Program-made: the position numbers and the translations under genes
Shown: piece after piece, positions 1 to 34,270 of the stretch
Numbering within the stretch: the stretch's first letter is position 1
Layout: each line of letters opens with the position of its first letter
Source of the DNA: an uncultured Pseudobdellovibrionaceae bacterium
GTDB lineage: Bacteria; Bdellovibrionota; Bdellovibrionia; Bdellovibrionales; UBA1609
Reading direction: 5' to 3'
NCBI GenBank assembly: GCA_964409815.1
Contig: CAYPFC010000003.1
Location: 2,367 to 36,636 of the forward strand
DNA: 34,270 nucleotides
Notes under the pieces: model-generated
What the model was told of the DNA's origin: nothing
The model's database searches: none
The model's input: the letters and a program-made list of their open reading frames with translations, nothing else

Positions 1-1263
1 CTTAAAATAGGCTTTATTCTTCGCTTTAAGCGCGTGTTGCGCGCGGATCTCCTCGAGGATCTCTTCGCCGCGCTGTTTGAGGTACTTGCCCTCGGCGGAT
101 TTCTCGTCGAAGCGCGCGAAGTCCACGCCCTTGGGCATGCCTCCGCGCTCGGCGAGCGTGCCCAGCTCGGCTTCATCGGGAATCGCCGAGTGGTTTCCGG
201 GGTTGGCGGCCATCTTGAGGCCCCAGCCCTTGATCGTATGCGCGATCACCATCGAGGGGCGGTCGGTTTCTTTCTTCGATTCGGCGTACGCTTGGGTCAG
301 CGTCGTAAAGTCATGACCGCCGAAGTCGTGGTAGGCGGCGCGGAGCTCGTCGTCTTTGAGGCCTTTGAGGAATTTCTCGAGCTTCGGTTGCTTCTCGAGC
401 AGGTACTCGCGCAGCTCTTTGCCATCGGCGAGCATGAGGCCCACCTGCAATTCGTAGTCGGCGAGCTTGCCTTCGAAGATCTCTTTGAACAGATCGCCGC
501 CGTCTTTTTTGAAATATTGCAGGCGTTTTTGCCCGTGGCGCGCGTGCACGACGTGCCAGCCGTTGGCTTCCATCATGCGCTGAATGCGCAAATCATCCGT
601 GCCGTGGAACGCCTTTGCATTCGTGATGCGGTGACCATCCAAGGATTGACGGTTGAAGTCCAGGATCCAGGTCAGGTTGCCGAGCTCGCGATCGGCGAAA
701 TCGGGAATTGCTTCAGCGAGCGACCCTTCGCGGAACTCCGAGTCTCCCATGATCGACCAAAAGTGCGCGTTCTTCGGCACTTCGTAGCCGTGGCGGTCGG
801 CGTAGCGATAGGCGAGGGCCATGTAGCCGGCATTGACCGGCGGAATGCCCACGGTGCCCGAGGGATAAAAATTGTGGCGATCGGGATCGTAGGCCGAGTG
901 GTACGACTGAAACACCCACTCGTCGCCTTTCGGGAACGCGCGCAGACTGGACATCGCGACATTGCATTCTTCGAGGGACAGCGGCTCGTTGTTTTCGTCG
1001 AGCAGATTGTTCAGCAGGTAGTTGTAAGCATGGTCGGCGGGAGAAGCGTGCGGCTTGTTCGCGATCCAATCGAAGCCGCCCTTCGAAACCAGATGAAGCG
1101 CGCCGAGGATGTGGAGCGCGCTCGACGAAGCCGAGGAGTGACCGCCGATCTTGGGGTCGCCCTTCTCGACGTTGTCGCGCGTGTTCGCCATATAAATCAT
1201 TTTGTTCGCGAGGTAGTGCGCGCGGCGAGCGATGTTGTTGAGGATGTTGATATCCACGGCCAT
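1..1263 (-). CDS. aceE: 2-oxoacid (pyruvate) dehydrogenase E1 component, homodimeric AceE-like; N-terminus in window, C-terminus beyond the left edge
   Basis: Absent from the ORF track because it has no stop in the window. My reverse-complement translation from ATG 1263..1261 reads MAVDINILNNIARRAHYLANKMIYMANTRDNVEKGDPKIGGHSSASSSALHILG...IMGDSEFREGS...LDFNRQSLDG...FGGHD...VIAHTIKGWG. These are the ThDP/transketolase-like motifs of AceE-type E1. An AGGGAG SD lies 6 nt upstream. The listed + ORF 34..1266 is its antisense shadow. Confidence 0.8.
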   Translation of the reverse strand, partial: MAVDINILNNIARRAHYLANKMIYMANTRDNVEKGDPKIGGHSSASSSALHILGALHLVSKGGFDWIANKPHASPADHAYNYLLNNLLDENNEPLSLEECNVAMSSLRAFPKGDEWVFQSYHSAYDPDRHNFYPSGTVGIPPVNAGYMALAYRYADRHGYEVPKNAHFWSIMGDSEFREGSLAEAIPDFADRELGNLTWILDFNRQSLDGHRITNAKAFHGTDDLRIQRMMEANGWHVVHARHGQKRLQYFKKDGGDLFKEIFEGKLADYELQVGLMLADGKELREYLLEKQPKLEKFLKGLKDDELRAAYHDFGGHDFTTLTQAYAESKKETDRPSMVIAHTIKGWGLKMAANPGNHSAIPDEAELGTLAERGGMPKGVDFARFDEKSAEGKYLKQRGEEILEEIRAQHALKAKNKAYFK

Positions 1264-1299
1264 TAGGGTCTCCCTATTTTGTAGACTCAAGGGGTGAAT

Positions 1300-1854
1300 T
1301 TAAAGGGGGTTTTCCGCAGGTGCAAGGTTTGCCTCGGGTCGGATCGTAAGATGTTGGTACTTAAGGCGCGTGTCGACAAGACTGGTGAATCCCGTCAGGC
1401 CGCGGATCAGGCTGTTCCCGGAGCGGGAGATCAATAGGGGAAACCCGAAGTGATACGGCGCGCCCTGGCTCGACACGCACTGGAAGACGGATACCGAGGT
1501 GTGAAAGCCCTCGCGGCGCCACTCTTCGCGAATAAAATTCCACAAAGGAGCCTCGGGAACCGGCAGCTCGACGGGAATGGCGAAGCAGCCCTCGCCGTCG
1601 GTCGCCGCGAGACCGGCCCTCAGATTGCTCGAGAGAGTCGCGTCGACTCCGTTCGTGTCGAATACCAGTTCAACGCTCATAATGGCGCGTGACGCGCGCA
1701 AAACGTCGTCGGCGTCGTTGCCGGCGAGCACGCACACCACTTCGTAGCCCAAGCGCTGCAATTCACGGATTTTCACGTCGACAAGAAGAGAGCCGTCGGC
1801 CGCGCGCTCAAGCCCGAGGCCGGCGCGGTAACCGCACAACAGGATGGTTTTCAT
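1300..1854 (-). CDS. Divergent MobA/MocA-like (NTP_transf_3) nucleotidyltransferase-fold protein, function unknown
   Basis: 184 aa. By eye the pattern matches the MobA-like layout: MKTILLCGYRAG (degenerate G-loop), VVCVLAGNDADDV, VFDTNGVDATLSSNLRAGL, GAPYHFGFPLLISRSG. The start ATG overlaps the upstream TonB-like stop as ATGA (1851-1854). Confidence 0.4.
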   Translation of the reverse strand: MKTILLCGYRAGLGLERAADGSLLVDVKIRELQRLGYEVVCVLAGNDADDVLRASRAIMSVELVFDTNGVDATLSSNLRAGLAATDGEGCFAIPVELPVPEAPLWNFIREEWRREGFHTSVSVFQCVSSQGAPYHFGFPLLISRSGNSLIRGLTGFTSLVDTRLKYQHLTIRPEANLAPAENPL

Positions 1855-2774
1855 GTTTCAAGGACGAAGTCCCAACGGATCTTGATTGTACCGTCAGACT
1901 CGACCATTCCTTTGGGCGGGTTCGGGAAGGGGGCGGCCTGGCGAAACGCCTCGACCGCGGCGGAATCCAAATCCATGACCCCGCTTTGCGTGAGAACTTC
2001 GACTTTCACGAGCTCTCCGCTCGGATTCAACGTCACGACGACTTGGGTGACGCGATCTTTCGCCGACGCGATCGTGCGTCCCTGGCGATAGATGATCTTC
2101 ACTTTTTCGCGAACGTTCGGTTCCCAGTGCTGGCGCAGAGCCTCTTTGATGCGATTGTAGTACGCGTAGTAAACGAACTCGCGCGTGCTGAGCATCGTCT
2201 GCATGCCGGTGTTGACGTTCTCGATGTGATCGTCGGTTTTCGACGGATCCCCGTTTTCGTCGGTGGGGCCTTTCGGTCCGGGGCTCAGCGAGAACTTCGG
2301 CGTGAGATCTTTCAGCGCGGGGAGCTCGCCCGGCTCGCGTTGCGCGTTCTTGTCCGCTTTCGAGCGCTCGGTTTCGAGCTCTTTTTTCTTTTCGCCGTCT
2401 TTCACGCCTTCGTCGGGCGCTCCGCCTTTGGCTTCGTTCGTGAACTTTCCGGTTTCGGCGGCGACCGTTTGCTTGATCACTTTTTGGTCGAACGCGCTCA
2501 GGAACTTCGAGTCTTCGGGCTTCTCGTCGTTGAGTTGCTTGTCTTGCTCGACGATCTGGTTGTTGTCTTTCTTCTTCGGCGCGACCACGTTCGTGTCTTC
2601 CGCGGGAGGAGTGAGCTCCTCGGCCGGAAGATACTCAACTTCGACGACGTCTTTTTTCGTGATCGTGTTCGGTTTCGCAAAATCGAGCTGGAAGAAAATG
2701 TAGAGCCCGATGTGCAAGAGCAGCGAGAGAATCAGGAACACTGCCATCGGCTTTCGGTATTTCTTTGGAATCAT
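1851..2774 (-). CDS. TonB-family energy transducer (N-terminal TM anchor, charged/Pro-Lys-Glu linker, TonB C-terminal domain)
   Basis: The track ORF 1851..2903 starts at a TTG. I prefer the internal ATG at 2774 (MIPKKYRKPMAVFLILSLLLHIGLYIFF, a TM helix) because a GAGGG SD precedes it. The C-terminus YYNRIKEALRQHWEP...VVVTLNPSGELVKVEVLTQSGVMDLDSAAVEAFRQAAPFPNPP is typical of a TonB_C domain. Confidence 0.75.
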   Translation of the reverse strand: MIPKKYRKPMAVFLILSLLLHIGLYIFFQLDFAKPNTITKKDVVEVEYLPAEELTPPAEDTNVVAPKKKDNNQIVEQDKQLNDEKPEDSKFLSAFDQKVIKQTVAAETGKFTNEAKGGAPDEGVKDGEKKKELETERSKADKNAQREPGELPALKDLTPKFSLSPGPKGPTDENGDPSKTDDHIENVNTGMQTMLSTREFVYYAYYNRIKEALRQHWEPNVREKVKIIYRQGRTIASAKDRVTQVVVTLNPSGELVKVEVLTQSGVMDLDSAAVEAFRQAAPFPNPPKGMVESDGTIKIRWDFVLET

Positions 2775-2843
2775 CCCGTTCACCCTCGAATTCACGTAAG
2801 ACTTATTCGGCGGAAAATGGACCCGGCTTGAGGTGGGTTTCGC

Positions 2844-2873
2844 TCGACAGGCCCAGAAAACCCATGTCAAAAT
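2844..2873 (+). promoter_or_regulatory. Candidate sigma70-type promoter for the PP2C gene: TCGACA, 18 nt spacer, TGtCAAAAT (extended -10). It would place the TSS at or next to the ATG.
   Basis: TCGACA is at 2844-2849 and TG at 2865-2866, followed by CAAAAT at 2868-2873. No SD-like purine run exists between this element and ATG 2880. Confidence 0.25.
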
Positions 2874-2879
2874 ATCGAC

Positions 2880-3614
2880 ATGCGATTTGAAGTGTGGGCT
2901 CAAACGGATGTGGGTTTAAAGCGCGACATCAATCAGGACGCGATTCTGGTCGACCACGACCTCAATCTGTTCATCGTTGCCGATGGAATGGGCGGCCACA
3001 AGGGGGGAGAAGTCGCGTCCGCGCTCGCCGTCGAGACGGTGCAAGACGCCATCAACAAACGAAAGAACGAGCCTAAACTTTCGCCGCGAAAAGTTCTCGC
3101 GGAAGCGTATCGCGAAGCCTCTTCGCGCATTCATCACAAATCGACGTTCGAGAATCCCGAGCTGATGGGAATGGGTACGACGATGGTCCTGTTCTGGGAA
3201 CATCGCGGTCGCATTTACATCGGCAACGTTGGCGACTCGCGCGCCTACCTCTATTCTCCACCGTCCCTCTGGCAGCTCACCGAGGATCATTCGCTCATCA
3301 ACGAGCAAGTTCGCGCCGGCGTGATTTCGGAAGAGGAAGCGCCTCACGTCGTTGGTCGTAACGTGATCACCCGAAGCGTCGGTTTTGAACGCGACGTCAC
3401 GGTGGATGTTCTTGAACGCGAGCCCGCTCCGGGCGATCTTTATCTTTTGTGTTCGGACGGATTGAGCGGACTCGTGACGCCGGAGAAGCTGTTGGATCTG
3501 GTTCAACACACCTCTCCCGAGGACGCCGTGGCGAAATGCATCAAAGAAGCTAAAGCCGCGGGCGGAGACGACAATATTTCCGTCATTTTCATTCGCCCGA
3601 AAATTGGCGGTTGA
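2880..3614 (+). CDS. PP2C-family Ser/Thr protein phosphatase (Stp/PrpC-like)
   Basis: 244 aa with all canonical PP2C motifs: TDVGLKRDINQDA, FIVADGMGGHKGGEVAS, IGNVGDSRAYL, LLCSDGLSGLV, GGDDNISVIFI. Confidence 0.92.
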   Translation: MRFEVWAQTDVGLKRDINQDAILVDHDLNLFIVADGMGGHKGGEVASALAVETVQDAINKRKNEPKLSPRKVLAEAYREASSRIHHKSTFENPELMGMGTTMVLFWEHRGRIYIGNVGDSRAYLYSPPSLWQLTEDHSLINEQVRAGVISEEEAPHVVGRNVITRSVGFERDVTVDVLEREPAPGDLYLLCSDGLSGLVTPEKLLDLVQHTSPEDAVAKCIKEAKAAGGDDNISVIFIRPKIGG

Positions 3615-3668
3615 CGCACAAAGCTAGTGAACCCTAGATAGAGGCTTAAGGGTCATACAAGAGAGAGC

Positions 3669-4676
3669 ATGGAGAATAAGAACTACACTTTTCTCGTCGC
3701 GAGCAATCGCCACGGCAACACGATCAAACTGACGATTCGCGCGAGCTGGCTTAAGGCCCTGGGTTTTCTGGGCTTTTGTTTAATCCTTTTGAGCGCGACC
3801 GCGGCCCTGGATTACGTCGGTCTATTATTGAAGGCGAATGAGAACCGTTTTCTGCGCGCCGAGAACGCGTCGCTGAAGCAGAAGTTTCAAGTCGCGGAAG
3901 AGAAGCTGTCCAGCCTTGAGTCCAGTCTGGAGCGCATTCAAAACTTCACGAAGAAACTGAATCTGATCACCAATGTCGAAGACGAAGAGCGCGTTTTGAA
4001 GCTCGCCCTTAGTCCAACCGCGCGCCCGGCGGGCGCCCCGGAAATCGGTGGCGGTAACGTGACTCGGATGCCGTCTTCCGAGTTCATGATTCGCGATGGT
4101 GAAAATGTCGAAAAGCCGTTCGTCGACGAGAAATCGGGCGAACTTGGCGTGCAGCGCGAGTCCTCGCGCGATTACGCGTCCTTGAGCGTTCGTATCGATC
4201 GCGCGCTGGCGCAGTCGCAGTTGCGCGAGCAAGGTGTTTTGCAGCTATGGGACTCTCTCTCCGAGCGTCAGTCGTTGCTTCAGGCCACGCCCTCGATTCG
4301 CCCGTCGCGCGGATGGTTCACGTCGCGTTTCGGTTATCGCGTCGATCCGTTTACGAATCGTCCCGAAATGCATGCGGGCCTCGACATGGCCGCGCCTTCG
4401 GGAACTCCCGTCTACGCTCCGGCCGACGGCGTGGTTTCGTTCGCGGGCTACGATTCGGGATACGGCAAGCTCGTCTCGATCGATCACGGCTACGGCGTGA
4501 TCACGCGCTACGGGCACAATTCGCGCATCTTCGTCGAGCAAGGACAGAAGGTTCGTCGTTGGGACGTGATCTCGGCGGTGGGTTCGACGGGCCGCTCGAC
4601 GGGAGCGCATTTGCACTATGAAGTCCGTATTCACGGAATCGCCGTCGATCCGATGAACTACATTTTGAACGAATAA
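3669..4676 (+). CDS. M23 (LytM-domain) metallopeptidase with N-terminal TM helix and coiled-coil (EnvC/NlpD-like architecture)
   Basis: 335 aa. TM segment LGFLGFCLILLSATAALDYVGLLL. Coiled region LKQKFQVAEEKLSSLESSLERIQ. M23 motifs HAGLDMAAPSGTPVYAPADG (HxxxD) and GSTGRSTGAHLHYEV (HxH). Confidence 0.9.
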   Translation: MENKNYTFLVASNRHGNTIKLTIRASWLKALGFLGFCLILLSATAALDYVGLLLKANENRFLRAENASLKQKFQVAEEKLSSLESSLERIQNFTKKLNLITNVEDEERVLKLALSPTARPAGAPEIGGGNVTRMPSSEFMIRDGENVEKPFVDEKSGELGVQRESSRDYASLSVRIDRALAQSQLREQGVLQLWDSLSERQSLLQATPSIRPSRGWFTSRFGYRVDPFTNRPEMHAGLDMAAPSGTPVYAPADGVVSFAGYDSGYGKLVSIDHGYGVITRYGHNSRIFVEQGQKVRRWDVISAVGSTGRSTGAHLHYEVRIHGIAVDPMNYILNE

Positions 4677-4710
4677 AGGTGCCAGGAGCTTTTTCCGGGT
4701 CACGCCGCGT

Positions 4711-5157
4711 CTACCACTCTCCCGAAAATCCAAGTCCGCTGGCGGGAGAATAGAAAATCTTCTTACTTTTGATCACCGACTTCGGATCGTCGGGCAGCGT
4801 GAATCCGAAACGCGGATCGATCATGAGCTGAGTCTCTTGCTGACCACCCCATGAGCGACACTTCTCCCAGAGCGCATCGACGAAGAGTCGCGTGCGGCGA
4901 AAAACTTGTATGTGCGCCTCGAGCAATCGAGGCTGAATCGCCGGAGTTCCGATGTCGCAATTGAGTTGCGCGATCTCGCCCGTACGGCCCTGCATTTTCA
5001 GGTAATATCGGGTCCCACGATACTCGATTTGGCGGTAGCGCTGTCCGTGAATCTCCACCCAATTTTCACGCGTTTCGACTTCCGTGTTCTGCTCCAGCAT
5101 TTGTTCGAACGCCGATTTCTCCTGAGCGAAGACGAATGTGAAGAAGAGTGACCACAT
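4711..5157 (-). CDS. Hypothetical small secreted protein
   Basis: The track ORF 4711..5253 starts at a GTG. I prefer the internal ATG at 5157, which gives MWSLFFTFVFAQEKS (a short signal-like N-terminus). Codon usage looks coding. No recognisable domain and no clear SD, so the start is uncertain. Confidence 0.5.
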   Translation of the reverse strand: MWSLFFTFVFAQEKSAFEQMLEQNTEVETRENWVEIHGQRYRQIEYRGTRYYLKMQGRTGEIAQLNCDIGTPAIQPRLLEAHIQVFRRTRLFVDALWEKCRSWGGQQETQLMIDPRFGFTLPDDPKSVIKSKKIFYSPASGLGFSGEW

Positions 5158-5279
5158 ATGCAGGAGACTAAATTGGGAATGTGAATTTGAGATGAATTCA
5201 AAATGAAGAATCTCAATTGACAAAAAATGACCATCGCATGAGATCTGCTTCACATCAGATAACCCGAAGTGGAGTAACC

Positions 5280-5855
5280 ATGCGATTTCTAACCGCCGCC
5301 TTGATTCTCTTAGTTTCTGTGAACCCGGCTCTCGCGCAGGAAAAAAGCGCTAAGAAACAAGCTGCCGACCGCGTGAACATGACCGAGCCGGAAGTGATCG
5401 AAGCGGGCGACAATATGTTTGGCATTCGTACTGCGCAAGGCTCGGCGTTCGACGGCGCGACCGTCATCGGGCTGAATTACGAGCGCATGGTGACCAACAA
5501 CTTCGGCCTCGGCGGTGCCTTGCACTACGCGGAATACGATGTGGAATATAACTTAGGTGGCACCAGCGGGAAGTTTGAGACAACCGCGTGGTCGATCGTG
5601 TTCCACGGCAACATGCATGTGAACATCTTCAAGGTAAAAAACATGGACACGTTCTTCACCGGCGGAATCGCGCGTTCGACGATCAAAGGAGAATTCAAAG
5701 GTAGCGGCGTGACGGTCGCCGACACTAAGGAAGACGAGTTCAAAGTTATCGCCTACGCGAACCTCCGCTACTGGGTGAACTCGCAAATGGGATTCACCGC
5801 GATGTTCGGAACCGGACTCGGCAATTTCGGTCTCGGCTTCGATTTCTTGTTCTAG
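5280..5855 (+). CDS. Small outer-membrane beta-barrel protein (OmpA-TM/OmpW-like 'porin family' type)
   Basis: ATG 5280 is preceded by GGAG (5271-5274). Signal peptide MRFLTAALILLVSVNPALAQE. Alternating aromatic/Gly-rich strands. The C-terminus GLGFDFLF ends in Phe, as in beta-barrel OMPs. Confidence 0.65.
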   Translation: MRFLTAALILLVSVNPALAQEKSAKKQAADRVNMTEPEVIEAGDNMFGIRTAQGSAFDGATVIGLNYERMVTNNFGLGGALHYAEYDVEYNLGGTSGKFETTAWSIVFHGNMHVNIFKVKNMDTFFTGGIARSTIKGEFKGSGVTVADTKEDEFKVIAYANLRYWVNSQMGFTAMFGTGLGNFGLGFDFLF

Positions 5856-5869
5856 AATTTCTTGCGCGC

Positions 5870-8419
5870 CTAGCGAGATCTGGACTTTTTGGAAGTCGCC
5901 TTGCGGGCGCACCGTCTCGCGAGCTCGAGCTTTCCGTCCGCCGTTTTCAGCCAGCGCTCATGGCGGGCTTCCATTTCGGCGCGAAGACGCGGATCGAGCT
6001 GGTCGAGGAATGCTTTCGCCTTCACCCGCAGCGATTCCGGAATCTCGCGATCATCGATGTGCTCGACGATGAAGTTGAGCATGCGCGCGCCGACGTAGGT
6101 TTCTTGCTCGTACTTGGAGGACAGCAGAGCCACCGCTGCGGCAAATCGGCTCGGCAGATGGTCGCGCTGGATAAATTCGTTCTTTACGATGGCGTGAAGC
6201 AAATGATTGCGGAACGTGAAATGGCCGACCGCGAGCATCGCCGGGATAGCGTGGGGACTACGTGCATAATGATAGCCGTACTGATATCGGTAAACTTGGC
6301 GCCGATCGGTGATAAACCCCCGAAGCACATTCAACAGCGACTCCGGAGGATTTTCGATTCGGCCGTTTTTGATGAGGACGTCCGCGAAATTTAAGGCGCT
6401 CGGCCCCCAGGGTACCCCCACATGCGTTGCGAGGAAGTCCACTTGTTCGCCCGTGAGCGTGATATCGTCGAAGTGATAGCCGAGGCCGGTCCACAACTGA
6501 TTGACTCGCTCCTGGTCCGCCGGACGACGACGCGTGAGAATCTCTTGAATCATTTTTTGAAAGGGCGCGCTCGCAAAAAACTCGGCCTTACGCGAGCGCA
6601 CTTTCGAAAAAATCGAGACATCCCGCTTCTGCATGTAAATATCGACGATGATCTGGAAAGAGCGCTCGGCTTCCGCTCCGCGAAACGCATTCGAAGCATT
6701 CAGGTGACCCTTTACGAAAAGATCGGCGTATCGCTCGCGGAGCGAGCGGCTTAACGTCACTCCGAGTTTCGCGAACGTTTTTTCGAGCTCGGAATAGTAC
6801 TGCGCAAGAGTGCGGCGACTCGAGTTCCTCAGGAGCGCGATTAAGCTTCCCCACTGTCGGAACTCCGGATGAGCGCCCGAGAGAAACGAAACCGATCGCG
6901 AAGAGTAGGCGATTTGAATTCGTTGCATGAGCTCGTGCACGCCTCCTCTGCCGTTGGTGAGCTCCTCAAGATTGATTGTCACCGCTCGAACTTTCGGTAG
7001 GCGGGCGTTCGCGCTGCGAGCGTCGTACAATTTCACTTTCGTATGGATGGAGGGAGCGTCATAGTGCGCGGAGCTCACGACCTGATCGAGATATCTTTTT
7101 CGAAGCGCGACATCGCCAAACGTTTGACCGACCGTGGAAAACGGGTTTATGGCCCGAATGATTCGGTTCTTTAGCGGCCCGAAATGGTTTTGCGCCTGGT
7201 GAAAATTGGGCGCGGCGATCGTCATCTGTTTTGTACCCATCTCGCGCAAGACCTGGGCGAATCCTTGAATGAGGATGTCCACGTGCTCGGGTGACATGAG
7301 TTTTCCGGTGATGTCGCGAATGAACAGAGTGGGCTTCCCCTTCACGGTGGTGATGTTCCCCGAGACGTAGCCGAGCTCCTGAAAACGATTTCCCTTTAAG
7401 TATACGAAGAAATCGCGCTCGAGAGGGCTAAAAGGATACGCCCAGGACGAGCTCGTCGAGCAGTCTCCGCCGGGACAGCCGCGGAAGACGCCGAGGTGGG
7501 GCGGCAACTCGCGAACGATCAACTCCGTTTCGGGAATCTCGACTTCGACATTCTCTTCCGCGATGGCGAAGGATTTCGAGGCTTGCGAGCGGATGCGGCC
7601 GAAGATCTGCGGATCGACGCTCAGCTCGAGTCCGCTCTCCTCCGCGGTGAACCATTGAATGTTTTCCGCGGAAATCGCCGCGACATCTCCGTTCGTGTAA
7701 ACGTCGAGGATCGAGATCGCGCGCGTCAGCTCGATCTCGCGATTCACGGCTCGATCGAGAAGCTCGATCGCGTGCGTTTTCGTGAACTCCGCGCGTGGGA
7801 TGCCGAAGCGCTCGGAGTCGAACACCGACTGGATTTTCGCTTCGTCCGCGGCGAGCAGCGCTTCGCGCAGAGCTTTACGGCGCTCGTCGAGCGCGGGCTT
7901 CGAAAGAATCTCGCGACGCTTTTCCGGCGGGAACACTCCGCTTAAACCCGCGATGATTCCGCTCGTCTGCTCGAGCGCGACGGCGCCCGCGAGCCCTTGA
8001 ATGTCCGCGCGCAGCCGCTCGTGAAACGCCTCTTCGTTCTCCACAAGTAGCGAGGCGTAGTTCGATTGAAAGTGCGCCCGCACGCTCTCGGCAAACTCGG
8101 GCGTCACGCTCAAGCGCGAAACGGTTTGTGTGCGGTAGGTATAGAAGCGAAAGACCTTCAGGTCGGGGCGCTCCGCCGCGAGCGCGTTGAACTCCCGATT
8201 CGTGATCAGCCGATCGCGCAAGCGGTCCATCTGACGGACCATGTTCGTGATCGTCGCGAGCGGGTAACTGTGGGTGGGGAGGCTCGGCATCTCGCGAAGG
8301 ATCTCGCGCGCGAAGCGATCGTAATCGGCATCCGACTCCATCGGAGGTGGCAGCACCATCGCGCCTTGGGCGGCGGCCGCGAACACCAATAATAATAAGG
8401 ACAAACAGGTGCGAAGCAT
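5870..8419 (-). CDS. Large (849 aa) secreted protein of unknown function
   Basis: Single uninterrupted ORF with signal peptide MLRTCLSLLLLVFAAAAQGA. Mostly helical-looking sequence with a central motif FRGCPGGDCSTSSSWAYPFSP and a basic C-terminal tail KATSKKSRSR. I recognise no family motif. Confidence 0.7.
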   Translation of the reverse strand: MLRTCLSLLLLVFAAAAQGAMVLPPPMESDADYDRFAREILREMPSLPTHSYPLATITNMVRQMDRLRDRLITNREFNALAAERPDLKVFRFYTYRTQTVSRLSVTPEFAESVRAHFQSNYASLLVENEEAFHERLRADIQGLAGAVALEQTSGIIAGLSGVFPPEKRREILSKPALDERRKALREALLAADEAKIQSVFDSERFGIPRAEFTKTHAIELLDRAVNREIELTRAISILDVYTNGDVAAISAENIQWFTAEESGLELSVDPQIFGRIRSQASKSFAIAEENVEVEIPETELIVRELPPHLGVFRGCPGGDCSTSSSWAYPFSPLERDFFVYLKGNRFQELGYVSGNITTVKGKPTLFIRDITGKLMSPEHVDILIQGFAQVLREMGTKQMTIAAPNFHQAQNHFGPLKNRIIRAINPFSTVGQTFGDVALRKRYLDQVVSSAHYDAPSIHTKVKLYDARSANARLPKVRAVTINLEELTNGRGGVHELMQRIQIAYSSRSVSFLSGAHPEFRQWGSLIALLRNSSRRTLAQYYSELEKTFAKLGVTLSRSLRERYADLFVKGHLNASNAFRGAEAERSFQIIVDIYMQKRDVSIFSKVRSRKAEFFASAPFQKMIQEILTRRRPADQERVNQLWTGLGYHFDDITLTGEQVDFLATHVGVPWGPSALNFADVLIKNGRIENPPESLLNVLRGFITDRRQVYRYQYGYHYARSPHAIPAMLAVGHFTFRNHLLHAIVKNEFIQRDHLPSRFAAAVALLSSKYEQETYVGARMLNFIVEHIDDREIPESLRVKAKAFLDQLDPRLRAEMEARHERWLKTADGKLELARRCARKATSKKSRSR

Positions 8420-8514
8420 GTCGAACGCGTAGCATTGGGCGCGGCGCGATGCAACGCGGGCGCGGATTCACAGATGATTGATGCGATGCGATGGAAAGGA
8501 GGATAGAGGGCAAT

Positions 8515-8548
8515 AAAAAACCCACAGGGTTCGCCTGTGGGTTTTCTT
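8515..8548 (-). terminator. Rho-independent terminator after rpsI (bidirectional shape)
   Basis: Stem CCCACAGG (8521-8528), loop GTTCG, stem CCTGTGGG (8534-8541). A6 lies on the left (U6 in the minus-strand RNA) and TTTTCTT on the right. It sits 19 nt downstream of the rpsI stop. Confidence 0.85.
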
Positions 8549-8566
8549 GAATTTGTCGCGTGTCGA

Positions 8567-8962
8567 TTAGCGTTTCGAGAACTGAGTGCTGCGACGAGCT
8601 TTGTGCTTACCGTACTTCTTACGCTCAACCATGCGCGAGTCGCGAGTGAGGAAGCCGGCTTTCTTCAGAGTGCCGCGAAGTTCGGGATTCAAAGCGACCA
8701 ATGCGCGCGAAACTCCGTGTCGGATGGCTTCGCTTTGTCCGGTGACGCCACCGCCGACGACGGTTACGCGAGTATCATATTGATTGCTCGTGTTTGTCAG
8801 TGCGAAGGGGGTGAGGCAGGTCGTGCGCGAGGTCGGTGTCGGCATATACTTATCGAGCTCTTTGCCGTTTACGGTCATCTTGCCGCTTCCGGGTTTTACG
8901 AAAACGCGCGCGGCGCTAGTCTTGCGGCGGCCAGTTGCGTAGAAAACTTGTTCCTTAGCCAT
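8567..8962 (-). CDS. rpsI: 30S ribosomal protein S9
   Basis: 131 aa. MAKEQVFYATGRRKTSAARVFVKPGSGKMTVNGK...GGGVTGQSEAIRHGVSRAL...KARRSTQFSKR is the canonical S9 sequence and C-terminus. Confidence 0.96.
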   Translation of the reverse strand: MAKEQVFYATGRRKTSAARVFVKPGSGKMTVNGKELDKYMPTPTSRTTCLTPFALTNTSNQYDTRVTVVGGGVTGQSEAIRHGVSRALVALNPELRGTLKKAGFLTRDSRMVERKKYGKHKARRSTQFSKR

Positions 8963-8975
8963 TTCTCAATTCTCC

Positions 8976-9407
8976 CTATTCCAAGTTCAACATTTCGGGT
9001 TTTTGCGAAGCGTGCGGGTGATTCGGACCCTTGTACGCCTTGAGCTTGTGGATCAAGCGCTTCGACAATTTTGTTTTCGGAAGCATGCCCGCAACCGCTT
9101 CAACGATCACGTTCGCCGCGTCTTTGTCGCGCATCTGAGCCGCGCTCAATTCTTTGAGCGAACCGAAGTAGCGCGAGTGAGAGTAGAACTTTTCGTTCGT
9201 CCACTTCTCTCCGCTCATTGCGACTTTTTCCGAATTAATGACGATCACGAAATCGCCGGTGTCCACGTGAGGGGTGAACGTCGGCTTGTTCTTACCGCGG
9301 ATAATCTTCGCGATCTCCGTCGAGATACGGCCGAGGGTTTTTCCGGTAGCGTCTACCAGGTACCATTTAGCTTCGACTTCGCCCGGCCGGGCGTTCCAGG
9401 TTTTCAT
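8976..9407 (-). CDS. rplM: 50S ribosomal protein L13
   Basis: 143 aa. MKTWNARPGEVEAKWYLVDATGKTLGRISTEIAKIIRGKNKPTFTPHVDTGDFVIVINSEKV is canonical L13. It lies immediately upstream of rpsI, the conserved gene order. Confidence 0.96.
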   Translation of the reverse strand: MKTWNARPGEVEAKWYLVDATGKTLGRISTEIAKIIRGKNKPTFTPHVDTGDFVIVINSEKVAMSGEKWTNEKFYSHSRYFGSLKELSAAQMRDKDAANVIVEAVAGMLPKTKLSKRLIHKLKAYKGPNHPHASQKPEMLNLE

Positions 9408-9452
9408 TCCGCAAATTCCTTATGAGTTTGATGCGTTTAGAAACTAGCAGTC

Positions 9453-10226
9453 TTAGAGTTTTAGGCACTTCTTGTCAAGGTCGGCCGGGTATTCCACGCG
9501 GTAAAGGTACAACCCGTGCGCCGGGGCCGTGGCTTTCGCGACTCGCCGGTCTTTGGCTTCCAGAATGGCTCTTAGGTCGCCGATTGAGCCTTTATTCCTC
9601 TCCAAATGCAGCAAAGTGCCCACCAGATTGCGAACCATTTGTTTTAAAAAGCCATTTCCGCGAATCCGGAACTCCACGAGCGGCCCGCGGACGTGCAGAA
9701 AGCGCGATACGTCGACCGTGCGAACCGTTGAATTTACAGGGGTTCCGGTCGTTTGGAAGCTTTTGAAGTCCTTTCGGCCGATGAGTTGCTGGGCCAGTTT
9801 GTCGAGGAACTTCAGGTCAAGCTCATGCGGGATCCAAAGCGCCCGCTGGTTCCAGAGGGCCGAGCGGGTGGCGTGATTCCAGATCCGATAAATGTAAGTT
9901 TTTCGCCGGGCGCTAGCCAGGGCATGGAACTCGGCCGGCGCCAGCCACGCTCCTTTCACCGCGATGGTGTCGGGAAGAAGGGCGTTCAGCGCGCGCACGA
10001 GTTTCGCCTCGCTCGCCAGGGTTTTCGGCGCTTCGAAGTGAACGACTTGGCCGACGGCGTGCGTGCCGGCGTCCGTGCGTCCCGAGCCGACCGTGCGGAT
10101 CGGCTCACTATAAATTTGGGTGAGAACGGATTCGAGCGTGCCTTGAACCGTGGGCGCGCCCGGCTGCTTTTGCCAACCTTGATAAGGAGTGCCGTCGTAA
10201 GACAGCAGGAGTCTGATCTTCCGCAT
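9453..10226 (-). CDS. truA: tRNA pseudouridine(38-40) synthase TruA
   Basis: 257 aa. MRKIRLLLSYDGTPYQGWQKQPG...VGSGRTDAGTHAVGQVVHF contains the catalytic Asp motif RTDAGVHA-like. FLKQMVRNLVGTLL matches the TruA C-terminal signature. Confidence 0.92.
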   Translation of the reverse strand: MRKIRLLLSYDGTPYQGWQKQPGAPTVQGTLESVLTQIYSEPIRTVGSGRTDAGTHAVGQVVHFEAPKTLASEAKLVRALNALLPDTIAVKGAWLAPAEFHALASARRKTYIYRIWNHATRSALWNQRALWIPHELDLKFLDKLAQQLIGRKDFKSFQTTGTPVNSTVRTVDVSRFLHVRGPLVEFRIRGNGFLKQMVRNLVGTLLHLERNKGSIGDLRAILEAKDRRVAKATAPAHGLYLYRVEYPADLDKKCLKL

Positions 10227-10237
10227 CGTTCGTGCGG

Positions 10238-11227
10238 CTAGAATTCCATCAGGAAGCCGCCGTTGATCAAGCTCGAAGTGAAGTCGTACGTCTGCGTAAT
10301 GGAAATAATCTGGCGGTACTCGGCGGTGAGATACACGCGATTGATTCCATATTCACGATCGAGTTGCGCCCGTGCGAGGGCATCGAAGTACGAGAGATTG
10401 AACGCGAGTCCCCCCGCGAAGTACGCGGCGAACGCGCCTCCCCATTTCGGCGGTTTGTCGTCGTCGCGGAACTCTCCGAACGCGAACGCGATCGCGCCGC
10501 CTTCCCCGTAGGGAACGAAAAGCTGCTTATCGAAAAATTGCGCGCGGTAAACGCCGCCGACCGAGTTCGGCATCGCCCAGAAGGTGAAGATCTCCCTCGG
10601 CGTGAGGCCCTGGTTCACTTGGCTGACGAAATGTCCGTTACCTTGAGCGACGTAGATTCCCGTTCCGGCTTTGAGCGACCATTTGCCGATGGCCGTGCGC
10701 CAAAGCTGCCATTCGTAGTCGAACATGATCGCGGGATTGTTCGTCTGGTCGTAGTTCTCCTCGAACGTCGCGCCGACCTGGCCCGCTTGATCGGGGTTTT
10801 CCAGGTTCGTGGGATTGAAGATCCCGATGCGGAACGCGGCCGCGCGGTGCTGATTGGACTCGTCGACCTTGTACAGGTACTCGCCCTCTTTCGTGATGCG
10901 CGTAAGGCCTTTCTCGGCGAACGGGTGCGGGACTTCTCTTTGGCCCTGGTGCTTGCTCCAGTCGAAAATCTTCTTTCCCGAAGCGCTCGAAGGGCGGGGC
11001 GGGGTCTCGGGTGTCACTTCCGCCTTCGGCGCGGGTTTGAGCTCTTCGGCCTGTGCGGGAAGCGGCTCTTCTTCGTCTTCCTCGTCCTCGTCCTCGATAT
11101 CCTCGTCTTCCGCGGTCCATTCCGATTCCACTTTCGCCTTGGACTCGGCTTGAGCGAGTAAACGCGACGGCGCCGCTTCGGTCGCGTACGGAATCAGGAT
11201 GAGCAGGGCGATAAGAAGTTTATGCAC
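10238..11227 (-). CDS. Hypothetical outer-membrane beta-barrel protein with acidic N-terminal extension
   Basis: GTG start at 11227 overlaps the upstream stop by 8 nt (GTGCATAA). Signal peptide MHKLLIALLILIPYATEAA. Acidic run EDEDIEDEDEEDEEE, then a Pro/Lys linker. Gly/aromatic-rich strands end in GGFLMEF (terminal Phe). Confidence 0.6.
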   Translation of the reverse strand: MHKLLIALLILIPYATEAAPSRLLAQAESKAKVESEWTAEDEDIEDEDEEDEEEPLPAQAEELKPAPKAEVTPETPPRPSSASGKKIFDWSKHQGQREVPHPFAEKGLTRITKEGEYLYKVDESNQHRAAAFRIGIFNPTNLENPDQAGQVGATFEENYDQTNNPAIMFDYEWQLWRTAIGKWSLKAGTGIYVAQGNGHFVSQVNQGLTPREIFTFWAMPNSVGGVYRAQFFDKQLFVPYGEGGAIAFAFGEFRDDDKPPKWGGAFAAYFAGGLAFNLSYFDALARAQLDREYGINRVYLTAEYRQIISITQTYDFTSSLINGGFLMEF

Positions 11228-12539
11228 GCGCGCGCAGTCTCCTCATTCCGTAGATGGGCAACGCAAGAAGCAAACTCAGAAGAATGAGAGACGTGGCGAG
11301 CGCGGGCCAGAATCCCGCCCTAAGCGCGAACAGGCTGAAGCCGTACGCCGGCCAGAGCGCCGCGCGCGCGATCGCGCGAAGCGCGGGCTTGTCGTGAATG
11401 AAGCGGGCGGCGTAGGGGCCGTATTTGTAGTACTTGCTGACGAAATAGCGGCCCCAGGTCCTTTGAAGCAGAACCTTGAATCGGAACTCACGGAACGTGT
11501 CGAGCGTCGGGCCGAGCGACGTTCCGTAGGCCGCGGTCGCGACGAAGCAGTTGAAATCCTCGGTGAGAAGGCCGAGCACCTGGTCGGGCGTCGCGGCCCA
11601 ATCGCAGCCGTCCGGAATGGGAACGGTATTGCAGCCTTCGGCGTCGGCGGCCGCCTTCGAGGGGAAGAACTGCACGATGTTCTCGGCTTCGTCTTTGAGC
11701 GCGATGCGGAAGAAGTAGCGCGTACCGTTCTCGAGGCCGTCGACCGTGGAGTCGTCGAGCTCGGCGCCGTCCTCGTCGATGATGAGATCTTCGGGCTCGA
11801 GGCTGTTCTCGGGATTTGCGGAGTCGGAGCCCGCGGCCGACATGAAGACGCGGACTTTCTTCGCTTCCGACGAGTAGCCTAAGTTCGGGAAATTCGTGTC
11901 CGTCGCGGGATCTTCAATGTAAATCTTCTCGTCGCCGGGATACGGCGTGAAGCCGCCGATCCCCTCGGAAGTCGGTGAGCCGTAAACGTCGTACGTGGCC
12001 GCCGTCGGCTTAAGAATTTTCACCGCGACCTCGACATACTCCTCGCCGGAATCGATGACGCCGTCCCTGTCCTTGTCGAGGTAGATGCGAAATGTGGCCG
12101 TGGTTGCGGTTAGGGCGCCCTCACAAGAGGCATTGCCAAGCAGCGCTCCGCAGATTTGACCCCAAGTCGTTTGAAGAGTTTTACCGTCGTTCCCGTCGTT
12201 GTCGACAATGCTGAGGATCGAGTTGTCGGTCTTCGTGACGATCGCTTCGCCGGCGGCGTCCGTCTGTAAAGTGAACGTGATCGTGCGATTGTCGAACGCG
12301 CGATTCTCGTTGCACGCGCAAAGCGGGTCATCCGCACACGTTAAAACGGCCGAGCAACAATTGCTGAAGGGCTTATCCGAAAACCCGCAAGCCGTGGCGT
12401 CGCCCGCGAAGCCGCCATAGATCGTCGGAGTTCCGGTGAGCGTGACGTTCGAGACGCCGTCCACTCCGGTGACGATGGGAGCCGCGGCGAGCGCGAGATT
12501 GGAAAACACGAATAGAGCGGCGAATAAAAATGGGCGCAT
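11220..12539 (-). CDS. Secreted Cys-rich/FN3-like surface protein with CFVATAAYG-type C-terminal membrane-anchor domain
   Basis: 439 aa with signal peptide MRPFLFAALFVFSNLALAAAP. Cys-rich N-terminal part (NCCSAVLTCADDPLCAC). FN3-like stretch DGLENGTRYFFRIALKDEAEN. C-terminal 109 aa (nt 11223-11549): CFVATAAYGTSLGPTLDTFREFRFKVLL...YYKYGPYAARFI...LRAIARAALWP, plus hydrophobic helices and an RRLRARA tail. Confidence 0.7.
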   Translation of the reverse strand: MRPFLFAALFVFSNLALAAAPIVTGVDGVSNVTLTGTPTIYGGFAGDATACGFSDKPFSNCCSAVLTCADDPLCACNENRAFDNRTITFTLQTDAAGEAIVTKTDNSILSIVDNDGNDGKTLQTTWGQICGALLGNASCEGALTATTATFRIYLDKDRDGVIDSGEEYVEVAVKILKPTAATYDVYGSPTSEGIGGFTPYPGDEKIYIEDPATDTNFPNLGYSSEAKKVRVFMSAAGSDSANPENSLEPEDLIIDEDGAELDDSTVDGLENGTRYFFRIALKDEAENIVQFFPSKAAADAEGCNTVPIPDGCDWAATPDQVLGLLTEDFNCFVATAAYGTSLGPTLDTFREFRFKVLLQRTWGRYFVSKYYKYGPYAARFIHDKPALRAIARAALWPAYGFSLFALRAGFWPALATSLILLSLLLALPIYGMRRLRARA

Positions 12540-12551
12540 GAGTCAATGACA

Positions 12552-13577
12552 TCATGTGCGTGGGATTAAGTCAAAAATCCTCTCGGCGATTTGGATGCCG
12601 TTGAGCGCGGCCCCTTTGCGAAGATTGTCCGACACGATCCACATGAGCCACGTGCGTGGGTCTTCCAGATCCTGATGAACGCGGCCGACGGCGACGGGAT
12701 CTTTCTCGCTCCAACTGGAAGCCAGCGGAAACACGGATTTTCCCGGCTCATCCTCGATCACGAGGCCCGTTTGCCTCGAGAGCGATTTTAAAACCTCTTC
12801 GCGCGAAACTTCTTTTTTCAGACGCACCCAGACCGCCTCGGAATGCGCGTTCCATGCGGGGATGCGCACCGTGAACGCGCTGATACGAAATGAGTTGTCG
12901 TTCATGATTTTTTTAGACTCGCGCATGATTTTAATTTCTTCCGAGCAAAATCCATTCGCCTGGAAGCCGCCGATTTGCGGAATGGCGTTCATCGCGATCG
13001 TGTGTGGAAAAGTTCGTGGAGCCGGTGCGTTCCGCCCTTCGACCCAGCTCTTCGTCTGGGTTTCGAGCTCGGTCTGCCCGTCGCGGCCGGCGCCGCTCAC
13101 GGCTTGGTAAGTCGCAACGTGCACCGAGTCCAGACCAAAGTCCTTACGCAGGGGCTCGAGCGCCACCACGAGCTGAATCGTCGAACAGTTCGGATTCGCG
13201 ATCAGCGCGGGCGTTCCCTTTTTCGGAAGCAAGTGGCCGTTCACTTCGGGCACGACGAGGAGTTTCGAGTCGTCCATGCGGAACGCGGCCGAGTTGTCGA
13301 CGGCCACCGCGCCGACTTTCACCGCGATCGGCGCCCATTCTTTCGAGATGTCGTCGCCCGACGAGAAGAACACGAGATCGAGTCCCCTGAAGCCTTCCTC
13401 CGAAGGCACGTCGATTTCATAATCCTTACCCTTGAATTTGCGCGTCTGTCCTTTCGAGCGGTCGCTCGCGAAAAGCTTCAGCTTTCCGACTGGGAACTCG
13501 CGTTCTTCTAAGAGTTTCAGGAAAACTTCACCCACCATTCCGGTGGCGCCGACGATGCCGACGTTAATCGCGTTCAT
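12552..13577 (-). CDS. asd: Aspartate-semialdehyde dehydrogenase
   Basis: 341 aa. MNAINVGIVGATGMVGEVFLKLLEEREFP is the Rossmann fold motif. IANPNCSTIQLVVALEPL holds the active-site Cys. YQAVSGAGRDG is also present. Confidence 0.93.
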   Translation of the reverse strand: MNAINVGIVGATGMVGEVFLKLLEEREFPVGKLKLFASDRSKGQTRKFKGKDYEIDVPSEEGFRGLDLVFFSSGDDISKEWAPIAVKVGAVAVDNSAAFRMDDSKLLVVPEVNGHLLPKKGTPALIANPNCSTIQLVVALEPLRKDFGLDSVHVATYQAVSGAGRDGQTELETQTKSWVEGRNAPAPRTFPHTIAMNAIPQIGGFQANGFCSEEIKIMRESKKIMNDNSFRISAFTVRIPAWNAHSEAVWVRLKKEVSREEVLKSLSRQTGLVIEDEPGKSVFPLASSWSEKDPVAVGRVHQDLEDPRTWLMWIVSDNLRKGAALNGIQIAERIFDLIPRT

Positions 13578-14367
13578 TAGTCTCTAATTCCTCATGCAGG
13601 TCTTCTCCCACCTCGGGAGAATACGGTTTCATGTTTCTCGGATGGCGGCTGCCTAACCGCCAAATGCCGAAAACGGCGCCGAGAGTAGCATAGCTAAGGA
13701 AGAGAACAAACAAAGTTGTTTCCGGTTTGAGTGCGACCATCACGAAAATGAAAACTCCGACGGGGAGGTAGCGGAACGGCAAGCGATGGCGAAAGTCGAT
13801 GTCTTTGAAGCTGCGATACCGGAACGTTGAAACCATCACGAATCCGAGTAAAAAAGTCATGGCAAGAAGTCCCCAGTGCCGAGCTGGATCCAGCGCCAAA
13901 TCCTCGAACGCGAGAACGCTCGAGGCGACGATGCCGGCGGCCATCGGAATCGGTAAACCTTGGAAGTACGCCTTCTCCACCGAGCCGCTCTGAACGTTGA
14001 AACGCGCGAGGCGAAGTGCACCGCATGCGACATAGAAAAAGCTCGCGAGCCAGCCGACGCGACCGAAGGGCTCGAGCGCCCAGAGGAAGAGCAGCAACCC
14101 CGGCGCGAGACCGAACGTGACCAGATCGCAGAGCGAGTCGAGCTCGGCGCCGAAGCGGCTCGTGGCGTTCGCGATGCGCGCGACGCGGCCGTCGAGTTGG
14201 TCGAAGATCGCGCCGACGACGATAGCGCCCGCGGCCCAGAGGTAATTGCCCTCGATCGCATAGATGATCGCGAAGAAGCCCGCGAACATATTCATGATAG
14301 TGATAAGATTCGGGAGAACGTAAATGTGCATGCCCACGCGGCGGGGTCCTTGGGGGGTATGCTTCAT
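13564..14367 (-). CDS. pssA: CDP-diacylglycerol--serine O-phosphatidyltransferase (CDP-alcohol phosphatidyltransferase family)
   Basis: 267 aa polytopic protein. The CDP-OH_P_transf motif DQLDGRVARIANATSRFGAELDSLCDLVTFGLAP matches D-G-x2-A-R-x8-G-x3-D-x3-D. Its stop overlaps the asd start by 14 nt, and its start overlaps the upstream stop (TGATG). Confidence 0.85.
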   Translation of the reverse strand: MKHTPQGPRRVGMHIYVLPNLITIMNMFAGFFAIIYAIEGNYLWAAGAIVVGAIFDQLDGRVARIANATSRFGAELDSLCDLVTFGLAPGLLLFLWALEPFGRVGWLASFFYVACGALRLARFNVQSGSVEKAYFQGLPIPMAAGIVASSVLAFEDLALDPARHWGLLAMTFLLGFVMVSTFRYRSFKDIDFRHRLPFRYLPVGVFIFVMVALKPETTLFVLFLSYATLGAVFGIWRLGSRHPRNMKPYSPEVGEDLHEELETNERD

Positions 14368-14996
14368 CAGACGAATCCTCCAAATACGTAAAACAGTCCG
14401 GCCAATCCCGTCGCGCTCAGGACGGGAAACACGAAATTATCGTCCATACGGCCGACGGGGATCAACTCCGATGCCGCGCCGATCAAGCCGCCGAGCAGAC
14501 TTACGATAAACAGGCGTTCGCGCATTAAATCAAGCGCGTTGAAAAAAATCACCGAGACCACGAAGCAGGCCGCGAACGCGGCGAGCGTGCCTTGAAGGCT
14601 CTTATCGCCAACAAGCTTGTCCTTGCCGAAGCGAATTCCGAAATAACTGGCGAGCGGGTCGGCGAACGCGAGATAGAGCAGCGCGAGTAAAACCACGTTC
14701 TTCGGAAAAAGAAAGATGATGAGCGTGATGCCGATCATCATCGAGGTGAGGCCCGAGATTCGACGCTTCTCGCTCTCTCGCATCACCGGCTTGAACATCC
14801 ACATAAAGACCTTGTTCAGAGCGGGAACGTAGAGGCGGGCGACGTCGAAAATCACGAGGGTCGAGCCAATGGCAAGCGCCAGCAGAGCGGCGGTTTTCGG
14901 CTCGATCATCCAGTACCAAATAAAAATTCCGAAAACCCCGCACATATGCCAGATCCGGCGGGCAATATGAATGTCGTTTCGAGCCTTTAAGGGCAT
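14367..14996 (-). CDS. Polytopic membrane protein of the CTP-dependent diacylglycerol/polyprenol (dolichol/phytol) kinase / CTP_transf_1-like family
   Basis: 209 aa with about 6 hydrophobic helices. The motif FADPLASYFGIRFGKDKLVGDKSLQGTLAAF resembles the GD..A...G..fGk....KS.eGs signature of that family. It is first in an apparent operon with pssA and asd. Confidence 0.55.
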   Translation of the reverse strand: MPLKARNDIHIARRIWHMCGVFGIFIWYWMIEPKTAALLALAIGSTLVIFDVARLYVPALNKVFMWMFKPVMRESEKRRISGLTSMMIGITLIIFLFPKNVVLLALLYLAFADPLASYFGIRFGKDKLVGDKSLQGTLAAFAACFVVSVIFFNALDLMRERLFIVSLLGGLIGAASELIPVGRMDDNFVFPVLSATGLAGLFYVFGGFV

Positions 14997-15007
14997 GTCT
15001 CTATAAG

Positions 15008-15024
15008 TGTCTCATTATGAGACA
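15008..15024. promoter_or_regulatory. Perfect 17-bp palindrome TGTCTCAT-T-ATGAGACA in a divergent promoter region (candidate operator)
   Basis: Read directly: the reverse complement of TGTCTCAT is ATGAGACA. It lies 12-28 nt upstream of the minus-strand ATG 14996 and just upstream of the -35 position of the + promoter. Confidence 0.45.
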
Positions 15025-15048
15025 GAGTCAAAGGATTTCATATATTTA

Positions 15049-15057
15049 TGCTATAAT
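15049..15057 (+). promoter_or_regulatory. Extended -10 promoter element TGcTATAAT for the 15082 gene
   Basis: TG at 15049-15050 and TATAAT at 15052-15057, 25 nt before the TTG start. AAGGAG SD at 15071-15076. The -35 region is poor, consistent with an extended -10 promoter. Confidence 0.4.
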
Positions 15058-15081
15058 TGACGTGTCCTTTAAGGAGACTCT

Positions 15082-15903
15082 TTGAGCCTTCGAAGCTGCC
15101 TGCTTTTACTATTATTTGCGCCGCTCGCGCACGCCGCCGACGAACCGGCCGGCGAGGGACAATTTGGCATGCACCACGGGTACCTTTTCGACGTCGCCGG
15201 GGAAAAAAATCGTCGCGAAATCGAGATGGTCATGCTTCCGCGTCCGAAAGAAAACTCGACGCCGCTCAGCCAGAAAATTTTCAACGATCGGCTCTCTAAA
15301 GAGTTCCAGGATCAGTATCAATACAAATTCGGCTCGTCGCTGGCCGAGCAGGTCTTGAACACGCAAGCGCCCGATGACGGTTACGCGTACTTCTCGGGGC
15401 AAAACGTGACGATTCAGGAGTACCAGAAGCAGCAGCGACAATTCGGCGAATACATGATGCGCCGGCTGACCGAGTTTCACGTCGATGACTGGGCCAAGAA
15501 AGATCCAGATTTCAAGCCCGTGTACGCCGTAAAAGAAAAGATGAGTAACCTCTCGATGGCGGTGAAGAAGGGCTACAAGGTCCGCTGGAAGTACAACTTC
15601 GCCGGCCCCAACATGGAATTCCGACTCACGAATCCCTATGACATCGACACCAAGGTGCGCATGGAAATGACGGGAATTCTCTCGTCTCCTACGGAAGTGA
15701 TTTACTCACTCGGGATTCCCGCGGGCGACAAGTGGTACGTGTCGGCTCTCCACCGTCAAGAAGACAAGCTTTACCAATTGGTCGCGTATCGCCCGCTCAC
15801 GCGTCGAATTTCCGGATCGGTCACCGTCTCGACGGACCAGAGCGATAAAGGACTCTCGACGAAACAGGATCTTTACCTCGTAGGGTTGAGCTGGTCCGAT
15901 TAA
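15082..15903 (+). CDS. Hypothetical secreted protein
   Basis: TTG start 5 nt after AAGGAG. Signal peptide (M)SLRSCLLLLLFAPLAHAADE. 273 aa, no recognisable motif. C-terminal strands YLVGLSWSD suggest beta structure. Confidence 0.6.
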   Translation: MSLRSCLLLLLFAPLAHAADEPAGEGQFGMHHGYLFDVAGEKNRREIEMVMLPRPKENSTPLSQKIFNDRLSKEFQDQYQYKFGSSLAEQVLNTQAPDDGYAYFSGQNVTIQEYQKQQRQFGEYMMRRLTEFHVDDWAKKDPDFKPVYAVKEKMSNLSMAVKKGYKVRWKYNFAGPNMEFRLTNPYDIDTKVRMEMTGILSSPTEVIYSLGIPAGDKWYVSALHRQEDKLYQLVAYRPLTRRISGSVTVSTDQSDKGLSTKQDLYLVGLSWSD

Positions 15904-15986
15904 GAGTCTCAATTCGAGACGCCTCATTTTGACAATCTGACCTCTGCCGCGTGGAGCGCGGCTCGCAAGGTTCCGAAGAGCTCTTG

Positions 15987-16499
15987 ATGGATAGAAATCA
16001 AGTGCGCCTCGCGCTCCTGAAAATCTCTTTCGCGGGCTTCGTGGCGATGAGCTGGCTTTTCTCGAGCTTCATTTGGGAATCGCGCCCTCAAGAGCAGGGC
16101 AACGACGCGCTTTCTTCACTCGTGCGCTTGCCGGCGTCTCTCCCGGCGCAGCTTCCGATCGTTCCAAGCCTGCTCGCGCCCACGACGAAGCCTCTGCCCG
16201 CGATCCGTATGGACGCGCTGGCGATCGCCTGCTGGGACAAGCAGGACAACCGGGGCCGCAGCACCGACTCTCGCTGGGTGCGCCTCACCGGAAAGCCATG
16301 CCAGTCGCCGCCCTCCGCCGACACCGTTCGCGTTCAGAATTTGTCCAATGGATACATGGCGACCGTCTTCTCGCAAACCTCGGCGGAGCTCACGACGGAT
16401 TACATCCCGCTTGAGACGGGAGCGAACGAAATCCTCATCCGGTTTGAAACCGAGCCGGGCGTTCAATTGGAAAGCAAATTCACATTGGTGCGCGAATAG
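15987..16499 (+). CDS. Hypothetical membrane-anchored/secreted protein
   Basis: The track ORF starts at GTG 15951. I prefer ATG 15987 because GAAGAG lies 6 nt upstream. N-terminal hydrophobic helix LALLKISFAGFVAMSWLFSSFIW, a Pro-rich linker, then a beta-rich C-terminal domain. No family recognised. Confidence 0.5.
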   Translation: MDRNQVRLALLKISFAGFVAMSWLFSSFIWESRPQEQGNDALSSLVRLPASLPAQLPIVPSLLAPTTKPLPAIRMDALAIACWDKQDNRGRSTDSRWVRLTGKPCQSPPSADTVRVQNLSNGYMATVFSQTSAELTTDYIPLETGANEILIRFETEPGVQLESKFTLVRE

Positions 16500-16515
16500 C
16501 CCGGTGCGGGCTATT
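16495..16515. terminator. 9-bp stem / 3-nt loop hairpin shared by two convergent genes, covering both stop codons
   Basis: AATAGCCCG (16495-16503), GTG, CGGGCTATT (16507-16515): perfect complementarity. It includes TAG 16497-16499 (+ gene) and the complement of TAG at 16511-16513 (- gene). The flanking U-tracts are weak. Confidence 0.45.
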
Positions 16516-17134
16516 CTTCGTCGGACTTCTTTTCCACGGCCTTGGGCTTCTTCGGCAAGGATTTGATAATATCTTGAGCCATCTCGCTCGGGTTGCGCGT
16601 CTTGTACATGCCGCGCAGCTTGAGCTCCTTGACGACGTCATTCGTGATTTTGATTTTCGCGTCTTTCACGCGCTCGACCACGCGGCGGAGGTCGTCGTTG
16701 TTCGCGGCTTCGGGGCGGACCTCGCTCATGATGTTTTCGAGAACGAAAAGCGCCGTTGCCTGCTGAGACGTGGCGGCCTTCTTATTCTTGATCACTTCGA
16801 GCGCCTCGGCGGTGAGGCCCGAGATTGAGTCTTCGTAGGCCGAGTAGCCCGAGAGCTCGCGGCGCACGTCCGGCATCAGCTTGGCGATCATGTTGTCGCT
16901 ATTCGGGCGCGAGAAGATGAGCTTCAGAGCTTCGCGCAGGTGCTCGATGGCTTCGGCGTCGTTGACGTTCTCATCGCTCGTGTTGCTGCCGACCGAGCGG
17001 GCCTGCTTCACCTTGCCCTGAACGAGTTTGTACATCTCGTCGTAGTCTTTGATCATCAGCTCGTTGTACTTGAACATGGCGGCCGAGGATTGTAGGCAAA
17101 ACAGGGTGAGAACGACGTAGATAAGTGTTTTCAT
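16511..17134 (-). CDS. Hypothetical secreted helical protein with Lys/Glu-rich tail
   Basis: The track ORF starts at 17230. The internal ATG at 17134 gives the signal peptide MKTLIYVVLTLFCLQSSAAM. 207 aa, no recognisable motif. Confidence 0.55.
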   Translation of the reverse strand: MKTLIYVVLTLFCLQSSAAMFKYNELMIKDYDEMYKLVQGKVKQARSVGSNTSDENVNDAEAIEHLREALKLIFSRPNSDNMIAKLMPDVRRELSGYSAYEDSISGLTAEALEVIKNKKAATSQQATALFVLENIMSEVRPEAANNDDLRRVVERVKDAKIKITNDVVKELKLRGMYKTRNPSEMAQDIIKSLPKKPKAVEKKSDEE

Positions 17135-17251
17135 ACCCGAAATGGTACCTAGGACCTTAGTCGTTTGTCCATGCCGCAGTTGTACAATCGCTTCTCTCTT
17201 CGGGGTCCCTATGTCAGAATGCTTAGGCAATTACCAAAAAGGAGATCCCCG

Positions 17252-18028
17252 TTGAAAAAGTCATCTTTGCTGTTGTCGCTGCTTGCGCTTGTGGTCGCGG
17301 CGGGTTGCACCGGCAAACAACAAGTTGAGAAAGCCATCGAAGAAAATCCGGATATCGTTTTTAACGCTATCAAAAAGAATCCCAAGCGGTTCGTTGAAGT
17401 CGTGAACGAGGCGGTTCGTACCGCGCAAGAATCGTCGCGCGAGGATGAGGCCAAAGAAGAAGCGGCTCGGCTTGAAGAAGAATTCAAGAATCCGAAACAA
17501 GCCGCGGTGGAAGATGGCCGCGTGATCTTCGGCGACAAAAACGCGCCGATCACGATCGTGGAATATTCCGACTTCCAATGCCCGTACTGCGCGCGCGGAT
17601 ACCAGACGGTAAAAGAAGTTCAGAAAATGTACGGCGACAAGGTTCGCGTCGTGTTCAAGCACCTTCCTCTCGATTTCCACCCGATGGCGATGCCGGCGGC
17701 GAAGTGGTTCGAGGCGATCGCGATCCAAGATCCGAAGAAGGCCGAGAAGTTCCACGACGAAATCTTCCAGAACCAGAAAAGCCTGAACGAAGATGGAGAG
17801 AAATTCTTGAAAGCCGCGGCTAAAAAAGTCGGCGCGGACGTGAAGAAGGCCGAGAAGGACGCGAGCTCGGAAGCGGTCGCGAAGCGCATCGAGGCCGACA
17901 TGGCCGAAGCGAAAAAATTCGACTTCTCGGGAACGCCGGGCTTCTTAATCAACGGCGTTTCGCTCAAGGGCGCTTATCCTCCGCCGGAATTCAAGAAGAT
18001 CATCGACCGCCACTTGGCAGGCAAGTAG
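17252..18028 (+). CDS. DsbA-family thiol:disulfide oxidoreductase, probable lipoprotein
   Basis: Thioredoxin-fold active site YSDFQCPYCARG (CPYC). I prefer TTG 17252, which lies 7 nt after GGAG (17241-17244) and gives (M)KKSSLLLSLLALVVAAGC with a lipobox. ATG 17219 is an alternative start. Confidence 0.8.
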   Translation: MKKSSLLLSLLALVVAAGCTGKQQVEKAIEENPDIVFNAIKKNPKRFVEVVNEAVRTAQESSREDEAKEEAARLEEEFKNPKQAAVEDGRVIFGDKNAPITIVEYSDFQCPYCARGYQTVKEVQKMYGDKVRVVFKHLPLDFHPMAMPAAKWFEAIAIQDPKKAEKFHDEIFQNQKSLNEDGEKFLKAAAKKVGADVKKAEKDASSEAVAKRIEADMAEAKKFDFSGTPGFLINGVSLKGAYPPPEFKKIIDRHLAGK

Positions 18029-18031
18029 GTC

Positions 18032-18751
18032 TTAGAAATCCAAAGCCAGCGGCGTCGCGGTCAGCGTGACGCCCTTTAAGGGGTCGATGTTGCAAGCCAA
18101 GGCGCGCACCACGACCCCTTGCTTTTTGGCCTCTCGCAAGAGGCGCCCGTACTCGGGATCGATCGCGTCGGCCGGTTTGAATCTCGTCACTTTTTCCCTC
18201 TGCACGACGAACAAAATTTCACTTGTGTGGCCCTCGTCCTTCAGCTTCATGAGCTCTTGGAGGTGCTTTTGTCCGCGCGTCGTTTCGGCGTCGGGAAAAC
18301 TCGCGCAGTCGTCCTCGGCGTAGGTCACGTTTTTGATCTCGATGAAGTGCAGGTTCTTCTTTTGCGCAAGGTGCTCCTCGGATTTCGCGAGCACGACGTC
18401 GATTCGCGTTTCTTTGCTGATCTTGTACTCCAGTTTATGGACCGGGTAGGTGGCCCATTCGGGAATGAGTTTGGCGAGCAAGGCTTCGGCGACGATCAGG
18501 TTCGGGAGCGACGTGTTCACTCCGGCCCAGCCTTGAGGGGTTCGAATGAAGTGCAGGGTCGCTTTGAGCTTGCGCTCGGGATTGTCGGTTTCGGTGATAA
18601 CGCACGCGGCGCCCTCGTACAGGCATGTCTTCAGGCTTCCGGTGTTCGGGACGTGCGCGACGACCGTTTTGCCATCAAGAATCACGTCGGCGAAAAAGCG
18701 TTTGTAACGTTTAACGAATTTGGCTTCGCGGACTTTTTCTGTGAATTGCAT
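18032..18751 (-). CDS. sfsA: Sugar fermentation stimulation protein SfsA (DNA/RNA nuclease-fold family)
   Basis: Start at internal ATG 18751. MQFTEKVREAKFVKRYKRFFADVILDGKTVVAHVPNTGSL is the characteristic SfsA N-terminus. IEIKNVT and ETTRGQKHLQEL follow downstream. Confidence 0.85.
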   Translation of the reverse strand: MQFTEKVREAKFVKRYKRFFADVILDGKTVVAHVPNTGSLKTCLYEGAACVITETDNPERKLKATLHFIRTPQGWAGVNTSLPNLIVAEALLAKLIPEWATYPVHKLEYKISKETRIDVVLAKSEEHLAQKKNLHFIEIKNVTYAEDDCASFPDAETTRGQKHLQELMKLKDEGHTSEILFVVQREKVTRFKPADAIDPEYGRLLREAKKQGVVVRALACNIDPLKGVTLTATPLALDF

Positions 18752-18806
18752 TGGACTGGAATTAGCAGAAGGCCGACCCGAGTTCAACCCGGGCCGGCGG
18801 TGGCTA

Positions 18807-19526
18807 CTAGTGTTTGAGTTTCAATTCAAATTGGATCGCGCCCGCGCCGCTCAGGAGGAGCGATTGAGTCTCGCTGGCTCCGTATTTGCGCTCGAGGAAC
18901 ATGGTCACGCTCGAGAGGTAGGGCTCGGCCGCATGAATCTTTACGCGCATCGGAGCCGGCCGCGAAAGCGCGCGCAGGCAGTCGATCGCGGTGGCTTGCA
19001 TGTCGCACGCGTTCGAATCCAGGTACGATTGCCCCATCGGCAGGGCCGGGCTCAAGAACGCGCCGGTCTGGATGACGTCGTCTTTGGACACGACTTTCGT
19101 TGTCACGTGCTGCTTGAGCGCTTGTAAACTATGGCTATTGAAGGAGGCGACGCCGCAGATGTCTTTAGTTTTTCCATACATGGTTTCGAACTGAATGCTC
19201 TGAGTGGCGACGTCGTCGACTTGCACCTCGATGGTACGCGATTCGCCGGGCAGGATGAGTCCTTGTGTTTGTGCGAGGAACGAAACGCCGCTTTTGGCGT
19301 CAATCTCCATCGCGCGCGCCATGGCATTGCCGCTCTGGCAGAGCTGCACGAGGCCGTTGGGCGCGGGCTCGCCGGGACGCGCGAGCGCTTCCTGCCCGCT
19401 GTGGACATAGACTACGGAGGGAGAGAGCGGCATGGGTCCTCCGTTCGTGATCGTCAGTTCGTAGGTGGTCGCGGCGTGAGCGCCGAGGCCTAGTGACATG
19501 AGGGTTGCAAGTGTGAGCAGCTTCAT
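18807..19526 (-). CDS. Secreted protein, possibly spondin_N-like domain
   Basis: Signal peptide MKLLTLATLMSLGLGAHAAT. The pattern YELTITNGGPMPLSPSVVYVH...GEPAPNGLVQLCQSGN...LILPGESRTIEVQV resembles my recollection of bacterial spondin_N proteins. This is a by-eye match only. Confidence 0.45.
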   Translation of the reverse strand: MKLLTLATLMSLGLGAHAATTYELTITNGGPMPLSPSVVYVHSGQEALARPGEPAPNGLVQLCQSGNAMARAMEIDAKSGVSFLAQTQGLILPGESRTIEVQVDDVATQSIQFETMYGKTKDICGVASFNSHSLQALKQHVTTKVVSKDDVIQTGAFLSPALPMGQSYLDSNACDMQATAIDCLRALSRPAPMRVKIHAAEPYLSSVTMFLERKYGASETQSLLLSGAGAIQFELKLKH

Positions 19527-19589
19527 CGAAGTCTCCTTCGGTTAGAGTTGGTGGTTTCAAAATGCTCGTCGATGACGGGAAAGTCGTGA

Positions 19590-19602
19590 TTAGAGTCCCT
19601 AA
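19590..19602. promoter_or_regulatory. LysR-type T-N11-A box with dyad (TTAG-N5-CTAA)
   Basis: TTAGAGTCCCTAA read directly. It lies in the divergent intergenic region, 64-76 nt upstream of the 19526 start codon and upstream of the LysR gene. Confidence 0.35.
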
Positions 19603-19713
19603 ACTCGCGGTTAAGTATGGCTAATGCTGCGGCCCCGCGGTCGTCGCGTTATCTTCACTCGCATGGAAGATAAAAATTCACGATTCGAATGCTCGATGAT
19701 AGGGTTTCTCGCT

Positions 19714-20613
19714 ATGACACGCGATCTCAACGTCGACCAAATCAAGAAGTTATGGATACTCGATCTGATCATTCAAAGCGGAAGCCTGCGTAAGGCCGCA
19801 TTGCAGGCGAGAATATCGCCCAGCGCGGTGTCGCAATCGCTCTCGAGCCTCGAGCGAACGCTCGGGAAGCCTTTACTTGTTCGCGAGCGCGGCGAGGTGA
19901 CGCCGACGCAAGATGCACTGGCCGTGCTTGAAGTGATAAGGCCCGCGTTTGCCGCATTCGATCGATTGCGCGACTTGAATCATACGTCGGTACCGAAGAT
20001 GTCTTGGCTCAACTTCGGAACGTACGAGAGCATGGCGATCGACGTTCTGCCCGGCTTACTCCACAGCCTGAAGGAGAAAATGCCGGGATTGCGCCTGAGT
20101 TTGCGAATCAGTCGCACCCCGAACTTGCTGACGATGGTTCGAAAGGGTGAGCTCTGTTCCGCGATGATCGCCGAGACCGACGATCTCGACAAATTTTACC
20201 GGCGCGAGGTGATGGAGGACCGATTGGGGCTCTACGTTTCCCGCCGTCATCCCATTGCGGAGCGGGGTTGGCGCGCCATTGAAGAGTTTGGGCTCGGATC
20301 GCTGGCCGCGGGCAAGGAGGGGCTGCCCCGCTACTTCGCGAAGTTCATTCGGCAGATCGAGCCGGTGCGGCCGCTCGTGGTGAGCGACAGCTTGGAAACG
20401 CTTCGGTGCGCGGCCGCATCTGGCTCGTTGGTCGCGGTTCTTCCCGCGCGCGTGGCCGAGCGGAACGACGATTTGTTGGAAATCACTTCGTTTAAGGGGC
20501 GGCCTCTGAAAGAGGCGGGCAAGCACCGAATCTCGGTGGTGAGCCTCGCGAGTTGCGATCCGGAAGAAACGGATTTTCTCGCGGTCGAGCTTGCGCGGCT
20601 GTGCCGCAAGTAA
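19714..20613 (+). CDS. LysR-family transcriptional regulator
   Basis: N-terminal wHTH: LWILDLIIQSGSLRKAALQARISPSAVSQSLSSLERTLGKPLLVRERG. The C-terminal part looks like a LysR substrate-binding fold. The start is uncertain, with in-frame ATGs at 19663, 19696 and 19714. I chose 19714 from the typical spacing to the HTH. Confidence 0.85.
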   Translation: MTRDLNVDQIKKLWILDLIIQSGSLRKAALQARISPSAVSQSLSSLERTLGKPLLVRERGEVTPTQDALAVLEVIRPAFAAFDRLRDLNHTSVPKMSWLNFGTYESMAIDVLPGLLHSLKEKMPGLRLSLRISRTPNLLTMVRKGELCSAMIAETDDLDKFYRREVMEDRLGLYVSRRHPIAERGWRAIEEFGLGSLAAGKEGLPRYFAKFIRQIEPVRPLVVSDSLETLRCAAASGSLVAVLPARVAERNDDLLEITSFKGRPLKEAGKHRISVVSLASCDPEETDFLAVELARLCRK

Positions 20614-20650
20614 AGGTGCCGGCGCCTCTCGGGTTAAGCCCTTTGGCTAG

Positions 20651-20779
20651 TTAGCGGATTGCCTGACCGAGGTTCACCCACACTACAAGTAGCTTGAAGA
20701 GTAAAACATTCAGCCCAAACAGGGCTTTAAACAAAGCCCAGTTCAGCCGATATGAATCATACGTGTTAGGTATGTTCAT
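20651..20779 (-). CDS. Candidate 42-aa hydrophobic small protein (below the ORF-track length cutoff)
   Basis: My translation: MNIPNTYDSYRLNWALFKALFGLNVLLFKLLVVWVNLGQAIR*. GAGAGGAGG SD with a 6-nt spacer (complement of 20786-20794). One predicted TM helix. Third codon positions are AT-rich, atypical for this window, so it may instead be a structured RNA. Confidence 0.35.
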   Translation of the reverse strand: MNIPNTYDSYRLNWALFKALFGLNVLLFKLLVVWVNLGQAIR

Positions 20780-21008
20780 GGTGGCCTCCTCTCGTTTGTT
20801 GGTTCATCCCACAGACGAGAGGCACCGGCCTCTCCCACCTCTGCAAATCCAAATTCCAAATGAGCGGCAAGCGGTTTTGTTTTGAAACTTGGTTTCGTTC
20901 GGGCACCGGATAACGCAATGCGCGTCTCCCGGTTTCCCGAGTGAAGTGACTTTTCCGAATGCCCTCATTACAACCTCGGAGTACAGTTTTGTACTGAAGA
21001 GGTTTTCC

Positions 21009-21935
21009 ATGTCGACGAGTGCGGCTCCGAAGGCTCCCCGCAAGAGACTTCCGAAACCGAGTTGGATCAAGATGCGCGCCCCCGCGGGCGAGCGTTACAT
21101 GCAGATCAAAGATCTGCTCAAGGGCTTGAATTTGGCGACCGTCTGCCAGGAGGCGCAGTGCCCGAACATCGGCGAGTGCTGGGGCGGCGGAACCGCGACG
21201 ATCATGCTGATGGGAGAGGTGTGCACCCGCGGCTGCCGCTTTTGCAACGTGAAGACCGGCAATCCGAAAGGCAAGTTGGACCTCGAAGAGCCACAAAAGG
21301 TCGCGCACGCGGTTTCGCAAATGGGTTTGGATTACGTCGTGCTGACTTCGGTCGATCGTGACGATCTTCCCGACGAAGGCTCGATGCACTTCGCAAAAAC
21401 GGTTCGCAACCTGAAAGTGTCCGCGCCGGATTTGATCGTTGAGGTTTTAACTCCCGATTTCAAAGGCAACGAGCTTTTCATCGGTCACATCGTCGATGCC
21501 GAGCCCGACGTCTTCGCTCACAACGTGGAGACCGTCGAGCGCCTGCAGTCACGCGTTCGCGATCCGCGCGCCGGATATAAACAATCATTGAGAGTTCTTG
21601 AGTTCGTGAAGGAGCGCGATGAGACGCGCTACACGAAAACGTCCGTCATGCTGGGGCTCGGGGAAAACGACGAAGAGATTCGCCAGACGTTGCGCGACTT
21701 GCGTGACGTCGGCTGCGACGTCGTGACGTTCGGGCAGTACCTGCAGCCGCAGAAGCGGCATTTGCCGGTCGAGGAGTTCGTCACTCCCGAAAAATTCGCG
21801 CAGTGGCAGTCCGAAGCCGAAGGCATGGGCTTCTTGTACGTCGCAAGTGGTCCCTTGGTGCGCTCATCTTATCGTGCCGGGGAATTCTTCATGAAAGGTG
21901 TCATTGAAAAACGCAAAGCCGAAGGGGGCAGATAG
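21009..21935 (+). CDS. lipA: Lipoyl synthase
   Basis: Start at internal ATG 21009 (MSTSAAPKAPRKRLPKPSWIKMRAP). Both cluster motifs are present: CQEAQCPNIGEC and CTRGCRFCNV (radical SAM CxxxCxxC). Confidence 0.95.
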   Translation: MSTSAAPKAPRKRLPKPSWIKMRAPAGERYMQIKDLLKGLNLATVCQEAQCPNIGECWGGGTATIMLMGEVCTRGCRFCNVKTGNPKGKLDLEEPQKVAHAVSQMGLDYVVLTSVDRDDLPDEGSMHFAKTVRNLKVSAPDLIVEVLTPDFKGNELFIGHIVDAEPDVFAHNVETVERLQSRVRDPRAGYKQSLRVLEFVKERDETRYTKTSVMLGLGENDEEIRQTLRDLRDVGCDVVTFGQYLQPQKRHLPVEEFVTPEKFAQWQSEAEGMGFLYVASGPLVRSSYRAGEFFMKGVIEKRKAEGGR

Positions 21936-23270
21936 ATGGCAACGCAGAATGTGAAACTTCCCGACATTGGCGAGGGTGTGACAGAAGGCGAGTTGATCAA
22001 GTGGCTCGTGAAAGTCGGCGACACCGTGAAGCCCGATCAACCGGTTGCGGAATTTATGACCGACAAAGCAACTGTGGAAGTTCCCTCGCCCTCGGCGGGC
22101 ACCGTTAAAGAATTGAAATTCAAAGAAGGCGACGTCGTTCCGATCGAGACCGTGATCGCGATTTTGGACGGTGATGGCGCGGGCGCCGCGAAGGCGGCTC
22201 CTGCGGGCGCTTCAGCAGCGAAGCCTGCTCCGGCGACTCAGCCGGCGGCGATGCAGGCGAAAGCTCCCGCCGCGACGGCTGGCGCTCCGACTTCGCGATC
22301 GACTCCGAGCGCGAACGGTGGTGGCGCGGGCATGGACGTTTATCCTCCCGCCGCGAACTCGAACGTGCTCGCGACTCCGGCGACGCGCCGCTTGGCGCGT
22401 GAGACCGGCGTCGACATCAACGCGCTTCAAGGCACCGGCATCGCCGGCCGAGTCACTCGCGACGACGTGACGAAAGCCAAAGGCGGAGGCGGCGGAGCTC
22501 CGGCCCAGCAGGGTCGCGCGCCGATGATGGACATTCCGCGTCCCGCGGTGATCTCGCAGCCGGGATCGCTTGAGGATCGCGTTCCGATTCGCGGTATCCG
22601 CAAGAAGATCGCCGAAAACATGCAGATGGCGAAGCACGTGATCCCGCACTTCACGCTGATGGAAGAAGTCCGCGTGGATGCGCTCGTGCAAGTGCGTACG
22701 CAAGCGAAAGAGGCGGCCGAGAAGTACGGCGTGAAGGTCACTTACCTTCCGTTCATCATGAAGGCCGTCATCGCTACCTGTCGCGAGTTCCCCATGTTCA
22801 ACGCGAGCATGGACGATCAAGCGCAAGAGATCGTGTACAAGAAATACTTCAACATGGGCTTTGCCGCCGACACGCCGAACGGCTTGATGGTTCCGGTCGT
22901 GAAGAACGCCGACTTCAAGACGATCCTGCAAATCTCGCAGGAGATTCAGCAGCTCGCGGGCAAGGCGCGCGACGGAAAGCTCGCGCTCGAGGACATGAAG
23001 GGCGCGACGATGACGATCACGAACATCGGCTCGGTCGGCGGCGTCTATGCGACCCCGATCATTAACCACCCGGAAGTGGCGATCCTCGGCGTTTACAAGA
23101 TCCAGGACAAACCGATTTGGAACGGCAAAGAGTTCACGCGCGGCCAAGAAATGAATTTCACCATCACCTGCGACCACCGCTTGATCGACGGCGCCGTCGC
23201 CGCGAACTTCATGAAATCGTTCGCTGCGCGCATCGAAAACCCCAGCCAGCTCATGCTGGATATGATCTAG
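21936..23270 (+). CDS. 2-oxoacid dehydrogenase E2 component (dihydrolipoamide acyltransferase; likely acetyltransferase)
   Basis: 444 aa. One lipoyl domain (EFMTDKATVEVPSP, lipoyl-Lys). Ala/Pro-rich linker. E3/E1-binding domain (ATPATRRLARETGVDINALQGTGIAGRVTRDDV). Catalytic domain with DHRLIDGA. Its ATG directly abuts the lipA TAG. Confidence 0.9.
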   Translation: MATQNVKLPDIGEGVTEGELIKWLVKVGDTVKPDQPVAEFMTDKATVEVPSPSAGTVKELKFKEGDVVPIETVIAILDGDGAGAAKAAPAGASAAKPAPATQPAAMQAKAPAATAGAPTSRSTPSANGGGAGMDVYPPAANSNVLATPATRRLARETGVDINALQGTGIAGRVTRDDVTKAKGGGGGAPAQQGRAPMMDIPRPAVISQPGSLEDRVPIRGIRKKIAENMQMAKHVIPHFTLMEEVRVDALVQVRTQAKEAAEKYGVKVTYLPFIMKAVIATCREFPMFNASMDDQAQEIVYKKYFNMGFAADTPNGLMVPVVKNADFKTILQISQEIQQLAGKARDGKLALEDMKGATMTITNIGSVGGVYATPIINHPEVAILGVYKIQDKPIWNGKEFTRGQEMNFTITCDHRLIDGAVAANFMKSFAARIENPSQLMLDMI

Positions 23271-23281
23271 AAGGATAGAAC

Positions 23282-24738
<1,457 letters not shown>

Positions 24739-24742
<4 letters not shown>

Positions 24743-25365
24743 AGCTGGAGGACTGGGGGCTCATCGCGTATGAGTCCTCAAGCTTAAAGCAGCTCTCCTT
24801 GGTCGATGCCGTCGCTGACGGCGGCGAGGAGCGGGTTGTTTTTTGCACGCATCCTCCGGTCGTGACTCTTGGGCGGGCGACGAAACCCGGTGACGTCGCC
24901 GGGTGGTCGGGCGCGATCGCGGAGACCTCTCGTGGCGGGCGCGCGACCTATCACGGGCCGAATCAAATCGTAATTTATCCCATTCTGGATCTGCGTCGGG
25001 CGCATGTGAGGTTCGGCGCGCGCGATATTCATGCGTACTTGCGCACGCTGGAGTCGGCGACGGTCGCGGCTTTGCGCGAGTGCGGATTGGGCGGCGCCGA
25101 GGCACGCACGACCAAGATGGGCGAGGATTCGCTGACCGGAGTTTGGATCGGCGAGAAGAAGATCGCGTCCATCGGAATCGCCGTTCGCAAGTGGGTTACG
25201 TACCATGGGGTCGCGGTGAATATCGCGCATGATCCGAGCGCCCATCAGGGCATTCGGCCCTGCGGATTTACGTCGAACGTCATGACGTCGTTGGAAGCCG
25301 AGCTTGGCCGCGCGGTCGATGCGAAGCCGGTGTTTGAGTCGATGTTTCGCTCTTTCTTCGAATGA
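24739..25365 (+). CDS. lipB: Lipoyl(octanoyl) transferase LipB
   Basis: ATG 24739 overlaps the lpdA TGA (ATGA). TSRGGRATYHGPNQIVIYPILDL, KKIASIGIAVRKWVTYHGVAVNI and the PCG catalytic Cys are present. The track ORF 24382..25365 is just this frame staying open upstream inside lpdA. Confidence 0.9.
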
Positions 25366-25389
25366 AGTACCAATTTTTCGTAATGCAGC

Positions 25390-25411
25390 GTTTCGATCCC
25401 GGGATCGAAAC
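25390..25411. promoter_or_regulatory. Perfect 22-bp palindrome GTTTCGATCCC|GGGATCGAAAC between lipB and the next gene (hairpin or operator)
   Basis: Read directly: the reverse complement of GTTTCGATCCC is GGGATCGAAAC. It starts 25 nt after the lipB stop and ends 47 nt before ATG 25459. No U-tract follows, so it is not a canonical intrinsic terminator. Confidence 0.45.
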
Positions 25412-25458
25412 ATCGCGTTAGGGAGAATTCGTGCCAGAATCTTCGGAAGGAGGCTCTT

Positions 25459-25830
25459 ATGTTCAAACTTCTTCTTCTCTTGTTCGCGCTTCCCGCGTTC
25501 GCCAGCGACGAAGTCCTCGTCCAGTGCGACTACGCCTTCATGGGCGTGCCCACGAGCAAAGTTCAATTTTCAGTTTATAAGGGCGAGCTCGGCTCGAGCG
25601 TCTCCGTGACGATGCCCAACGGCGCCACCCACAAGGAAACGCTGACGCCTGAAAAGCTCGGCGCCGACGAGTTTATGCACGGATGGATCTCGAAGGAGAA
25701 TCCGCAGAACACGATTGAGATCATCGTTTACCAAGAAGCGAAGTCGCAGGGCCAATCGGTCCTGATCAACCATAATGTTCCGATAGGCAAAGAGATGTGG
25801 GGAACGTGCACGGGTGTGCCGGCGCCCTAG
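25459..25830 (+). CDS. Hypothetical small secreted protein
   Basis: GGAAGGAGG SD 5 nt upstream. Signal peptide MFKLLLLLFALPAFASDE. 123 aa with two Cys (positions near both ends). No recognised family. Confidence 0.55.
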   Translation: MFKLLLLLFALPAFASDEVLVQCDYAFMGVPTSKVQFSVYKGELGSSVSVTMPNGATHKETLTPEKLGADEFMHGWISKENPQNTIEIIVYQEAKSQGQSVLINHNVPIGKEMWGTCTGVPAP

Positions 25831-25848
25831 AGCGTACGCGGAACGGTA

Positions 25849-26256
25849 TTACTTCTTATCGATGGTGATCGCGAACTTCTTCACGCCGCCGCTCTTGACG
25901 GCGTCGATGATGGCCACCACGCGACCGTGGGGGACGTCTTTATCCGCGGAAATGATCGCTTGCACGTCGGGGCGCTTGCCCGCGAGCTCTTGCGCGTAAG
26001 TGTTGACGCCGGTTTCGTCCGAAGGCTTGCCGTTTAACGAGATCGAGCCGTTAGCCGCGATCGCGATCGATAGCTCCGACGGAGTGGTCTCGTCGCCCGC
26101 GCCCGCCTTCGGAAGATTCACGTTGATCGACGGCTTCATGATCAAGGGCGTGGTCACCATGAAAATGATCAGCACCACGAGAATAATGTCGACGAACGGG
26201 ACGATGTTAATGTCCGCTATCGGCTCGTCGTCGTCTCCGGAGATTTTTGCACCCAT
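25849..26256 (-). CDS. ExbD/TolR-family biopolymer transport protein
   Basis: 135 aa. DINIVPFVDIILVVLIIFMVTTP is the conserved TM with Asp. It is followed by INVNLPKA and a periplasmic domain, the standard ExbD/TolR layout. Confidence 0.85.
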   Translation of the reverse strand: MGAKISGDDDEPIADINIVPFVDIILVVLIIFMVTTPLIMKPSINVNLPKAGAGDETTPSELSIAIAANGSISLNGKPSDETGVNTYAQELAGKRPDVQAIISADKDVPHGRVVAIIDAVKSGGVKKFAITIDKK

Positions 26257-26259
26257 GCT

Positions 26260-26883
26260 TTAGGCCTTCTTCGATTTCGCGTACGCGATGCAGAGGTCTT
26301 TCACGCTATCGAGGTTCAGCAGCACGCCCTTCACTTGTTTCTGGAAATAGTTGTACGCAATGACCGCGGGGATCGCCACGATCAGACCGACCGCGGTCGC
26401 GACGAGCGCTTTCGAAATTCCGATCATCACCGCGGTGGCGTCGCCCTGCGATTGCGCCAGGCCACGGAACGCGTCCATGATTCCGAACACGGTACCGAGC
26501 AGACCGATGAACGGGGCGTTCGAGCCCACGGTCGCCAAAAACCCGAGATAGCGCTCGAGCACAGGACGCTCGATCGACGCGAACGAGGTGAAAATTTCTT
26601 CGAGGCCGGCAAGTCCCTTTTCACGCACGTGACGGAGGCCGTACGAGAGACCGCGGGTCTCGAGCGCGTCGCGATCTTTGCTCATGTCCTCGAGGTCGTG
26701 GAGATTGTTCGATTGCAAAACCTCCCGCAAACGATTCGCGATGACCGCGCTCTGTCGGCGGACCTTACCAAGCGTGAAAAACCGCTCTAGAATGAAGGCG
26801 ATGGACAAAATGCTCAGGATAATGAGCACCCACAGCGTGACTTCATGTGCGACTTGCGCGATAGCAAAAAAGTTATCAGTCAT
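26260..26883 (-). CDS. MotA/TolQ/ExbB-family proton-channel protein
   Basis: 207 aa with three TM helices. The signature LATVGSNAPFIGLLGTVFGIMDAF is present. It lies immediately upstream of the ExbD-like gene. Confidence 0.85.
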   Translation of the reverse strand: MTDNFFAIAQVAHEVTLWVLIILSILSIAFILERFFTLGKVRRQSAVIANRLREVLQSNNLHDLEDMSKDRDALETRGLSYGLRHVREKGLAGLEEIFTSFASIERPVLERYLGFLATVGSNAPFIGLLGTVFGIMDAFRGLAQSQGDATAVMIGISKALVATAVGLIVAIPAVIAYNYFQKQVKGVLLNLDSVKDLCIAYAKSKKA

Positions 26884-26887
26884 GAAT

Positions 26888-26917
26888 GGCCTCCACCGTC
26901 AATTATCCCTGGAGGCC
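26888..26917 (-). promoter_or_regulatory. 8-bp GC-rich hairpin that sequesters the exbB-like Shine-Dalgarno sequence
   Basis: GGCCTCCA (26888-26895), 14-nt loop, TGGAGGCC (26910-26917). On the minus-strand RNA the 3' arm UGGAGGCC contains the SD GGAGG, 6 nt before AUG 26883. Confidence 0.4.
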
Positions 26918-26940
26918 GAGAAGGCGGTCAAGGTACGATC

Positions 26941-28728
26941 ATGTTGATGAGGCGAGTCGTCCAGAGAGCTTTAATCCCGATTCTCTCGGCGTTTCTGCTC
27001 ACGGCCTGTGAGCTGAATCGCGACAGCCAGCCTTCGGTCCTCGTGATCGCCGTCGAAGGTTTAAGTTTCGAAACACTCAGTTGTGATTCGGACGATTTGG
27101 CGGGGTTGCGGGCGTTTTGTGAGGAGTCCGTGCGCTTCTCCCACGCCTTCACGCCCTCCACCATGAGCCAAGCCGCGATGACGTCCCTCATGACCGGGCT
27201 TTACCCGATGGACCACGGCGTTCGTCACAATGGCGATAATTTCCTCTCGGCGAAGTTCAAGACCCTGGCGGAAAGCGCTCTTCAGCGCGGCTACCACACG
27301 CTCTTCGTCTCGGGCGGCCCGCCGATCTGGAGAAAGTCCGGCCTCGCGCAAGGCTTCGAGGTTTTCGACGACACCATGGACCTCGCTCCGGGCCTTTACT
27401 ATCGACCCGCGAAGGAAGTTTTTCGACTGGCGACGCAGTGGATGGACGGACTCGACGACGGACGCTCGACGTTCGTGACGACGTTTCTCGCCGACATGCA
27501 GTTTCCGCAGCAGGCCACGCGCACCGAGGACGGCGAGCTCCGCGAGCTCAGCGTGAGCGCGCAACTTGAGGAAATCGACGAGTCGCTCGAAGGATTGGTG
27601 AAGTGGCTTAAGGTCAACAAGCGCTGGAACTCCACGCACATCGTCCTCGTCGGGCTCAACGCGCTCGAGATCCCGGAGAGCGGCGAGCCGTCCACATTGA
27701 GCTTACGCTCGCGCTCCACCCAGGTGTCGTTGTTCATCAAGCCCTCGCGCAAAGAGCGCGACAACGTCATTCAGTGGGGCGTCGACCGAAACGTGAGCCT
27801 TGTCGATGTCGGTCACACGATGTTCGCATGGCTAGGGGTCGAGGCTCCGCGCTCGTCGCTCGACGCGCTTAAACCGCAGAGCCTAGCTTCGGCGCTTTCC
27901 CAGCCGGAGCCCAATTGGCCCGAAGGGCGCCTGCTCTTGAGCGAGACCGCTTGGCCCGATTGGCTCGAGGGCGCGGGCGTGCGTTGGTCCATCCGCCAAA
28001 ATCACTTTCTCTACATCCACGATTCGAAACCGCTGGTCTACAACACGCTGACGGATCGAATGGAAAACTTGAGCTTGAAAATCACCGACCCGCTCTGGAC
28101 ATCGCTGAACGCCGACGTGCTGAAGCTCCTTAAGCAGGCGCAGAATCCACCGTTCAAAGGCATGACCTCGCACTGGTTCGAACAGCTTCAAGTCGCGCGC
28201 GAGATGTGGGCCAAGAGCTCGGAGGCGCGCTCGCCGCGCGGAGACGAGTCGTGGACGAAGTGGGTGTTGAGGCATGCGATGAACGCGCGATCGTGGCGCG
28301 AGGTGAAACGCCTCTCGCAGGAAATCGGAGAGCCGGTCGGAACATACATAGCCGCCCGTCACATGGGCGAGAGCCTCCCCATGCCGCGTAACCCTTGTGT
28401 GCGCTTGCTGCTCGCCGCGAAGGGCGACAAGAAGCTCTTTCAGAGCGAGTGCGAAGACGAGCGCGTGCTGGCCCTGTACGCGTGGTCGACGGCGAAGGAC
28501 GAAGAGGATCGCTCGCGCGCGCAAGATCGTTTTCTGCAGCTCACCGGACAGGCTTGGATGGACCAGCAGATCGGCCGACTGAATTACTTGAACGGCCTAC
28601 GGTGGGACGTCGATCGCCAGTGGCCCGAAGCTCCGCAGCCGGTTGAGTATTTGCTCACTTTGAAGGAGTTCGAGGCGTACAGTAAGCGCGTCTCAAGCTT
28701 TCTGGAGACTAAAGACTTCCGCCTCTAA
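26941..28728 (+). CDS. Sulfatase-like (alkaline-phosphatase superfamily) lipoprotein with long C-terminal helical extension
   Basis: ATG 26941 gives MLMRRVVQRALIPILSAFLLTAC (lipobox). The N-terminal core VLVIAVEGLSFETL...AFTPSTMSQAAMTSLMTGLYPMDHGVRHNG resembles the sulfatase/PEA-transferase fold but lacks C/S-x-P-x-R. About 250 C-terminal residues have no recognised domain. Confidence 0.65.
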   Translation: MLMRRVVQRALIPILSAFLLTACELNRDSQPSVLVIAVEGLSFETLSCDSDDLAGLRAFCEESVRFSHAFTPSTMSQAAMTSLMTGLYPMDHGVRHNGDNFLSAKFKTLAESALQRGYHTLFVSGGPPIWRKSGLAQGFEVFDDTMDLAPGLYYRPAKEVFRLATQWMDGLDDGRSTFVTTFLADMQFPQQATRTEDGELRELSVSAQLEEIDESLEGLVKWLKVNKRWNSTHIVLVGLNALEIPESGEPSTLSLRSRSTQVSLFIKPSRKERDNVIQWGVDRNVSLVDVGHTMFAWLGVEAPRSSLDALKPQSLASALSQPEPNWPEGRLLLSETAWPDWLEGAGVRWSIRQNHFLYIHDSKPLVYNTLTDRMENLSLKITDPLWTSLNADVLKLLKQAQNPPFKGMTSHWFEQLQVAREMWAKSSEARSPRGDESWTKWVLRHAMNARSWREVKRLSQEIGEPVGTYIAARHMGESLPMPRNPCVRLLLAAKGDKKLFQSECEDERVLALYAWSTAKDEEDRSRAQDRFLQLTGQAWMDQQIGRLNYLNGLRWDVDRQWPEAPQPVEYLLTLKEFEAYSKRVSSFLETKDFRL

Positions 28729-29442
28729 GCCGGTGCGCTTTTTCAATTTGAACGCGATGGAATACAGAGTGTCTTCGTCGGTGGGCTTGTAGCGCGCGTC
28801 CGTCGTGGGGCGAATCGTGCAGAGCTGAATCGCCTTGGGCTTGATCATTCCGATGACTTCGATCCATTCATCGAGCGCGTCGGATCCGGTATTGTCGATC
28901 TCGCCGGTGAAGAAGATCGATTGGACCGTGCTGTCCTTCAGCTTGCGAATTCCACCCAGGAACTTCGCCAGATTGATTCGGATCAGCGGATCGTTCACTT
29001 TCATCATCAAAGCGTCGTTGCCGGCATCGATCTTAATCACGCGCTCGTCGGCAAGGTTGAGGCCGGTCACGACTTTCTTGTTGTCGAGGTGCGCGCCGTT
29101 CGAAAGAACGACGATCTTAGTTCCGGGCAAGTGAGCGTCGCGCAGCTCGCAAACGAGCTTCATCGCTTCGTCGAACTCAGGGTAAAGCGTCGGCTCGCCG
29201 TTGCCGGAAACGACGACGGCCTTCGTCTCGACCGAGCGGGAAATGTAATCTTTGAACGCGCGACTGAGGTCCTCAAGCTTCGGAAACTCGTAGTCTTTAC
29301 GAATGCGATTCATCGTCAGGACGGTCGGCCCCAAGCTGCAATAGACGCAGTTGTACGAGCACACCTTTTCGGCGCCGAGCAAATTGATCCCGAGGGTTGA
29401 GCCGTAACGCAGGGAAGTTACGGGGCCGTAAACGATTTCCAT
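28693..29442 (-). CDS. Small radical SAM protein (COG0731-like, no SPASM/auxiliary cluster region)
   Basis: 249 aa. MEIVYGPVTSLRYGSTLGINLLGAEKVCSYNCVYCSLG carries the CxxxCxxC motif. VVSGNGEPTLYP is a SAM-binding GGE-like motif. AAGGAAGA SD present. Its 3' end overlaps the convergent sulfatase-like gene by 36 nt. Confidence 0.8.
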   Translation of the reverse strand: MEIVYGPVTSLRYGSTLGINLLGAEKVCSYNCVYCSLGPTVLTMNRIRKDYEFPKLEDLSRAFKDYISRSVETKAVVVSGNGEPTLYPEFDEAMKLVCELRDAHLPGTKIVVLSNGAHLDNKKVVTGLNLADERVIKIDAGNDALMMKVNDPLIRINLAKFLGGIRKLKDSTVQSIFFTGEIDNTGSDALDEWIEVIGMIKPKAIQLCTIRPTTDARYKPTDEDTLYSIAFKLKKRTGLEAEVFSLQKA

Positions 29443-29503
29443 TCTTCCTTATTATCCGTGGAGGCCGCTCGATTTACAACGCGACCGTCGAACCAAGGTC
29501 TAG

Positions 29504-30184
29504 TTAGAAATTAAGCACGCCCAACCAGAACGGCAAGTCGGGATGCGCGCGCGACAATTTCTCGCTAATTGCATCCAGATTTGTCTGCTCGAACGGGACG
29601 GCGTAAAGAGGGTGAGAGACCACCGAGTGACTCAAGAACACGAGGCGGTCTCCGGGCTGGGTACGAAACGATGAGAGATTCATGTTTGTCGTCGTGTGCA
29701 GACCGATCAGGTTCTGGGGAAGGGGCGGCAGCATCTCGGGCGGTTGGCTCAATTCGGTTGCGAGATCGATCTGCACGCTCAAGGGGATCCAGGGGAGTTT
29801 CGGCCTGGCGAGAAATAGGTGCGGGTGGCCGACTTGCGCATAGGCAAGCTCGCCTTGAGAATGCGCGAAAACAAGAACTTCGACGCCGGCCTGGTATTCC
29901 TGCTTGTTATCCTCGCGGTAAACGGAATCGTTCGCGAGCATGAGCCCCGTACGCAAGCTGTTCGCCAGCGGAGATAAACAGGTCAGCTTCTGGAAGGGAG
30001 AAGTCGCCTCCATATCCTGGCGGGCCGAAAGGATGTAATCGGTCAGAATCTCGATGACCTTCTTGGCGGCGCCGCGATTGCCCCAAGGCGTGGCGACAAC
30101 GCCGAAGCTGCCATCCTCCTCGAGGTGAACTTCCGGGGTCGGTCGAAAGAGTTTTCCGCTGTACGAGCGCTGGTCAAAAGCCAT
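29504..30184 (-). CDS. PP2C-fold pseudophosphatase-like protein (all metal-binding Asp motifs substituted)
   Basis: I prefer ATG 30184 because it overlaps the upstream TAA as TAATG; the track start is 30274. A by-eye alignment to the window's own PP2C (2880..3614) shows a conserved hydrophobic framework, with ADGMGG changed to ATPWGN, VGDSR to VGHPH, CSDG to LSHS, and GDDN lost. Confidence 0.6.
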   Translation of the reverse strand: MAFDQRSYSGKLFRPTPEVHLEEDGSFGVVATPWGNRGAAKKVIEILTDYILSARQDMEATSPFQKLTCLSPLANSLRTGLMLANDSVYREDNKQEYQAGVEVLVFAHSQGELAYAQVGHPHLFLARPKLPWIPLSVQIDLATELSQPPEMLPPLPQNLIGLHTTTNMNLSSFRTQPGDRLVFLSHSVVSHPLYAVPFEQTNLDAISEKLSRAHPDLPFWLGVLNF

Positions 30185-32169
30185 TAGGTGCCGATCCCGT
30201 AACGTCTTAATTTGCTCTTCGCCTTCTTCGTATAGTCGTCGAAATCCAAGTTCTCTTTGATGATCCGTCGCCATTTCTCTTTCGCGCTGTCGACGTTGCC
30301 GAGGCTTTCCTCGAGCACGCTGTCTTCGTAGATGTTCTTCATCTCGCGCTTGAGCTCGGCGTGCATTTGACCGCGAATCTCTTTCGCTTCGGAGTTGCCC
30401 GGGTCTTCATCGACCGCTTTGTCGCAGGCGAGGTAGGCTTCCTTAAACTTGCTCTTTGAACCGAGGGTGCGGCACTGCTCGAGCAGAGAGTCGACCTTCG
30501 TCTTCAATTCCTTCTTGATCGACGCGAGCTCACGGCGGGCCGTGCTCTTCGTGCTTTCGATTTTCGGATAGGGCGAGTCGAGGAACTTCTCGTACTCGCG
30601 AACGGCCTTAAACAGGCTGCCGCTTTTCCAGATGCCGCGCGCTTTGTTGTAATGAGCTTCGCCCCTGGCGGCTTTCTGGTTTTCCTTTTCATTCTGCTCG
30701 GCGAGGAGCTTGCGCTCCTGCTCGCGCGCTTGCGCCGAGTGGATCATCTCGACGATCAATGAGTGCTCGGGGTCGAGCTCCATCGCCTCGGCCAGGCACT
30801 GTCGGGTTTCATCGACGGTCGCGTAGACAGTAAGCTTCGCCTTGCACGTTTCGACGTAGCCGGTGATTTGCTGTTCGATCATGGCGCGCTCGCGGTCGCG
30901 GCGCTCCAGATCGCGCTGGCGGTGCACGAGCTCTTTACCCTGCTCGCAGAAGGACTGAAGCTCTTTGGACGTTTCGAACTGCGGAATCAGCTCGTGAACT
31001 TTCGCAAGCTCGGTCAGGCAAAGCTCGTACTTGCCCGAGACGTAAAGGTTGCGCGCGAGCACGAAGGAGTCCTTCACGACCGATTTCTGTTCGGGCGAAA
31101 GGCTTTCGAAGACGACGCTTTGGCCGCCGACGGAACTGGGTTCACGCGCGGGCTTAGGTTTGTCGTCGGTAAGCGCGAGAATTAAGACGATGGGAATTAG
31201 CGCGATAAGCGCGACGCGGACTTTGTTTTTCTTCCAGTCGACATGCTTCAGGTGGTGTGGACGGAGCTTGCGCCAATCTTTCGGGATCTCCTCGAGCGCA
31301 CCGCCCGACTGAAGCTGGGGATACTGCATCATCTCGGGCGGATACCACGGCATCGGGGGCGCGGCGAGCATGGGGTCGAACGCCGGTACCGGCAGGTTCT
31401 CCATGCGGTTGCTGAAATGCGTATCGCGAATCTCGAATGACATGGCCACGTTCATCACGCGGATCTCATCGCCGCTGTCGAGGCGTGTCGGCTCGTGCGG
31501 AGGAATGCGCTGTCCGTTCAGTTTCGTTCCATTTGAGCTTCCAAGGTCGGTAATGAAGAAGCCTTCTTTCGTACGCGCGAGCTCGAAGTGCTTGCGGCTG
31601 ACGTGGGGGCTGTCGATCGGAATCTCGCATCCGGGATCGCGGCCGGCGACCCACAAATGTCCCTCGAGCTTGAGCACTTCGTCGTCCGCCGTATTCGGGT
31701 AAGACACGCGGAAATACGGGACGAGATTCGAAACTCCCGCGACAGTGGCTTCGTTATTCAGGCGGGGAGAGGTGTCCTCGCCCGGCGGATTCATGCGCGG
31801 CTGATAAAAGACCGGCAGATTCTCGGCGGGCTTGGGCCCGTCCGCGGAGCCGTCGGAGCTCTCGGCTCTCGGTTGAGGCGTCGGCTCGAAATAGAACTCA
31901 TAGGGCGGAACGCTGAACGCGCACGGCTCACCGAGCTCGATCACTTCGAGCGATTGGCTGCCTTTTTGGATCAACACGAATTTGCTTAAGGACTCGCAGA
32001 CCCATACGCCGTCGCGCTCATAGAACTTCAAATGGTGGCGAGAGATCCCGCGCTCGCTCGAAAGCACGATCTGCGCGTCTTGCGCGCGGCCGGCGACGTA
32101 CTCCATGCCGGGCTCCATCGTGATACGACTGACTTCTTCGCCGCGAAGCTTGACGGTCAAACGCGCCAT
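30184..32169 (-). CDS. Double-FHA, single-pass membrane protein with long coiled-coil/TPR-like C-terminal (predicted periplasmic) region
   Basis: ATG 32169 overlaps the upstream TGA (TGATG) and follows GGGGAGG. FHA1: VAGRAQDAQIVLSSERGISRHHLKF, with no SxNG. FHA2 is canonical: VAGRDPGCEIPIDSPHVSRKHFEL...ITDLGSSNGTKLNGQRI. TM helix VRVALIALIPIVLILAL. About 330 aa of helical repeats with paired Cys follow. Confidence 0.8.
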   Translation of the reverse strand: MARLTVKLRGEEVSRITMEPGMEYVAGRAQDAQIVLSSERGISRHHLKFYERDGVWVCESLSKFVLIQKGSQSLEVIELGEPCAFSVPPYEFYFEPTPQPRAESSDGSADGPKPAENLPVFYQPRMNPPGEDTSPRLNNEATVAGVSNLVPYFRVSYPNTADDEVLKLEGHLWVAGRDPGCEIPIDSPHVSRKHFELARTKEGFFITDLGSSNGTKLNGQRIPPHEPTRLDSGDEIRVMNVAMSFEIRDTHFSNRMENLPVPAFDPMLAAPPMPWYPPEMMQYPQLQSGGALEEIPKDWRKLRPHHLKHVDWKKNKVRVALIALIPIVLILALTDDKPKPAREPSSVGGQSVVFESLSPEQKSVVKDSFVLARNLYVSGKYELCLTELAKVHELIPQFETSKELQSFCEQGKELVHRQRDLERRDRERAMIEQQITGYVETCKAKLTVYATVDETRQCLAEAMELDPEHSLIVEMIHSAQAREQERKLLAEQNEKENQKAARGEAHYNKARGIWKSGSLFKAVREYEKFLDSPYPKIESTKSTARRELASIKKELKTKVDSLLEQCRTLGSKSKFKEAYLACDKAVDEDPGNSEAKEIRGQMHAELKREMKNIYEDSVLEESLGNVDSAKEKWRRIIKENLDFDDYTKKAKSKLRRYGIGT

Positions 32170-33158
32170 CAGAACCTCCCCTCGACGAAAGTATTGCAAG
32201 CCTCATAGTTGGCCTTGGCCTCCTTATATGTCTGGCTGTTGGCGTCTTTCACCATCACCATGACATTGCGGAACGCGGCTCTGCAGGATTTGAATTGGTT
32301 TTGGTCGCGATACTTGCGGCCCAGAACCATGTGGTACTGAATGACTTCGTTGAATTTTCGTTGCGAGAGTCGGAGGTAGCGATTGCATAGCGTATGCTCC
32401 GGATTGAGCGCGAGACAAGCTTGGAAGCTGATGAGCGCGCGCTCATATTGGCCGTCACGGTAGTCGCGGAATCCACGCACGTAGTTCTCTTGCGCCTGGC
32501 GGGCGTTCACGGAGCCGTCGAGTCTCTTGGTGTTCGCGGCTTCACCGGCTTCCTTAAGTTTGTACGCGGCCTCGATCTCGGCCTGGATGTCTTGCTCGGT
32601 TCTGAGCTTCTGGGCCTCTTTCTTCTTGGTCTCACTCGAGAAGAGCCAATATATAAGGAGTGCCACGATCCCGTAGATCAAGAAGCGTTTCGAGTTGTTT
32701 TGTCCCGGTCTCTTCGCCGTTCCGCGCGGGCGCGAAGGAGCGGCCGCCGGCGGGGGCAATCCGTAGGGCATCGGCGGATAGCCGTGTGGTGGCGCGTGGG
32801 GCACCGACATCAGCGGAACTTCCAGATGGGCCGGGCCGCCCATGTTGAATTGCAGTTCGGTTTCGCCGAGCGTGAGCGTGTCGCCTTCTCTTAAGCGGCC
32901 TTTGTTGACTTCATTGCCGTTAATCAGGACGGGGTTTTTCTCATTCAGGCATATGACTTCGCATTCGCCCGGCATGCACACGATCGTAACGTGCTTGCGG
33001 CTGACTTTCGGGTCGTTAACGACCACGAACTCGCACTCGGGGCTTCGGCCGATCGTGAACTGCGCGGAGTTCATCACGCGAACGGTGCCTTTCATGGCGC
33101 CGCTGATGACGGTCCAACGCGTTTCTAATCCGGGCGAGAGCGCGAGTGCTGAGCTCAT
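32169..33158 (-). CDS. FHA-domain, single-pass membrane protein with C-terminal TPR repeats
   Basis: ATG 33158 overlaps the upstream TGA (ATGA). FHA: FTIGRSPECEFVVVNDPKVSRKHVTI...NPVLINGNEV...GDTLTLGETELQF. Pro-rich linker. TM helix FLIYGIVALLIYWLF. TPR-like segments YVRGFRDYRDGQYERALISFQACLALNPEH and GRKYRDQNQFKSCRAAFRNVM. Confidence 0.8.
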   Translation of the reverse strand: MSSALALSPGLETRWTVISGAMKGTVRVMNSAQFTIGRSPECEFVVVNDPKVSRKHVTIVCMPGECEVICLNEKNPVLINGNEVNKGRLREGDTLTLGETELQFNMGGPAHLEVPLMSVPHAPPHGYPPMPYGLPPPAAAPSRPRGTAKRPGQNNSKRFLIYGIVALLIYWLFSSETKKKEAQKLRTEQDIQAEIEAAYKLKEAGEAANTKRLDGSVNARQAQENYVRGFRDYRDGQYERALISFQACLALNPEHTLCNRYLRLSQRKFNEVIQYHMVLGRKYRDQNQFKSCRAAFRNVMVMVKDANSQTYKEAKANYEACNTFVEGRF

Positions 33159-34270
33159 TCATCCCCCGCCGGCAGTAAGACGATCAAGTAATAGGCGAGC
33201 TTGTTCACGCCATAGACGCCCTGAGCGACCACGCGGAACGACAATCCGCTGAACTCGAGCTCGTTGCTCGCGATCTCGTCCGGGTTCTGATCCACGCGCT
33301 CGAGCAAATCTTTGATGCTGAGTTTGAGCGCTTGGTCGTTAAGCTCATTGACATTCATCGTGGTGAGAGTCGACGCCGGTTGACCCAGACGCGATTCGAG
33401 GGCCTGGTTCACGGCCGCGATCGAGAGATCGGCCGCGCGGATTCCCATCGCGCCGAAACCCATCAGCTCGACGAGGTTCGTGATCTCGCGGTTGCGGTCG
33501 TGATCAACGACCTTGTTTCCGCCGCCGCCCCCTCCGCCGTCGCCGCTCACCGCGCGCGTGAGCGCGCTCGAGACGTTCGAGGCGAGAAGCTGAATCGCCG
33601 GGAACTGATACGTGACTTGCAGCGTATCCGTTCCTTCTTTAAGGGCCGTATCGAGCTGCTTGTTGATGTTCTGAATCGGGTACTCGACCACTTTATAAAG
33701 GAAGAAGAAGAGCACGCCGCCCAGGATGAGCGCGATAAAGAGCGTTGTGATGAACAGGCTCAAGACGCGACCGTTGTCCACGGCGAGCGAACTCATATCG
33801 TAGAGCACGATCGCCCAATGGGTGATCGCATGGCTTCCCGTTTCGGCGTTGAAGAACTCGATCGGATAGAGCGCCACCACGGTGCTGTCGTCGATCTGGT
33901 AAACGGATTCTTTATTTTGCTTGCGGCCTTCGTGAACGTGCGCGACGTCCGGATACGAGCCGGCTTGCGAGGCCGGGGCGATGATATTTCCATCGAGGTT
34001 ATTGATGATGTAGGCCTTCTTCACGCCCGGGCGACTGACGGCGATGTCGACCGACACCGAAGTTTCCTGCCCTTGCATGAGGAAGGGGCGGTTCACCTTG
34101 GCGAGAGTGGTCGCGATGGTGAGCGCGTGCTGTTGGCTCTCCTCCTCGATCGAGGCTCTGAGAATCTGTGCGAGGGGAATCATCGACAGCGAAGTCGTCA
34201 GGATGATGAACAGCGCCATGAATCCGCCAAGCACCATGCGGAACTCGAAAATCTCGGGAAGGCGGTAGAC
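33155..34270 (-). CDS. Two-TM sensor-like protein (periplasmic Cache-like domain, HAMP-like segment, Gly7 linker, PAS-like C-terminal domain) with no enzymatic output; 5' end probably outside the window
   Basis: The frame stays open from 34237 to the window edge (VYRLPEIFEFRMVLGG...). TM1 GGFMALFIILTTSLSMIPLA. About 150-aa ectodomain (AYIINNLDGNIIAP). TM2 LSLFITTLFIALILGGVLFFFLY. GDGGGGGGGN is encoded at 33518-33538. The C-terminal ~110 aa look PAS-like by eye. Confidence 0.6.
   Translation of the reverse strand, partial: VYRLPEIFEFRMVLGGFMALFIILTTSLSMIPLAQILRASIEEESQQHALTIATTLAKVNRPFLMQGQETSVSVDIAVSRPGVKKAYIINNLDGNIIAPASQAGSYPDVAHVHEGRKQNKESVYQIDDSTVVALYPIEFFNAETGSHAITHWAIVLYDMSSLAVDNGRVLSLFITTLFIALILGGVLFFFLYKVVEYPIQNINKQLDTALKEGTDTLQVTYQFPAIQLLASNVSSALTRAVSGDGGGGGGGNKVVDHDRNREITNLVELMGFGAMGIRAADLSIAAVNQALESRLGQPASTLTTMNVNELNDQALKLSIKDLLERVDQNPDEIASNELEFSGLSFRVVAQGVYGVNKLAYYLIVLLPAGDE

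Follow-up and report, generated by a model that had tools for sequence, protein, structure and literature searches.

A six-gene operon beginning with tadC has been published for Bdellovibrio bacteriovorus HD100. It comprises Bd0470 (TadC), Bd0471, Bd0472, Bd0473, Bd0474 and Bd0475, is needed for predation, and probably forms part of the type IVb/Tad pilus or regulates it (PMC6561027, PMC12034629, bioRxiv 10.64898/2026.07.08.737194). In these reports, Bd0473 is an FHA protein of 386 aa, Bd0474 (674 aa) carries FHA domains at residues 2-100 and 134-241 and an extracytoplasmic TPR region at 363-673, and Bd0475 is a hypothetical protein of 228 aa. Bd0475 is not called PP2C-like, Bd0472 is given without a domain description, and the FHA and TPR genes beside tadC were called uncharacterized. 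The Bd0470::tn and Bd0474::tn mutants did not kill prey, and both were complemented. Specifically, the Bd0474 mutant attaches to prey without killing or rounding it. Binding of Bd0474 to the TPR protein Bd0075 via their extracytoplasmic domains was observed by bacterial two-hybrid analysis, and an interaction between Bd0473 and Bd0475 was predicted (AlphaFold-Multimer ipTM of 0.60). TadC is located at the invasive pole, and a tadC deletion was not achieved by the authors (PMC6561027, PMC12034629, bioRxiv 10.64898/2026.07.08.737194). Polar effects of the transposon insertion in tadC on downstream genes are possible, so the contributions of the pilus and the FHA module are not clearly resolved by the published phenotypes.

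The Kil system of Myxococcus xanthus (Seef et al., 2021, PMC8460266) is a similar predatory Tad-type machine with many FHA proteins. Its T2SSF platform genes, kilH and kilG, are immediately preceded by MXAN_4648 and MXAN_4649, which encode an FHA+TPR protein and an FHA protein. Prey killing requires KilD (FHA+TPR), and this protein forms clusters at sites of contact with prey (PMC8460266). FHA and PP2C-fold proteins are also encoded together with a contact-triggered trans-envelope machine in the T6SS of P. aeruginosa (PpkA kinase, PppA PP2C, and Fha1), and the actinobacterial cluster fhaA-fhaB-pstP-rodA-pbpA-pknA-pknB has FHA, FHA and PP2C genes in a row.

We analyzed a stretch of 34,270 nucleotides (the window) from an uncultured Pseudobdellovibrionaceae (Bdellovibrionales) relative of HD100. 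Four co-directional minus-strand genes at its end are joined by start/stop overlaps, as the initial annotation had read (Table 1). A one-genome-per-species collection yielded 33 related loci, all from Bdellovibrionota MAGs (Pseudobdellovibrionaceae / Bdellovibrionales). The overlaps are kept in more than 20 related genomes: the junction between genes 1 and 2 is -4 or -1 nt in 24 of 28 loci, that between genes 2 and 3 is -1 nt in 24 of 28, and that between genes 3 and 4 is -1 or -4 nt in 22 of about 30. This recurrence is far above chance. The quartet is not the whole unit, however, as T2SSF-family tadC and DUF192 genes are translationally coupled to gene 1 on its 5' side in all 27 related loci with sufficient upstream sequence. 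The order Maf(-), T2SSF > DUF192 > gene 1 > gene 2 > gene 3 > gene 4 was found in all related loci with sufficient contig, down to about 30% protein identity. All five within-operon junctions in these loci are overlapping or abutting, and gene 4 is followed by a radical SAM gene after a gap of 24-228 nt. It is thus well supported that the quartet forms the downstream end of a coupled operon of six genes encoding TadC, DUF192, FHA-sensor, FHA-TM-TPR, 2xFHA-TM-TPR and pseudo-PP2C proteins; the tadC (T2SSF platform) and DUF192 genes are placed beyond the window edge on the basis of the related loci. The quartet proteins carry only generic names in databases, e.g., "FHA domain-containing protein" and "hypothetical protein". 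MotA/ExbB and ExbD genes are conserved neighbors in nearly all related loci, and a TolA/TonB-like gene is present at 1851-2903 of the window.

Table 1 Features of the four-gene segment (positions in the window).
Feature	Position	Strand	Basis or remark
Gene 1 (Bd0472-like), C-terminal 371 codons only	33155..34270	-	Frame open to 34270; TM1, periplasmic PAS/PDC-like, TM2, HAMP-like helix pair, Gly-rich linker, cytoplasmic PAS-like
Gene 1 first transmembrane helix	34178..34234	-	Hydropathy scan
Gene 1 periplasmic alpha/beta PAS/PDC-like sensor domain	33758..34177	-	AF2 secondary structure, WalK match, weak NCBIfam WalK match
Gene 1 second transmembrane helix	33701..33757	-	Hydropathy scan
ATGA overlap, gene 1 stop/gene 2 start	33155..33158	-	Sequence
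Gene 2 (Bd0473-like), 329 aa	32169..33158	-	FHA, Pro-rich linker, one TM helix, periplasmic helical/TPR domain
Gene 2 FHA domain, aa 17-105	32844..33110	-	Pfam, conservation
TGATG overlap, gene 2/gene 3	32167..32171	-	Sequence
Gene 3 (Bd0474-like), 661 aa	30184..32169	-	Two FHA, one TM helix, periplasmic TPR-rich domain of ~325 aa
Gene 3 FHA1, aa 1-100	31870..32169	-	Conservation
Gene 3 FHA2, aa 165-245	31435..31677	-	Pfam, conservation
Gene 3 TM helix, aa 317-335	31165..31221	-	Hydropathy scan
TAATG overlap, gene 3/gene 4	30182..30186	-	Sequence
Gene 4 (Bd0475-like), 226 aa, stand-alone PP2C/PPM fold, metal ligands lost	29504..30184	-	AF2, Foldseek, motif comparison
Gene 4 family-specific loop D57-M-E-A-T61-S-P-F64-Q	29990..30016	-	Near-invariant, low model confidence

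The correspondence of this operon to Bd0470-Bd0475 by position and architecture is well supported. Both comprise six genes in the same order with tadC first, the proteins are similar in size (226 versus 228 aa and 661 versus 674 aa), and the double-FHA/TPR domain map is the same, while the Bd0473 counterpart is shorter here (329 versus 386 aa). Upstream yggU, divIVA, proC and yggS genes in one related locus (L002) match Bd0463-Bd0466. The orthology to Bd0472-Bd0475 was assigned from the gene content of the operon, the sizes and domain coordinates of its proteins, the synteny of its flanks and one short motif match, rather than from direct alignment. The initial annotation had proposed an undescribed system with unknown output; the coupled tadC gene instead places the quartet in a pilus cluster, and as the counterpart of part of the published operon, for which predation phenotypes are known, it is not a new system. 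The features described below that appear to be unreported in the searchable literature are the dead PP2C and near-invariant Thr loop of gene 4, the WalK-like sensor without a kinase core in gene 1, the Arg and Ser for phosphothreonine contact in each of the four FHA domains, and the lack of a Hanks kinase in the window.

The gene 1 ORF (33155-34237+) had been taken for a complete protein of 360 aa, but its frame remains open to the window edge, and the encoded fragment aligns with residues 170-538 of a 540-aa relative (P0290) with 82% identity. Full-length relatives have 538-542 aa and FHA/Yop-YscD_cpl matches, and their N-terminal 169 residues contain a canonical FHA domain. The corresponding FHA domain and linker of gene 1 (~169 aa) would therefore lie beyond the window edge. 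The AF2 model of gene 1 matched a WalK model (Foldseek, E = 1e-13), and gene 1 encodes a sensor of WalK-like type that lacks a kinase core. The order of TM helix, extracytoplasmic PAS/PDC, TM helix, HAMP and cytoplasmic PAS is common to WalK-type sensor histidine kinases, whereas gene 1 lacks a DHp or catalytic ATP-binding domain and its family has an N-terminal FHA domain instead of kinase output. The earlier description as a two-TM sensor agrees with these results, but its supposed lack of output rested on the cut at the window edge.

Hydropathy scans and Pfam agree with the earlier assignment of a cytoplasmic FHA region, a single TM helix (aa 159-177 in gene 2), and TPR/helical parts beyond the membrane for the products of genes 2 and 3. 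The FHA model matched gene 2 (4.5e-14) and two stretches of gene 3 (1.4e-27), and TPR_2 matched both proteins weakly; the architecture of gene 3 is the same in 232 of 232 homologues. Three FHA domains had been counted; these stand, and the N-terminal FHA domain of gene 1 relatives brings the total across the operon proteins to four. The Arg (GR motif) and Ser (SxxH) that contact phosphothreonine do not vary in any of them. Gene 3 FHA2 (GR, SRKH and SSNGT each at least 97% conserved) is one of two fully canonical domains, while the gene 2 FHA domain and gene 3 FHA1 are without the canonical NGT loop. G37, R38 and S53 of gene 2 are invariant and N75 is found in 25 of 26 relatives; gene 3 FHA1 retains GR and SRxH with a conserved SKF in place of the NGT loop.

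The start of gene 4 at TAATG is consistent with a 100%-identical database protein of 226 aa and relatives of 225-228 aa. Its AF2 model (pLDDT 88.3) matched tPphA with an E value of 1e-11 and a TM score of 0.71 (Foldseek), and PstP and PppA were also matched, the latter among the best hits. Judged from its sequence, gene 4 (Bd0475 family) is a dead PP2C that has lost all metal-binding aspartates, in agreement with the earlier assignment: Thr32 stands in place of the motif II Asp and His/Arg186 or Ser187 in place of that of motif VIII, and the position of the motif XI Asp is variable. The degenerate cleft retains Arg14. The family forms 353 clusters at 50% identity, the best 150 of which are short stand-alone proteins, mostly of 213-253 aa with some shorter fragments, and its conservation is centered on the former catalytic motifs and the Thr61 loop. 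T61 is conserved in 134 of 137 relatives (D57 in 123, P63 in 114, F64 in 107), and residues 51-70 have pLDDT values of 55-70 in the AF2 model. On the basis of this conservation and the low loop confidence, the Thr61 loop may be phosphorylated on its Thr and bound by FHA domains. The C-terminal domain of RssB (3f79/3f7a) and TAB1 (2pop), which were among the Foldseek matches, likewise have a PPM fold without metal ligands and a protein-binding role. Gene 4 differs from these in that it stands alone as a protein and carries a conserved Thr loop of its own; it has neither a receiver domain nor a link to proteolysis or MAP-kinase signaling.

In agreement with the initial annotation, no Hanks kinase was found in the window: scanned ORFs of at least 150 aa gave no Pkinase Pfam match, and the HRDxKxxN motif was absent in a six-frame scan. 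The kinase of the Bdellovibrio FHA protein DgcB is likewise unlinked, with Bd3148 as the proposed candidate. The ORF at 2880-3614, previously recognized as a PP2C, is an intact Stp1/IreP-type enzyme, which implies that the genome uses Ser/Thr phosphorylation.

We consider it likely that this counterpart of Bd0470-Bd0475 encodes an inner-membrane scaffold that reads phosphothreonine and serves the predatory Tad pilus as an accessory; the scaffold first proposed, phosphothreonine-dependent and spanning the inner membrane, is kept here as the best mechanistic reading. At the invasive pole, the three FHA proteins would surround or flank the TadB/TadC platform of the Tad (type IVc) pilus as a scaffold, with periplasmic TPR domains that may contact other envelope proteins, for which Bd0474-Bd0075 is the experimental case. 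The four cytoplasmic FHA domains would dock on phosphothreonine marks made by a Hanks kinase whose gene lies at another site in the genome. A WalK-like periplasmic sensor would come from gene 1, with no output except the FHA domain of the same protein. The dead PP2C may serve as a non-catalytic adaptor: it may be phosphorylated in the near-invariant Thr61 loop and bound as a ligand, or it may hold a phosphopeptide in the degenerate cleft with Arg14. The module would work after prey attachment and license the killing and rounding step.

The comparison with other systems sets limits on the likeness. KilD is described as cytoplasmic, the ATPase KilF carries an FHA domain, and the Kil gene table has no PP2C-like, DUF192 or WalK-like sensor gene; the likeness noted here is one of gene content and arrangement (PMC8460266). 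Unlike the P. aeruginosa T6SS, the present operon has no kinase, its PP2C is dead, and its FHA proteins have a membrane anchor and periplasmic TPR domains; the NCBIfam model for TagH/Fha scored 28-38 bits against a cut-off of 120. The parallel drawn earlier with actinobacterial fhaA-fhaB-pstP extends to shared domain use and not beyond: the FHA domains resemble those of FhaA/FhaB (FhaB model, 58 bits versus a cut-off of 125), but PstP is an active, membrane-anchored phosphatase, and the adjacent kinase and cell-wall genes are absent here.

All four FHA domains also match Pfam Yop-YscD_cpl, so a phosphorylation-independent structural role is conceivable, in which a static SctD (YscD/PrgH)-like inner-membrane ring or alignment complex serves the Tad machine with FHA domains as packing modules and no signaling. 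YscD structures among the Foldseek matches, the PrgH-like annotation of the Myxococcus counterpart MXAN_4649, the two FHA domains with no canonical NGT loop and the lack of a nearby kinase are in line with such a ring. We nevertheless regard it as rather unlikely, given the invariant phosphothreonine-contacting residues and the two fully canonical domains. The gene 1-family FHA domain superposes on phosphopeptide-binding FHA domains (GarA, OdhI, FhaA, and DgcB), which rank above YscD, and NCBIfam SctD scored 19.5-30.7 bits against a cut-off of 86. Moreover, the periplasmic parts are TPR/helical rather than ring-building motifs, and the presence of sensor-type and PP2C-derived proteins in one operon points to signaling.

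The autonomous trans-envelope phospho-signaling system, part of no known machine, that was originally envisaged would fit the generic annotation of the quartet and the lack of a kinase, pilus, secretion or motility gene beside it inside the window. With the operon cut by the window, tadC and DUF192 coupled to gene 1 in the relatives, and a B. bacteriovorus counterpart with predation phenotypes and an interaction partner, this is highly improbable. Hardly any weight can be given to a gliding or Tol/Exb-coupled module, in which the ExbB/ExbD-type motor encoded a few kb away would work with the FHA-TM-TPR proteins as its GltG/GltJ-like partners. The conserved MotA/ExbB and ExbD neighbors, the TolA/TonB-like gene and weak NCBIfam GltG matches (24-34 bits) would fit this arrangement, but the GltG cut-off is 650 bits and the matches span the FHA domain only. 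In addition, the defect published for the Bd0474 mutant is in the killing of prey after attachment, the ExbB/ExbD genes are uncoupled from the operon and separated from it by radical SAM and opposite-strand sulfatase genes, and the ExbB protein scores best as TolQ.

The minus strand at 29504-34270 carries four successive ORFs (genes 1 to 4), and the three start/stop overlaps between them that the initial annotation had described (ATGA, TGATG, and TAATG) were confirmed on the reverse complement. A locus scan with the gene 4 profile against one genome per species yielded 33 loci, all of them in Bdellovibrionota MAGs (Pseudobdellovibrionaceae / Bdellovibrionales). The quartet and its overlaps are conserved across these genomes: the order T2SSF > DUF192 > gene 1 > gene 2 > gene 3 > gene 4 is kept wherever the contig suffices, down to a protein identity of approximately 30%. 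The window ends inside gene 1, so the T2SSF-family platform gene (tadC) is not visible in it, and the region upstream of gene 1 was read from relatives. Specifically, the T2SSF (TadC) gene and the DUF192 gene lie directly upstream of, and are coupled to, the quartet in 27 related loci. The T2SSF>DUF192 junction is mostly -1 nt, and DUF192 and gene 1 overlap by 23 or 14 nt (-23/-14) in almost all loci. Within the quartet, the junctions in the related loci are -4 or -1 nt (genes 1 and 2), -1 nt in 24 of 28 loci (genes 2 and 3), and -1 or -4 nt (genes 3 and 4). The distance from gene 4 to the radical SAM gene varies from 24 to 228 nt across loci, some of which lack this gene. The conserved junctions and the variable radical SAM gap therefore delimit a six-gene coupled operon, and its distal two thirds are inside the window.

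Features of the window and of two related loci (L001 and L002).
Feature	Position (window unless stated)	Strand	Remark
Long ORF, 410 aa	34-1266	+	no Pfam match at E = 0.1
TolA/TonB-like gene	1851-2903	-	start overlapped by PP2C gene of other strand
Stp1/IreP-family PP2C, intact	2880-3614	+	242 bits, above cut-off
Long ORF, 849 aa	5870-8419	-	no Pfam match at E = 0.1
Long ORF, 439 aa	11220-12539	-	no Pfam match at E = 0.1
TolQ/ExbB-like gene	26260-26883	-	ORF just below 26260; ExbD gene in relatives
Sulfatase/phosphodiesterase-family gene	26845-28728	+	
Radical SAM gene, 249 aa	28693-29442	-	61-nt gap after gene 4
TAATG junction, gene 3/gene 4	30186-30182	-	reverse complement read
TGATG junction, gene 2/gene 3	32171-32167	-	reverse complement read
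ATGA junction, gene 1/gene 2	33158-33155	-	reverse complement read
DUF192 gene	L001 7041-7397; L002 7067-7414		without signal peptide or transmembrane helix

In the related loci L001 and L002, the operon starts with a T2SSF-family gene (301 aa) and a DUF192 gene (115–118 aa) followed by genes 1 to 4, and is preceded on the other strand by DivIVA, ProC, YggS, and Maf genes. DUF192 proteins are not known to have a role in Tad systems. Gene 4 is followed in both loci by the radical SAM gene, an opposite-strand sulfatase gene, and then ExbB/ExbD genes. The radical SAM gene neighbours the operon in most of the related loci, and its NCBIfam matches (TYW1, HxsC, and viperin) are weak. It was rejected as a seventh operon member because the gap is variable, several loci (L020, L021, and L023) lack it, and a weak promoter-like site is present in the gap at 29479-29451. 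The scan for promoters and terminators gave a result at chance level.

Gene order, protein sizes, and domain maps agree with those published for Bd0472-Bd0475 of B. bacteriovorus HD100, where Bd0470 is TadC and Bd0470-Bd0475 form one operon (PMC6561027, PMC12034629). The FHA protein Bd0473, Bd0474, and the hypothetical protein Bd0475 have 386, 674, and 228 aa (PMC6561027, PMC12034629), compared with 329, 661, and 226 aa for genes 2, 3, and 4. Bd0474 comprises two FHA domains (residues 2-100 and 134-241) and, at 363-673, a TPR domain outside the cytoplasm (PMC6561027, PMC12034629); in gene 3, FHA1 and FHA2 (Pfam, residues 173-238) are correspondingly followed by a transmembrane helix (317-335) and a TPR region. 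The genes before the T2SSF gene in L002 gave matches to PF02594, DivIVA, P5CR, Ala_racemase_N, and Maf, and match the synteny of Bd0463-Bd0466, which are yggU, divIVA, proC, and yggS (PMC7186360). The locus is thus the counterpart of the published, partly characterised predation operon Bd0470-Bd0475, a correspondence that is positional and architectural and not alignment-based. For this reason, the proposal of an undescribed system in the initial annotation is not supported, while its observation of the sequence was largely right, though truncated at the edge of the window. The Bd0474 interface motif N382-x-Y384-M-Q-x-x-Y389 has a counterpart in gene 3 (N374-L-Y-V-S-G-K-Y381), and this likeness of short motifs lends weak support to the correspondence.

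The frame of gene 1 contains no stop codon from the proposed ATG at 34237 to the window edge, and its 371 codons up to the edge are 82% identical to a 540-aa relative over residues 170-538 of the latter. Full-length relatives have 538–542 aa, with an FHA domain at the N terminus. Pfam gave no match for the portion of gene 1 inside the window. The AF2 model of a full-length relative (pLDDT 81) matches a WalK model over 383 columns (E = 1e-13), and in Foldseek its FHA domain superposes on GarA, OdhI, FhaA, and DgcB. This match and superposition indicate the arrangement FHA, transmembrane helix, periplasmic PAS/PDC, transmembrane helix, HAMP, and PAS. HisKA and HATPase_c domains were searched for in gene 1 and its relatives and gave no match, and the model ends in a PAS-like domain. 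Gene 1 is therefore predicted from the models to be a WalK-like sensor that has no kinase core and whose sole output is an FHA domain. The initial description of a sensor with no kinase output holds in this respect; the gene as described was truncated at the window edge and lacked the FHA domain with which its relatives start.

Pfam searches assigned a single FHA domain to gene 2 and two to gene 3, both proteins also having weak TPR matches, and one hydrophobic helix follows the FHA part in each protein, in agreement with the initial reading of these two genes. The FHA scores were 53 bits (gene 2), 96 bits over two stretches (gene 3), and 58–59 bits (relatives of gene 1), with a cut-off of 20.7 bits. 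All four FHA domains share an invariant Arg in GR and an invariant Ser in SxxH. Those of gene 1 and gene 3 (FHA2) are fully canonical, with the Arg, Ser, His, and Asn of NG(T) all invariant, while the NGT loop is altered in the gene 2 domain and in FHA1 of gene 3. As judged by sequence, the four FHA domains keep their phosphothreonine-contact residues, although there is no linked kinase.

The start of gene 4 at the TAATG junction, which gives 226 aa, is backed by a 100%-identical database protein of 226 aa and by relatives of 225–228 aa. Its Pfam match to SpoIIE (15.6 bits) is below the cut-off of 25, NCBIfam gave no match, and the family profile against the active PP2C of the window gave a non-significant E value of 0.44. 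The fold was assigned by structure prediction and Foldseek. The AF2 model (pLDDT 88, pTM 0.87) matched best with tPphA (E = 1e-11, TM 0.71), followed by PppA and PstP, and also matched RssB and TAB1, whose PP2C folds are non-catalytic. It matched 151 PDB chains at E <= 1e-3, and all of the best 50 are PPM-fold proteins. The motifs were compared with those of the intact Stp1-type PP2C in the window. The motif II Asp is replaced by Thr32 (Thr in 111 of 137 relatives), with ADGMGG reading ATPWG; the motif VIII Asp is replaced by His/Arg186 or Ser187, with SDG reading S-[H/R]-S; GDSR has become G-x-P with a variable Asp position; and D, E, Q, or N occurs at the motif XI position. Gene 4 thus lacks the Asp ligands that coordinate metal in motifs I, II, VIII, and XI, and the PP2C fold without catalytic Asp proposed in the initial annotation was borne out. 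In 113 of 137 relatives, the position of the phosphate-binding Arg (Arg14) is retained. The family comprises 353 clusters at 50% identity, and the best 150 of them are short stand-alone proteins, mostly of 213–253 aa, with some shorter fragments. The dead PP2C encoded by gene 4 carries a nearly invariant Thr loop, D57-x-E-x-T61-S-P-F64 (T61 in 134 of 137 relatives), which is modelled at low confidence. This loop is not known from canonical PPMs. It is a candidate site of phosphothreonine, followed at +3 by an aromatic residue. Neither of the two papers discussing these genes mentions a phosphatase fold, and the dead PP2C is a detail added here.

No Pkinase domain was found in the scanned ORFs of at least 150 aa, and the HRDxKxxN motif is absent from all six frames of the window, consistent with the initial finding of no Hanks kinase. 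Nor is a kinase among the genes listed for the flanks (10 kb) of L001 and L002. The Bdellovibrio FHA protein DgcB likewise has an unlinked kinase, for which Bd3148 has been proposed as a candidate.

A requirement for prey killing is experimentally known only for Bd0470 and Bd0474 (PMC6561027). Transposon mutants of both genes did not kill E. coli and both were complemented, and the Bd0474 mutant retained prey attachment with no killing and no rounding (PMC6561027). [quoted passage not shown] In two-hybrid assays it bound the TPR protein Bd0075 via extracytoplasmic domains, and AlphaFold-Multimer gave an ipTM of 0.60 for Bd0473 with Bd0475 (PMC6561027, PMC12034629). According to a 2026 preprint, a tadC deletion was not obtained, TadC is located at the invasive pole, and tadC lies apart from tadB, amid uncharacterised FHA and TPR genes (bioRxiv 10.64898/2026.07.08.737194). 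Similarly, the platform genes of the Tad-like Kil system of Myxococcus have one FHA+TPR gene and one FHA gene immediately beside them, and the FHA+TPR protein KilD of this system clusters at prey contacts (PMC8460266).

Taken with the mutant and interaction results of the literature, the conserved structure of the operon, the folds, and the conserved residues are most likely to reflect a phosphothreonine-reading scaffold in the inner membrane that is accessory to the predatory Tad pilus and acts post-attachment. We infer a direct contact with TadB/TadC, a dependence on phosphorylation, a role of Thr61, and a cue for the sensor. The main rival is an SctD-like structural ring that would act independently of phosphorylation. 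Membership in the SctD/YscD ring-protein family itself was rejected, with scores of 19.5 and 30.7 bits for TIGR02500 (cut-off 86) and helical/TPR periplasmic parts. The NCBIfam scores of the FHA proteins were all below cut-off for FhaB, OdhI, TagH, GltG, SctD, and EspA, and none of these families was accepted for them; for the T6SS component TagH/Fha they were 28–38 bits (TIGR03354, cut-off 120), and T6SS genes, like kinases, were found neither in the window nor in the L001/L002 flanks. An autonomous signalling system is poorly supported. The same applies to a gliding/Exb module: GltG matched at 24–34 bits (NF033760, cut-off 650) in the FHA domain only, and a link to ExbB/ExbD was rejected because there is no coupling and an opposite-strand gene lies in between.

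A more far-reaching reading, a reader-only phosphothreonine signalling hub gating the predatory Tad pilus, is unlikely. In such a hub, the Bd0475 family would be a PP2C turned phospho-adaptor, whose near-invariant Thr61 in the family-specific D-x-E-x-T-S-P-F loop would be phosphorylated by an unlinked Hanks kinase upon prey contact and then recognised by an FHA domain, one of the four. A second phosphosite might be held in the dead cleft of the Bd0475-family protein, where Arg14 is still there, and the Bd0472-family WalK-like sensor would relay a periplasmic cue via its own FHA domain. Together, these would shift the TadB/TadC platform out of attachment and into invasion. In Bdellovibrio-type predators, tadC and Bd0474 have been placed at the step from attachment to killing and entry by published work that offers no mechanism. 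The locus is not a new system; its dead PP2C and its sensor lacking a kinase core offer concrete handles on the mechanism. The recurrence of the operon, these two proteins, and the intact FHA residues point to specific residues and protein pairs that can be tested in B. bacteriovorus.

No partner kinase was found near the intact PP2C gene of the window. The sulfatase and ExbB/ExbD genes are conserved operon neighbours across the Bdellovibrionota loci, and the starts of the sulfatase and ExbB genes overlap head to head. Two of the related loci contain insertions, one of 1.7 kb between genes 3 and 4 (L006, ~8300-10000) and one of 3.3 kb separating gene 4 from the radical SAM gene (L004, 10678-13999). 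The plus-strand block at 20889-25365 in the window (lipoyl synthase, E2, E3, and lipoate ligase) is also syntenic in the relatives' loci, and this lipoate/2-oxoacid dehydrogenase block confirms that the window is collinear with their genomes over >13 kb.
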